Origin: an uncultured virus (IMG/VR IMGVR_UViG_3300027754_005401)
Lineage: Duplodnaviria; Heunggongvirae; Uroviricota; Caudoviricetes
Strand: one strand, 5' to 3'
Length of the DNA stretch: 59,495 nucleotides
IMG/VR virus record: IMGVR_UViG_3300027754_005401
A program made the position numbers and the translations under genes. Shown piece after piece: positions 1-59,495 of the stretch. Every line of letters starts with the position of its first letter. Positions within the stretch are counted from its first letter, which is position 1. The notes beneath the pieces are model-generated. The model did no database searches, was not told the DNA's origin, and worked only from the letters and a program-made list of their open reading frames with translations.

Positions 1-420
1 GCAGCATTGTAGTATACCGTTTAAAACTCCAAGTTGAGCATCATGCCATTTTTTCTGAGTACCTAGATAAAGGTTCATCTTTTTTACTGATTCTAACTTT
101 GCATTTATTTTTGTAGCTTCTTTAATTCTTTGTTGAACATCACCTGGTTTATTTCCGCCTTGTTTCCCTTGTTTTTCTATAGATTTTTTATATTCATTTA
201 TAATACTTTCAAATTCTTTTGCAACATCTTCCATTCCTTCCGTGAAATTACCTATACCTTTTAAATCTTCGGCAATACTTTCAATTATTTTTTTTTCTTC
301 TTTTCGTTCTGGAACATATGAAGTGCCTCTTACCTCTTTAATATTAGACATAGCTGCTGCTACTTCCGCAAGAGAAGCTTCAATGTTTCTATTTAGGTTA
401 TCGATACCTGCATCTGCCAT
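1..420 (-). CDS. N-terminal part of a large helical protein running off the window (possibly tape measure)
   Basis: Translated by hand from ATG at 420: MADAGIDNLNRNIEASLAEVAAAMSNIKEVRG..., open to base 1. Not in the ORF track. Follows the gp2-like gene; tape-measure identity is a guess. Confidence 0.6.
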   Translation of the reverse strand, partial: MADAGIDNLNRNIEASLAEVAAAMSNIKEVRGTSYVPERKEEKKIIESIAEDLKGIGNFTEGMEDVAKEFESIINEYKKSIEKQGKQGGNKPGDVQQRIKEATKINAKLESVKKMNLYLGTQKKWHDAQLGVLNGILQCC

Positions 421-444
421 TAATTAGCCTTAAACATTATTATT

Positions 445-930
445 TTATAATCTAGTTATTTGATCAGCGTTTATATTTGTATTGTTATTTATTTGATTAC
501 TAACATCATTTCTAATAATACTTGCTTCTTTTGGTGTTAAAACTCTTGCAATTCCAATAATGTTTAAAAAAGCATCACAATCAAATATTTTAACGCTTCG
601 CATTCCAACTTTTTTATATTTCCTATAAGCTTTTATTATATATCCACTTCCTTTTACTAAATTGTATCCAAAGTTAGGATTTCCACAGGCATTGAATTTT
701 TTGCCAAGAAGTTCTTTTATTGTATAAAATGTTAATGCGTGTATGTTTAAGCCAGAAATATATTTAGTAGTAAGCTTAGTTACTATTATGGTAGGATATG
801 GGTCATGTTTAAAGAAGTCATATTTGAATGCAATTATAGAACCTTTTCCTAATGTTTTAGGCCCTAGTCTTTTAGTTGATTTACCAAAATCTTTTGGTAA
901 ATCTTTTGAATAGAAAGGATCTTCAGCCAT
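445..930 (-). CDS. T4 gp2-like DNA end protector protein
   Basis: GSIIAFKYDFFKHDPYPTIIV...GLNIHAL resembles the gp2-family motifs (F.YD..K...P...GLNLHY). Start moved to ATG 930 (MAEDPF) to avoid overlapping the upstream gene. Confidence 0.65.
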   Translation of the reverse strand: MAEDPFYSKDLPKDFGKSTKRLGPKTLGKGSIIAFKYDFFKHDPYPTIIVTKLTTKYISGLNIHALTFYTIKELLGKKFNACGNPNFGYNLVKGSGYIIKAYRKYKKVGMRSVKIFDCDAFLNIIGIARVLTPKEASIIRNDVSNQINNNTNINADQITRL

Positions 931-931
931 A

Positions 932-1441
932 TTAAAGACCAAATCCATTTTTGGAGTAAACTTGGTTTGAATAATCAGTACCAGTATTTCTAACAACGAT
1001 TGAGCCAGCTTTATCACCAGCAGATTGACCATCAATAATTTTTCCCATTAATTCATCTTCTGCAAATTTAGAGTGTTTGAAAAACTTTCTAATTTCCAAT
1101 GCAACTTCTTTAACTAATGTTTCAGTAGCTTCTTTTTTTTCAGCTTCGACATTACATATTTGATTGAATAAATCATTAATATCTAAAGCTCTAGCTAATC
1201 CATATGGTAAAGTTTCTTTTGTTTTGCAAACTTGAAATGACATAGTTTGACCATTTTCAAATATTCTAATTCCTTCAAAATCTAAATTATTCAAAGGATT
1301 AAAACAAAATATATATGGCTTTGATTCACCTAGAAAAGAATCTACTCTTAATCCATCTTTTTCAAGAATCTTTTTTACTAGATTAAGTCTTTCTTCTGTT
1401 TCTTTATGTTGTGCAAAGGCAAATTCTAAAAAAGTTTTCAT
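932..1441 (-). CDS. hypothetical phage protein with CTS-like N-terminus (MKTFLEF)
   Basis: 169-aa ORF tiled between neighbours. Confidence 0.75.
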   Translation of the reverse strand: MKTFLEFAFAQHKETEERLNLVKKILEKDGLRVDSFLGESKPYIFCFNPLNNLDFEGIRIFENGQTMSFQVCKTKETLPYGLARALDINDLFNQICNVEAEKKEATETLVKEVALEIRKFFKHSKFAEDELMGKIIDGQSAGDKAGSIVVRNTGTDYSNQVYSKNGFGL

Positions 1442-1444
1442 AGT

Positions 1445-2773
1445 TTAGCAATTTCTAAGCAACATTTCAGGTGCAGAAGGAATGCATCTTTGCAAAACTT
1501 TCAAATCACTTGGGTTGCCATTATAAGGTATAGATTTAATGTTAATACCAGTAAAAGAATAAGCAGCTTCTTTTACAATTTCTTCACTGGCAATTAAAAA
1601 TAGAACGCCATCTCTTCTTGCCATAAATTCTATATTTTGCTTAATAGGTTTTCCTGATTCATCAAGTTCACCAGTATCTTTTTGATATAATATTTTAACA
1701 TCAGAAGCAGTAATAATATTATTATCTTTATCAATAATCGCTTCTGAGTTTTCATTTTCATAAAACTGAACAATTATCTTGCCTTTGTTATATGCAGATT
1801 TCAATGCTGTAGAAAGATCTAATCCCAGCATGAATATAGTTCCATCTTCATTAACAACATTTACTAAAAAAGACCTTTTTTTAAAGAAGCTAGAAATGCT
1901 ATCAATTATAATTCTTTTTCTTAGAATATCTTTTTCTTCAGGTGCTCCATTTTCTAATCTTTCTATTTCTGAATCAGATAGATATTTTTCTGGTTCATCA
2001 GCAGTCATGAACCATCTTCCTAGATCAACAGATCCAAATTTAGAATTCATTCTAGTTGAAATCTTAATTGAATAATCTTTTTGATTAAATACTAAATCTT
2101 CATTTAAGCCACCAGATCCAACTTGAACTGATAACAGCAAGGAGGCTATGAATTTTCTATGTAGATCGCCTTTTAGTCCATGAAGTCCAATTAGCTTAAT
2201 GAATACATTTGCAACATCAGGAGAGCTTTGTAAGCTATTGATTATGTGGTTAGTCAAAGAAACAGAAGGATTGTTTTGATCTAATTCTTCTTTTATTAAT
2301 TTTCTAATTTCGTTAGATACTTTTTCAATATTAGCTTGTTGTCTTAAAAAGCAAATTTGAAGATTATCTTCAACAAACTTTCTACGATGTGGATCAAGAT
2401 CATAATCTCTTACTTTTTGAATCATATTAATAAGTTTGTTTGTATCGCCTTTAATAGTTTCTTTAAAGTAATCACTTTCCCAAGTATCATAATCAAAGTC
2501 TTTTGCTTCTTCTGGCATATCAGGAGAAGCTGGATCATTTGATGGATCTGGTTTATCTGCTGGTTTTGGTTCAAGTTGTTCAGGGGCACTACCAGAGATT
2601 TTATCATTTAAGTTTGCAACATTATTATCTTCTGATGGTGGCATTTTAGCTCCAGCACCTGGTAAAAATGCTTGTTGGGAATCTGATGGAACACCAGCAA
2701 GTGATTCAGGGCCACCGCCAACGACAGGATCTTGTTCATTAATTAGCCATGCTTCAAGAATCGATATATTCAT
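1445..2773 (-). CDS. hypothetical phage protein with acidic/Pro-rich N-terminal linker
   Basis: 442-aa ORF; N-terminus ILEAWLINEQ weakly resembles the head-protein tag. Confidence 0.8.
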   Translation of the reverse strand: MNISILEAWLINEQDPVVGGGPESLAGVPSDSQQAFLPGAGAKMPPSEDNNVANLNDKISGSAPEQLEPKPADKPDPSNDPASPDMPEEAKDFDYDTWESDYFKETIKGDTNKLINMIQKVRDYDLDPHRRKFVEDNLQICFLRQQANIEKVSNEIRKLIKEELDQNNPSVSLTNHIINSLQSSPDVANVFIKLIGLHGLKGDLHRKFIASLLLSVQVGSGGLNEDLVFNQKDYSIKISTRMNSKFGSVDLGRWFMTADEPEKYLSDSEIERLENGAPEEKDILRKRIIIDSISSFFKKRSFLVNVVNEDGTIFMLGLDLSTALKSAYNKGKIIVQFYENENSEAIIDKDNNIITASDVKILYQKDTGELDESGKPIKQNIEFMARRDGVLFLIASEEIVKEAAYSFTGINIKSIPYNGNPSDLKVLQRCIPSAPEMLLRNC

Positions 2774-3203
2774 TTTTTTCTTTATCCTTTACATTATTAA
2801 GAGCTTCTATTATGGAGCGTCTATCTGTAATATGTATGTGATTCGTTTGATTTGTTAAAGCTTTAGAGTTATTTTTTTCTTTAATTTTAAGAGAAGTTAA
2901 CAAATCTGCCATTTTAGTTTTTTTATCTAATATATCACTTTTAATTTTTGTTAAATTTACTACAGCTTCTTTAGAAGAGCTACTTACATCTCCTCCGTTA
3001 AAAACCATATCTGTAAAATTTGATAAAAGGCCATCTACTTCAATTCTATCAACTCTAATATCTTCTAATATTTCTCTATACAAACCTAGTAAATATTCAT
3101 CTCCAATTAATCCTGTGTATTCTTCAACGACAGGCTGTTTGTTTTCTATATTTACAATTTCTGGTACGATATTATCTACTTCGTCACTTTTAATTTCATC
3201 CAT
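2754..3203 (-). CDS. hypothetical protein (possibly small-terminase-like)
   Basis: 149-aa helical ORF; the tail TNQTNHIHITDRRSIIEAL is only loosely like T4 gp16 C-termini. Confidence 0.6.
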   Translation of the reverse strand: MDEIKSDEVDNIVPEIVNIENKQPVVEEYTGLIGDEYLLGLYREILEDIRVDRIEVDGLLSNFTDMVFNGGDVSSSSKEAVVNLTKIKSDILDKKTKMADLLTSLKIKEKNNSKALTNQTNHIHITDRRSIIEALNNVKDKEKNEYIDS

Positions 3204-3271
3204 AATAATTCACCTCTAATATTATTTACTTTAAATTAATATAAAATTAACAAATTTGCCATAAATATAAT

Positions 3272-3757
3272 ATGGTTTTAAAAAATAATAATAATAATGA
3301 TGCATTTCAAGCAAATTATAATTTCTTGCAACTTAGCGATTCTATTAAAGAAATTGCAGTTATGATTTCAAAAACTGATATTCATTTGGAAAATATAAAA
3401 GCTCAGCAATTTGAGTCTATAAAAAAAATCGAGAGAATTGAAGAATTTATGAATAATTTTTCAAATTTAGAAAATAAAATTAAAATTATAGAGCAAAAAG
3501 ATTTGGTTATTATTAATAAAGAAATTGATTATCTTAAATCTGAATTTGATAAAGCAAAAGATTGCATTGATGAGTTATTTAAAAAAATTGATAGTCATAA
3601 GACTAAGATATGGGAAGTTAAAGGAGACACAAGAGAAATTAAAGTTTTCAATGAAGATTTTAAAAGCAGGTTAAAGTTTATGGCAGATTTATTTTTTAAA
3701 ATTGCAATTGGATTATTCTTAAGTTTCGCAGCATATAAAATGGGATGGGAAAAATGA
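3272..3757 (+). CDS. coiled-coil protein with C-terminal transmembrane helix
   Basis: Heptad-rich body; LFFKIAIGLFLSFAAY tail; CATAAATA just upstream. Confidence 0.75.
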   Translation: MVLKNNNNNDAFQANYNFLQLSDSIKEIAVMISKTDIHLENIKAQQFESIKKIERIEEFMNNFSNLENKIKIIEQKDLVIINKEIDYLKSEFDKAKDCIDELFKKIDSHKTKIWEVKGDTREIKVFNEDFKSRLKFMADLFFKIAIGLFLSFAAYKMGWEK

Positions 3758-5031
3758 ATATATTTGAAAATGAAGATTACATGCCAAAAGTAAAATTACA
3801 GAAGAAGTCTACTGTTCCTTACTTGAAGCCATTTTTTGTAAATAGTCAGACTAATTCTGCTTTGCAGCCTATTATTGATAGTTTCAACAATTCTGATTCT
3901 GTAAATGTTGGGTATACGACTATAAAAAAAGATGGAGAGGAAGAATCTCCATCTTTGAAAAAGAAAACTATTTGGCTTACTGGAAGTTCTTTAAGAAATC
4001 ATTTATCAAATGAAACATTTTACAATTACACTTGTGTAACAAATGCTTCTCCAGATGAAATTAAAATGATTTTAAATCAATCAAGTTATGATTTTCAGCA
4101 AGTTAAACCTAAAGGAGAAATTGGAAATATAGAAAAATATAAAAATTTACCTGATGAAACTAATGATAAATATTTTTTTTATATAAGTAAAGTAGATGAG
4201 CAAAACAACGAAATGGAAGTTACAGCATCTGTTTCTGGAAATCTTGTTTACATAAGTACTTTAAACAGCAATATTAAATTTAAAATTGGCAATGATAAAC
4301 TTAGAAAATTTACTTCATCTATTTCTGAAGATGCAAAAGGAAGAGATTTTTCTGTTAATGCTATTTATTTAAAGCTTAAAGATTCAAATGGCAACAACAA
4401 TGATATTTCTGATCCTGTTGGAGGAATGCATGATATTGCCAACAATAATATTAAATTATTAAATTCAACTTCGTTTACATTTAAAACAAATCCAGCTTTG
4501 ATTATTACTTTTTGCGAATTAAGTTCAAAGTTTAATAAAGATAAAAAGATAGAAAGAAGTGATTTAGTTTCAATTAAAAAAAACATTGATAATTTTAAAG
4601 ATTATCCAAAACTATTTATTAGAACTTTAAGAAATTCAGTTAATAGTTCATCTACTCCAATATTTAGTTTTTTAAATAATCTTTATATTACTGGGATGTT
4701 TGGAAAAATGTTTTCAGGTCTTAAAATAAGTTTGCCTCACATGGGATTACCTAGATATTTTGATTTTGTAATTGGTTATTTATTACACGAGAATGAAAAA
4801 GAAAAAGTATCTATGGTTTTGTCTGAATTAGATTTTAATAAATTTGATATTAAAGAAGTTGAATTTACTATGGATTTAACAAAATGGATTAAAACAGAAG
4901 ACGATTCAATACTTAAATCTTTGCTTGATAATCAAAACAATCAATCTATAAATAAAATATACAATTATTTAAAATCTTTTGGAAAAGATGTTATTTTTAA
5001 GAATGCAGCTAAAAAATATTTAGAAATGTAA
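3754..5031 (+). CDS. CCA-adding enzyme/poly(A) polymerase family protein with degenerate catalytic motifs
   Basis: WLTGSSLRNHL..YNYTCVTNASPDEI, EDAKGRDFSVNAIY and DPVGGMHDI align with class II nucleotidyltransferase motifs (GGxVRD, DxD, EDxxRRDFTINA, DPxGGxxDL). Start taken at the ATGA overlap. Confidence 0.75.
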   Translation: MNIFENEDYMPKVKLQKKSTVPYLKPFFVNSQTNSALQPIIDSFNNSDSVNVGYTTIKKDGEEESPSLKKKTIWLTGSSLRNHLSNETFYNYTCVTNASPDEIKMILNQSSYDFQQVKPKGEIGNIEKYKNLPDETNDKYFFYISKVDEQNNEMEVTASVSGNLVYISTLNSNIKFKIGNDKLRKFTSSISEDAKGRDFSVNAIYLKLKDSNGNNNDISDPVGGMHDIANNNIKLLNSTSFTFKTNPALIITFCELSSKFNKDKKIERSDLVSIKKNIDNFKDYPKLFIRTLRNSVNSSSTPIFSFLNNLYITGMFGKMFSGLKISLPHMGLPRYFDFVIGYLLHENEKEKVSMVLSELDFNKFDIKEVEFTMDLTKWIKTEDDSILKSLLDNQNNQSINKIYNYLKSFGKDVIFKNAAKKYLEM

Positions 5032-5043
5032 TTATTTTAAAGT

Positions 5044-5892
5044 ATGCACTTTTTAACAATAGCAGAAGATACTCCTTATTATCAATGGCAAATTGAATTA
5101 TTAATTGAATCGTTCAAGATGAAAAAACTTGAAGACAAATTATTCATATATCTTATAAAGACTGAAAATTCAGTTGATGGTATAAAAAACAACATTAATA
5201 GTCATCCTAATTTATTTTATTACAATTCAGATAGGATAAAAACTTGTAGTTTAAATTTTGATTTTCATCAATGTATTTTAAATTATAGAAATAATTTTCC
5301 ACTAGAAAATTTTATGATTTTAGATACTGATAACTTATTAAAAAACATTGATGAATCTGATTTTAATTTACAAAATTTAGTTTATCAGATTGATCAAAAG
5401 GAAAACGATGAGTTGTCTTTAATATTAAAACTATCAAGAAGTAAATATAATTATAGTTTTTATCCTATGACATCGATTATTTACTTTAGTGCATTTTATT
5501 CATATGATTTTTTCAAATCTGCATTTTTAATACTAGAAGACTTAATTAAAATTTCTTTTTTTTGTAATATTGATAATGAAAAACATGAACCAGATTTAGA
5601 TTTATATAAATATTCTTATTTGATTCTTTCATTAATGTATAACATTAAAGTTAATCCTTCATATAAGCTTTTAAATTATGCATATGAAGGCACTGACATG
5701 GATGTAAATTTTATTTCTTACAAGCATGATGTTAAACCTTACTTTTATAAAAAAAATTACTTTCAAAAGGATTTTAAAAATCTATCTTTGAGTTATACTG
5801 ACCCATTTGAAAACATGTTAGATTTACCAGATTTTGTTGGTTGTTCTTTTATAAAAAGCATTGTTTTAAGTTATCAAAATTTTTCTGATTGA
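5044..5892 (+). CDS. putative GT-A glycosyltransferase (resembles peptide O-glycosyltransferases)
   Basis: FLTIAEDTPYYQWQIELLIESF plus DxD (ILDTD); start of the glycan cluster. Confidence 0.5.
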   Translation: MHFLTIAEDTPYYQWQIELLIESFKMKKLEDKLFIYLIKTENSVDGIKNNINSHPNLFYYNSDRIKTCSLNFDFHQCILNYRNNFPLENFMILDTDNLLKNIDESDFNLQNLVYQIDQKENDELSLILKLSRSKYNYSFYPMTSIIYFSAFYSYDFFKSAFLILEDLIKISFFCNIDNEKHEPDLDLYKYSYLILSLMYNIKVNPSYKLLNYAYEGTDMDVNFISYKHDVKPYFYKKNYFQKDFKNLSLSYTDPFENMLDLPDFVGCSFIKSIVLSYQNFSD

Positions 5893-6968
5893 GTTAAAGC
5901 ACTAGCTACTACTTGATCCATATTATAATATTGATATTTTCCTAATCTTCCGCCAAATATAATTTGATCATCATTCATTAGGCTAACATATTTTTCATAG
6001 ATTTCTTTATTTTTACTTGTTGGTACTGGATAATATGGTTCATTGCCTTCTTGAACATTATAATCCTGTGGATATTCTTTTGTTATCCATGATCCAGTTA
6101 CTGTTTCATCGTGAAAGAACTTAGATTCAAATATTCTAGTATAAGGTATTTTTTCATCTGTATAATTAATAATAGAATTTCCTTGATAATCATTTTTATG
6201 AAATGTTTCTTCAAATCTCAATGATCTATACTCAAGCAACCCATAAGAATAATTGAAATATTGATCTACCTTACCAGAGTAAATTATTTTCTTATAATTT
6301 TTTAAATAAAAGTTTTTGTTTTCAAAGAAATCTGTATTTAAAATAACTTTGATTTTTGGATTATCTAAAAGTTTTTCAAATATTTCAGTATATCCATTTG
6401 TTGGTATACCTTCAAATTTGTCATCAAAATATCTATCATTGTAATTTAATCTAATTGGTATTCTTTTAATTATAGAAACTGGTAATTCTTTTGGATCTTT
6501 ATTCCATTGTTTTTTCGTATATCCTTTTATAAAAATTTCATAAAGCTCTCTGCCGATATTTGCCAAACAAAATTCTTCTAAGTTTTTAGGATCAGCTATA
6601 CTTAACTTTTTATCTTCAAGGATACTCTTGGCATGGTCAGGAGTAATACAACCATAGACTTGATTTAAAGTAAAAAGATTTATTGGAAATGAATATAGTT
6701 TGTCTTCATAAATAACTTTAGTATGTTGTTTTTTATTGTTAAATTTTACAATTCCATTCATGTATGACCAAATTCTTTGATTGTTTGTATGGAATATATG
6801 AGGGCCATACTTGTGTACTGGTATATTATTTTTAATTTCAGTATAACAGTTGCCACCAAAATGATTTCTTTTGTCTAAGACATCTACAAAATATCCTTTT
6901 TTAGCTAATTCGCTAGCTAATACTGAGCCATAAAGACCAGAACCTACAACAAGAATTTTATGCTTCAT
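5874..6968 (-). CDS. glf: UDP-galactopyranose mutase
   Basis: VVGSGLYG FAD motif, GGNCY, HKYGPHIFHT, GYTKKQW, EPYYP, GRLGKYQYYNMDQ. Confidence 0.95.
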   Translation of the reverse strand: MKHKILVVGSGLYGSVLASELAKKGYFVDVLDKRNHFGGNCYTEIKNNIPVHKYGPHIFHTNNQRIWSYMNGIVKFNNKKQHTKVIYEDKLYSFPINLFTLNQVYGCITPDHAKSILEDKKLSIADPKNLEEFCLANIGRELYEIFIKGYTKKQWNKDPKELPVSIIKRIPIRLNYNDRYFDDKFEGIPTNGYTEIFEKLLDNPKIKVILNTDFFENKNFYLKNYKKIIYSGKVDQYFNYSYGLLEYRSLRFEETFHKNDYQGNSIINYTDEKIPYTRIFESKFFHDETVTGSWITKEYPQDYNVQEGNEPYYPVPTSKNKEIYEKYVSLMNDDQIIFGGRLGKYQYYNMDQVVASALTQSEKF

Positions 6969-7818
6969 ATAATTTAATCTCTTCTGTTATTTCTTTATTA
7001 TCGTTCATTACGAAATCATCAATTGGTTTTCTATAATTATTTTTAATAAGGTTTTTGTTCATAATTGGTCTTGAAACGCCTATTAAGATTTCAGGGCCTT
7101 TATTATTGTAAATTTTATCAAAGTATTCTAAATTAAAATAAACATTTGATGAAATATTTTCCATATAAATATTTAATTTTTTATTATATTTAGGATTTTT
7201 ATCACTTATAGAAAGAAGAGTTTTAAAACCTTTTAAATCAATATTAATATTTATTTTTCTTGACACATCTCTACAGATATATTTATTATTAGATTGATGA
7301 CAAAAAAACGAAAGAAATATTTCTAGTCCTTTACCAAAATTTTCAGTTGATATATTAAAATCAATAAAATTACTTAATATATCTTTTCTTACAGCAAAAC
7401 ATCTAGGGTCAGGACATTTAATAATATTAAGTCCATAAAATTTATTAATATTATAATTTAAAGGATCATTGAAGTAAAAATATTTAGAATAATTTAAATT
7501 AAAATCTAGAATACCAGCATCAAAATAATATTTATCAAAAAACCATTTTGTTTTTTTTATTAAGTATGGTATTTCTTTATATGCATCAAATGAACCATGC
7601 AAGAAAAAACATACTTCTTCTTTTTGACTTAACATTCTTATGAATAATTTTTTTAAATTTTTACTTTTGTAATTTATTATTTTAATTTTTTTACTTTTAA
7701 GCTTTTTGCTAAAATTAAATAAAGAAAATTTAATTTTGTGTTTTCTTAAAAAATTAATAAGATCATAATTTATTTTTTCATGTTTAAAACGAAATATAAT
7801 AAATCTTAATTTTATCAT
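6958..7818 (-). CDS. hypothetical protein (glycan cluster)
   Basis: 286-aa ORF overlapping its neighbours. Confidence 0.6.
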   Translation of the reverse strand: MIKLRFIIFRFKHEKINYDLINFLRKHKIKFSLFNFSKKLKSKKIKIINYKSKNLKKLFIRMLSQKEEVCFFLHGSFDAYKEIPYLIKKTKWFFDKYYFDAGILDFNLNYSKYFYFNDPLNYNINKFYGLNIIKCPDPRCFAVRKDILSNFIDFNISTENFGKGLEIFLSFFCHQSNNKYICRDVSRKININIDLKGFKTLLSISDKNPKYNKKLNIYMENISSNVYFNLEYFDKIYNNKGPEILIGVSRPIMNKNLIKNNYRKPIDDFVMNDNKEITEEIKLYEA

Positions 7819-8600
7819 TATTTTCTACTCAGTTCATATAGTATTTCATTCAAAGAGTCTTCAGTTTTGACTGGGTGAACAATAGAGAGTTGTTTATTAA
7901 TTTCACTTGCTTCTATAGGGGGCCTAAATCTCATCATGTATTTCTTATTCATTCCTTGCCAAGAAAAATCTTCTTCTTTGAATCTGGTATAACTAAAAAC
8001 ATTTAACTTGTTGTACATGCAAATAGTTGGAAGTAAGACTTCAATAACATCATATTGATGAAAATTTGGATAAAATCCTTGAGGCATAAGACTTGTGAAA
8101 TTTAAAAATTTTTCAAATATTTGATTACAAAGAATTTCCATTAAATTTCTTTTAATGAAATAACAACATCCTAAGATACAATAATAATCTTCAAAGCTTA
8201 CATCTAAACATTTTTTGAACATATCATCTTCGCAAAAAACATGTCTAAAATCATTTGCTATTAAGCTGTAATTTTCATTAATATATTGAAAATCATTTTT
8301 GAATTTTTCATTTAAAATAAAGTTATCAAACTCACTAAATAAATACCAATCTGCATTAGGAAAAAGTTCGTATGTTTTTTTCAAATTTAACATTACATTT
8401 TTAAATGGATTCCTTGCAGCAGTATGTTTGAATCCTTCTATTACATTAACATCAGAAAAGTAATCTAAAGGCCATTCTTCATAAGAAGTTCCTTCTATTA
8501 AAACTGAAATATCATGAGTAACATTCTTCTTTAGAAGATCAATATTTCTTCTTGCTAAAGATGGATCGTTATGAACATTTAAACTTGCAGCGAATATCAA
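7818..8600 (-). CDS. putative glycosyltransferase-like protein
   Basis: TTG start with GAGG RBS; FPNADWYLFSEFD resembles a GT-A DxD region; C-terminal HPVK as in GT31/fringe-like enzymes. Confidence 0.5.
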   Translation of the reverse strand: MIFAASLNVHNDPSLARRNIDLLKKNVTHDISVLIEGTSYEEWPLDYFSDVNVIEGFKHTAARNPFKNVMLNLKKTYELFPNADWYLFSEFDNFILNEKFKNDFQYINENYSLIANDFRHVFCEDDMFKKCLDVSFEDYYCILGCCYFIKRNLMEILCNQIFEKFLNFTSLMPQGFYPNFHQYDVIEVLLPTICMYNKLNVFSYTRFKEEDFSWQGMNKKYMMRFRPPIEASEINKQLSIVHPVKTEDSLNEILYELSRK

Positions 8601-8609
8601 TTTTTACCT

Positions 8610-9191
8610 CTATTTTATTATATTGCTTTTTAATACAATAAAATCAAATTTTTTCTTATTTAAATAATAAATTTTCCATTCATTAATATTTAAAAGGTAA
8701 TCTATTTTCTTAAAGAAATAATCATCTATTCCTTCTATAATAATAAATTTTTCTGGTTTAATATTATTAAATATAATATCATAAAAACTATCGCTATTAT
8801 TTTTTTTAATATAATTATTTATAAAAAGAAGATCTACGCTAATATTACATTTAAACAATATATTTTTTGAATTTTCATATAATAATAATTCAATGTCATC
8901 TATGTAATTAATTAATTCATAATAGCTTAAGTTAATTTCATCATCTATTTTTGCTAATAATTTTGGTTTTCCTGCAAGTAGTGCTATGCTTGGTAAATTA
9001 AAAAATGAATTTACTTGAAATACACTATCGCAATCTTCTGCTATGAGTTTTAATATTTTTAAATTTTCTTCATAGTCTTCTATTATGTCTTTTTCAATGC
9101 AATCACTATGAATGAATTTATAAATTGGGTCTTTGTATTTTTTAAATAAATTTAAATAAATATCAGTAATGTTTTTTATTTCTTGCACCAT
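8610..9191 (-). CDS. hypothetical protein, possibly degenerate methyltransferase fold
   Basis: 193-aa ORF; VDLLFIN resembles the DLLFID motif. Confidence 0.5.
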   Translation of the reverse strand: MVQEIKNITDIYLNLFKKYKDPIYKFIHSDCIEKDIIEDYEENLKILKLIAEDCDSVFQVNSFFNLPSIALLAGKPKLLAKIDDEINLSYYELINYIDDIELLLYENSKNILFKCNISVDLLFINNYIKKNNSDSFYDIIFNNIKPEKFIIIEGIDDYFFKKIDYLLNINEWKIYYLNKKKFDFIVLKSNIIK

Positions 9192-10270
9192 TTTTTTACT
9201 AAGTCTATGATTTTATCAACATCATTGTATTTTAAGTTATTGTGAACAGGTAAATTTATACCATTATCATAAAAGTTTTGACTCTGATCAAATGTTCCTA
9301 CACAATATTTTTTAAACTTTTTTATTGTATGTAATGGAGGAAACCTTAGCACTGTATAAACTTCATTTTTCAACATATATTTTGCAAATTCATTTCTGTT
9401 TTTAATAGTAACTAAATAAGAAAAATAAGATTCTTGTTTTGATTTATCATATTTTTGACATATTTTAATATTTGGTAATTTTTCAAATTCTTTTTGATAA
9501 ATTTCCCAAATTCTTTTTCTCTTGTTTTGATTTCTTGTAAGATTTTTTAATTGTTCTAAAGCAAAAATACAAGCAATATCATTTGGCATGTATTTTACAT
9601 TATTATTAATATAATCGAAATCCCACCACATTTTTTCTTGTGAATTTTTATTTCTTATTATGCCATAATTTCTAAATGCTAATGCTTCATTAAGTAAATC
9701 ATCATTAAAGCATACTCCTCCTAAATCTGGTGTAGCTATATTTTTTATAGAATCAAAGCTAAAACATCCTACATCTCCTATTGCACCAGCATAACTATTA
9801 TTAATTTTAGAATTAACTACTTGAGCAGCATCTTCTAAGATTTTAACCTTATAGTTCTTAAATGAAATTAAATCTTCGGTTATTTTACCACCATAATGAA
9901 CTACCATTATGCATTTAATTTTTTTATCAAATACCTTGTTTACAGTAGATAAGCTTAAATTTGCATCATGATCTACATCACAAATAACTGGCGTAAGATT
10001 CGCAGATAATATTGCTTGTATGCAGCCAAAAAATGTAAATGAAGGCAATAATACCTTATCCCCTTTTTTTAATTTCAATAAATGTAATCCTAAATGCAAA
10101 GCATTAGTACCATTATTAACAGAAATGAATTTTTTATTAATTCTTTCTGAGAATTTTTTTTCAAATTCCTCGGTGTACTTTCCAATTCCAATCCATCCAT
10201 TTTTTATACAATTTTTAACATCAGTTACTATATTTTTATAGTTGTGTTTTGAGCTAGAAACATTGATCAT
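9176..10270 (-). CDS. DegT/DnrJ/EryC1/StrS PLP-dependent sugar aminotransferase
   Basis: NNGTNALHL, VVHYGG, EDAAQ, GCFSFDSIKNI (PLP lysine), LPVH. Confidence 0.92.
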   Translation of the reverse strand: MINVSSSKHNYKNIVTDVKNCIKNGWIGIGKYTEEFEKKFSERINKKFISVNNGTNALHLGLHLLKLKKGDKVLLPSFTFFGCIQAILSANLTPVICDVDHDANLSLSTVNKVFDKKIKCIMVVHYGGKITEDLISFKNYKVKILEDAAQVVNSKINNSYAGAIGDVGCFSFDSIKNIATPDLGGVCFNDDLLNEALAFRNYGIIRNKNSQEKMWWDFDYINNNVKYMPNDIACIFALEQLKNLTRNQNKRKRIWEIYQKEFEKLPNIKICQKYDKSKQESYFSYLVTIKNRNEFAKYMLKNEVYTVLRFPPLHTIKKFKKYCVGTFDQSQNFYDNGINLPVHNNLKYNDVDKIIDLVKKWCKK

Positions 10271-10283
10271 GTATTAATATAAT

Positions 10284-11072
10284 ATGTTTAAAATTAAATT
10301 TAATGATATAAAGTTCCATATAAGAATAATTACTTATCCAAGAAATGGCAAAACAAAAAATATTTTGCCAAAGACATTAGATTCTATATTAAAGCAAACT
10401 TATAAAAACTGGGAAATTTATCTTTTTGGTGACGATTACAGTCCAAAAGAAGAGTTGCTAGAAATAGCGAGTGTAATACCAGATAAAAAAATAAAAATAA
10501 GAAACTTAGATGTTAATTCTGAAAGATACCATTACAGTGGTATGGATTTATGGTATTGTGCAGGTGTAAATGCATGTAATTATGTGTTAGATTGGATGCA
10601 TAATGATGGAGTTAAAATAGTAGCTCTTTGTAACGATGATGATATTTGGTTGCCGAATCACTTAGAAACATTAGCTTCTGGGTATAATAAATTCCCAGAA
10701 GCTAGTTTTGTTTACACAAGAGGAAATCATTTGCAGCTTGGCAAATTGCCTTTTCAAGAAGTGCATAATTTGTATTACAATAACATGCCAATTGAAGAAT
10801 ATAATGCTATTTTCTCGGCAACAAGCTGGAGATTAGATAAAATAAATTTAAGATTTAAAAATTGTTCAAGCCAAAAAATTCCATCAGATGCAGATTTATG
10901 GATAAGAATTAAAAAGCATTGTTTTGCTACTAATTTAAAATTTCTTTATATACCAAAGATTACTGTTGATCATGAATCTCATAAACCAGAAGGAACTGAA
11001 AAAACAAAACAATTACCAAAAAATTTAGATGAAATAAAATCAATTAAATCTAAAAGAAACTTGTTATTTTAA
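10284..11072 (+). CDS. glycosyltransferase family 2
   Basis: LDSILKQTYKNWEI..DD, NDDDIWLPNHLE, DADLW. Confidence 0.9.
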   Translation: MFKIKFNDIKFHIRIITYPRNGKTKNILPKTLDSILKQTYKNWEIYLFGDDYSPKEELLEIASVIPDKKIKIRNLDVNSERYHYSGMDLWYCAGVNACNYVLDWMHNDGVKIVALCNDDDIWLPNHLETLASGYNKFPEASFVYTRGNHLQLGKLPFQEVHNLYYNNMPIEEYNAIFSATSWRLDKINLRFKNCSSQKIPSDADLWIRIKKHCFATNLKFLYIPKITVDHESHKPEGTEKTKQLPKNLDEIKSIKSKRNLLF

Positions 11073-11076
11073 ATAT

Positions 11077-12345
11077 ATGAAAAAAAACATACTTGTTTTT
11101 CCAAGTGCTTCTAATTTAGCAATTGAAATATTCTATTCTTTATCTAAAGATAAAAATATTAATTTAATTGGATGTTCTTCTTGTATCGATAATGAAATTA
11201 CAAAAATATTTAAAAATAATGTGATTATTAAAAAATTCATACATGATATAAATTTTTTGAATGAATTAAATAAAATAATAAAAACGCAAAAAATAGATTT
11301 GATTTATCCACTAAGTGATGATGTTAGTTTGTTTTTATGCAAGAACAAAAAAAGAATTAAATGTGATGTCTTATCTTCATCATCATTAAACACTCAACAA
11401 TTACTAAGATCTAAACTTAAAACATATGAATTTCTAAAAAATTCAATAAGTACCCCAGTTGTTTATTACGACTTTAAAAAAATAAAAAAATACCCAGTTT
11501 TTATTAAGCCCCAAGAAGGAAATTCCTCTAAAGATTGTTATTTAGTAAAAGATAAAAAAGAATTAAATTTTTATTATAAAAAAATTAAAAATCCAATTGT
11601 AATGGAGAATTTACCATATCAAGAATTTACAGTAGATTGTTTTACAAATTATAAAAAAGAACTTATTTTTTCTCAGCCAAGGTTAAGAATAAACAAAAGT
11701 TTAGGTGCTTCTTCATATACTAAAATAATCGACAATAAAATTTTAATCGATATGGCAAATGATATAAATTCTATTTTAGATTTTAACGGTTCTTGGTTTT
11801 TTCAAGCAAAAATTGATTATGTTGGATGTCCCAAAATTCTTGAAATATCTCCAAGAATAGGTGCTTCTTGTGGCGTAAATAGAATAAATGATATAAATCT
11901 CCCTCTTCTAAACATTTACAATCATTACAAAGAAGATGTTCAAATATGTTCAAATATGCTTCAGGTAATTGGATTTAGATATTTAAATTACAATTTTGAT
12001 TTTTCATTTTCTAGTTTTAAAAATGTTTACATAGATTTCGATGATACATTAATTATTAATAAAAAAATTAATTCAAATCTTATGAAATTCTTGTTTGATT
12101 TTAAAAATGAAAAAATAAAAGTATTCTTGATTTCAAAACATAAAGGAAATTTAAATGAACATCTTAACAAGCTCGGCATTTATAATCTTTTTGATGGAAT
12201 AATACATTTAAAAAACAATGAAAACAAATCTGATTATATGATGAAAGATTCTTTTCTTATAGATGATAGTTTTTTTGAAAGAAATCAAGCTAGAGAAAAA
12301 GGATTTATAGCCTTCCCTGTAGAATTCTTTTATTCTGAATGCTAA
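11077..12345 (+). CDS. ATP-grasp protein fused to a C-terminal HAD-like domain
   Basis: YPVFIKP..GNSSK, EFTVDC, LEISPRIG; then YIDFDDTL...FLIDDS. Confidence 0.85.
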   Translation: MKKNILVFPSASNLAIEIFYSLSKDKNINLIGCSSCIDNEITKIFKNNVIIKKFIHDINFLNELNKIIKTQKIDLIYPLSDDVSLFLCKNKKRIKCDVLSSSSLNTQQLLRSKLKTYEFLKNSISTPVVYYDFKKIKKYPVFIKPQEGNSSKDCYLVKDKKELNFYYKKIKNPIVMENLPYQEFTVDCFTNYKKELIFSQPRLRINKSLGASSYTKIIDNKILIDMANDINSILDFNGSWFFQAKIDYVGCPKILEISPRIGASCGVNRINDINLPLLNIYNHYKEDVQICSNMLQVIGFRYLNYNFDFSFSSFKNVYIDFDDTLIINKKINSNLMKFLFDFKNEKIKVFLISKHKGNLNEHLNKLGIYNLFDGIIHLKNNENKSDYMMKDSFLIDDSFFERNQAREKGFIAFPVEFFYSEC

Positions 12346-13070
12346 ATGATTTTAGTGTTTTTATTAAAAAAATTGATTTCTTCTTGTCTGGTTTTAAAAT
12401 AATTTGAATTTGAAAAATCAGAATTTAATTTTACAACATTGTATTTTTTATTTGCAAAATAAGATATAGTTAATCTTTCATAAAAATAAGCACAGTTTAC
12501 ATGCATTTTATGATTTTGAAAATTGTAACTATCGTAATCGTAATTTATTCCATATTTTTCAAAGAAATAATTAAATTCTTTTATCCACCATCTCAAAAAA
12601 TCAATCATTATTGATTTTGTACAAATAAAATTATTACTGTAAAAACTCATTCCTGTTTTTTTAAATTTATTTCTTTCAAGCAATTCATCCATATAAACAT
12701 TTATCCCAATATGGTTTTCGCAGCTTTCATTATACCAATTTGAAATTGGGGCAGCTACATACACACTACTTTTTTTAAATTTATCATGTAATGAAGGTAC
12801 TTTTTCTATTGGAATTACTTTTTTTTCTGTATCAACTTTGTATTTTTCATTCCATCTTGCAGACGCTATCCCAATATATTCATATTTTCCAACTATTGAT
12901 AAATTGTTTGCAAGATACCAAATAAATCTATTTTCTGCTAATGCATTTATTCTATAAATTTTATTACCAGATAATTTATTTAAATTGATTATTTCTATAT
13001 GTTTATTTACTTTGATTTTTTTCAAGTAATTTTCATCATTATGTAATACAAATATTTTTAAATTATTCAT
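12342..13070 (-). CDS. hypothetical glycan-related protein (DUF4422-like)
   Basis: YIGIASARW, FYSNNFIC, AYFYERL. Confidence 0.55.
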   Translation of the reverse strand: MNNLKIFVLHNDENYLKKIKVNKHIEIINLNKLSGNKIYRINALAENRFIWYLANNLSIVGKYEYIGIASARWNEKYKVDTEKKVIPIEKVPSLHDKFKKSSVYVAAPISNWYNESCENHIGINVYMDELLERNKFKKTGMSFYSNNFICTKSIMIDFLRWWIKEFNYFFEKYGINYDYDSYNFQNHKMHVNCAYFYERLTISYFANKKYNVVKLNSDFSNSNYFKTRQEEINFFNKNTKII

Positions 13071-13071
13071 G

Positions 13072-13869
13072 TTAAATAAACTGTTTTGTTACAAAAGGGT
13101 TATTAAGCCACAATCCATTTGGCAGTTTAAATCCTTGGTTTTTTTGGTTTAATTCTCCATATTCTTTTCCATAAGTTGCATTTTTTTGATCACTGTATTT
13201 ATTCGTATGATATTGAATATATATTTTTTTTAATTGTGCTAATTTGTCTTTTAAACATCCAACGAATATTGCATGATGAATAATTGCTTGTGGTGTCACA
13301 GGAGCGTGTGGCCCATTTACAAAATATTCTTCTGGCATAAAATCGTGTCTTACATTAGCATGATGGATTAAATCATTCAGTATGTCTTGGTCTGCAAATT
13401 CAGGCTTGTTTACCTTTAGCTCATCTTTTATTTTTTTAATTAAAGTGTTAATTTCCAAAGTATTTCTTAATAAGTAATACCCACCATTATATCTTTCATA
13501 ATAGTGTGCTGAATTATGTTCCATAATACCAAAAAAATCTAATTTTCTACTATCCATAATATTTGTTGCTTGGAAAAGATTCATTGGGTTTAGATATTGA
13601 ATATCAACATCATTGAAAACTATAATTTCTCGTTTTTCTACTTGGCTTAAGTTTTCTAAAATCCAATCTAATTTTAATATACCTGCTTCGTACCACGATG
13701 GAGTGCCGAATCCAAATGAATTAAATGAAGTTAAATTTATTTTTTTAAAATTAAGAGTAAATGCTTTTTCGTACTTTTTTAAAGATTTAAGATACAGATA
13801 ATATAATGGTTTTATATTATCTGACCAAACTCCAATTAAACGCATCTTTTTAGAAATACAATTCATCAT
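13072..13869 (-). CDS. nucleotide-diphospho-sugar transferase (GT77-like)
   Basis: IVFNDVDI, YNGGYY, DQDILN, IIHHA. Confidence 0.8.
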   Translation of the reverse strand: MMNCISKKMRLIGVWSDNIKPLYYLYLKSLKKYEKAFTLNFKKINLTSFNSFGFGTPSWYEAGILKLDWILENLSQVEKREIIVFNDVDIQYLNPMNLFQATNIMDSRKLDFFGIMEHNSAHYYERYNGGYYLLRNTLEINTLIKKIKDELKVNKPEFADQDILNDLIHHANVRHDFMPEEYFVNGPHAPVTPQAIIHHAIFVGCLKDKLAQLKKIYIQYHTNKYSDQKNATYGKEYGELNQKNQGFKLPNGLWLNNPFVTKQFI

Positions 13870-13961
13870 ATGTTTATATAATATATATAAATAAAAATAA
13901 TAATATGCTATTAATTGAAATTATTTATGGTAAATTTATTAATGATTTATTATTTTATATT

Positions 13962-14714
13962 ATGGAAAACATTCTTTATTTTTTGCATATACCAAAGACA
14001 GCTGGTACATCCTTAAACAAATTAATTAAATCTAAATATAAAAGTGAAAAAGTTTATCCTTTTTCAACTTATCATCAAATTTATACAAATAAAAAGTTGA
14101 ATATTGATGATTATGATATTATTTCTGGTCATTTTACACATTCCTATATTCTAAATATTACAAAGCCAGTAAATGTTATAACAGTTTTAAGAAATCCAGT
14201 AAGCAGAGTAGTTTCTGCTTACAATCATCTTATGAGAGAACCAATTGCTAATTTTGAATTTAATAAATTTAAAAAATGTCAAATTAAAGACGCTTTAAAT
14301 TTGTATCCTTGGTTGTTTTCAAATCAACAAACCAAGCATCTAGGATGGACTAGTAATGTTTTAAAGATGCCAAGATCTAAAATACCAATACCATTTAGTA
14401 TTGAAAACTGGCTAGAATTTCGTCAAAACATAAACATGGATGATATTTATCAAAATGCTTGTAATGCGATTGATAATATGTTTCTATTTGGATTTACAGA
14501 TAGACTGGATGAATTTGTAAAAATATTATTTGAAAAAATGAAATGGACGATGCCAGTAGAAATACCGAAATCAAATCCTTCTAAGGAAAATCAATTACTT
14601 GAAGATGAAGTAAATAATGTTAATTTAAAGAAAATTGAATCTCTTAATTATTATGATATAAAATTATATGAATATGCTAGAAAAAAATATAAAGATTTAC
14701 ATAGACAAGATTAA
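13962..14714 (+). CDS. sulfotransferase (Sulfotransfer_2-like)
   Basis: FLHIPKTAGTSL PAPS loop, TVLRNPVSRVVSAY, N.YD..LY; start moved to MENIL. Confidence 0.9.
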   Translation: MENILYFLHIPKTAGTSLNKLIKSKYKSEKVYPFSTYHQIYTNKKLNIDDYDIISGHFTHSYILNITKPVNVITVLRNPVSRVVSAYNHLMREPIANFEFNKFKKCQIKDALNLYPWLFSNQQTKHLGWTSNVLKMPRSKIPIPFSIENWLEFRQNINMDDIYQNACNAIDNMFLFGFTDRLDEFVKILFEKMKWTMPVEIPKSNPSKENQLLEDEVNNVNLKKIESLNYYDIKLYEYARKKYKDLHRQD

Positions 14715-15220
14715 ATTTTATTATAAATAGACCATAAGTATTCATCGTCAATTTTAGCATTGTCAATCTTTTCAAAGTAATCAATTAAATCATCTAAGCT
14801 GCCAAACATGTTCTTGTGTGATAGCATTCCATAATACCAAACTGGAACTAATTCTTTTCCTTCTGGGCAAACTATGTATGTTGGTTTGTTTGCTTTTATA
14901 CTTTGAAATATCTCACATGGAACTCCATGGGTTGCAACTCCATAAGGTAAGTAAGCAATTAATCCATCAGATTTATCAACCATCAAACAATCTTTAAGGT
15001 AAAATTTTCTAGCTATACTTGCTATTTTGTCATAATCTTTTTCTTTTCTTGCTTCTGTTATCTGCTCTTTCCATTGTTGTTTTGGATCTAAAAATGGATC
15101 ATAAATATTTAAATCAAATTTCTTAATAATATTATCTTTAAACTCATATCTCCAATTATCTGTCCCAAATTCAATTGGGGAAGATAAATAAAATGTTTTT
15201 TTCGAAAGAAGTTTATTCAT
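14711..15220 (-). CDS. nucleoside 2-deoxyribosyltransferase-like protein
   Basis: FYLSSPI, YDP, D..MVDKSDGLIAY, G..CEI. Confidence 0.75.
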   Translation of the reverse strand: MNKLLSKKTFYLSSPIEFGTDNWRYEFKDNIIKKFDLNIYDPFLDPKQQWKEQITEARKEKDYDKIASIARKFYLKDCLMVDKSDGLIAYLPYGVATHGVPCEIFQSIKANKPTYIVCPEGKELVPVWYYGMLSHKNMFGSLDDLIDYFEKIDNAKIDDEYLWSIYNKI

Positions 15221-15285
15221 GTATCCTTTTTAATTTATTTTTGCAAAAATGCAACAATATTTATTGTTTTTTAATATATTATTGT

Positions 15286-15849
15286 ATGAAAACATTACTT
15301 AATCAAAATCGTAAAGAAAAATTAGATATTTATATTAAATTGGCAAATTCACTAAATGGAGACTTTGCGGAAGTTGGAGTTTACAAAGGTGGCAGTGCTG
15401 AAATAATAGCTAAAAATAAAAATGAAAATAAGAATTTATATCTATTTGACACTTTTGAAGGAATGCCAGAAGCTAATTTAGATTTTGATAACTTTCATAA
15501 AAAAAATGATTTCAATGATACATCTTATTCAGATGTTTGCTTGGGTCTAAAATGTTATAAAAATGTTTTTATTTACAAGGGACTATTTCCAAATGACCAT
15601 GGTCATAAAATACAAGATATAAAATTCTCTTTGGTTCATATAGATGTTGATATTTATAAAAGTTATATTGATTGCTTAAATTTCTTCTATCCAAAAATGG
15701 TAGATGGTGGAATTATTATTTTAGATGATTATTTTGCTCCAACTTGCAAAGGTGCAAGATTAGCAACTGATGAATTCTTCGCAGATAAACCCGAAAAACC
15801 AATATGGGAAGTAAAGCCTCAAGTTTGCATTGTCAAACAACCAAAATGA
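15286..15849 (+). CDS. TylF/MycF-family sugar O-methyltransferase
   Basis: GDFAEVGVYKGGS, FDTFEGMP, VHIDVDIY, GGIIILDDY; start moved to MKTLL. Confidence 0.92.
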   Translation: MKTLLNQNRKEKLDIYIKLANSLNGDFAEVGVYKGGSAEIIAKNKNENKNLYLFDTFEGMPEANLDFDNFHKKNDFNDTSYSDVCLGLKCYKNVFIYKGLFPNDHGHKIQDIKFSLVHIDVDIYKSYIDCLNFFYPKMVDGGIIILDDYFAPTCKGARLATDEFFADKPEKPIWEVKPQVCIVKQPK

Positions 15850-16508
15850 TAATAAAAACAAAATTTAAAATTTATCCCTCTATATTTATTCACATTCCTA
15901 AATGTGGAGGCAGTTCTATAAAACAAATATTAAACGATATTAACGAAAAAGAAGTTATTCATTCAAAAATAAAAGATGATTTTGAATTACTTCTCAATAA
16001 ACAAATTGATTTCGAAAAATATTTTATATTTGCAGTAATTAGAAATCCTTGGGATAGAATGATTTCTTATTATTTCTTTTATAAAAATATAATAAAAAAA
16101 GAAGAAAGCATATCAGTAAATGCTAAGAAATATAAATTTAAAGATTGGTTGAAAATAATCTTTGAAAATAAAAAAGAATACTTTTTTATTCATGAAAACT
16201 ACCTTGATTATTTGACATATGAAGAAAAGGTTTACATTGATTACGCAATGAATTTTAACTTATTTAACGAAGAATGTAATTTATTAAAAAGTATATTGAA
16301 AATAAACTCTGAAGATTTTCATTTAAACAAAACAATACATGCGAATTATAAAAAATATTATTCAGATAAAGAAATTAAATTTGTTGAAGAAATTTATAAA
16401 AAAGATATAGAATTTTTTAATTTTGATTTTTATAATACAATTCAAATGAAAGAAATAAAAAATCATGATAAAATAAAACTTGTTTCAAGTAAAAAACTTT
16501 TTATGTAA
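15846..16508 (+). CDS. sulfotransferase (Sulfotransfer_2-like)
   Basis: FIHIPKCGGSSI, RNPWDRMISYY, Y..DIEFF; ATGA overlap start. Confidence 0.9.
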   Translation: MIIKTKFKIYPSIFIHIPKCGGSSIKQILNDINEKEVIHSKIKDDFELLLNKQIDFEKYFIFAVIRNPWDRMISYYFFYKNIIKKEESISVNAKKYKFKDWLKIIFENKKEYFFIHENYLDYLTYEEKVYIDYAMNFNLFNEECNLLKSILKINSEDFHLNKTIHANYKKYYSDKEIKFVEEIYKKDIEFFNFDFYNTIQMKEIKNHDKIKLVSSKKLFM

Positions 16509-16517
16509 AGGGCTAAA

Positions 16518-16700
16518 ATGATTTTAATACCGTTGGAAATTAAAATTTCTGTCACCTTTGGATCAATTGATTTAAATTCAAATTCTGTTGTAAAAAAAGA
16601 CAGTTTTACAATTGATTTGCAAAAACTTGATAGGGATTTGTTCCTAGAAGCATTTGATTCTTTAGTTAAAATAAAAGAAGAATTAATCAATCAAAAATAA
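16518..16700 (+). CDS. small hypothetical protein
   Basis: 60-aa ORF filling the gap on the coding strand. Confidence 0.55.
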   Translation: MILIPLEIKISVTFGSIDLNSNSVVKKDSFTIDLQKLDRDLFLEAFDSLVKIKEELINQK

Positions 16701-16738
16701 ATATTTTAATAAAATTAATTCTAAGTGATAAATAAAAC

Positions 16739-17371
16739 ATGAAAGACATGTTAAAATTTAAAGTATGGTTGGAATCTGAAGATAAAGAATTCTATGACCA
16801 ACTAGTTGAAGAAGGATTGATTCCACCTTGGCTTAGAAATGTATTTCTTGCTGGCACTATAGCTATGGGATCATACTTAGTAAGCCCAACTGAAGCTCAG
16901 GGTGCTGAAGTTACATCTCAGTCAATAATTGATGTAAAAAAAGAAAAAATAGAAATTAATGTTAAATTACCAATAAAGATAACAAGATTGGATTTAGCAT
17001 CAGAAACCATAAAAGCATCAATTAAAAAAGAACTTTTAAAATTTCTACAAAATCAAGAACGAGAACGCTTAGATTCTAAAGAGAAGTATATAATTAACTT
17101 AAAAACTTCTGTATTTGTAGATGTAGAAGAAAGAGACATTAATCCTTTGTTGACTAAGTTTGATTTAAGAGAACTTCTTCCAAGTTGGAAATTTGGCGAT
17201 CAAGATAAACTTTCAAGGTTATTGAATGTTTTTATTAAATCAACTGAATCTGAGAAAAAAATTGGATTTCAAAATGTAAAATTTACTATTTATTATGAAA
17301 AAATTAAAATACCAAATTCTCCTAGTGCAAATCCTAAAAATAATCCAACTCAGTCAAATATTTTAAAATAA
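16739..17371 (+). CDS. CTS-tagged protein with a hydrophobic segment
   Basis: MLKFKVWLESE near the N-terminus; ATAAATA upstream; NVFLAGTIAMGSYLV. Confidence 0.75.
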   Translation: MKDMLKFKVWLESEDKEFYDQLVEEGLIPPWLRNVFLAGTIAMGSYLVSPTEAQGAEVTSQSIIDVKKEKIEINVKLPIKITRLDLASETIKASIKKELLKFLQNQERERLDSKEKYIINLKTSVFVDVEERDINPLLTKFDLRELLPSWKFGDQDKLSRLLNVFIKSTESEKKIGFQNVKFTIYYEKIKIPNSPSANPKNNPTQSNILK

Positions 17372-17400
17372 AAATTTAACTTGGAACATAAATATTTATT

Positions 17401-18558
17401 ATGGAAACAATATTAGATTTAATTTACAAAGGTTTGAATGTAAAGAAAGAAAATGTCGGAGCTTTAAATAAATTTGATAGATTTTTAAATTCTTTTACTA
17501 ATAAAACATCGAAAATAAAAAAATTAAATATTAAGATAAATTTAATAAAAAACGAAAACAAACATAGTTTGGCAGCTTTAATTCATAATAAAATAATATT
17601 AACCGAAAGAATAAAGACACTTCAGCGTACTTTTGGCATGTCTGAAGATATAGATGTAGATAAGATAAAAAGATTTAAACTAAAAATCCAATATTTAAAT
17701 ATGATATTGGAAAAAATTAGCACTGAAAAATATGATCTTATTTCAAATATTAGTACTTTACCAAAGCAAAACATTGTAGAAAATTTCTTAAAAAAAGAAG
17801 TTGATTATTTAAAAGAAATTGTTTTTGATAATGTTTTTTCAAGCTTTAAATTACACAAACAAGAATGTTTAGATTTTTTCGAAAAAGTAAAAAAAGAAAA
17901 TGATTCAAATTCTATTGAAGTAATTCCACAATTAACCTTTGCTACAGTTGATGTTACTACTACGCCTAATGCTATAGTTGATGTTACTACTACGCCTAAT
18001 GCTATAGTCGATGTTACTACTACGCCTAATGCTATAGTCGATGTTACTATATCTAATGATACATTTGATCCTAGTTTAAGTGAATGCATAGAAGAATATA
18101 AATTTTATTTAAATAGCATCGAATCTAAATATGAAGAAGTTGGAATTTCTCTTAATAATTTAATTATAACATTTAATGAAGAATGTGAAAAATATAAAGA
18201 GTTTTATAGTGAAGCAAATACATTTTTAGATAAAATAGAAAATTATAATAATACTATTAAAGTTTCTATAGACCATCAAAGTCTATTAACTAATTTGAAT
18301 GTATTAAATTTTAAAAATAATTATAATTTATTGTATGATTTTAAAAAAAATCTGTCAGATATTATTGATACAGAAACAGAATATGATATTGAAATAAATA
18401 AACTTTCTTTAATTATTAAAGAATTAAAATTTCTTATTAATAAGCATACTATAAAAAATTTACACGATCAGTTAATTTGGATAGATGATTATTTGATTAT
18501 TTTAAATGATAAAGCAAGAGAGATAAGAAATTTAATCATTGTAAACGATAAACAATAA
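17401..18558 (+). CDS. coiled-coil hypothetical protein with internal 10-aa repeat
   Basis: 385-aa ORF; CATAAATA upstream. Confidence 0.7.
   Translation: METILDLIYKGLNVKKENVGALNKFDRFLNSFTNKTSKIKKLNIKINLIKNENKHSLAALIHNKIILTERIKTLQRTFGMSEDIDVDKIKRFKLKIQYLNMILEKISTEKYDLISNISTLPKQNIVENFLKKEVDYLKEIVFDNVFSSFKLHKQECLDFFEKVKKENDSNSIEVIPQLTFATVDVTTTPNAIVDVTTTPNAIVDVTTTPNAIVDVTISNDTFDPSLSECIEEYKFYLNSIESKYEEVGISLNNLIITFNEECEKYKEFYSEANTFLDKIENYNNTIKVSIDHQSLLTNLNVLNFKNNYNLLYDFKKNLSDIIDTETEYDIEINKLSLIIKELKFLINKHTIKNLHDQLIWIDDYLIILNDKAREIRNLIIVNDKQ
17941..18049 (+). repeat. 30-bp in-frame tandem repeat (about 3.6 copies, AIVDVTTTPN)
   Basis: gcta(c/t)agt(t/c)gatgttactactacgcctaat at 17941, 17971, 18001, partial at 18031. 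Confidence 0.95.
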
Positions 18559-18574
18559 GATAATAAATTTAATT

Positions 18575-19240
18575 TTATCTAATTCTTTCTTCTTTTATTA
18601 TTTTATCTAATTTTTTTCTGTATTCTTCTTTTAATGGATTTTCTAATTTTAAAATATTATTTTCTGGTTTCCACTCTACTGGCAATTTCATATCTAAATA
18701 TCCAAATATTCTATTCATTGTTCTTAAAGGATCTTCTGTAAAATTTTCATAAGAAATGCAAATATAATCTTCACCTTCTAAAAAATCATCCCAATTATTC
18801 CAAAACAACAAAGTTTCTTTATAAATACTTATTAATTCTTGTTTGTTAAATGGAATACTAGCATTTTCATATTTTTCCATTTTTCTTTTTTGGTTTTTCT
18901 TAATAAAAGAAACTCTTAAGCCTTTATGAAAATATTGAGAAATTGTATGTGCTACTGGGTCTTTTCTTCTTAATAAAATAAACTTAATATTTGGATGATA
19001 AGTTTTAATTACATTTTTTTTAATCTGGCTAGAAACATTTTTATAGTGGGTTTTTAATATTTTAGCATTACATGGTAGCCACTCTTTGTAGTTTCCCATT
19101 CCAATTTGGTGCTCATGAAAATGTTCATTAAATGTAGAAGAAAATTGATTTGTTGAGTTTAATAAACTACTTAAAAAAGTTGATCCTGATCTTTGGTTGG
19201 TTAAAATCCACGCTGGTACAGTACATTTGTTCATTTTCAT
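18575..19240 (-). CDS. sulfotransferase (Stf0-like)
   Basis: ILTNQRSGSTFL, FILLRRKDPVAHTISQY, ISYENF; start at an ATGA overlap. Confidence 0.85.
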   Translation of the reverse strand: MKMNKCTVPAWILTNQRSGSTFLSSLLNSTNQFSSTFNEHFHEHQIGMGNYKEWLPCNAKILKTHYKNVSSQIKKNVIKTYHPNIKFILLRRKDPVAHTISQYFHKGLRVSFIKKNQKRKMEKYENASIPFNKQELISIYKETLLFWNNWDDFLEGEDYICISYENFTEDPLRTMNRIFGYLDMKLPVEWKPENNILKLENPLKEEYRKKLDKIIKEERIR

Positions 19241-19407
19241 TTTTTTCCCTCTATCCATTCTTTAAATGATTTAATTTTTTTCTTTATTACTTTTTCTGGT
19301 AAAGAAGAAAAATCTGTTTCTTTAGCCCACTCATCACAATCAACTTTTCCACCAAAACCATCAGTGGCAAAACATTTTTTCATTTGAGCTTTACTTAAAA
19401 ACGGCAT
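19237..19407 (-). CDS. 56-aa microprotein MPFLSKAQ... with C-terminal KSFKEW
   Basis: Hand-translated (below the track cutoff); upstream TAAATA and AAGG RBS; stop overlaps the next ATG. Confidence 0.75.
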   Translation of the reverse strand: MPFLSKAQMKKCFATDGFGGKVDCDEWAKETDFSSLPEKVIKKKIKSFKEWIEGKK

Positions 19408-19679
19408 AAATACCTTTCTTCAATGTATTTATATTTTTTATTATAATTTTTTTGTTATTTTATTATTTTTTCATATGATAATAAGACAGCAAAAATATAA
19501 CAAGGATAATTGATTGTGAAAATAAATAGCAAAACTTCATTAATTTTTCTTTTAATAATTATTTTTTGTTTTTTTTCGTACTTAAATGATTATTTTGATA
19601 ATTGTCGTTTAATAAAACAAATCGAAGTTATTCTCGTTGAGAATTAATATTTTTTAATAAAAACATAATATATAATTAC

Positions 19680-19970
19680 ATGAAAAACAATTATTTATTA
19701 TATTTATCTGGTGTAATTTCAGAAGAAAAACTTATAGAGAATTCAAAAGAACATGAGCTTGACAACTATATGTTTTTTCAAAATTTACAAACTGTGAAAG
19801 AATGCATAGATGAAATTTTAAAAATGAATTCATCTGAAGTAGACAGTTTACTTTCTGATGGACATGATTGGGCTAATGATCATGTATCTGGTGCTAAAAC
19901 TTCATTAGAACAAGTTTGCGATTGGTTGAAAAATTCTTTAAATAAAGAACAGAATTTAGAAGGTTTATAA
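19680..19970 (+). CDS. hypothetical phage protein
   Basis: 96 aa; YLSGVISEE N-terminus, NYMFFQNL...GHDWANDH. Confidence 0.75.
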   Translation: MKNNYLLYLSGVISEEKLIENSKEHELDNYMFFQNLQTVKECIDEILKMNSSEVDSLLSDGHDWANDHVSGAKTSLEQVCDWLKNSLNKEQNLEGL

Positions 19971-20128
19971 TGGGTGGTGGAAGCGAATCAATTGTAACTT
20001 GTAAAGATAAGAATAATCCAAATTTTCAAATTTGGGGTGCTATGTCAGATCTTGGATGTAATAAAAAGAAAAAAAGAAATTTTAAATCTTTTAAAGAATG
20101 GTTGATTTTAAAAAATAATAAAAAATAA
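19970..20128 (+). CDS. 52-aa microprotein with C-terminal KSFKEWL
   Basis: Hand-translated MGGGSESIVTCKDKNNPNFQIWGAMSDLGC...; TAATG coupling to the upstream gene. Confidence 0.65.
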   Translation: MGGGSESIVTCKDKNNPNFQIWGAMSDLGCNKKKKRNFKSFKEWLILKNNKK

Positions 20129-20455
20129 CTCCATGCTATCTTCATCCCATTTATTATTGTCCCATTTTTCTCTACTCCATAAATTTAAATTTTCAAATAA
20201 AGGAACTTTCCAAAATATTCTTTTAAATAAATACTTATCTTTTTTGGAGTATTGTATTTCTATTATCGTTGCATTTGAATGTTCTTTAATTACTTCTAAA
20301 AGAACTTTTTCTATTTTTACTGCATCTTTATAAAAGATTTTTCTTCCATTATCGCTATGAACTTCAATTATCATATTCTTTTTAAAATTTATATTTAAAA
20401 AAAACGGTATTGATAATAAAAATCTTCTTCTGTTAATGTCAATTTCGTAATCCAT
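20108..20455 (-). CDS. hypothetical protein with Tat-like RRRFL N-terminus
   Basis: INRRRFLLSIPFF. Confidence 0.55.
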   Translation of the reverse strand: MDYEIDINRRRFLLSIPFFLNINFKKNMIIEVHSDNGRKIFYKDAVKIEKVLLEVIKEHSNATIIEIQYSKKDKYLFKRIFWKVPLFENLNLWSREKWDNNKWDEDSMELFFIIF

Positions 20456-20511
20456 GTAATATTATAATTAAAAATTATTATAAATAAAAAACTTATCATT
20501 ATAAATAAATA

Positions 20512-21159
20512 ATGAAGTTAAATTTTAAATTATGGTTTGAAGCTATTACTCTTGGCACTGAAGAAGTAGATGAGAGACAAATTGATTCTGCTTATAAAAA
20601 TGCAAAGTATGCTGTTAAACTTGTTCAAATGTATGACAAATCTTTGCCTTTAAATGATAAATTGCTTTTAAATGTAAGTACTATAGCCACTTTAAATCAA
20701 GGAGTTTATGGACTGTATAATTCTAAAGAAGCTAAAGAAGTAATAACAAATCAAATACCTCCTCAGATTTTAAACAAAATTAAAATGATTTTTGGTAATG
20801 ATATAATTGGAAAAGAATCAATTGATAATCTTTCAAGAGATACCATAAAAGGCATACCTTTGGCTGTAATTAAGCAAAAAATACCAGAAATAAATGTGTC
20901 TATGCTAAAATCATCTGATGTTATTCATGTTAATGTACAAAAACATGTCTCTGAACATGGTGATACCGCAGAAGGAATATTTGAATTAGCTAGTACTATT
21001 GTTCATGAATCTCAACATGCTTTAGATATGTCAAAAAATAATAAAACTGATGAAGGATCTGCTAAAGGAGCAGAAAAAAGATTTTCTGATTGGTTTAAAA
21101 GAAATATAAATCAAATAAAAAGTCAAATTCCTTTATTTGCAAGCATAAATATATCTTAA
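20512..21159 (+). CDS. CTS-tagged putative zinc metallopeptidase
   Basis: MKLNFKLWFE; TIVHESQH followed by DE.SA; TATAAATA upstream. Confidence 0.75.
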   Translation: MKLNFKLWFEAITLGTEEVDERQIDSAYKNAKYAVKLVQMYDKSLPLNDKLLLNVSTIATLNQGVYGLYNSKEAKEVITNQIPPQILNKIKMIFGNDIIGKESIDNLSRDTIKGIPLAVIKQKIPEINVSMLKSSDVIHVNVQKHVSEHGDTAEGIFELASTIVHESQHALDMSKNNKTDEGSAKGAEKRFSDWFKRNINQIKSQIPLFASINIS

Positions 21160-21171
21160 CGAAAGGTAAAC

Positions 21172-21411
21172 ATGAAAACATTTAATGTGTGGCTTGAAGA
21201 AATGAGTAAAAAAGATTTAAATGAAGCAAGAAAACATAATACTTTAAATAAGAAAAGCAAAAAGAAAAGCAAAAAGAAAGTAGCTGGCGATATTACTGGC
21301 GATGGAAAAGCTGACTTTGCCGATGTTATGACAAGCAGAATGATTGCTAGTGGAATACCAAAAAATATTGCAATTTTTAAATCTAAAAAATATAAAACTA
21401 AATCTAAATAA
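21172..21411 (+). CDS. CTS-tagged small basic protein with dockerin/EF-hand-like loop
   Basis: MKTFNVWLEE; Lys tract; GDITGDGKADFADV. Confidence 0.75.
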   Translation: MKTFNVWLEEMSKKDLNEARKHNTLNKKSKKKSKKKVAGDITGDGKADFADVMTSRMIASGIPKNIAIFKSKKYKTKSK

Positions 21412-21414
21412 ATC

Positions 21415-21618
21415 ATGAAAACATTTAAAGAATATTTAAAAGACTTTTATGGTGAAGAAATAGTTGGAATTTATCCACCGTTATATAATGGAGTTGGACA
21501 ATATCCTCCTCTTGCTAATCAAACTGGATCAGATATGGTTTATGTTAAAGCAAGTAGAGAGAGCTTAAATAAGAAAAAAAAGAAAAAAAGAAAAAAGAAA
21601 CATTTAAAAAATAATTAA
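21415..21618 (+). CDS. CTS-tagged small basic protein
   Basis: [12 protein letters not shown] twice; poly-Lys tail. Confidence 0.7.
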
Positions 21619-21632
21619 TTCATATTCATAAT

Positions 21633-22292
21633 ATGAAACCATTTGAGTATTATTTAATAAAAGACATTAAAGATTTACCAACCGAAATTTGGAAGTCTTT
21701 GCCCGAATACGAAGAATGGTTTGCAATTTCAAATTTAGGAAGAATAAAAAGATTAAACAATACTTCTATTTTTAGAAGAAAAGGTTCAAGCAAAATTACT
21801 CAGAGAATAATTAATGAAAACATAGTAAAGCCATATGTTACTAATACAGGTTATATTAAATTTAGATCTTCACATCAAAAATACCCATTCGCAGAAATAA
21901 ATAAATTTTCTTTTAGAGTTCATAGAAAAGTTGCAGAAGCTTTTATAGAAAATACCAATAAATATACTCAAGTAAATCATATCAATGGAATTAAATGGGA
22001 TAATAGAGTAGAAAACTTAGAATGGTGTACTCCTTCGCAAAACTGTAGTCATAATTTTAATTTTCTTAAATTGCAAGATAACAAAAGCAAGCTTCTTTTG
22101 CAGTCTTTAAATAAAGTAAAAGTAGTAAAATTTTCTTCAAATAATGAATTTTTAGAAATTTATGATTGTGTTGAAACGGCTGCAATTAAAAATAATTGTA
22201 ATTCCATTGGTATTTGTAAAAACTTATTAGAAAAAAATACTTTTTATGCTGGCTATAAATGGGAATATTATAATAGAAATAAGTTATTTTAA
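21633..22292 (+). CDS. NUMOD4-HNH homing endonuclease
   Basis: [15 protein letters not shown] (NUMOD4), [30 protein letters not shown] (HNH), NUMOD1-like tail. Confidence 0.92.
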
Positions 22293-22303
22293 ATATATAC
22301 AAC

Positions 22304-23287
22304 ATGAGATTTAAACAATGGTTTAATGAGGCTACAATTGAAATGAATCCTTGGGAAGCTATGAAAATTATGGAACTGCAAAGTTTACAAGGTAAACTTA
22401 TAGATGCAAAAGATTTAAGAAAGAAATTTTTTGAACTTTCCAGAAAATATCACCCCGATCTAAATATTGGTAATGAAAATGCTTTAGAAATGATGGTTAA
22501 ACTCAATAATGCAAATACCATATTAAGTAAATTTGTAGAACAAGGCAAGCCTTTACCGTTAGAAGAAAAAACATCAAGTAATTATTCAAAAGAACCATCT
22601 GGTTCTTATGGTGGTTTTAAAAAAGGCAGACCAAAAGATTCTAAGACTGTAACCGAAGAAGATGTTATGGATTGGTGTAAAGAAACATTACAAAAAAAAA
22701 GAATGGTATTGTTTACTCATTACCCATACACAGGATTTGATCGTGGTGTAAAAATTGGGTTTGGCCCTTATGGTGTAAAGAAATCACAATTTGCTCTTCC
22801 TGAAGATACTACACCAGAAAAATTATTTGATATAATTAAAAAAAATATTCCTAATTTTCCAAATAACTTAATTGATATTGGCCATTCAAAATATTTTGAA
22901 TCATATTTAACATTTTTAAATAAAAATAACAACTATAGATCTATAAGCTTAGAATTTAAAAGATCACCAATTAAAAAAGAAACTGGCGTTGGAATGTTAA
23001 GAGAAGAAATATTGAAATATTTTGAAAAAAAAGGTCTAACTGTCTTAAGACAAACAAAGCAAGCTGATTTTTTTGGTTTTGACAATCAACCAATTCAAGA
23101 ATCTGCTTTTATTAGGGTTAAACAAAGAAAAGCAGATGTTGTTTCTGTGCAAACAGTTGATTATGGATATAAAAAAGTAAACAATGATGTTGTGGTAACT
23201 AAAGAATTTTACTTTAATACAGTTACTGAAAATACATTAGATTCTTTAATTTTAGTATTAAATAGAAGATTGAAAAAAGAAGAATGA
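22304..23287 (+). CDS. CTS-tagged J-domain (DnaJ-like) protein
   Basis: MRFKQWFNE; LRKKFFELSRKYHPDLN...LNNANTIL. Confidence 0.85.
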   Translation: MRFKQWFNEATIEMNPWEAMKIMELQSLQGKLIDAKDLRKKFFELSRKYHPDLNIGNENALEMMVKLNNANTILSKFVEQGKPLPLEEKTSSNYSKEPSGSYGGFKKGRPKDSKTVTEEDVMDWCKETLQKKRMVLFTHYPYTGFDRGVKIGFGPYGVKKSQFALPEDTTPEKLFDIIKKNIPNFPNNLIDIGHSKYFESYLTFLNKNNNYRSISLEFKRSPIKKETGVGMLREEILKYFEKKGLTVLRQTKQADFFGFDNQPIQESAFIRVKQRKADVVSVQTVDYGYKKVNNDVVVTKEFYFNTVTENTLDSLILVLNRRLKKEE

Positions 23288-23736
23288 AATTCAAACAATG
23301 GATAATGACAGAAGAATTAATTTCATCTTTACCAAGAGATGATTCTGGATCTCCAATTGCATGGGAAGAAGACAACTATAGAATAACAATTTATAATACT
23401 AGTAATTATTTCAACACTTATTTAATGCACGATGAAAAACCTTGGAAACAAATTGGTTCACTTAAAACAAAAATATCTACAAAAAAAATAAATGGCGATA
23501 AAATTAAATACGCTGAAGTTTCTAGCATATCTCTTCATAAAGAACACCAAAATAAAGGCTTTGGAACTAAACTTTATAAAACATTATTGAAATATTTACC
23601 AGATGATATTGTTGGCATTGGATCAAATTTACAATATAGAATAAATAAAAAAGAAATACCTAAAATATATGAAAAACTAGGATATGAATCTTATAATGAC
23701 GGTGATTTTCAATTGATAAAAAAAAATATTGCATAA
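23284..23736 (+). CDS. CTS-tagged GNAT acetyltransferase
   Basis: MKFKQWIMTE; HQNKGFGTKLY acetyl-CoA motif; YEKLGY. Confidence 0.85.
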   Translation: MKFKQWIMTEELISSLPRDDSGSPIAWEEDNYRITIYNTSNYFNTYLMHDEKPWKQIGSLKTKISTKKINGDKIKYAEVSSISLHKEHQNKGFGTKLYKTLLKYLPDDIVGIGSNLQYRINKKEIPKIYEKLGYESYNDGDFQLIKKNIA

Positions 23737-23748
23737 GACTTTGAATTT

Positions 23749-23988
23749 TTATTTACCAAGCATTTTTCTAACTCTGAGTAATGATTGTAGATCATTAAAC
23801 TCATTTTCTGTTAATGGATCTAAACTTGGGCTTGTTGAAATATTATCTATCATTTTTTCTATAGTTTTAACTATTTCTACTTTTATACTATATGCTTTGC
23901 TGCTGTAAAAACCTGATAAATATGACATTACTGAGAAAAATAAAATTATAAAGAAAATCATTAAAACATCTTTGTCATCTTTTTCCAT
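23749..23988 (-). CDS. small membrane protein
   Basis: VLMIFFIILFFSVMSYLSGF; GGA RBS. Confidence 0.7.
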   Translation of the reverse strand: MEKDDKDVLMIFFIILFFSVMSYLSGFYSSKAYSIKVEIVKTIEKMIDNISTSPSLDPLTENEFNDLQSLLRVRKMLGK

Positions 23989-24004
23989 TGTAATATTCCT
24001 TCGC

Positions 24005-24589
24005 TTAAATTTTTTGTTTCTCCCTTGTTAATACAACCTTGTATCTTTCTATATTCTTCATTGAATCTTCACACCATTCTTTATGTATTACTAATTTTTT
24101 ATTTATTAAATCATTTATCTGATTTTTGTAAATTCTTACCGCTATGTCATTCGGAGAAAATCCAGAATATATCTTGTGAGGTAGATTTTCTAGCATCCAT
24201 TCTAATGATATTTTACCAAATATAAAATATTCCTTGCATTTGGTTAAAGCTACTTTTGCATTTTGTTCACATGCCTTCTTTATAGAAAACACTTTGAATG
24301 AATAAAAATTATTTAAAAACTCTGGTGCAGTTTTTATTTCTATTAATTCTTCTTTTCCATTTATTATGTATTTTTTGTCAACATTGTGATTCTTTAAATT
24401 ATTTTCTATTAAGTTACCTGAATTATCAATTCCATTTTCACTTAATACTATTTTAGTTTTCATTCTGTTTTCAAATTCAATTCTTAAGCACTCGCCATAA
24501 ATTGACTCTCTCTCAGTATAATCATAAATATTACTCGCAAACACTTCTTCAGATCTGTTGTCTTTTCTAAAACATAATGAATTATTCAT
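24005..24589 (-). CDS. putative PD-(D/E)xK nuclease-fold protein
   Basis: NVD...LIEIKT motif. Confidence 0.55.
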   Translation of the reverse strand: MNNSLCFRKDNRSEEVFASNIYDYTERESIYGECLRIEFENRMKTKIVLSENGIDNSGNLIENNLKNHNVDKKYIINGKEELIEIKTAPEFLNNFYSFKVFSIKKACEQNAKVALTKCKEYFIFGKISLEWMLENLPHKIYSGFSPNDIAVRIYKNQINDLINKKLVIHKEWCEDSMKNIERYKVVLTREKQKI

Positions 24590-24713
24590 AATAATATTCT
24601 AGCATTTATTGGTTTAAATAACAAATATAGCTTACTAACATTAATTTCGTAAACTTATAAATAATTTATATGGTTATTGCATAAATAACTTATTAATTTA
24701 AACAAGGAATATC

Positions 24714-25184
24714 ATGAAATCATTTAAAGAATTCTTAAAACAAAAAATGCATAACGAACAGATGGATATGCCACCACCAGCTATAGTTAAAAGTTCAGAA
24801 GGTGATGGTAGCATGAAATCTTATATGCCAACAAAATTTCCTCACCCTTACAAATCTGTTTTTGATCAACCTTCAATGGCTACTACAAAAACTTCAATGG
24901 CTGTTGAAAAAACATTAACAAACGCAACTGATTTAAAAGAAAACGATCCTAGAATTCAAGATGTAGTAAATGTAATTAAAAATATTTCGCAAAGAAAATT
25001 AGATAGATATCACCTTGCAAACATTGCTGCACTAAAAGAACTATATTTAGGACACGATGATACTCTTACTGGTAATTCTGGTGCAATTCGTGACGATGAA
25101 TATCGTAACAAAAAAGAAAATTGGAAAAGTTTAGAATTAAGTATTTTGACAAAAGATGCACTCAATCACATAAAAGGAAAATAA
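24714..25184 (+). CDS. CTS-tagged hypothetical protein
   Basis: MKSFKEFLKQKMHNEQMDMPPP, N-terminus shared with 40156; TTGCATAAATA and AAGGA upstream. Confidence 0.8.
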   Translation: MKSFKEFLKQKMHNEQMDMPPPAIVKSSEGDGSMKSYMPTKFPHPYKSVFDQPSMATTKTSMAVEKTLTNATDLKENDPRIQDVVNVIKNISQRKLDRYHLANIAALKELYLGHDDTLTGNSGAIRDDEYRNKKENWKSLELSILTKDALNHIKGK

Positions 25185-26698
25185 TTAAATTTAAAGAATG
25201 GTTATTACTAATTGAATCTGTATCAATTTCTCAATCTTTGAAGAAATTTAAAAATAATAAAGATTTTGAAAAAACATATAATATTGCTTTTAAGAAAATC
25301 AGCAGTTTGCCTCCTAATGTATCAGAAAAACTAAAAAGAATTTATGTAAATTATTTTGCATTTCATGCTTTTAATGCAAAAGAAAAAACTGTTTCACCTG
25401 ACATAAAGAATTTTATTGATAGCAATATGTCTACTAAAATAAATACTTTTAAAGATTATTTGGTTGCAAACAAAGATAATAATACTTTGACATCTAAATT
25501 AAACAATCCTGAGTTTTCGTTTGAAAAATTAGAAGTAGAAAGTATATTGTGGCATGAAGAATTAAAAGTTAAAAAAATAAAACCAGCTAGAGAAGCTGAC
25601 ACATTTATTGATTTATCTCACTTGGGATCTCAATGGAAAGCATGGAGATGGGTTTCTTTAAATAAAGCTTCTTGTGAACAAGAAGCAAACTCTATGGGTC
25701 ACTGTGGTAATGCTGGATCTAAAACAGGAGATAATATACTATCTTTGAGAGATCCACAAAATATACCACACCTTACATTTATTGAAAATAGAGGCGTTTT
25801 AGGCGAAATGAAAGGCAGAGGCAATGATAAACCATCACCTAAATATCATTTACCAATTATAGAATTGCTTAAAAACAATAAAATACTATCAGTAAGAGGT
25901 GGTGGACATGCTCCAGAAAATAATTTTTCATTAGATGATTTAAGTAATAAAGAAGCCTTGTTGAAAATAAAACCAAACTTAGATTTTAATGTTTATAAAA
26001 AAGAATTTATTAATTCCTTGTTGAAGCTTCCTGATAATGAAAAAATTAATGAAATAGAATATATCTTAGATGAACAATTTACTTTAGATGAACATGAAGA
26101 TTTTGTTTATAGTAAATTTGAAAGCACTGAAGAATTTTTATCTTGGATGAATAAATTTACTAGTTCAAATATAAAAAGAAACCTTAATTTTAGATTTTTA
26201 GATGAAATGATGGATCATATAGATATAGATATATCAGGCGAAGAAATAAAAGAAGCAATTGAATATATTGATGAATTTAATTTTGAAAAAATTAAAAAAC
26301 TAGCAAAAAATGAAAATGTTTCTTTAGAAGAACCAAAAGATATTCTAGAATTAGCAGATTCATATTTTAAAGATGATATCATGCAGCACATTACTGATGC
26401 TTTAAGAAATGCATATGAACAAAGTATGTCAGATGAAATTTGGGATGATTTTAAATCTTCTTTTGAAAGCAATGAAGACAAAAATTATTTGTTAAATAAA
26501 ATTTATTATTCAGATGATATAAGAATTGTTTTAAACAAAAAATTACTAAATGATATTTTAACCAAATTTTCCAGCGAATCAAATACTGAAAATTTTCAAA
26601 ACTTATTAGAAGAAATAAAATATACTTATTATCCAGCAGATGTTTATCCTATTTTAAACAAAGAATCTTTTAATCAATATTTAAAAAGTTTAATTTAA
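25184..26698 (+). CDS. CTS-tagged protein with PcfJ-like domain; probable ATT start
   Basis: (I)KFKEWLLLIE; EANSMGHCG...LSLRD..PHLT..EMKGRGNDKP; AAGGA 5 nt before ATT. Confidence 0.75.
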   Translation: MKFKEWLLLIESVSISQSLKKFKNNKDFEKTYNIAFKKISSLPPNVSEKLKRIYVNYFAFHAFNAKEKTVSPDIKNFIDSNMSTKINTFKDYLVANKDNNTLTSKLNNPEFSFEKLEVESILWHEELKVKKIKPAREADTFIDLSHLGSQWKAWRWVSLNKASCEQEANSMGHCGNAGSKTGDNILSLRDPQNIPHLTFIENRGVLGEMKGRGNDKPSPKYHLPIIELLKNNKILSVRGGGHAPENNFSLDDLSNKEALLKIKPNLDFNVYKKEFINSLLKLPDNEKINEIEYILDEQFTLDEHEDFVYSKFESTEEFLSWMNKFTSSNIKRNLNFRFLDEMMDHIDIDISGEEIKEAIEYIDEFNFEKIKKLAKNENVSLEEPKDILELADSYFKDDIMQHITDALRNAYEQSMSDEIWDDFKSSFESNEDKNYLLNKIYYSDDIRIVLNKKLLNDILTKFSSESNTENFQNLLEEIKYTYYPADVYPILNKESFNQYLKSLI

Positions 26699-26738
26699 AT
26701 TAATATATAACATGAATAAAATAAATTAAAGGAATTAT

Positions 26739-28193
<1,455 letters not shown>

Positions 28194-28200
28194 ATAAATT

Positions 28201-28722
28201 ATGAAATTTAAACTTTGGCTGGAAAATGAATCTAATGATCTTCTAAATTGGTTGAAAAGTAAACCGCAATCAACCTTAACAAAATCTTGGGAAGATGAAT
28301 CTTCTACAGATTATTTGATAACAACTAAATTAAAAGATGATTCATTTATTCATTTTACTTTAAAAGATAGAGCATTGAAAATACTAGAAACTAAAAAAAT
28401 ATTGGCTAAACCACCACACGAAAGATATTTGTATTTCGGTGCTTATGCTATATCAGTAAACTTTGGATATCTTGTAGAAGATGTACAAATTAATCATGTT
28501 AAAGAAAATGAAACAAAAGAAAACCCAGCAGTTGCTGTTAAATTTAAAACTAATACTTTCCCACATAGAAAGATTGGACACCCAGAAGAGATAAATTGGG
28601 ATCGTGATGTTAATATTATTGGTGCTGAAATTATTAAAGTGTCAGATGCATTAAATGTGCTTAAAAACAATAAACCAAACCTTAAAGAAAACGATGGCTA
28701 CTCAATAGAGTACAAAAAGTAA
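28201..28722 (+). CDS. CTS-tagged hypothetical protein
   Basis: MKFKLWLENE; ATAAATA upstream; IHFT...ILETK weakly ART-like. Confidence 0.75.
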   Translation: MKFKLWLENESNDLLNWLKSKPQSTLTKSWEDESSTDYLITTKLKDDSFIHFTLKDRALKILETKKILAKPPHERYLYFGAYAISVNFGYLVEDVQINHVKENETKENPAVAVKFKTNTFPHRKIGHPEEINWDRDVNIIGAEIIKVSDALNVLKNNKPNLKENDGYSIEYKK

Positions 28723-28725
28723 ATT

Positions 28726-29505
28726 ATGAAAATTGAAAATACTATTTTTACATGTACAACATTTTTTGACTTTGAATTACAAGATAAATGGAATTTTTTT
28801 TGTAATGCAATTGACAGTATTTTGGAAAATCACAAAAAAAATACTTTAGATAAAATAAAAAAATGGATAATTGTCAATGAATATTCAATGTACCCAAAAA
28901 GAGATTGGGCAGCTGCTGTTCATGAAAAATATCCATTTATTGAATTAATTCAAAAGTGTAAAAAAGAGATTGGACAAGCATCCTCACTTAATATCATTCT
29001 TGAAGAAATTAAAAAATATACATATTGGATTCATTGGGAAGAATCGTGGTATTGCAAAAACCCATGTTTAAATCGCATGTTTGATATTATGCATCATACA
29101 AATATCACACAGTTACAATGTACAGAGGAGAATGGAATACCAAGTTGGATCGATTCAAATGCTCACCCTCGCTACCTAAAAAAAACTGCAAAAGGAACTA
29201 TGTTTTATGAAATTTATCCTTCTGCTGGAACCTATGAATACCTTCATGAACAAACTTCTAAATTCGACAATTCTTATACTAATACTGCTATTAGTAAATG
29301 GCCTTTGTATTCATTGATGCCTTCTATAAACCGTGTAAGTCACTATAATATTGGAGATTTTTCTACATCACCAAAACACTGGCCATTTAGGTTTGAATGG
29401 GATTTTGGTAAACGATGGCTCTTGGCAGGAAATACAAAGGCTGTACTTCCAGATGGCCCAGTTATGCGAGATAAAAAAAAACATAAAAGTACATGGTCTA
29501 AATGA
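28726..29505 (+). CDS. glycosyltransferase (GT2-like)
   Basis: IIVNE, GQASSLN, YWIHWEESW (HxEDDW variant), YSLMPS. Confidence 0.7.
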   Translation: MKIENTIFTCTTFFDFELQDKWNFFCNAIDSILENHKKNTLDKIKKWIIVNEYSMYPKRDWAAAVHEKYPFIELIQKCKKEIGQASSLNIILEEIKKYTYWIHWEESWYCKNPCLNRMFDIMHHTNITQLQCTEENGIPSWIDSNAHPRYLKKTAKGTMFYEIYPSAGTYEYLHEQTSKFDNSYTNTAISKWPLYSLMPSINRVSHYNIGDFSTSPKHWPFRFEWDFGKRWLLAGNTKAVLPDGPVMRDKKKHKSTWSK

Positions 29506-29540
29506 TTTAAGATTTTTTAAAAATAGAAATTGATTTATTA

Positions 29541-29611
29541 CACAAATACATTATTTCCATTTGTTTTTAATGTCTCGTAATGCTCGCCATCTATGTCCGT
29601 TCCTTCTTCAT
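29541..29611 (-). pseudogene. orphan duplicate of the 3' end of gene 30879-31238
   Basis: 66 of 71 bp identical to 30888-30958; encodes EGTDIDGEHYETLKTNGNNVFV* with no start. Confidence 0.85.
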
Positions 29612-29645
29612 TATTCTTTTATTATTTATTAATTTCTAATATTTA

Positions 29646-30821
29646 TTAAACAACGGTTATTGCCATAGTAACCTCATAACCTGCATCTACACTTATAAAT
29701 CCTTTTTTTGTTCCAAATGCTCTTATTGGATTTAGGTTTCCCTTTTTTTGGAAATCATTACCGAATTTATTATTTCCAAATTGTCCAAAGGTATTAGTAC
29801 CCCAACAAAACAATTGACCAGCTTTTATCGCTGCTGTGTGACTCCATCCACAAGAGACTTGTTTCCAATTTGTTCCATATGTTGTTGTTTGTACTGGTGA
29901 TGATTTTGTTTGAAGTCCAGGTTTGCCAGTACCAAGCTGACCATGATCATTATTACCCCAACACCATAATGTTCCGTCTGTCTTTATTGCTGCTGTGTGC
30001 CTATGACCACAAGAAACTTGTTTCCAATTTGTTCCAAATGCAATTGTTTGAACTGGCGAGCTTCTATTTGTTCTTGTGTTATCGCCCAATTGCCCATAAG
30101 GATTTTCTCCCCAACACCATAATGTTCCGTCTGTTTTTATCGCAGCTGTGTGAAGACCACCACAAGATACTTGATTCCAATTTGTTCCAAGTGCTGTTGT
30201 TTGAACTGGTGAGTTTTTGTAACCATTTGTATTGTCGCCAAGTTGACCATCGAAGTTTATTCCCCAACACCATAATGTTCCGTCTGTCTTTATTGCTGCT
30301 GTGTGTGCCCCACCACTAGCAGAAACTTGCTTCCAATTTGTTCCAAAGGTAACTGTTTGAACTGGTGAACTTCTAGAAGAGGTCAAGGTGTTGACAACGC
30401 CTAATTGACCATAGCCGTTATCACCCCACAACCATAATGTTCCATCTGTTTTTATACCTGCTGTATGTGCACCTCCACAAGAAACCTGTTCCCAGTTATT
30501 ACCTCTAGTAATTGTTTGTACTGGTGATGATTTACCAACTACTGTATTATCACCAAGCTTTCCAGTCGTTGTTCTTTTTATTAGTGGTTCATAACCCCAC
30601 AACCATAATGTTCCGTCACTTTTTATACCTGCTGTATGTCCAAATCCACAAGAAACCTGTTTCCAGTTATTACCTCTAGCAATTGTTTGTACTGGTGAGC
30701 TTCTATGTACTATTGTGTTATCTCCAAGTTTTCCATTGTGGTTTGCTTGATCTCCTTTTGGTGGGAAACCACCATCATTTAAACCAGAACCAAATAAAAA
30801 ACCGCTAGTATTCAATGTCAT
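29646..30821 (-). CDS. RCC1-repeat beta-propeller protein
   Basis: Repeated WKQVSCG..HTAAIKTDGTLWCWG.N..GQLG...SSPVQT. Confidence 0.95.
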   Translation of the reverse strand: MTLNTSGFLFGSGLNDGGFPPKGDQANHNGKLGDNTIVHRSSPVQTIARGNNWKQVSCGFGHTAGIKSDGTLWLWGYEPLIKRTTTGKLGDNTVVGKSSPVQTITRGNNWEQVSCGGAHTAGIKTDGTLWLWGDNGYGQLGVVNTLTSSRSSPVQTVTFGTNWKQVSASGGAHTAAIKTDGTLWCWGINFDGQLGDNTNGYKNSPVQTTALGTNWNQVSCGGLHTAAIKTDGTLWCWGENPYGQLGDNTRTNRSSPVQTIAFGTNWKQVSCGHRHTAAIKTDGTLWCWGNNDHGQLGTGKPGLQTKSSPVQTTTYGTNWKQVSCGWSHTAAIKAGQLFCWGTNTFGQFGNNKFGNDFQKKGNLNPIRAFGTKKGFISVDAGYEVTMAITVV

Positions 30822-30878
30822 AGTTTACTCTTTTCTTTGTTGATATTTTTTAAAAACAACATAATATATATTAATTAT

Positions 30879-31238
30879 TTAATAATTCACAAATACATTT
30901 TTACCATTTGTTTTTAATGTATCGTAATGCTCGCCATCTATATCCGTTCCTTTTTCATCATACCAATATGGATTTACTCTTGGATTGTAAAATATACACT
31001 TGCCACTAATATCTGTTGCAGACTCTATCTTTACCCACTCACATTTAATCCAAGAACATACAGTTTTACTACCACCCTTATAAATCTTATTAGCTGTTTT
31101 TTTACTATTGCACAAAACACAATTATATAAAGTTAACTTTACGGCCATAGGATCAAAATAACTTTTAATACCATCGTCATCTGTTATTTGCCATTTCTTG
31201 AAATTCTTACCCTTGCCTAAATGAAATCTAACTTTCAT
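30879..31238 (-). CDS. conserved-looking hypothetical phage protein
   Basis: MKVRFHLGKGKNFKKWQI...YNPRVNPYW; AAGGA RBS. Confidence 0.8.
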   Translation of the reverse strand: MKVRFHLGKGKNFKKWQITDDDGIKSYFDPMAVKLTLYNCVLCNSKKTANKIYKGGSKTVCSWIKCEWVKIESATDISGKCIFYNPRVNPYWYDEKGTDIDGEHYDTLKTNGKNVFVNY

Positions 31239-31605
31239 TACTGTTCCTTTTATTTCTTATTAATAACTCGCCTACAACTTCTATTTTACCTACTAACTTT
31301 TGAAAATCAGATTGATCCATCTCAGAAATTTTATTCATGTGTGAATGTAGTTCGGAACATAATTCTTTGTATTCATCTTGAAATTTCTTACGATTAAATT
31401 TACCTGCTGATGCTTTTTTGTAATATGCTAACTTAACATGAAAATGATCATAAGTCAATAATGCAATTCCACCTTTTTCTTTTGCATTGTTTGCAATTTT
31501 CTCTGCTCCCTCTTCTCTCTTCTTTGCAAAATCTTCTATTGATAAGTCTTCTTGCTCTGTAAGCAACCCAGATAATCTTAACATTTCTTCATTTAACTTA
31601 TTCAT
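31228..31605 (-). CDS. hypothetical protein with MLRLSGL N-terminal motif
   Basis: 125 aa, overlaps the next gene. Confidence 0.8.
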   Translation of the reverse strand: MNKLNEEMLRLSGLLTEQEDLSIEDFAKKREEGAEKIANNAKEKGGIALLTYDHFHVKLAYYKKASAGKFNRKKFQDEYKELCSELHSHMNKISEMDQSDFQKLVGKIEVVGELLIRNKRNSNES

Positions 31606-31664
31606 TTATTATCTTTCTTTTTAAATATAATATATATTTTTAATATATACTGTTATAAAAATAA

Positions 31665-33734
<2,070 letters not shown>

Positions 33735-33772
33735 TTTTAATAATTTATTTTATTAGAATTAAAACAATATAT

Positions 33773-33797
33773 AAGCTACATGTAAAACATGTAGCTT
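33773..33797 (+). terminator. probable intrinsic terminator
   Basis: aagctacatgt-aaa-acatgtagctt, 11-bp stem after the fibre gene; weak T tail. Confidence 0.65.
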
Positions 33798-33881
33798 GTA
33801 TATTTTAATTACATTGAATTTTACACAAGAAAGAAAGTAAATCAATGAAAATAACAAATAAAAATGCAATCAAAGATGCTA

Positions 33882-34622
33882 ATGTCTAAATATGGATTAA
33901 TGTACGCTAATACTTGTAACCTTGGTGACGATATTCAAGCTTTAGCAGCAAAACAATTCTTACCACACATAAACCACTATATAGAACGAGACTCTATTCA
34001 TGAATTTAAAAAAGAATCTAATATAAAGACCATTCTTAATGGTTGGTGGACTCACAATAAAAACGCTTGGCCTCCTCCTAAAAATATTATACCTTTATTA
34101 ACAAGCATGCATATAAACGAAGAAGCTTCTAGCACATTCTTATCAAAAAAATCTATAAATTATTGCAAAAATTTAGATTTTGGAGCTAGAGATAATTGGA
34201 CACTTAAATTTCTTAAAAGTAATGGATTTAAAAATACCTACCTATCTTACTGCCTTACTTTAACTTTCCCTGCCTATTATGGGCCAAGAAATAACAATAT
34301 TATATTCGTAGATTCATTAAACTGCGAAAAAAAACAATTATCACACTATATGGAAAACTTATGTAAATTTACACCACAAGAAAGATTGATTATTGCACAA
34401 GAAAGACTAGATCTTTATAAAAAAGCTAAATTGGTAGTAACTTCTAGATTACACTGTGCATTACCATGCCTAGCATTTGGAACGCCTGTTTTATTTCAAA
34501 TGCCAAATCTTTGGCCACAACGAATATCTGGATATAAAAAAATATTATCTTACAAAGAAGACTTTGAAATCATTAAATGTAAACTTGTTGAAAAATGTAT
34601 AAATTTTATTAAACAATCATAA
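33882..34622 (+). CDS. polysaccharide pyruvyl transferase family protein
   Basis: NLGDDIQ, GARD, VVTSRLHCALPCLAFGTPV. Confidence 0.9.
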   Translation: MSKYGLMYANTCNLGDDIQALAAKQFLPHINHYIERDSIHEFKKESNIKTILNGWWTHNKNAWPPPKNIIPLLTSMHINEEASSTFLSKKSINYCKNLDFGARDNWTLKFLKSNGFKNTYLSYCLTLTFPAYYGPRNNNIIFVDSLNCEKKQLSHYMENLCKFTPQERLIIAQERLDLYKKAKLVVTSRLHCALPCLAFGTPVLFQMPNLWPQRISGYKKILSYKEDFEIIKCKLVEKCINFIKQS

Positions 34623-34661
34623 ATACTACGATATAAAAAATTCTCTTGAAAGGTATTTAAA

Positions 34662-35279
34662 ATGCTTCTTGATTTAATTGGTTTAATTAAAAAATATAAC
34701 ATGAAAATAAAAGGCGTTATCCATATTGGATCACATCATGGACAAGAAAACAATCTTTATAATTCAATTGATATTAAAAATAGAATTTTTTTTGAACCTT
34801 TAAATTCTAATTTTTCAGTTTTAGAAAAAAATATAGAACCAAAACATACCTTAGTTAAAAAAGCATTGGGTAATGAAAATAAAAAAATAAGCATGTATGT
34901 TGAAAAAAAAAACTCAGGACAATCAAGTTCAATATTAAAACCAAAACTTCACTTGATTCAATATCCAAATATAGTTTTTGAAAACACTGAAATTGTTGAC
35001 ATGATGAGATTGGATTCTTTTGAAGAAGAATTGACTGACTATAACTTTATAGTTATTGATGTTCAAGGATATGAATTAGAAGTTTTTAAAGGTGCAGAAA
35101 AAACTCTTGAAAATATTGATTATATAATATCTGAGATTAACAGAGATGAATTGTATGAGAACTGCACAAGAATAGAACAGCTGATTGAATTCTTGAGTCC
35201 TTATGGATTTGAATTCGTTGAACATAATTGGGCGGGAGGAACATGGGGAGATGGCCTTTTTATAAAAAAAGGTAAATGA
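34662..35279 (+). CDS. FkbM-family methyltransferase
   Basis: IHIGSHHGQE, FFEP, GQSSSIL, IDVQGYELEVFKG. Confidence 0.92.
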   Translation: MLLDLIGLIKKYNMKIKGVIHIGSHHGQENNLYNSIDIKNRIFFEPLNSNFSVLEKNIEPKHTLVKKALGNENKKISMYVEKKNSGQSSSILKPKLHLIQYPNIVFENTEIVDMMRLDSFEEELTDYNFIVIDVQGYELEVFKGAEKTLENIDYIISEINRDELYENCTRIEQLIEFLSPYGFEFVEHNWAGGTWGDGLFIKKGK

Positions 35280-35282
35280 TTT

Positions 35283-36062
35283 ATGATAACAATAAGTCTT
35301 TTTGGGACATCAGGTAGACTAGGAAATCAAATATTTCAATTTGCACTTTTATTTAGCTTACATAAATCAAAAGGCTATGAAATAAGTTTGCCATTAAATA
35401 ACAATTGTCAATTTTGGAATTGTTTTGATATTAAGAATGTTAAAATATTTGATTTTGTAGAAAACAAAAAGTTAAATTTTTATGAAGAACTAAGTGGTTG
35501 TTATAACTTTGATAATAATATCTTAAAGCAACCAGACGATACAAAATTCCATGGATGGTTTCAATCATATCTTTATTTCGATAACTATAAAAAAGAATTA
35601 ATAGATTGTTTAAATTTTAAAAATAATATTGTTGAAGAAGCAAATAATAAATTATCAAAATATAAAAATCCACTTACTAGCATTCATGTTAGAAGAACAG
35701 ATTATTTACGCAGTCCTTATCTGGGAGATTTAATAAAAGAAGGATATTATGAAAAATCTATAGAAGGTGACGAAGAAGTATTGGTTTTTTCAGATGATGT
35801 TAATTTTGTAAAAGATTATTTTAAAAATAAAAAAAACTTTAATATTGTTGAAGAAAATGAATACATCTCTTTGTATATGATGACAAAATGCGAAAAACAT
35901 ATAATTGCTAATAGTAGCTTTTCATGGATGGGTGCATATTTAAGCCGAAAAGAAAATATTACTTGTCCAGATCCTTGGTTCCCTTCTATTTTTCCAAAAC
36001 CAAATCACATTCAAAAAGATGTAACTAAACCAAATTGGAGAAAAATAAATGTCTTTTGTTAA
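35283..36062 (+). CDS. GT11 alpha-1,2-fucosyltransferase-like glycosyltransferase
   Basis: GRLGNQIFQ, GWFQS, HVRRTDY, FSDD, IIANSSFSWMGAYL. Confidence 0.92.
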   Translation: MITISLFGTSGRLGNQIFQFALLFSLHKSKGYEISLPLNNNCQFWNCFDIKNVKIFDFVENKKLNFYEELSGCYNFDNNILKQPDDTKFHGWFQSYLYFDNYKKELIDCLNFKNNIVEEANNKLSKYKNPLTSIHVRRTDYLRSPYLGDLIKEGYYEKSIEGDEEVLVFSDDVNFVKDYFKNKKNFNIVEENEYISLYMMTKCEKHIIANSSFSWMGAYLSRKENITCPDPWFPSIFPKPNHIQKDVTKPNWRKINVFC

Positions 36063-37023
36063 GAAAATATTAGTTTTAGGAGCAGGAGGCTTCATTGGAT
36101 CTCATTTGGTAAAAAAACTAAAAATGAAAGACTGTTATATTACAGGTGTTGATATAAAATATCCTGAATATTCAAATACCTTAGCAGATAACTTTATAAT
36201 CGGGGATTTAAAACAGCAACTTTTTTGCGATGAAATATTTAACAGTAAATTTGATGAAGTATACCAACTCGCAGCTGATATGGGAGGTGCTGGTTATATT
36301 TTTACTGGCGACAATGATGCTAATATTATGACTAACTCAGCATTAATTAATTTAAATGTTTTAGAAAGGTGTGTTAAGACACAAGTTGGAAAAGTTTTCT
36401 ACTCTTCTTCTGCGTGTATTTACCCTGCTTATAATCAATTAGATCCAAAAAATCCAAATTGCTCAGAATATTCAGCTTATCCAGCTTCTCCAGATAGTGA
36501 ATATGGATGGGAAAAGCTTTTTAGCGAAAGACTTTATCTTTCTTATCATAAAAATTATAAATTAAATATTAGAATTGCTAGATTTCATAATATTTTTGGC
36601 CCTGAAGGAAGTTGGAATAACGGAAAAGAAAAAGCTCCAGCAGCATTGTGCAGAAAAGTAGCAGAATCAAATTCTGTTATTGATGTTTGGGGAGATGGAA
36701 AACAAACTCGTTCTTTTCTTTATATTGATGAGTGTTTAGAAGGTATAGAAAAGCTAATCGAATCAAACTTTATTGGGCCTGTTAATATTGGATCAGATGA
36801 AATTATTTCAATAAATGAATTAACTAATATGATCATTGCAATATCAGGGAAAAAATTAACTATAAACAACATAAAAGGGCCAACTGGAGTAAGAGGAAGG
36901 AATTCTGATAATAAAATGTTATTTGATAATATTGGATGGAAGCCAAGCTGTAAGTTAAAAGATGGAATAGAAAAAACATTTTATTGGATTAATGAGCAAT
37001 TTAAAAAATTACTTTATATATAG
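36049..37023 (+). CDS. GDP-mannose 3,5-epimerase-like NAD-dependent epimerase
   Basis: GAGGFIG, QLAADMGGAGYI, SSACIYP, YGWEK, RFHNIFGP, EKAPAALCRK, GVRGRNSDN. Confidence 0.9.
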   Translation: MSFVKKILVLGAGGFIGSHLVKKLKMKDCYITGVDIKYPEYSNTLADNFIIGDLKQQLFCDEIFNSKFDEVYQLAADMGGAGYIFTGDNDANIMTNSALINLNVLERCVKTQVGKVFYSSSACIYPAYNQLDPKNPNCSEYSAYPASPDSEYGWEKLFSERLYLSYHKNYKLNIRIARFHNIFGPEGSWNNGKEKAPAALCRKVAESNSVIDVWGDGKQTRSFLYIDECLEGIEKLIESNFIGPVNIGSDEIISINELTNMIIAISGKKLTINNIKGPTGVRGRNSDNKMLFDNIGWKPSCKLKDGIEKTFYWINEQFKKLLYI

Positions 37024-37048
37024 ATTATATTAAGAAAAGGAACATGTT

Positions 37049-37726
37049 ATGAAAAGTTTTGAAATTTATTTAATTGAAGAAGATCTAATTAAAACTATTG
37101 ATATTTCAAGAAAACAATTGTATTGTGAAAGTTTGTTAAAAGAAAATTTTCAAGTAAATGAATTTTTAAGTTTATTACCATCTATGCTTGGCTTACTTGG
37201 ATCAAGCAAACCTAAAGATGTTGAAAGTGAAGTAAAAGAAAAAGATAAAAAATTATTTATTATAGAATTTTTAAAAAGTTCTGTTAAAAAATTAGGTTTG
37301 TTAGTTGTTATTGGTGCATTGCTCTACTTAGGTATAAAAACTGGGATAATAGCACAGTTGCTAAGCTGGGCTGGTACTATAATTAAAACTATAGTTATGT
37401 GGATAGTTTCTTTAGCTGGAGATAAAATTAAAGCAATTCTAGAAAAAGCTTATGAAGCATTCAATGGTTTTGTAGTTGATACTGCATCACAAATTAATGA
37501 TAAAACTGGAGAAGCTGGAGAATATCTAAAAGATCTATTCAAAAAAGGTACTGGAACTTTTGGCAATCCAGATATTGGTAATTCTTGGGATAATCCACAA
37601 GAAACAGATTTTCTAGGAAGAGGAAGAACTATTTTAACTCCAAAAGAAGATAAACCAATAGATTGGAATGGAATAAATGATTTTTTTAAAGATAGAACAT
37701 TAATTGATCCAAGTTTATTAAGATAA
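37049..37726 (+). CDS. CTS-tagged membrane protein
   Basis: MKSFEIYLIEE; long hydrophobic stretch LGLLVVIGALLYLG... Confidence 0.75.
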   Translation: MKSFEIYLIEEDLIKTIDISRKQLYCESLLKENFQVNEFLSLLPSMLGLLGSSKPKDVESEVKEKDKKLFIIEFLKSSVKKLGLLVVIGALLYLGIKTGIIAQLLSWAGTIIKTIVMWIVSLAGDKIKAILEKAYEAFNGFVVDTASQINDKTGEAGEYLKDLFKKGTGTFGNPDIGNSWDNPQETDFLGRGRTILTPKEDKPIDWNGINDFFKDRTLIDPSLLR

Positions 37727-37863
37727 TACAAGAAAGATTTAAATTAGTGAAGATATTTAAAACATTAATGTTCTTTATAATCTCATTTTTTGTAATGTAC
37801 TTTACTTTGAAATTTTTATTGGCAGATCTAATAAATAATTGCAATTGCTTGGAACACTAAACT

Positions 37864-39273
37864 ATGAACTTTAAAAATTGGATTATAAACGAGGAAATTT
37901 ACCAAAATAATACAGCAACAATATTTCACAGAACTCCAACTATTTCAGCAATTTTTTCACTTTTGACTACTAAATTCAATATTGGAAAAAGAATTAATTA
38001 CGGTAGTGGTTTGTATACCACTACTACCATTGATGGTCAATTCGTTGAAGACATGAAGGAATTTGGAGCTTTCGTAACCAAATGGAAAGTACAAGATCTT
38101 GATAAATATATTGTTTTAGGAAAACAACATGCCATTAAAATACATGGAGATCAATATATTATAAGTTCTCAATTAGAAAAGTTAAACGCTTTAGAAGAAT
38201 TCAAAGAAAAAAATAAAGAAGAGTGGGAAATTAAACTAAAACAATGGGATAAATATCAAGAAGTCAACAGTCCACAGATAATAGATTTTTTAAATGACAA
38301 TGAAAAATGGCTAGATAAAAGTAAATCTTTTAAAGGTTGTATTTATCGTGACAATAGATATGGATATTGTTTGTTAAAATTTAATCCTATCGAAGACGGA
38401 ACAATAACATTTTTAGCATATGCAGAAGCTGAAGCTGACGATATACAAAAAATGGAAAAATTAAAAGATAAAAATAGTGAACATTGGATAAAGTCAACCG
38501 AAAAAGCAAGCATCAAAAGTATTTATAGAAGTCCACAAGATCAAAAAACTAAATATGGTATTGAAATTCCAGAACTAAAAATCACACCTACAGGTGGCGA
38601 AACTCTAACTGTTAAAGAATCACCTTTCGTTTATCACCTTTTGATGACACCCCTAAAAACGGGTGTAAAATGGGATTTCAATACCCAAAAAGCCATAGGT
38701 TCTAAGGATTCAGACAAATCAGTCATAGATCCAGTCTTTATATTTTCTTATGAAAATAAAACTTGGAACTTAAAATTTAAAAAAGAAAATTTTAATAGTG
38801 GTGGTTACCTTGGAAATTCAATGTATGAAATCCCAAATATTGACGGAACACCTGTAAAAGAAATTAACAAAATAAAAAATAATAGTAAACTTTGTTTTAA
38901 CGGTAAAAAAGTAAGCAATGTTTGTTTTCAATTTAATTTTGAAGAAAAAAATAAAATTGTTAAAGGTGAATCAGATAAATTGAAACTAATATCATCAGAA
39001 AATAACAAAAAATATATTGTTGACAAAAGAGATGAGTTTGGACAAAGAAATTTAACTGATCTACTTCCAATGTCAGTAAAGTTTTACGCCAGTAGTCAAT
39101 TTAGATTAGAAAAAATTCAAACAAATTGGATCATAACACAAATTGTTGGAGCAAAAAACACAACAAACTTAAATGGAATTCCATTGGAACCATCGGAGAT
39201 AAAACCTTTAAAAGATGGAGATATAATTTCTATCGGAAAAACACAGCAAGGAAAATTGCAAGTTAAACTTTAA
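37864..39273 (+). CDS. CTS-tagged protein with ART-like N-terminus and C-terminal FHA domain
   Basis: MNFKNWIINEE; IFHRT...YGSGLYTT; KNTTNLNG.PL....PLKDGDIISIG. Confidence 0.7.
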   Translation: MNFKNWIINEEIYQNNTATIFHRTPTISAIFSLLTTKFNIGKRINYGSGLYTTTTIDGQFVEDMKEFGAFVTKWKVQDLDKYIVLGKQHAIKIHGDQYIISSQLEKLNALEEFKEKNKEEWEIKLKQWDKYQEVNSPQIIDFLNDNEKWLDKSKSFKGCIYRDNRYGYCLLKFNPIEDGTITFLAYAEAEADDIQKMEKLKDKNSEHWIKSTEKASIKSIYRSPQDQKTKYGIEIPELKITPTGGETLTVKESPFVYHLLMTPLKTGVKWDFNTQKAIGSKDSDKSVIDPVFIFSYENKTWNLKFKKENFNSGGYLGNSMYEIPNIDGTPVKEINKIKNNSKLCFNGKKVSNVCFQFNFEEKNKIVKGESDKLKLISSENNKKYIVDKRDEFGQRNLTDLLPMSVKFYASSQFRLEKIQTNWIITQIVGAKNTTNLNGIPLEPSEIKPLKDGDIISIGKTQQGKLQVKL

Positions 39274-39291
39274 AAAACAAAGAATCGAATT

Positions 39292-40104
39292 ATGAACTTT
39301 AAAAACTGGCTACTAAATGAATCTAAAGCTATAACTCTACCACCAGAAGTGTTGAGCTTTATCGATCAAATAACACCAGAAATTACAAAGATAATGATCG
39401 ATAGTAAAAAAAATCCTGACGGGCTGTTGTACCAATGTTCCGAAATTAAAAAATTAAATAAAAAATGGCATATTAAAGTTCCGATTAAATCAAAAAGTTA
39501 TGATAGATTTGATTACGAAATAACTGGTGTTAAAGATAGAAAGACTGAAAAATATTTTCCTATAACTGTAGTTCTTGATTGCAATTATAAAACAAATTTT
39601 GGTCAATTTTCCGACAACGAAGTTAAAGTAAATACATTCTGGTGGGGAAAACTACAAGATGGATCTACTAAACTTGAAATATCTATAGAATCTGTAAAAG
39701 GTTTGCTTATACATGAGTTCATTCATGCTGTTGATATAAAAAATCACGATGAAAAAGTTATAAAAGCAATATCGAAAAAACATTCCGATGGCGATTACAG
39801 CGACCCTAATGAAATAGATGCATATAGTGGAACTATTACACAAAGAATTATAAGTTACGCAAATGAAAGTAACGATCACCAAAAAACACATAAAGATTTA
39901 GAAAAAATACTAGATTTCATTAAAAGCACCGAAAAATATAGAAATACAAACATAGTTTTATACCCTCTAATTCCTAAAGATGTTGTAAAAATATATAAAT
40001 ATATGGATATAGGAGATGAAACAATAAAAAGAAGAATGCTTTCTAGAATTTATGACGCAGTAATGCAAGCAAAAACTATCATACAACAAAAACAAAGAAT
40101 CTAA
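39292..40104 (+). CDS. CTS-tagged putative zinc metallopeptidase
   Basis: MNFKNWLLNE; LIHEFIHAVD...PNEIDAY. Confidence 0.8.
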   Translation: MNFKNWLLNESKAITLPPEVLSFIDQITPEITKIMIDSKKNPDGLLYQCSEIKKLNKKWHIKVPIKSKSYDRFDYEITGVKDRKTEKYFPITVVLDCNYKTNFGQFSDNEVKVNTFWWGKLQDGSTKLEISIESVKGLLIHEFIHAVDIKNHDEKVIKAISKKHSDGDYSDPNEIDAYSGTITQRIISYANESNDHQKTHKDLEKILDFIKSTEKYRNTNIVLYPLIPKDVVKIYKYMDIGDETIKRRMLSRIYDAVMQAKTIIQQKQRI

Positions 40105-40126
40105 TAAATAATTAATTATGGATTTT

Positions 40127-40155
40127 AAAAAGCGTAACTATCGCATAAATAAACT
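40127..40155 (+). promoter_or_regulatory. truncated cassette repeat with late promoter
   Basis: aaaaagcgtaactatcgCATAAATAaact before ATG. Confidence 0.7.
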
Positions 40156-40716
40156 ATGAAAACATTTAAACAATTCTTAAAAGAAAAACCTTATAACGAA
40201 CAATTAGATATGCCACCACCACAAAAAATTATATTAGGTGTACCTGCCATGAGGCTTGATATAACTGATCTTAATAAGTTTAAAGGCATAGACGATATTA
40301 TAGCAAATTCAAAAGATGCAGAAGATATATTAATATCTTTAAAATTTCGAACAAGTAAAGATAAATTATCCGAAATAAACCCAGAAACTTTAGCAAATGC
40401 GTTAGTCAAAACAAAAGCTGTTCCTGATAAGGTTAAAGAAATACTTGAATACTTTGGCGAACACCATAATGTTATGTCAAAGTATGAAATTAAAAATATG
40501 TTGAATATTACATTTGGAAATTTAGATATTCCACAAGATGTTAAAAGTTATTTAACTACTAAACTAGAAGACTTTAGACAAAAACATCAACAGACAAGAG
40601 ATATATTTTATAAGAAAAATTATCCTGATTTGTTGAAAGGAACAAATATTGATACAAGTTATTATGACTCTGAAACAGGCAAAGGTAAATTTGGTGGGCC
40701 TGATTATCTAAGATAA
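40156..40716 (+). CDS. CTS-tagged hypothetical protein
   Basis: MKTFKQFLKEKPYNEQLDMPPP. Confidence 0.8.
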   Translation: MKTFKQFLKEKPYNEQLDMPPPQKIILGVPAMRLDITDLNKFKGIDDIIANSKDAEDILISLKFRTSKDKLSEINPETLANALVKTKAVPDKVKEILEYFGEHHNVMSKYEIKNMLNITFGNLDIPQDVKSYLTTKLEDFRQKHQQTRDIFYKKNYPDLLKGTNIDTSYYDSETGKGKFGGPDYLR

Positions 40717-40740
40717 AAATTAAATTGTAATAAGCATAAA

Positions 40741-40770
40741 TAATTCATACTATTATTGCATAAATAAACT
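40741..40770 (+). promoter_or_regulatory. degenerate cassette repeat with late promoter
   Basis: taattcatactattattgCATAAATAaact. Confidence 0.75.
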
Positions 40771-41304
40771 ATGAAAACATTTATTGAATATATTAACGAA
40801 ATAGAAAATAATAAAAGCGTAACTAATTCGTCATATGATTACAATCATGAATTTAAAAAATGGACTGTATTCCTCGAAAAAAAAGATGCTTGCTATTATA
40901 AAGTCAAAAGAAGATACCATGTGTGGCCTTCGGCCTACGGTTCTGGGGCCCTGGTTAAATGTAGAAAAAAAGGTGCAAAAAATTGGGGCAATTCTAAAAA
41001 AAACGAAACTACTGAATTAAATGAAGATATATTTAAAGCAGAAAAAGAAAAAGGATTACGAGGCTGGTTTGATAGAAATAAAGGAAAAGGATGGATAGAC
41101 TGCAAAGCTAGCAAAAAAGGAAAACTCGTTTCTTGTGGCCGTAAAAAAGCTGGCAAAGGTGCTAAAAGAAAATATCCAGCCTGTAGACCAACTTTATCAG
41201 CATGTAATAAAACTGGGGTTAAAAGGAAAATAAGCAAAAAAGCTATTTCTTGGAAAAAGAAAATACTTGAAATGATAACATCTAAGATAGAAACAATAGA
41301 ATAA
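40771..41304 (+). CDS. CTS-tagged basic Cys-containing protein (WPSAY family)
   Basis: MKTFIEYINE; KKDACYYKVK...WPSAYGSGALVKCRK; GLRGWF...CGR...YPACRP. Confidence 0.8.
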   Translation: MKTFIEYINEIENNKSVTNSSYDYNHEFKKWTVFLEKKDACYYKVKRRYHVWPSAYGSGALVKCRKKGAKNWGNSKKNETTELNEDIFKAEKEKGLRGWFDRNKGKGWIDCKASKKGKLVSCGRKKAGKGAKRKYPACRPTLSACNKTGVKRKISKKAISWKKKILEMITSKIETIE

Positions 41305-41342
41305 AACAGAACTAATTCATCCTACTATTGCATAAATACATT
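41302..41342 (+). promoter_or_regulatory. cassette repeat with late promoter
   Basis: taaaacagaactaattcatcctactattgCATAAATAcatt. Confidence 0.85.
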
Positions 41343-43583
41343 ATGAAATTTAAAAATTGGCTACTAATAAACGAAGGCATGATAAAAGTATCAGCAAAAA
41401 TTTATACACAAGTAATAACTGACTACTTTGAAAAATTAAAAGAATATAAAGCTTTTGGAGAAATTAGAGCTTCAACAAAAAGTTATCCACTTATAAATGA
41501 AAAAGAAAATCTTTTCAACGATACATCATTTTCTTTTTTAATTGGTTATTTTAAAAAAGTAACATTAAATGTAAAATATAGAAAATTTGAAAAAGCCGAA
41601 CAAAAGTCTTACCCAGCATATTACGAAGCTCAAGACTTTCCCAGTATGAAAATTTTTAAAGGAATGGAATTTAAAGGAACAATTGTTTTGGATTTAAAGA
41701 TACTTGATGTAAAACATAAATATGATTATATTACATTAATTCAACACGAAATAACCCATTTTATTCAAGACTTAGAAAAAATTCACGCTTACTTGAAAAG
41801 CTTAGAAAGACAATTAATTTACTTATACAAAAAACAAAAAGAAGAAAAAGTGAGCTATAGATACGGAAACGAAATAGAAAGAATTCACAAAGCTTTGAAT
41901 TTTGGGAATTTTCCAGCAGAAGATCCATTAGAAGAAAAAGATATGCCTCTTGCTGGAATTTCTCCATTACAAATCACAAAAAACACCATGAAAGATAAAA
42001 AAATTAATTTTAATGGAGTTTTCAAAGTAAAAGATGATTTAGAAACTCAAAAATTAAAAACAATAGATCACGAAAAAAGACCAATTGAATTTCAAACTAA
42101 TCTTATTTCAGTTGTTGGAGATTTTCAAAGAGATTATTTTGAAAAAATTCTAGATGGAAAATTAAAAAAAGAAAATGGATACGAAATTCCAGATGATTTA
42201 TATTCTTTTGATTCATATGGTTCTAATCTAGGTTGGAAAAATAAAATAATGAATTACAATAAAATACTTGAATTTTTTAACAATAGAAATAATAAAAAAT
42301 TATTCTTGAAATCAATCTTAAGCATTTTTGAAAAGACTGATTTTAAAATTTTCCATATGGATGTATGGAAAAGATATCATATTTTAACTTCGATTAAAGC
42401 ACACACTGATAATACTGATACTAATGAGTTGTACAAATGGTACTTAAGTAATATTTATAAAGAATTTGTAAATAAAGACATTGATATGGATTACTTGAAA
42501 TTGTTACATAAACAAGACAGATTATCTGAAGTCCCACTCGAACAAAAAAAAGACCTTTTAATAGATACACTTGAAAGTCTAAAAGGAAAAAAAGAACAAA
42601 AATATTATGCTCGTGATATAAAGTTTTTTAATAATCACGATCCTGATTTGCGTAATTTTAAAATTGATAACAAAGCTGGTGATCAATATTGGCATGCATG
42701 GAACATCTTAAAAGCATTTTATGGTAATCAAAAAAAATACGATAAAGAAATAAAAAATGGTAGAATAATGGATTATGAAAAACTTAACGAGATATTCAAA
42801 ATTATAAAAAGAGATAAAGTAGCTTTTAGAAAAGAATATGCTGGACAAAAAATTGTTTTGAATGAAATATATGAAAATTATGAAAAATTTATCAATGCTT
42901 TCTTAGATCGAATTGTTAAGTCTTATGAAATACATTACCAAAATCATAAAAATGATTATTACGAAAATGATAAAATGGAAGACATTTTACCTAAACCACC
43001 AACAAAAAACGATTTCATAGAAGACTTTAATATAGAAATTAAAAAAGAAGATGTTAAACCACCAGTAAAAGTAGATAAAATCGTAAATACTAAAAGTAAA
43101 GATCTTTTGGAAACTATGGATGTTTATACATTTATTTCACTTGAATATAAAGGTGAAAAAGATGAAGAAGATGATAATAAATGGAATATAATCCATGATA
43201 TAGATGATCGTAAAGAAAAAATTTCTAATGTTTCTTATAGTTATGCAAACAAGGTTGGAAGCTTATTGGAAACTTTTCTTGATCACAAAGATTCTGACCA
43301 TAATATAGATAGATATAAATTAAAGCAAAAACCTGTCAAAAGAAACATTGGTATATATGAAATCTATCACCTTTTTCAATTTTTGGAACGAATACTTAAT
43401 ATAGACGCAAATCAAAAAGAACCATATGATGTAGTAATTGCAAATAAAAAAATAATTGCTAGATTCTTAGCAGAAGATATCGCATGGTCATATAAAAAAC
43501 ATTATGAAGAAAATAATATAGATGAAAAACCACCTACAGCAGAAAAAATATTTTTCGATAATTATGTTACATCTAGTTCCTAA
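41343..43583 (+). CDS. CTS-tagged large HExxH metallopeptidase-like protein
   Basis: True start MKFKNWLLINE; IQHEITHFIQ; DHEKRPIEFQTNL; paralogue of 45203. Confidence 0.8.
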   Translation: MKFKNWLLINEGMIKVSAKIYTQVITDYFEKLKEYKAFGEIRASTKSYPLINEKENLFNDTSFSFLIGYFKKVTLNVKYRKFEKAEQKSYPAYYEAQDFPSMKIFKGMEFKGTIVLDLKILDVKHKYDYITLIQHEITHFIQDLEKIHAYLKSLERQLIYLYKKQKEEKVSYRYGNEIERIHKALNFGNFPAEDPLEEKDMPLAGISPLQITKNTMKDKKINFNGVFKVKDDLETQKLKTIDHEKRPIEFQTNLISVVGDFQRDYFEKILDGKLKKENGYEIPDDLYSFDSYGSNLGWKNKIMNYNKILEFFNNRNNKKLFLKSILSIFEKTDFKIFHMDVWKRYHILTSIKAHTDNTDTNELYKWYLSNIYKEFVNKDIDMDYLKLLHKQDRLSEVPLEQKKDLLIDTLESLKGKKEQKYYARDIKFFNNHDPDLRNFKIDNKAGDQYWHAWNILKAFYGNQKKYDKEIKNGRIMDYEKLNEIFKIIKRDKVAFRKEYAGQKIVLNEIYENYEKFINAFLDRIVKSYEIHYQNHKNDYYENDKMEDILPKPPTKNDFIEDFNIEIKKEDVKPPVKVDKIVNTKSKDLLETMDVYTFISLEYKGEKDEEDDNKWNIIHDIDDRKEKISNVSYSYANKVGSLLETFLDHKDSDHNIDRYKLKQKPVKRNIGIYEIYHLFQFLERILNIDANQKEPYDVVIANKKIIARFLAEDIAWSYKKHYEENNIDEKPPTAEKIFFDNYVTSSS

Positions 43584-43623
43584 AAAACTAAACTAATTCG
43601 TACTACCATTGCATAAATACACT
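43581..43623 (+). promoter_or_regulatory. cassette repeat with late promoter
   Basis: taaaaaactaaactaattcgtactaccattgCATAAATAcact. Confidence 0.88.
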
Positions 43624-45162
43624 ATGAATTTTAAAAATTGGTTAATATCTGAAGAACAACTTTTTAATGAGGACTTCAAAACTCAAAGAGAAAAATTCAT
43701 CCAACAAGGCATAGGAAAAGACATCGTTGACGGTTACCTCAAGGATTTTAAAACCATCAAAGAAAAAAAATATAAACAAATCAATGATCCAATACACGGA
43801 TTAGAACATATCAAAGACAGAATCAATATAGACGCTTATAAAACATTCCATGAACTAGCATCGCTAGTAGATTATGTCAAAGGACAAACTGATGTTTCTG
43901 GTAAAACCAATTATAAAAATATCGAAGTAGATGCAACACCAATTCATGAAGATAACGACTTGATAATTTATTACGCAGATACTCCTCAAGCATGCGTTAC
44001 TTACAAAGGTGATGTTCCATATTCTTGGTGCATTGCCCGACCCGATGCAAGTAATTTATTTTATTTTTATAGATTAGGTAAACTAGAACCATCATTCTAT
44101 TTTGTAAAAAACAAGGAAAGAACTAACAAAGAACTTGAAACATTTAAAGGAAAAACATTCACTGATAAATATCACTTCTTTGTAATTCAAGTAATAAAAA
44201 ATGCTAACCCTGAAGATGAAGATAATCAACAATATATTGTAACTTCCGCAGAAAATGATGGTGATGAAAAAATGTCATGGACTGATATATTAAAATTAGA
44301 ACCAAAATTAATTAATAAACAAAACATATTTGCTAGTAAACTTTTAGCACCTAAAGAAAAAGAATTATACAAAAGATTTAGCAATGGTATTTCTGATAAA
44401 GAATTTGAAAATTTACCTTTTGATGAAAAAGATATGTATTTGAGTGTTTATGTTAGAGAAAACCGACCACTTACCGACAACCAATTTAAATTTTTACCAT
44501 CTGATTTAAAAAATAAGTATATTGGATTTGGAACAGGATTAAGTTATGAACAATTTAAAATGATTGATTCTGATTCTAAATTATATAAAAGATATGAAGA
44601 TGTTACAAGAATTAAAATAAAAAAAACAATTGGAACTGATAAATTTAATCTTATGCCAACTGAAATTATTGTTATGAAAAAAATAGCAAGTGAAATTGAT
44701 TTTGATAAACTTTCTGGATTTAGCCTTGCCCCGTTATTAGGCAGAGAAAGTAAAAACCAAAAAGACGAAATGGCAGAATTGATTATAAAATATAAATCAG
44801 AACTTTCTAATAAGGAAATTGATGATTTGATTCGTTATGCAAAATACAAAGACAAAATAACAGAACTATTAAAAGATAAAATAAAAGATAAAATAAACAA
44901 CTTTTCTAATAATGATGTTGCTAATTTGCTTCTTAGAGCAGACTACAACTACAGATTTTATATAGTAAAACTATTGGGAACAGCTAATATAAGTAAGCTT
45001 GATGGTCTTAATTTATATAGTATATTTTTAAATTCTAATAAAGATGATGATGATCTAATTCAAATTGCAATTATCATAGACAGATATCACACAAATAAAA
45101 ACCTTGTAAAAAGATTTACAAGCAAATTCGAACATTTTCTCGACAAAAAACCTCCTGAATAA
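43624..45162 (+). CDS. CTS-tagged protein (YSWC.AR domain plus helical repeats), paralogue of 50275
   Basis: MNFKNWLISEE; ACVTYKG.VPYSWC.AR...FYFVKN. Confidence 0.85.
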   Translation: MNFKNWLISEEQLFNEDFKTQREKFIQQGIGKDIVDGYLKDFKTIKEKKYKQINDPIHGLEHIKDRINIDAYKTFHELASLVDYVKGQTDVSGKTNYKNIEVDATPIHEDNDLIIYYADTPQACVTYKGDVPYSWCIARPDASNLFYFYRLGKLEPSFYFVKNKERTNKELETFKGKTFTDKYHFFVIQVIKNANPEDEDNQQYIVTSAENDGDEKMSWTDILKLEPKLINKQNIFASKLLAPKEKELYKRFSNGISDKEFENLPFDEKDMYLSVYVRENRPLTDNQFKFLPSDLKNKYIGFGTGLSYEQFKMIDSDSKLYKRYEDVTRIKIKKTIGTDKFNLMPTEIIVMKKIASEIDFDKLSGFSLAPLLGRESKNQKDEMAELIIKYKSELSNKEIDDLIRYAKYKDKITELLKDKIKDKINNFSNNDVANLLLRADYNYRFYIVKLLGTANISKLDGLNLYSIFLNSNKDDDDLIQIAIIIDRYHTNKNLVKRFTSKFEHFLDKKPPE

Positions 45163-45202
45163 AAAACGGAACTAATTCGTACTACCATTGCATAAATACA
45201 CT
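45160..45202 (+). promoter_or_regulatory. cassette repeat with late promoter
   Basis: taaaaaacggaactaattcgtactaccattgCATAAATAcact. Confidence 0.9.
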
Positions 45203-46189
45203 ATGAATTTTAAAAATTGGCTAATAAAAGAAGGTGCAATTCAAGTACCATTTAAAGTTTTTGAACCAATTGTTACTGATTATTTCAATTACTTGAAAAA
45301 TAATATTGAAAAACCACAAAGAAAAACCAAAACATATAGCTTGGATTTCTCAAATACAAAATATGAATTTTTAAAACATCTTAACCCAAAATTAAAAGTA
45401 AATTATAAAGGCTTTAAAGATAATACCGTTGGACATTATTTTGGAGAAAAAGCAGATGTTGCAATACACGATGACCAAACATATGAAGTAACAGGAGTTA
45501 TAGAACTAAAATATGATTTGTTTAAAAATTTTTATTATTCTGCAATTGTTAATCCTGCAATTTATGGACTTGTAGAACATGAATTTACTCATTTCTTACA
45601 ACATTTACTTGATATTAATGAATACCTTAAAAACAATGAAAGCATACCAGATGACATGGATCTTATTCCAATTAAAGCACATGGTGGCAGTGTGCCAAAA
45701 AGATTAACAAAATATCTGATGAAAAAACAAGATGTTGATTTTTATGGTTATAATTTAAAAACAAACAAACCGATAGATCACGAAAAAAGACCAATAGAAT
45801 TTCAAACTAATCTTATTTCTGTTTTAGACAAAATACAATCAAGCTTTGTAAATGCATTTTTAAGTGGAAATTTAAACCCAAGTTATTTTTCTTATCCTTA
45901 TGACATTGTAAAAACTATCAAAACTAAAGAAGATTTTGAAAAAAATAAAAATTTAATAATTGGATTTTTAAACAACCCAATAGAAAAAAAGAAATTCATT
46001 CTTTCATCTAAAAAAGGACAGTTTAGAATTGATAGCGATGACTTAACAAATGTTAAAAAATATAACACAGAATTGTATAATTGGTACTTAAATGAAATTT
46101 ATAAAAACTTTGTAACAAAAGATATCGAAGAAAATAAACTAAATTACTTAGCGGATGTGTATTTCTTTTCCAAAAAATCTTATAAATAA
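45203..46189 (+). CDS. CTS-tagged HExxH metallopeptidase-like protein
   Basis: MNFKNWLIKE; VEHEFTHFLQH; DHEKRPIEFQTNL. Confidence 0.82.
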   Translation: MNFKNWLIKEGAIQVPFKVFEPIVTDYFNYLKNNIEKPQRKTKTYSLDFSNTKYEFLKHLNPKLKVNYKGFKDNTVGHYFGEKADVAIHDDQTYEVTGVIELKYDLFKNFYYSAIVNPAIYGLVEHEFTHFLQHLLDINEYLKNNESIPDDMDLIPIKAHGGSVPKRLTKYLMKKQDVDFYGYNLKTNKPIDHEKRPIEFQTNLISVLDKIQSSFVNAFLSGNLNPSYFSYPYDIVKTIKTKEDFEKNKNLIIGFLNNPIEKKKFILSSKKGQFRIDSDDLTNVKKYNTELYNWYLNEIYKNFVTKDIEENKLNYLADVYFFSKKSYK

Positions 46190-46255
46190 AAAACGGAACT
46201 AATTCGCACTACTATTGCATAAATACAAAGAAAGCGGAACTAATTCGCACTACTA
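46187..46255 (+). promoter_or_regulatory. one full plus one partial cassette repeat
   Basis: taaaaaacggaactaattcgcactactattgCATAAATAca, then cggaactaattcgcactacta again at 46235. Confidence 0.88.
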
Positions 46256-46272
46256 CCAAAAAATAGGAAATT

Positions 46273-46986
46273 ATGAATTTTAAAATATGGTTGGAAAATT
46301 ATAAAGATATTAATAATAAAGAAGAATATGAAAAAATAAACAAACTCAACATGACAGCTAGTTTACCATTTGAACCTAAAAGTATTCCACAAGCGATAAG
46401 CGATATTGGCAAACTAACTAGAGGATTTCATTTAAATACCATCGTTGGTCGTATGATGACTCCATGGATTAATTCACTAAACAGAGCACCTATAGATTAT
46501 GAATTATTAGAAACCGACCCAGAAAAAGCAACAAAATGGTCAGTTAGTAGCACCGATAGAAAAGCAAATAATAATTATAAAGCTGCATATGACTTGTTTA
46601 AACAGGAAATAGCCAACGCAGTAGATGCTTTACCAGTTAAACTTGGAATTAATATTATGACAGGCAAACCAGAAGATGTTCTTTTGAAAACTAAAGAATT
46701 TTTATCAAATTATACTCCCGAAGAAAAAGACCTTGTAAAATCACTCGACAACGCTTGGAATTTATATACAAAAGTATTTGGAAACGATAAAAAAAGTAAT
46801 TTTTCTCAAATTCAAAACTTTGCAAACTTCTTTCAACTCGTCAAAGAAGAATTTATGAAAATTGGCGAACTACTCAATAACATGCAAGATGACGATGGAT
46901 TAAATGTAATAGAAAATGATTTTTTAAAAGCTCTTAATAAAGAACAAAGAAAATATGAAAAAATGATGGGCGTTTCATTTGAATAA
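46273..46986 (+). CDS. CTS-tagged hypothetical protein
   Basis: MNFKIWLEN; AGGA RBS. Confidence 0.8.
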   Translation: MNFKIWLENYKDINNKEEYEKINKLNMTASLPFEPKSIPQAISDIGKLTRGFHLNTIVGRMMTPWINSLNRAPIDYELLETDPEKATKWSVSSTDRKANNNYKAAYDLFKQEIANAVDALPVKLGINIMTGKPEDVLLKTKEFLSNYTPEEKDLVKSLDNAWNLYTKVFGNDKKSNFSQIQNFANFFQLVKEEFMKIGELLNNMQDDDGLNVIENDFLKALNKEQRKYEKMMGVSFE

Positions 46987-46993
46987 TAGATTT

Positions 46994-47036
46994 TAAAAAA
47001 CGGAACTAATTCGCCCTACCATTGCATAAATACACT
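46994..47036 (+). promoter_or_regulatory. cassette repeat with late promoter
   Basis: taaaaaacggaactaattcgccctaccattgCATAAATAcact. Confidence 0.9.
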
Positions 47037-47186
47037 ATGGATACTTTTGAAAATACATCTCCTCCAGAAGAACAAATTCAAAAAGTTTTAGCCAAATGCT
47101 GGAACTGCGAAAATTATGTTTATTGCACTGGAACAATTCTTAATTATTGCGATATGTGCCTAAATGAAATGACAAAGACACAATGA
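47037..47186 (+). CDS. 49-aa zinc-finger microprotein (CxxC...CxxC)
   Basis: Hand-translated MDTFENTSPPEEQIQKVLAKCWNCENYVYCTGTILNYCDMCLNEMTKTQ; directly behind the repeat; ATGA overlap with the next gene. Confidence 0.7.
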   Translation: MDTFENTSPPEEQIQKVLAKCWNCENYVYCTGTILNYCDMCLNEMTKTQ

Positions 47187-47650
47187 ACTTTAAAAATTGG
47201 CTATTAAACGAAGCAAGACAAGGTTTTCTACGATACCTTAAAGAAAAATTACCGCTTGTTCCTGAATATGTCTTGTTTGATTTATTTTATAAAAATATAA
47301 AAAATTCTAAACCTGAAGAAATAGAAGAACTTATACAAATTTATAAAGATTTTAAATGGGAATTTAAAACAAATTTTCACATAAGCTACGAAATATTTGA
47401 TGATACAACTATTCAAAAACTTAAAATTAGAAAAGGTGGAACAGTAAATCCATACGGTGTTCCTAACGATAAACAAAGACATGATAAACAAAAAGAACTA
47501 ATTACAAAAGCAATTCCTAAAGAACCAATCATATTAATTAAAAATGGTAATAAATATGAATTGCTGGAAGGATGGCATAGAACCATTCAATTATTTGAAA
47601 AATATCCAAAGGGATTTGTTTACCCACAAGTTTATATAGGTATACCATGA
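47183..47650 (+). CDS. CTS-tagged ParB/Srx-like domain protein
   Basis: MNFKNWLLNE; EPIILIK....YELLEGWHR. Confidence 0.75.
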   Translation: MNFKNWLLNEARQGFLRYLKEKLPLVPEYVLFDLFYKNIKNSKPEEIEELIQIYKDFKWEFKTNFHISYEIFDDTTIQKLKIRKGGTVNPYGVPNDKQRHDKQKELITKAIPKEPIILIKNGNKYELLEGWHRTIQLFEKYPKGFVYPQVYIGIP

Positions 47651-48189
47651 ACTTTAAAAACTGGCTACTACTCTCTGAAGAACAAATTTTAAATGAAAGA
47701 TTTAGAGAAATAGCTGCTGGTAATGAAAATTTCAAATTTTTATTTGATCAGGAACATAAATTTTTAGCCTATGATCGTAGAACAAACTTAAATGTAGGTT
47801 GGCTCATAGTAGGTTATAAAAATGAAGATGGATCAAGATCTGTTCACAATGTAGCTGTAGATCCAGTCTTTAGAAGACAAGGAATAGCCACATCTCTATA
47901 TAAAGCAGCAGAACAAGAATTCGGCAAACTTACACCCAGCACCGCCCAATCAGATAACGCATTTGACTTCTGGAAAACTTATCGACCAGAAGCTGTTAAA
48001 AACAAAACAGACCTAAGACCATTTAAAGATCAGTTAATAGGCAAGAAATTCGACCATCCAAGATTAGGACCAATGGAAATAATAGAAGTAAATATACATA
48101 CAGCTACAGGACTTATTAAAAATAGAGAACGGCATACCGAAATTTTTCTAAATAAAAATGACTTAATAAAGTTTAATCTATTACCATAA
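47647..48189 (+). CDS. CTS-tagged GNAT acetyltransferase
   Basis: VAVDPVFRRQGIATSLY...QSDNAFDFW. Confidence 0.88.
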   Translation: MNFKNWLLLSEEQILNERFREIAAGNENFKFLFDQEHKFLAYDRRTNLNVGWLIVGYKNEDGSRSVHNVAVDPVFRRQGIATSLYKAAEQEFGKLTPSTAQSDNAFDFWKTYRPEAVKNKTDLRPFKDQLIGKKFDHPRLGPMEIIEVNIHTATGLIKNRERHTEIFLNKNDLIKFNLLP

Positions 48190-48196
48190 ATACACT

Positions 48197-49147
48197 ATGA
48201 ACTTTAAAAACTGGCTATTACTAAATGAGGTTTCTGATTTTGAAAAAAATCAGATGGGAACAAAAAAACTAACTTATAATTATGTTTCCCAAAAAGAATG
48301 GCCAAAATTGCGTGAATACTTGGTTCAACAATCTTTGACACGAAATCCTAATTTAGACACAGAGTTAACAGCTTATACACCAGGCGAAACCTTGGAACTG
48401 CTTGATCATCCTAAAATTAAAGCATGGTTTAAAAAAATGAAAAATTTTAAAATACCAGATAAATATGGTCTTGTTATACTAGTAGCTTGTGCAGCTTCTA
48501 AACCTTGGGGTCAAGGTTGTAAAGGTGAATTTTATCCATCTTACAACAAAATTAGAACAGAAGAAGAACTTAAAACAAGAAAAAATTCTAAACCTAGTTA
48601 CTTCGTTACTATATCAGAACCTCTTGGAGTTGTTCCTCAAGATTTCTGGGATAACTTCCCACAATATGATAATCCAGGTCTATTTAAGGACAACACACAA
48701 CAAAGTATGACAACTAAAGATTGGATACAAAAATCACCTTTTAACCAAAAAAGAGAAATGCCTTTTGACGATGAAGCATTTAATAAATGTATTGAAATAT
48801 TAGGTAATGTTATTGGTACCTTTATCAAAAATAACCCAAATCATGAATATATATCTATTGTTGAACAAGCAGATAAAACAAAGATTTCAACACATAGCAA
48901 AATGTTAGATATTGCACAGGCTTATGCTAAAAAATCAATATTAAGAAATGAAAAAAAACCAAGTAAAGGTAGAGATAAATATGACGGTGTTGCTCATGTT
49001 AAAAAAATAATTCAACAAAGTCCAACAAAGTATACTAAAGAAGATGAAGAATATCTAAGAAAAAATTTAACAGGCAATGTATCATTAGATAAAGATGTCA
49101 TAAAAAATTTAAAAGAAATACAAAAAGATAGAAATTTTAAACTATGA
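48197..49147 (+). CDS. CTS-tagged DUF5591-like (ArcS/TGT-associated) protein
   Basis: ILVACAASKPW...TISEPLGVVP.....PQYDNPG; CATAAATAcact upstream. Confidence 0.65.
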   Translation: MNFKNWLLLNEVSDFEKNQMGTKKLTYNYVSQKEWPKLREYLVQQSLTRNPNLDTELTAYTPGETLELLDHPKIKAWFKKMKNFKIPDKYGLVILVACAASKPWGQGCKGEFYPSYNKIRTEEELKTRKNSKPSYFVTISEPLGVVPQDFWDNFPQYDNPGLFKDNTQQSMTTKDWIQKSPFNQKREMPFDDEAFNKCIEILGNVIGTFIKNNPNHEYISIVEQADKTKISTHSKMLDIAQAYAKKSILRNEKKPSKGRDKYDGVAHVKKIIQQSPTKYTKEDEEYLRKNLTGNVSLDKDVIKNLKEIQKDRNFKL

Positions 49148-49731
49148 ACTTTAAAAACTGGCTACTATTAACTGAAAACATAATCGTAAAAAAAGATGAT
49201 ATTATGTTTGTGAATTTTGTGGAAGATCAACAATTAAGACTTGAATTAGAAAATCAAGATTATGATGTTTATGTCCGTGGAAGTTTTTCAGACGGGCCAT
49301 TACTTGAAATAGACAAAGTAGGTTCAATTAGATTGTTAATGGCTGGTCCGATTAGCAGACCAACATATTATACTGTACATTCAATTAATGGAAAATCAAA
49401 AGGTGCAGGAACAATATTGTACTTTGCTGCACTTGAATTCGTGGTTAAATATGGAATTAGATCTGCAAATGGATTGCTTGCATCAGATACAACAATATCA
49501 TCAGATGCAGTTAGAGCAAGAAAAAGACTTCAAGATAATTATGGCGAATATATCTCTATACATGAACATCCAGATATAAAAAATGCCAAAACTCACAACT
49601 GGACTGATGAAAGATTAAAAGCTACTCCAGAGGAAGCGTCAATGTGGAAATTAAAAACTCTTGCACATCCATTTAATTTTAATTTTATATCTGCAAATCC
49701 ACAAATAAAAACACCAAAATTCAATCCCTAA
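49144..49731 (+). CDS. CTS-tagged GNAT-like protein
   Basis: KGAGTILYFAALE...LASD..ISSDA. Confidence 0.6.
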   Translation: MNFKNWLLLTENIIVKKDDIMFVNFVEDQQLRLELENQDYDVYVRGSFSDGPLLEIDKVGSIRLLMAGPISRPTYYTVHSINGKSKGAGTILYFAALEFVVKYGIRSANGLLASDTTISSDAVRARKRLQDNYGEYISIHEHPDIKNAKTHNWTDERLKATPEEASMWKLKTLAHPFNFNFISANPQIKTPKFNP

Positions 49732-49746
49732 TCAATAAATACCTTT

Positions 49747-50271
49747 ATGAACTTTAAACTATGGCTGTTATCTGAAATGCCCGTTATTTCTCTGCAAGGT
49801 AAAACCGTACTCGCAGATGATAAACCTCTCAAAGAAGTCGATGTTGATAATGTCAAAAACAATATCGTCAGTTTCCAACAAGCAACTAAGAGTATTTTTC
49901 ATGAAGCAGGAGCAATTTGGGTCTATTTTCTTGACTCAGAAGAATCTGCTAAAAAAATGATAGCACAACAGATACCTTTCCTAACGGTTCCCACAATTGC
50001 TGATGGCGATGATCCAATAACTGAGGTGTGGAAAAAACGATATGCCAAAAAAGGAACCGAACACATTTTGGGACTATTAGAAGGCAATGCCAATGAAAAA
50101 GACATTTATATAAACATGATGACTGTTAGACCTAAATATAAAAGAAACACCATCAATACAAAAATGATACAATTTTTGCAATCAGAATTTCCAAATGCAA
50201 AAATATCTTTTAGTTCACCTACACCAGAAGGCAAAAAATTTATAAATAAATACACAAAAATTGATAAATAA
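49747..50271 (+). CDS. CTS-tagged GNAT-like protein
   Basis: MNFKLWLLSE; IYINMMTVRPKYKRNTINTKMI...PTPEGKKF. Confidence 0.65.
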   Translation: MNFKLWLLSEMPVISLQGKTVLADDKPLKEVDVDNVKNNIVSFQQATKSIFHEAGAIWVYFLDSEESAKKMIAQQIPFLTVPTIADGDDPITEVWKKRYAKKGTEHILGLLEGNANEKDIYINMMTVRPKYKRNTINTKMIQFLQSEFPNAKISFSSPTPEGKKFINKYTKIDK

Positions 50272-50274
50272 ATC

Positions 50275-52071
50275 ATGAACTTTAAAAACTGGCTACTACT
50301 CTCTGAAGAACAACTTTTTAATGAAGATTTTAAAACTCAAAGAGAAAAATTCATCCAACAAGGCATAGAACCAGATGCCGTTGACTATTACCTCAATACC
50401 TTTAAAACTATTAAAGATAAAAAATACAAACAAATTAATGACCCAATACAAGGTCTTGAACATATCAAAGATAAAACCAATATAGATGCTTTTAAAATAT
50501 GGAAAGAACTAGAAGACTTCGTTGATTATGTTAAAAGCCAAGTAGATGTTTCTGGTAAAACTAGTTACAAGAATATCAAAGTAGACGCAAAACCAATCTA
50601 TGAAGATAACGACCTGATAATTTATTACGCAGATACTCCTCAAGCATGTGTTACTTACAAAGGCAATGTTCCATATTCTTGGTGTGTTGCCAGAACCGAT
50701 GCAAGTAATATGTTTTACCACTATAGATTTGGAACACATAAACCATCATTCTATTTTGTAAAAAATAAGGAACGAACCAATACAGAACTTGAAACATTTA
50801 AAGGAGGAACATTTACTGATAAATATCACTTCTTCGTAATCCAAGTAATAAAATATGCTAAACCTGAAAATAAAGATGATCAACAATACATTGTAACTTC
50901 TGCACAAAATATTGGTGATCAACAAATGTCATGGAATGATATATTAAAACTAGAACCTAAATTAACTAATAAAGAAAATATATTTATCAGCAAGCCTCTT
51001 GGAATTAAAGAAGAAGAACTATACAAAAAATTCAAAAATGGTATTTCTGATAAAGAATTTGAAAACTTACCTTTTGATGAAAAAGATATGTACTTGAATA
51101 TTTATGTAAGACAAGACCGACCACTAACCGACAACCAATTTAAATTTTTACCAACTGATTTAAAAAATAAGTATATTGGCTTTGGAGTTGGTTTGTCTGA
51201 TGAACAAGTTGAAATGATTGATTCTAAATTATACAAAAGATATGAAGATGTCACAAAAACTAAAATAGAAAAAACTATTGGAACTGAAGAATTTAAACTT
51301 ACACCAAGCGAAGTTAATATATTATTAAAATATATAAATGAATTTGATTTCAACAAACTTTCTTATGATAATGTTGAGTATTTGCTTAAATACGCAACTG
51401 ATGACAACATGGCAAAATTAATTATACAAAAGAAACAAAACCTTTATACTTTTGATGTTTTTAATTTGCTTGATTATGCAACCAATAAAGAAGAAATAGC
51501 AGAACTATTACAAAAAGATAACATTAGTGAACTTAGACACAATGATATTGTTACATTGCTTAATAATGCAACCGATAAAGACAAAATGGCAGAACTACTT
51601 ATAAAATATAAAACAAATTTTCGTGATAATATTTATTATTTGCTTTTTTTTGCAACCGATGATAACAAAGACAAAATAGCAGAACTAATTATCGAAAAAG
51701 AAAAAGAACTTTCTAGCTTGCATCTTCTTCCTGATATTGGTATCGAAGCGTTACTTTATTATTCAAATGACACAGAAAAAATAGCAAACTTGCTAGGAAC
51801 AGATAACATAAATAGAATTGAAAATAGAAATATTTTCAAGTTGATTACAAAATTAGAAGGCAGACCTTTAAAACTAGAAATAATTGCTAAAATATTAGGA
51901 GAAACAAATATAAGTAAACTTACTTATGATTCTATTAAGTTAATGCTTAGCAAATCACATCCTAAAAAAGAAAATACCGCAAAAATACTAAATCAATATT
52001 ATGCAAATAAAACACCACAAATAAAAAGATTAATTAATAAACATTTAAAAACAAAAACCCTTCCTGAATAA
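50275..52071 (+). CDS. CTS-tagged protein, paralogue of 43624, with longer helical-repeat C-terminus
   Basis: About 330 N-terminal residues closely match 43624; repeats of L...V..LL..AT.K..AELL. Confidence 0.85.
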   Translation: MNFKNWLLLSEEQLFNEDFKTQREKFIQQGIEPDAVDYYLNTFKTIKDKKYKQINDPIQGLEHIKDKTNIDAFKIWKELEDFVDYVKSQVDVSGKTSYKNIKVDAKPIYEDNDLIIYYADTPQACVTYKGNVPYSWCVARTDASNMFYHYRFGTHKPSFYFVKNKERTNTELETFKGGTFTDKYHFFVIQVIKYAKPENKDDQQYIVTSAQNIGDQQMSWNDILKLEPKLTNKENIFISKPLGIKEEELYKKFKNGISDKEFENLPFDEKDMYLNIYVRQDRPLTDNQFKFLPTDLKNKYIGFGVGLSDEQVEMIDSKLYKRYEDVTKTKIEKTIGTEEFKLTPSEVNILLKYINEFDFNKLSYDNVEYLLKYATDDNMAKLIIQKKQNLYTFDVFNLLDYATNKEEIAELLQKDNISELRHNDIVTLLNNATDKDKMAELLIKYKTNFRDNIYYLLFFATDDNKDKIAELIIEKEKELSSLHLLPDIGIEALLYYSNDTEKIANLLGTDNINRIENRNIFKLITKLEGRPLKLEIIAKILGETNISKLTYDSIKLMLSKSHPKKENTAKILNQYYANKTPQIKRLINKHLKTKTLPE

Positions 52072-52128
52072 AAAAAATTATTACCGCCCTTTTTTTTACC
52101 AAACCTCTTTTTATAAACACTAAGTTTT

Positions 52129-52144
52129 TGTACACTAGTGTACA
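52129..52144. other. perfect 16-bp palindrome
   Basis: tgtacactagtgtaca. Confidence 0.9.
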
Positions 52145-52365
52145 TTTACTTAGTATCCAATTTTGCAACAACACAGTATACGCCAAAAATATACCTCGTC
52201 AAACAAACAAAGGGAGTGATAATGGTGTAGAGCATATAAGGAGTACCCAACTCTCTAATGTTTTTTATTTTTAATTTATTAATTTTTAATTTTGCAACAA
52301 AGTTATTTTTAAAATATTAATATATTAATACCATCTTTGTATTTGATAGTACCAAGTCTAAGGTT

Positions 52366-52465
52366 GCCTAGCCTAGCCTAGCCTGACCTGACCTGACCTG
52401 ACCTGACCTGACCTGACCTGACCTAGCCTAGCCTAGTCTGGCCTGACCTAGTCTGGCCTGACCTT
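52366..52465. repeat. pentamer microsatellite (RCCTR), 20 units
   Basis: gccta x3, gcctg, acctg x7, then mixed accta/gccta/gtctg/gcctg. Confidence 0.95.
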
Positions 52466-52466
52466 A

Positions 52467-52613
52467 CTAATCTTTTAAAGTAGATTAAGAATTAATTAAT
52501 ACCTGCCTGATTATTTAAAGTAGATTAAGAATTAATAATTAATCTTTTAAAGTAGATTAAGTAATTAATTAATACCTGCCTGATTATTTAAAGTAGATTA
52601 AGAATTAATTAAT
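52467..52613 (+). repeat. AAAGTAGATTAAG motif array 1 (4 copies)
   Basis: Copies at 52477, 52517, 52549, 52590. Confidence 0.95.
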
Positions 52614-52643
52614 ACTGCTCCTGCTCCTGCTCCTGTAAACAAA

Positions 52644-52674
52644 GCAAGGCCAAGGTTATTAGCCTTGGCCTTGC
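52644..52674 (-). terminator. intrinsic terminator
   Basis: gcaaggccaagg/ccttggccttgc 12-bp stem, then TTTGTTT on the minus strand; downstream of 52704-53042. Confidence 0.88.
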
Positions 52675-52703
52675 ATGATTGATTGATTGAACCTTACTGA
52701 ACC

Positions 52704-53042
52704 TTACCTAAGCTTATGTTCGTTGTTAGACCTCTCCCATTCAAGGCGTTCCATTACTCTATCCTTCAACGCCTGACCTATTAGAGCAACTGCATCATGC
52801 AACTCCATGATCTCTTCCGTAGAAGGGTCTTCGGACACTTCACTCCACATGGCAACCTTAACCATGTCTATGATGCCACCATTGATAGGATCTACCGAGT
52901 ATCCATCGATAGATTCAATTGATTCAATATTCCAGTCATGGATTACACCTACAGGTTCGCTATGGAAGTTACCTGTTCGCAGGTTGCTGTTTAATATTGT
53001 TTCGCACTCACGATTAATCATGGCCACTAATTTCCTAAGCAT
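52704..53042 (-). CDS. hypothetical protein
   Basis: 112 aa, GGGAG RBS, own promoter and terminator. Confidence 0.8.
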   Translation of the reverse strand: MLRKLVAMINRECETILNSNLRTGNFHSEPVGVIHDWNIESIESIDGYSVDPINGGIIDMVKVAMWSEVSEDPSTEEIMELHDAVALIGQALKDRVMERLEWERSNNEHKLR

Positions 53043-53101
53043 TTCTAAACTCCCTGAAAAAATAGAACCAACTTGGCAAACAAAATATCTGCCTAATTAA
53101 T

Positions 53102-53130
53102 ATATCGGTTTATCATCCTTAGAAATTTAA
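53102..53130 (-). promoter_or_regulatory. sigma28/FliA-like promoter
   Basis: Minus strand TAAA-N16-ACCGATAT. Confidence 0.6.
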
Positions 53131-53141
53131 TTAATGTATGA

Positions 53142-53280
53142 CTAATCTTTTTAAAGTAGATTAAGTAATTATTTGGTTACTTGTTTTTTAAAGTAGAATG
53201 AGAATTATTTTGGTTAACTAATCTTTTAAAGTAGATTAGTAATTAATAATTAATGACTAATCTTTTAAAGTAGAATGAAT
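53142..53280 (+). repeat. AAAGTAGAWT motif array 2 (4 copies, 37-39 bp period)
   Basis: Copies at 53153, 53190, 53228, 53267. Confidence 0.93.
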
Positions 53281-53480
53281 ATTAATGTTTAAATAATTGT
53301 TTAAATAATTATTTTGCTTAGATTGTTTACTTAAAAGGTAATGATTAAAACGCATAATAACTTTGACAACTGAACATAATAACATCATTGGTTTAGATTG
53401 CATTAGATCGCATTAGAAGCTATTTGTTTGCAAGTAAGGCAAAGGTATTACTGGCAACAAGATCACGCAATTTAAAAGAA

Positions 53481-53511
53481 AATACCTTGCATGGATTTCA
53501 TGCAAGGTATT
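53481..53511 (-). terminator. intrinsic terminator
   Basis: aataccttgcatg/catgcaaggtatt 13-bp stem, T-rich tail on the minus strand. Confidence 0.88.
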
Positions 53512-53527
53512 GTTGTTTGAAGTGATG

Positions 53528-55618
53528 CTATTTAGTGAATAGCTTTTTAATCTGCCTAGCTAGGATTGATAAGCTGGATTTCACATCATTGATAATTACA
53601 AATCCATCTTTGCCATATAAACTTTCACCAGCTTCTTTAGGGAAAGCATTGTCGATACCGATTGCAAAGAGATCGATACCAGCTTTGCGAATTTCCTTAA
53701 CACATCTTGTGGTGTGCGGTAAACCTTCTTCACGATAATCATACCCACAAGGCATACCATCAGTAAGCATGAATAGCTTATGGACATGGTTCTTGCTTAC
53801 TGGATTATTTGCAATCATGCGTTGCTGCATGAACCTAATAGCAAAGCCATCATGGTTTTGGTATAGGCCACAAGCTTGCTCTAGCATTGCTGAGTTATCA
53901 ATGCCAGCTTGCTTGTCGATGTATGGAAGCATATCAAGCGTATGCCCACTACTACGATCAGCAGTATGTCCATAAACTACTAAGTTAATCCCTTTAATAG
54001 TTTTTAACGCTTCTACCAAGGTTATAACTACTTCTCTAGCTAATACATCTCTTCGGTTTGTTTGCATGGACTGGGATTGGTCGAGCAAGATTCCGATAGT
54101 CACATCTTTAGATTTAGGACATTCTTTGGTAGCAAACAAGTTAATGTTTTTCATACCAAATTTGTGCAAACCATTCTGGTCAATGTCACCAGTTGTTTTG
54201 CCGAAATCGTATCGATCCATTTTGTTATTGCGGAAAGCAAAGCTATTGCGAATGATCGCAACTTGTGATCTTAATGATAAGGCAATTGCTTTATAGCTTG
54301 CTTTGTTTTTCAAAGCAGCTTTAAGTGAATGAATCTGTAATTTTGAGACAAAAGGATCGCCAACTTTTTTTGTCTCTGGTTTAACTTCCAACCATTCGAC
54401 AGGAGTTGGTTCTTCCATCACTTTCTGCCATAGGCTTTGCTCTAATGTTTCTTCCATCACTTTAGGTTTCTTATTAGCTGATTCATCATCTGAATCGCTA
54501 TCTGAATCTGATTCTTTGCCATCATCTGATTCTTTGCCATCATCTGATTCTGATTCTGATTCTGATTCATCATCTGAATCGCTACCATCTTCTGATTCAT
54601 CTTCTGAATCGTTACCATCTTCTGATTCACCATCTGAATCTGATTCATCTTCTGAATCGCTACCATCTTCTGATTCATCTTCTGAATCGTTACCATCTTC
54701 TGATTCACCATCTGAATCTGATTCATCTTCTGAATCGCTACCATCTTCTGATTTAGATTTCTTGATTCTAATTCCATCATCACTACCATCATCTGATTCA
54801 TCTTCTGAATCGTTACCATCTTCTGATTCTGATTCTGATTCTGATTCTGATTCTGATTCTGATTCTGATTCTGATTCTGATTCTGATTCTGAATCGTTAC
54901 CATCTTCTGATTCATCATCACCAGTTTCATTGCTTGGATTTTCGCCATCATGCGGGTTTTCGTTTTCCTCATTACCATCACCATCATCGTCACCAGTTTC
55001 ACCAACTGGGGGCAATTCTGGTTCATCTGATTCAAGGATTTCCTTTAGATTGCTAAATGCTTTTTTGGTAATCTCAATTGGTTTTTTAGAAGTCTTTAAT
55101 TCTTCTGCTAATTCATCAAGAATTTCTTTAGCCTTAACTGGAATTGATTCATTGTGAAGCCAATTCTCAGTAAGTTTTTCTAAGCTTAGTTCTGGGTGCT
55201 TTGCTTCTGGTAATGAAGTTAAGAAGTTATCAACATCACTTGAAAAGCCTGACCAATTTTCTTTAACTTTATCCAATGAGTTTTTAAGAACAACATTAGA
55301 GAAAAGGTTTTTAATTCCTTTAGGTGAACACATTAATTCTGATTCATTCCGTTTGCTTAAATTGCCCATTGCTTTGGACAATTCTGCTTTAGCAAGCAAT
55401 CGGCCAGTCTCTTCTGATATCGCATTAGGGTTATCAATAGGCTTGCCAAACGCATCGAAGAATTTACCAGCATTTATTCTGATTGCGTTCTTGTCATTAC
55501 CGAATGTAACTTCCAATGTTTTCTCAGCTTTGCCAATTCCAGCATTACCAAGGATGTTTGCAGCTTTGGTTAGTTCTGCTTTGATTGTTTCAACTTTTTT
55601 TTGTGTTTCAGAGTTCAT
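53528..55618 (-). CDS. CobT-like VWA-domain protein with long acidic linker
   Basis: ILLDQSQSM (MIDAS), VYGH, NHDG.AI, MLTDGMP; Ser/Asp/Glu tract; start moved to MNSETQ behind AAGGA. Confidence 0.88.
54480..54920 (-). repeat. 6/18/60-bp nested repeats encoding the SE/SEDG acidic linker
   Basis: (tctgat)n and tctgaatcg(c/t)taccatct units. Confidence 0.9.
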
Positions 55619-55653
55619 TCTTATAATCCTTTTTCTAATAAAACTTGAGAAGT

Positions 55654-55680
55654 TTGTTCCTACCACAATGGTAGGAACAA
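55654..55680. other. intergenic 12-bp stem-loop between AAA+ and VWA genes
   Basis: ttgttcctacca-caa-tggtaggaacaa; no strong U tract. Confidence 0.75.
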
Positions 55681-55692
55681 TTAAGACTAACT

Positions 55693-56955
55693 TTATATCT
55701 TGAAGCCTTTACCCTTGACTAAACTAATCACATGATTCCTTTCTGAATCGGGTGTTCCATCACAAGGAAATCTGTAAACAATGCTATTTCTTAAGGTAAC
55801 ATCACTACCCGAAATCTTCCAAAGCTTTGCAGCTTTTTCCAAGATTCTGGTACTGATAGTTTTTGTGTAAATGCTACCAGCTTTGTATTTATCTCGAACA
55901 ACTTTTGCGATATCGCAAAGATCGTTTGCAATCTTAGCAGGGATTGCATACTTTTTCTGCAAGAGATTAGATTCTGAAACAGGGTCGATATAATCGACAG
56001 GGATTACATATTCAAACCGATCATCAAGAGCAAGATCATGCCCTTCTGTACCAGTAAATTCAGCCCCTTGGTTCATTGTTGTGAAAAAGGTTACACCATC
56101 AGCAACTTTGATTTCTTGCCCTGCTTCATCAAACCAAAGACTTCTACGATCATCAAGCAATGGCAAGCTAGTGTTCATAGACATTGGTGCAACTCGATTA
56201 AGTTCATCAAGAATCACAACTGCTTTAGGTGTTCTTACTGCTTCAACGAATCTGGAAAAGATCCATTTAATACCATCCTTGTCTACAGTTTTATTCCCAA
56301 ACAAAGATAAACCTTCTCTTAGTGTTTGACAATCAACAATAAAACAAGGTCGTTTGAATTTTGCAGCGTATTGGATACCGAATGTGGTTTTGCCACAACC
56401 AGCAGGGCCGACCAATTGATTTCTGGATGATGGTAATTTCTTTATGAAATCTTCCTTGGCCAATTTTTCAATTGATTCAATGAAGATTAGTTGTTCAGAA
56501 GTGAAGTGATAAAGTGGATTAACTTCTGGAATTTTTGTTGCCATTCTTAATTCATCTTCAACGATTTCTTCATGGTATTCAGTAGCAGGGATATCATCAT
56601 CCTCATCGTAAGATGACATTGATTCAATGCTTTCCATGATCGGGGTTTCTTCTGGTGTTGTGATCATAGCTACACCTAATTCTGGTTTTGCAATTGCTGC
56701 GATTGTTGGGGCTATTGAAACTGGAAATGTTGGAATTGGAATTGCTGGCATTGTTGCCCCGATAGCACTTGCAGCGTGTGCCATTCTCTTGTATTGGTTT
56801 CTTGCTGATGCGATCATTGAACGATCAGCAATTAATCCATGTTTTGCACATTCTTCGATTGCATTGCTGATGCTGATTGTTCCATGACTTGCTACCATGA
56901 TAGATCGCAAAACATTGTAAACTGGACTTCTTGCTTCTCTTGAAAAGATAGCCAT
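55693..56955 (-). CDS. MoxR/CobS-like AAA+ ATPase
   Basis: GPAGCGKT (Walker A), VILDELNR (Walker B), TMN.G..FTGT...D.ALDDRF, ISTR; GAGGA RBS. Confidence 0.92.
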   Translation of the reverse strand: MAIFSREARSPVYNVLRSIMVASHGTISISNAIEECAKHGLIADRSMIASARNQYKRMAHAASAIGATMPAIPIPTFPVSIAPTIAAIAKPELGVAMITTPEETPIMESIESMSSYDEDDDIPATEYHEEIVEDELRMATKIPEVNPLYHFTSEQLIFIESIEKLAKEDFIKKLPSSRNQLVGPAGCGKTTFGIQYAAKFKRPCFIVDCQTLREGLSLFGNKTVDKDGIKWIFSRFVEAVRTPKAVVILDELNRVAPMSMNTSLPLLDDRRSLWFDEAGQEIKVADGVTFFTTMNQGAEFTGTEGHDLALDDRFEYVIPVDYIDPVSESNLLQKKYAIPAKIANDLCDIAKVVRDKYKAGSIYTKTISTRILEKAAKLWKISGSDVTLRNSIVYRFPCDGTPDSERNHVISLVKGKGFKI

Positions 56956-57019
56956 GATTAATTCCTCTTAGCTTTATTCGGTAAGCTTTCCGTTTGATGG
57001 TTTATAATCCATCGAAGTA

Positions 57020-57048
57020 ATATCGAATTAATTGATTCTTAAATTTAA
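57020..57048 (-). promoter_or_regulatory. sigma28/FliA-like promoter
   Basis: Minus strand TAAA-N16-TTCGATAT, same geometry as 53102-53130. Confidence 0.55.
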
Positions 57049-57084
57049 TAAATATTAATCATTACTAATCTTGTAATCATTTAA

Positions 57085-57321
57085 TTTGTAATCTACTTTA
57101 AAAAAAACAAGAGATTAATTAATTTGCTAATCTACTTTAAAAATTGTACAGGGATTAATTTTGTAATCTACTTTAAAAAAAATTCAAAATTTAAAAATTT
57201 AAATTAAAGTAGATTACAAAATTGCTAATTAATTAGTTAATAAGTAGATTACATAATTAATTAATAAGTAGATTACATAATTATTAATTAATTAATTAAT
57301 TAATTTCTTAATCTACTTTAA
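57085..57321. repeat. AAGTAGATTA motif array 3 (7 copies, both orientations)
   Basis: Reverse copies at 57089, 57128, 57164, 57309; forward at 57206, 57242, 57266. Confidence 0.93.
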
Positions 57322-57572
57322 CCTGCCTGCTCCGCCTGACCCTGCCTGCTCCGCCTGATTCTGCTCCTGCTCCTGATCCTGCCTGCTCCGCCTGACCCTG
57401 CCTGCTCCGCCTGATTCTGCTCCTGCTCCTGATCCTGCCTGCTCCGCCTGATCCTGCCTGCTCCGCCTGATCCTGCCTGATCCTGCCTGATCCTGCCTGC
57501 TCCTGTACGCCTGAATCCTGCCTGATCCTGCCTGCTCCTGTACGCCTGAATCCTGCCTGATCCTGCCTGCTC
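57322..57572. repeat. GC-rich CCTG-based composite tandem repeat
   Basis: cctgcctgctccgcctga, ctgctc and tcctgcctga units with higher-order duplications. Confidence 0.95.
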
Positions 57573-57579
57573 GTGTTTA

Positions 57580-57880
57580 TTTTTAAAGTAGATTAAGTAA
57601 TTATTTGGTTATTTGCTTTTTTAAGTAGATTAAGTTATTATTTGGTAAATTAATTAGTTTAAGTAGATTAAGTAATTATTTGGTTATTTGCTTTTTAAAG
57701 TAGAATAAGAATTATTTAGTTAGTTAATTAGTTTAAGTAGATTAAGTAATTATTTGGTTAATTATAATTTTAAAGTAGAATAAGAATTATTTTGGTTAAT
57801 TAATTAGTTTAAGTAGATTAAGTAATTATTTTGATTAATTAATTAGTTAAAGTAGAATAAGTAATTATTTGGTAAATTAT
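57580..57880 (+). repeat. AAGTAGAWTAAG motif array 4 (8 copies, 37-39 bp period)
   Basis: aagtaga at 57586, 57623, 57661, 57698, 57735, 57773, 57811, 57850. Confidence 0.95.
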
Positions 57881-58020
57881 TTTAAATATTCATTGTTTAC
57901 CTAATTAGTAAACAATAATAAATCCTTTTAAATAAATCGTTTTAAAATAGCCTAAATTCCATTAATTTTAAATCAATGGTATTCGGTTCATATTAGGTTC
58001 ATATCGTTGAATTTAAGCTA

Positions 58021-58290
<270 letters not shown>

Positions 58291-58322
58291 CTACTAAGAT
58301 TATCTTTTATAAGTTAAATAAA

Positions 58323-58355
58323 AAATCCTCTAAGTAAATTTTACTTAGAGGATTT
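58323..58355 (-). terminator. intrinsic terminator
   Basis: aaatcctctaagta/tacttagaggattt 14-bp stem, T tail on the minus strand. Confidence 0.85.
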
Positions 58356-58370
58356 AGTTGGTGATTAAAT

Positions 58371-59495
58371 TTACTTGGCTAATAGTTTTTTAATTTCCCT
58401 AGCAAGTATGTTTACGCTACTTTGAATATCTTTAATTACTATGTAATTATTTTTACCAAATGTACGATCTCCAGTATGATCGCTAAAGGCATTGTCGATG
58501 CCGATTGCAAATACCTTCTGTCCTCGTTTGATTATTTCTTTCACATTCGCCAAGGTATGCGATTGTGCTTCTTCATCGTTATAATTTCTTGCACATGGCC
58601 TGCCATCTGTAAGAATGAATAAAGTATGAATACTATCTTTGTTAATCGGATTGTTTGCGATCATGCGATCAGCAATATACTTTATTGCAAAGCCATCTGC
58701 ATTTTCTACTTGATACACGGCACTTGCAAGATGCTCCAAATTGAATTGTTTGCAAGCTTTATCTTGATAGGGAAACATATCAAGATCATGTGTATTTTCG
58801 ATGTCGGCAGAATGGCCATAAATAACCAATTCAACTCCTTTTGTTGTCCGTAATGCTTCAGTAAGGGTTATTACAACCTCTCTAGCTTGAATGTATCGTA
58901 ACGATCCGTCAGCGGTAGTATTATTCATGCTCCCTGATTGGTCTAATAAAATACCGATAGTTACCTTTTTGTTTTTTGGCGATTCTTTAAGATTGAATAC
59001 TGAGATATCGCCTATCGCTAATTTGTGTAACCCGTTCAAATCTAAACTTCCAGATTTAAAGCCATGATTCTCACGATCATTTCGATTGTTCCGAAACGCA
59101 AAGGCATTTTGTAATACCCTTATTTGTTTGCTTCTGGACAACTGCACTCTTTTATATTCTTGAATAGCAAGTGATTTTGGCTTGCGATTGAATTTATCGT
59201 GAATAACTAGATTCATTTTGAATGGCGGTAGCCAAGTAATTTCTTCAACCGTAGGGTCTTTTTCCATTGGTTCTGGTTCATCGTTTATAGAATCAAACAA
59301 ATCTCTACCTTCCGATTCTTCGCTGCCTTTTAATTTACCTTTAGATTTACCTACTGGTTCATCCTCGCCTTCATCCTCGCCTTCATCCTCGCCTTCATCC
59401 TCGCCTTCTGGTGTTTCGCCTTCATCCTCGCCTTCATCCTCGCCTTCATCCTCGCCTTCATCCTCGCCTTCATCCTCTCCTTCATCCTCGCCTTC
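58371..59495 (-). CDS. second CobT-like VWA protein (5' end outside the window)
   Basis: ILLDQSGSM, IYGHSAD, NADGFAI, ILTDGRP; frame stays open past 59300 through (GEDE)n to the window edge. Confidence 0.88.
   Translation of the reverse strand, partial: EGEDEGEDEGEDEGEDEGEDEGEDEGETPEGEDEGEDEGEDEGEDEPVGKSKGKLKGSEESEGRDLFDSINDEPEPMEKDPTVEEITWLPPFKMNLVIHDKFNRKPKSLAIQEYKRVQLSRSKQIRVLQNAFAFRNNRNDRENHGFKSGSLDLNGLHKLAIGDISVFNLKESPKNKKVTIGILLDQSGSMNNTTADGSLRYIQAREVVITLTEALRTTKGVELVIYGHSADIENTHDLDMFPYQDKACKQFNLEHLASAVYQVENADGFAIKYIADRMIANNPINKDSIHTLFILTDGRPCARNYNDEEAQSHTLANVKEIIKRGQKVFAIGIDNAFSDHTGDRTFGKNNYIVIKDIQSSVNILAREIKKLLAK
59358..59495 (-). repeat. 12-bp repeat encoding (GEDE)n
   Basis: (ttcatcctcgcc)n. 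Confidence 0.95.

Follow-up and report, generated by a model that had tools for sequence, protein, structure and literature searches.

A variable array of probable internal-protein genes with rearrangement joints at copied promoter-like units and tags in a giant T4-like freshwater phage

The window analysed here, a stretch of 59,495 nt, contains a row of genes that mostly stand behind copies of one short repeat, which raises the question of whether this repeat merely accompanies the genes or also serves as the joint at which they are exchanged. The DNA comes from a giant T4-like phage of freshwater. A second record of this phage (G005), which overlaps the window and is identical with its positions 1-7507, encodes a terminase as well as T4-type portal, head protease (gp21-type) and major capsid proteins, with PF03420 and PF07068 among its domains.

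The repeat unit is composed of an A-tract, a CGGAA-N4-TTYG box, 11 variable nucleotides, a CAT(A/T)ATA element, the ATG and an N-terminal tag. It is 37-45 nt long, with the box centred 30 nt upstream of the ATG, and in 42 of 44 copies 13 nt separate the box from the -10 hexamer, within a countable range of only 10-15 nt. With the copy at 45160 as a 46-nt reference (0 mismatches), the window holds six copies at a threshold of 10 mismatches; the other five are at 43581 and 46994 (2 each), 41300 (7), 46187 (7, 6 of them after the promoter) and 40728 (9). All of them are on the + strand, the - strand has none at the same threshold, and second-order Markov simulations of the window yielded 0 copies in 10 of 10 runs. 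The mismatch scan and the simulations thus confirm the repeat and its places as reported in the initial annotation. The array is made up as follows.

39292..40104, + strand: tagged cargo gene, 270 aa, HExxH, putatively metallopeptidase-like; tag-only junction
40126..40158, + strand: decayed unit: a box with an internal deletion, then promoter and ATG; gene-swap joint in a contig of run X12
40156..40716, + strand: tagged cargo gene, 186 aa, no family; in X12 it stands after, not before, the 40771 gene
40728..40773, + strand: decayed unit, 9/46 mismatches
40771..41304, + strand: tagged cargo gene F1, 177 aa, PHROG 727 (unknown function)
40812..40863, + strand: fossil unit in F1, read through in frame (box, decayed promoter, second tag)
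41300..41360, + strand: full unit and tag codons; left end of the 5.7-kb block missing from G001
41343..43583, + strand: tagged cargo gene F6a, 746 aa, HExxH; paralogue of 45203
43581..43641, + strand: full unit and tag codons; 51 nt identical with the 45160 unit
43624..45162, + strand: tagged cargo gene F0a, 512 aa; 80% DNA identity with 50275 across 1.28 kb
45160..45220, + strand: full unit and tag codons, reference copy
45203..46189, + strand: tagged cargo gene F6b, 328 aa, HExxH
46187..46272, + strand: full unit without ATG, then box-only tandem copy with a Shine-Dalgarno-like leader
46273..46986, + strand: tagged cargo gene F3, 237 aa
46994..47039, + strand: full unit; right end of the block missing from G001
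47037..47186, + strand: untagged 49-aa ORF with CxxC motifs, behind a full unit
47183..47650, + strand: tagged cargo gene, 155 aa; in G001 fused in frame behind another domain
47647..48189, + strand: tagged GNAT acetyltransferase; start 40 nt identical with the 50275 start (tag-only crossover site)
48182..48214, + strand: promoter end and tag, without box
48197..52071, + strand: four more tagged genes (316, 195, 174 and 598 aa) with tag-only junctions, also breakpoints

The partial tandem copy that had been proposed is present at 46228-46272, as a lone box with a Shine-Dalgarno-like AGGA behind it, and the decayed copy at 40127 is an internally deleted one. At 48185, the promoter end and the tag exist but the box does not (19 mismatches). 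Of the 5 full copies, 4 start at the stop codon of the preceding gene, the exception being 46994. The continuation into tag letters is narrower than had been supposed: exact ATGAAYTTTAAAAAYTGG follows 2 of 5 full copies (43624 and 45203), with one mismatch at 41343, whereas the unit at 46187 runs into its tandem copy and that at 46994 into the untagged ORF. Since only 3 of 5 full copies run into the tag, the claimed homology of 60-65 nt per junction holds among three junctions and not elsewhere. The longest perfect match is 51 nt (43624/45203), followed by 40 nt in the tag only (47647/50275), and the remaining listed junction pairs share 21-26 nt at most. The initial annotation had missed the fossil copy in F1 and, at 24659, a relative consisting of promoter plus leader; it had also missed the tag-only junctions, with which the array stretches over 39292-52071, beyond the coordinates given there.

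CAT(A/T)ATA resembles a late-type -10 element that would place the transcript start at or near the ATG. A TA(A/T)ATA sequence lies 7-14 nt upstream of 13 of 22 tagged ORFs but of only 7 of 43 untagged ORFs in the window. This hexamer, enriched at -10 before tagged ORFs, is a candidate for the TATAAATA-like element of a T4 late promoter, which is read by a gp55 sigma factor and has no -35; a gp55-like gene was found in distant records only. The tag, about 10 codons long, resembles a capsid targeting sequence and is common to otherwise unrelated proteins, with aromatic residues three apart and a predicted protease site near residue 10. It shares its residue pattern with the starts of T4 IpI-III (T4 record AF158101), and the functional positions of the capsid targeting sequence are 4, 7, 8 and 10 (PMC9026906). 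An [LIF]-x-E motif occurs in residues 6-13 of 15 of 22 tagged and 3 of 43 untagged proteins, a comparison in which the tag pattern itself favours a hydrophobic residue. From these sequence features, the array cargo is probably packaged in the head as internal proteins, and we infer that it is injected and acts against the host. The earlier suggestion that units automatically supply late expression and head targeting is overstated in "automatically", as the promoter hexamer is missing in 15 of 59 listed copies and some cargos behind repeats are untagged (47037 and, in both L016 and L026, an astacin-like gene). Scattered genes with a tag occur beyond the array as well.

As to the cargos themselves, F3 gave a confident, mostly helical model with no Foldseek match to solved structures at E <= 0.001, and the ESM Atlas matches of 45203 and 43624 are unnamed viral clusters only. 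Among F1 relatives beyond L047 (77 loci), no array of this kind was found by motif count, and a wider pattern scan gave no further lineages with an array. Ten loci from a looser scan, with single matches, were set aside as probably due to chance.

Fifteen related contigs exhibit gain, loss and reordering of whole genes; 26 distinct upstream-downstream gene pairs occur across a unit in 15 sequences, and F1 is followed by five different genes among the relatives. In pairwise comparisons of 16 array sequences, 90 of 99 alignment ends, which are non-independent events and bound the crossovers without fixing them, lie inside a unit/tag window of at least one partner (13.4% of the DNA). After de-duplication, 59 of 70 synteny breaks fall in repeat/tag windows covering 15.8% of the DNA, these wider windows having been picked after the pairwise result was viewed. 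Among the other 11 break positions are one that truncates F1 in L025 and some that reflect changes within repeat-rich genes. Stretches of conserved order are found as well, 3.55 kb at 94% with C256 and 2.0 kb at 98% with L017. The initial annotation had regarded the units as recombination handles, an idea opposed to a fixed gene order with breakpoints off the repeats. The idea stands because that opposite case did not hold in the relatives, which vary in whole genes with breakpoints at the repeats.

The DNA share is, however, a lenient null, because selection for intact genes alone would leave breaks at boundaries, and nearly every array gene boundary bears a unit or tag. This also suits a rival explanation, in which units are mere promoters copied with duplicated genes while turnover proceeds by illegitimate or microhomology events; breaks would accumulate at units because only those between genes survive. 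The L025 deletion, which joins the F1 interior to the next unit over a few common letters, is consistent with such turnover, and L246-L248, which are distant phages, have another junction repeat whose upstream part reads like a gene 3' end, as expected of a passenger. Spacer differences between near-identical strains (3/111 nt) are likewise not above the 2-3% background; lacking such an excess, gene conversion among copies was rejected (G006 has its own unit wording).

The structure of individual joints argues against this explanation. G001, whose shared genes have 87-97% DNA identity, is without window positions 41340-46997, a gap exactly between two units, and without 47696-50250, a gap exactly between two near-identical tag starts, so that each deletion has left exactly one unit or one tag start behind. 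In an independent contig of 7795 nt from run X12, the adjacent 40156 and 40771 genes are swapped, and the three joints (40142>40758, 41306>40151 and 40733>41330) are all at repeat copies, with up to 26 letters fitting both sides, as at one of them, and at least 255 letters on each side; the same run contains the tag joints 48223>50302 and 49711>47644. A gene 95-97% identical to F6b stands in G006 between other neighbours and differently worded units, inside which the homology ends. Finally, three different cargos carry one and the same N-terminal domain, fused in frame at an internal tag; the cargo changes at the tag codons. We therefore regard the promoter-only explanation as unlikely, although it retains some weight.

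Taken together, we consider it likely that the array is a variable locus for probable internal proteins, rearranged by short-homology recombination between copied units and tags. Each cargo gene would be headed by a copied unit with its A-tract, box, late-type -10 and capsid-targeting-like tag. Since unrelated genes thereby have 20-50 nt in common, general phage recombination, either T4-type recombination-dependent replication or strand annealing, could cross over between copies, inside one genome or between co-infecting relatives. Whole genes would be deleted, inserted, duplicated, reordered and sometimes fused, and most products would retain promoter and tag and therefore remain usable. UvsX-like and gp55-like genes were found in distant records only (G004 and G008); tblastn found neither in the six closer sequences. 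In the gp55 search, the window's matching contig was absent among the best 80 matches listed. The closer fragments likewise yielded no sigma factor with region 4.

The role of the box deserves separate consideration. It is near-palindromic, with arms kept and the central 4 nt differing between lineages, and is restricted to this array and lineage. Its absence from five records of the wider clade (G003, G004, G007, G008 and G009, with 2 single one-mismatch hits versus 3 in the control) speaks against a general promoter element of that clade. Box-only copies are kept upstream of F3 in 4 sequences. None of the 60 sigma70 -35/N17/-10 sites shown (63 found; 79.9 expected by shuffling) is placed on the box and CATAAATA, and the sigma70 reading of the unit was discarded. 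The 46 unique copies fold weakly, with medians of -2.3 and -4.1 kcal/mol on the two strands and a 4-5 bp hairpin; none of the 4 terminator-like sites in the region is at a unit, and Rfam gave no match in 37000-59495. Given the weak folding and the lack of an Rfam match, we also set aside a terminator or structured RNA. Sigma54 spacing (GG-N10-GC) and LexA half-sites do not fit the box, while an ECF-type -35 (GGAAC) is a candidate reading. Most likely, the box either acts as an upstream promoter or regulator element specific to this lineage or was carried along as a passenger with the founder promoter.

A more elaborate proposal is that a phage-encoded dimeric protein binds the box, activates the late-type promoter and draws recombination to the units. 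The kept arms, variable centre and nearly constant 13-nt spacing are compatible with a protein site, but also with recent common descent, and we hold this proposal to be doubtful. The wider picture attached to it, a protein-guided, integrase-free library of injected effectors in which whole genes would be shuffled at promoters and domains exchanged in frame at the capsid-targeting codons, appears just as doubtful.

Integrons consist of single-gene units in a row that can be gained, lost and reordered, together with IntI, attI/attC and one upstream promoter. The array resembles integrons in such single-gene units, and the initial annotation had proposed an integron-like payload library. In a system of this kind, a dedicated recombinase or helper protein would recognise the box and drive cassette excision and insertion. 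The near-palindromic box with its variable centre, its confinement to this lineage and the box-only copies before F3 could be read in this way, and about 124 kb of a genome of about 500 kb (from the record's 14% completeness estimate) is covered. Unlike integrons, however, the array has a promoter-like unit per gene rather than a single upstream promoter, and neither an attI/attC-like site nor a paired inverted-arm att structure. Crossover intervals do not overlap, being box-only (L020 versus L011 and L019) or tag-only; because a common tag alone or a common box alone can mark an exchange, there is no single att site. Exchanges at tag-only and promoter-plus-tag joints lack the box, which thus appears dispensable for crossover. 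As the annotation had already remarked, no integrase is visible in the window: no recombinase was found among its 64 ORFs, and PF00589 and PF00239 gave 0/9 in the related records, all incomplete. The integron comparison is accordingly not supported as a class assignment, and we judge recombinase-driven exchange improbable.

Mis-assembly of mixed strains at short repeats is very improbable as the source of the gene orders: the relatives are all metagenomic contigs, and the X4 and X5 contigs break at 43620 and 45199, in the 51-nt identical stretch, but alternative orders come with unique genes and with substitutions of their own, at mostly 85-97% identity, several junctions were found again in 2 to 4 separate contigs, the X12 joints have far longer flanks than common letters, and a contig of X4, which may be a related sample, matches window 39000-43620 with no difference.

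T-even internal protein (IP) loci with a capsid targeting sequence were reportedly described by Repoila et al. in 1994. Like the array, these loci (PMC2839356, PMC4122927, PMC3012670, PMC9026906, PMC12373910) hold unrelated genes that have only a common N-terminal leader and a promoter-containing flanking repeat, and the number and identity of the genes vary between relatives, for which flank recombination has been proposed. The IpI-III residue pattern, compared in the tag only, and a gp21-type protease are further likenesses. In contrast, T4 IP flanks carry early promoters, AT-rich stem-loops and a Shine-Dalgarno leader, whereas the array unit has the late-type -10 sequence 4 nt before the ATG and a weak hairpin, with no T4 early promoter and stem-loop. 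T4 IPs have 95-193 aa versus up to 746 aa in the array, and unlike in the T-even loci, tagged genes occur outside it.

The PeSL/PmSL cassettes of the T4-type phages RB49, phi1, PST and nt-1 (PMC2839356, PMC4122927) similarly place repeated regulatory units, AT-rich in their upstream part, between variable ORFans. As with PeSLs, ORFan indels and exchanges at units are seen between close relatives of the array, half copies keep only the upstream element, and no dedicated recombinase is known; in PmSLs, as in the array unit, a regulator-type box stands upstream of a -10 element. PeSL mini-circles have been shown, and PeSLs were compared with integrons by those authors (PMC2839356, PMC4122927). 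Unlike a PeSL, the array unit is without a sigma70 -35/-10 pair and a terminator-strength stem-loop, and its common homology includes a coding tag that is a crossover site by itself. The literature covered, from which most subscription papers are absent, gave no direct description of late-promoter cassettes in huge phages.

Because the principle was already published in 1994 and 2010 for T-even IP loci and PeSLs, the surprise is limited; what is new relative to the known shuffling in T4 and its kin is the putative late-type promoter and the large cargos. The finding extends the T-even internal-protein idea, in which a promoter repeat and leader form the shuffling joint, to an uncultured giant phage. 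Comparative evidence, thin for T4, is direct here, comprising exact deletions, a neighbour swap, inter-lineage gene transfer and tag fusions. The array thus provides a list of candidate injected anti-host proteins, most of them without a family.

A repeat that the initial annotation had taken to delimit a cassette array at 40127..48230 is present in the window: 6 sites match the 46-nt copy at 45160 with at most 10 mismatches, every one of them on the plus strand, and 10 simulated windows contained no such site. Its details hold in part. The copy placed at 48185 retains the promoter end and the tag, but the rest of the unit is absent; the preceding stop codon forms the start of the unit in four of five full copies but not in the fifth, and the unit continues into tag codons in three of these copies but not in the other two. 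The array reaches from 39292 to 52071 once tag-only junctions are counted, and one gene contains a decayed copy:

40812-40863, fossil unit copy, in frame inside ORF 40771

In this gene, F1 (40771..41304), the opening 25-30 codons correspond to a captured junction unit that carries a second tag (window 40771-40863), and F1 relatives at greater distance align only from about residue 23 onward.

Across 59 copies in 16 sequences, the unit consists of an A-tract, a box (A/G)CGGAA-N4-TT(C/T)G at -37 to -24 relative to the ATG, a variable spacer of 7+4 nt, CAT(A/T)ATA at -12 to -5, and 4 nt before the ATG. In 44 of the 59 copies the hexamer is present; it follows the box at a distance of 13 nt in 42 of these and of 12 nt in the other 2 (distances of 10-15 nt were counted). 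TA(A/T)ATA lies 7-14 nt upstream of 13/22 tagged versus 7/43 untagged ORFs in the window, and upstream of 9/16 versus 17/130 in the related virus record G001. Judging by T4 promoter geometry, the hexamer fits a T4 late-type -10 element that would yield leaderless transcripts. A promoter-like element of the same kind as the G001 copies, with a longer Shine-Dalgarno leader and no box, is located 15 kb left of the array (24659-24716). The tag consensus, M-x-F-K-x-W-L-x-x-E or M-K-T-F-x-x-F-L-x-E, has the same residue pattern as the starts of IpI-III in the T4 record. The leader is described in PMC9026906 as using residues 4 and 7 for targeting and 8 and 10 for processing.

We compared 15 related array sequences found by pattern scans. 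As the initial annotation had proposed, genes are gained and lost with breakpoints at the repeats: in G001 the 40771 gene is followed immediately by the gene that the window has behind its 46994 unit, and the four genes from one unit to the other are missing. A further four genes are missing from G001 in the stretch from the start of 47647 to that of 50275, two starts that have 40 nt in common. F1 has five different downstream genes across relatives, and the cargo domain F2 five different upstream ones. Pairwise alignments gave 99 ends that were not at contig ends; of these, 56 fall in the unit of both partners, 16 in that of one, 15 in the tag of both, 3 in that of one and 9 elsewhere, with unit and tag windows covering 13.4% of the DNA. 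After de-duplication, 59 of 70 breaks lie inside windows that were widened after the first count and cover 15.8%. Alignment ends cannot be counted as independent events, and since nearly every gene boundary carries a unit or tag, the share of DNA in the windows is a lenient null.

More telling than these counts is the shape that individual rearrangements take. In one contig of metagenome run X12, the 40771 gene precedes the 40156 gene, reversing the window order, and all three joints are at unit copies. A copy of the tagged HExxH gene F6b (45203..46189), 95-97% identical, is flanked in record G006 by differently worded units, and one N-terminal domain occurs in in-frame fusions with three cargos, joined at an internal tag. 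G001 shares a smaller fraction of the tagged genes than of the untagged ones (9/22 vs 30/40, paralogue hits counted). Against shuffling, some pairs keep their order over 2-3.5 kb, 11/70 breaks lie outside the windows, and the F1 truncation in contig L025 is not unit-to-unit. On these sequence comparisons, gene shuffling at units is well supported. The recurrence of a C-terminal stretch of the 48197 protein (49030-49147) in an otherwise unrelated L016 cargo (F59 gene) seems a further sign of module exchange.

An integron-like enzyme system is unsupported, since no tyrosine integrase or resolvase was found in 9/9 records searched, among them a distant, box-free record that is 91% complete, and there is no single crossover site. 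Crossover intervals comprise the box only (L020 vs L011 and L019), promoter plus tag (26 letters at 40142>40758), or the tag only; as these do not overlap, no single recombination site is required. General short-homology recombination between units or tags is the simplest reading, and T4 recombination is stated in PMC2839356 to require <50 bp. UvsX-like and gp55-like genes are present in distant records but were not found in closer fragments.

The box was ruled out as a terminator by folding and terminator analysis of unit copies and as a sigma70 element by promoter search, and the Rfam comparison matched it to no family. It is confined to the array: 5 of its 6 matches in G001 (120 kb) are inside, and none above control occurs in five more distant records. 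G006 and two L016 copies have a differently worded box with the same arms. One possibility is that the box acts as an upstream promoter or regulator element, by likeness to the Mot box that PmSLs, regulatory-unit cassettes of T4-type phages, are reported to carry (PMC4122927). It may instead be a passenger, because in distant high-GC phages (L246, L247, L248) the tagged gene F3 follows another kind of junction repeat, and the upstream portion of that repeat resembles the tail of a short, zinc-finger-like coding sequence.

PeSLs are described in PMC2839356 and PMC4122927 as recurrent promoter-terminator units by which ORFans are shuffled and which give rise to mini-circles; their authors already made the integron comparison (PMC2839356) and report analogous elements at T-even internal protein (IP) loci. 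IPs have only the capsid-targeting leader in common and block host restriction, according to PMC9026906, PMC3012670 and PMC12373910. The array works like both, but their early-promoter and stem-loop features are absent; it is therefore a variant of PeSL/IP loci, not a member. In the literature searched, no account was found of a cassette array in huge phages that combines a late promoter with a tag. In G006 (L158:11000-20000, L159:1-6000), many small minus-strand ORFans are preceded by a second, unrelated repeat family, which combines a sigma70-like promoter, a conserved leader ending in a Shine-Dalgarno sequence, and long palindromes; by sequence, it resembles classical early cassettes of the PeSL type, directly beside the late array.

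Record G005, identical to window 1-7507, codes for T4-type portal, head maturation protease, major capsid protein and terminase, and G001 has baseplate wedge genes. Completeness estimates for these fragments (72 kb at 14%, 120 kb at 24%) point to a genome of about 500 kb, and all metagenome runs containing at least half of the stretch are freshwater. A Poly(A) polymerase/CCA-adding enzyme head domain (3745-5031) is also conserved in G001. Glycosyl-, sulfo-, methyltransferase and sugar-nucleotide genes form big blocks at 5044-19258 and 33864-37023; the block 31818-37023, including a collagen-repeat gene, is unmatched in G001. Two neighbouring sets of vWA protein and MoxR-type AAA ATPase genes lie at 53528-59495, and G001 has two such pairs too. 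Non-coding arrays of 5-, 10-, 19- and 37-38-nt repeats, common to 52350-53300 and 57050-58200, sit where genes switch from plus to minus strand and are possibly origin-like or early regulatory arrays.

The cargos include two GNAT-type acetyltransferases (47647 and 49747), three HExxH proteins (39292, 41343 and 45203) and the 48197 product with a weak DUF5591 match; the remaining window cargos match no Pfam family. Of the cargos in relatives, 24 were compared: a single one, untagged, is astacin-like, and four have weak matches only. F3 (46273-46986) has a confidently predicted fold (pLDDT 87.7) and no Foldseek match to a solved structure, and the motif LTRGFHLN is conserved among its 36 homologues; it is a candidate new enzyme fold. 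In L246-L248, F3 and other tagged genes adjoin the major capsid gene. Acetyltransferases and metallopeptidases are proposed in PMC7824862 as jumbo-phage host-takeover factors; the array cargos are putative packaged effectors.
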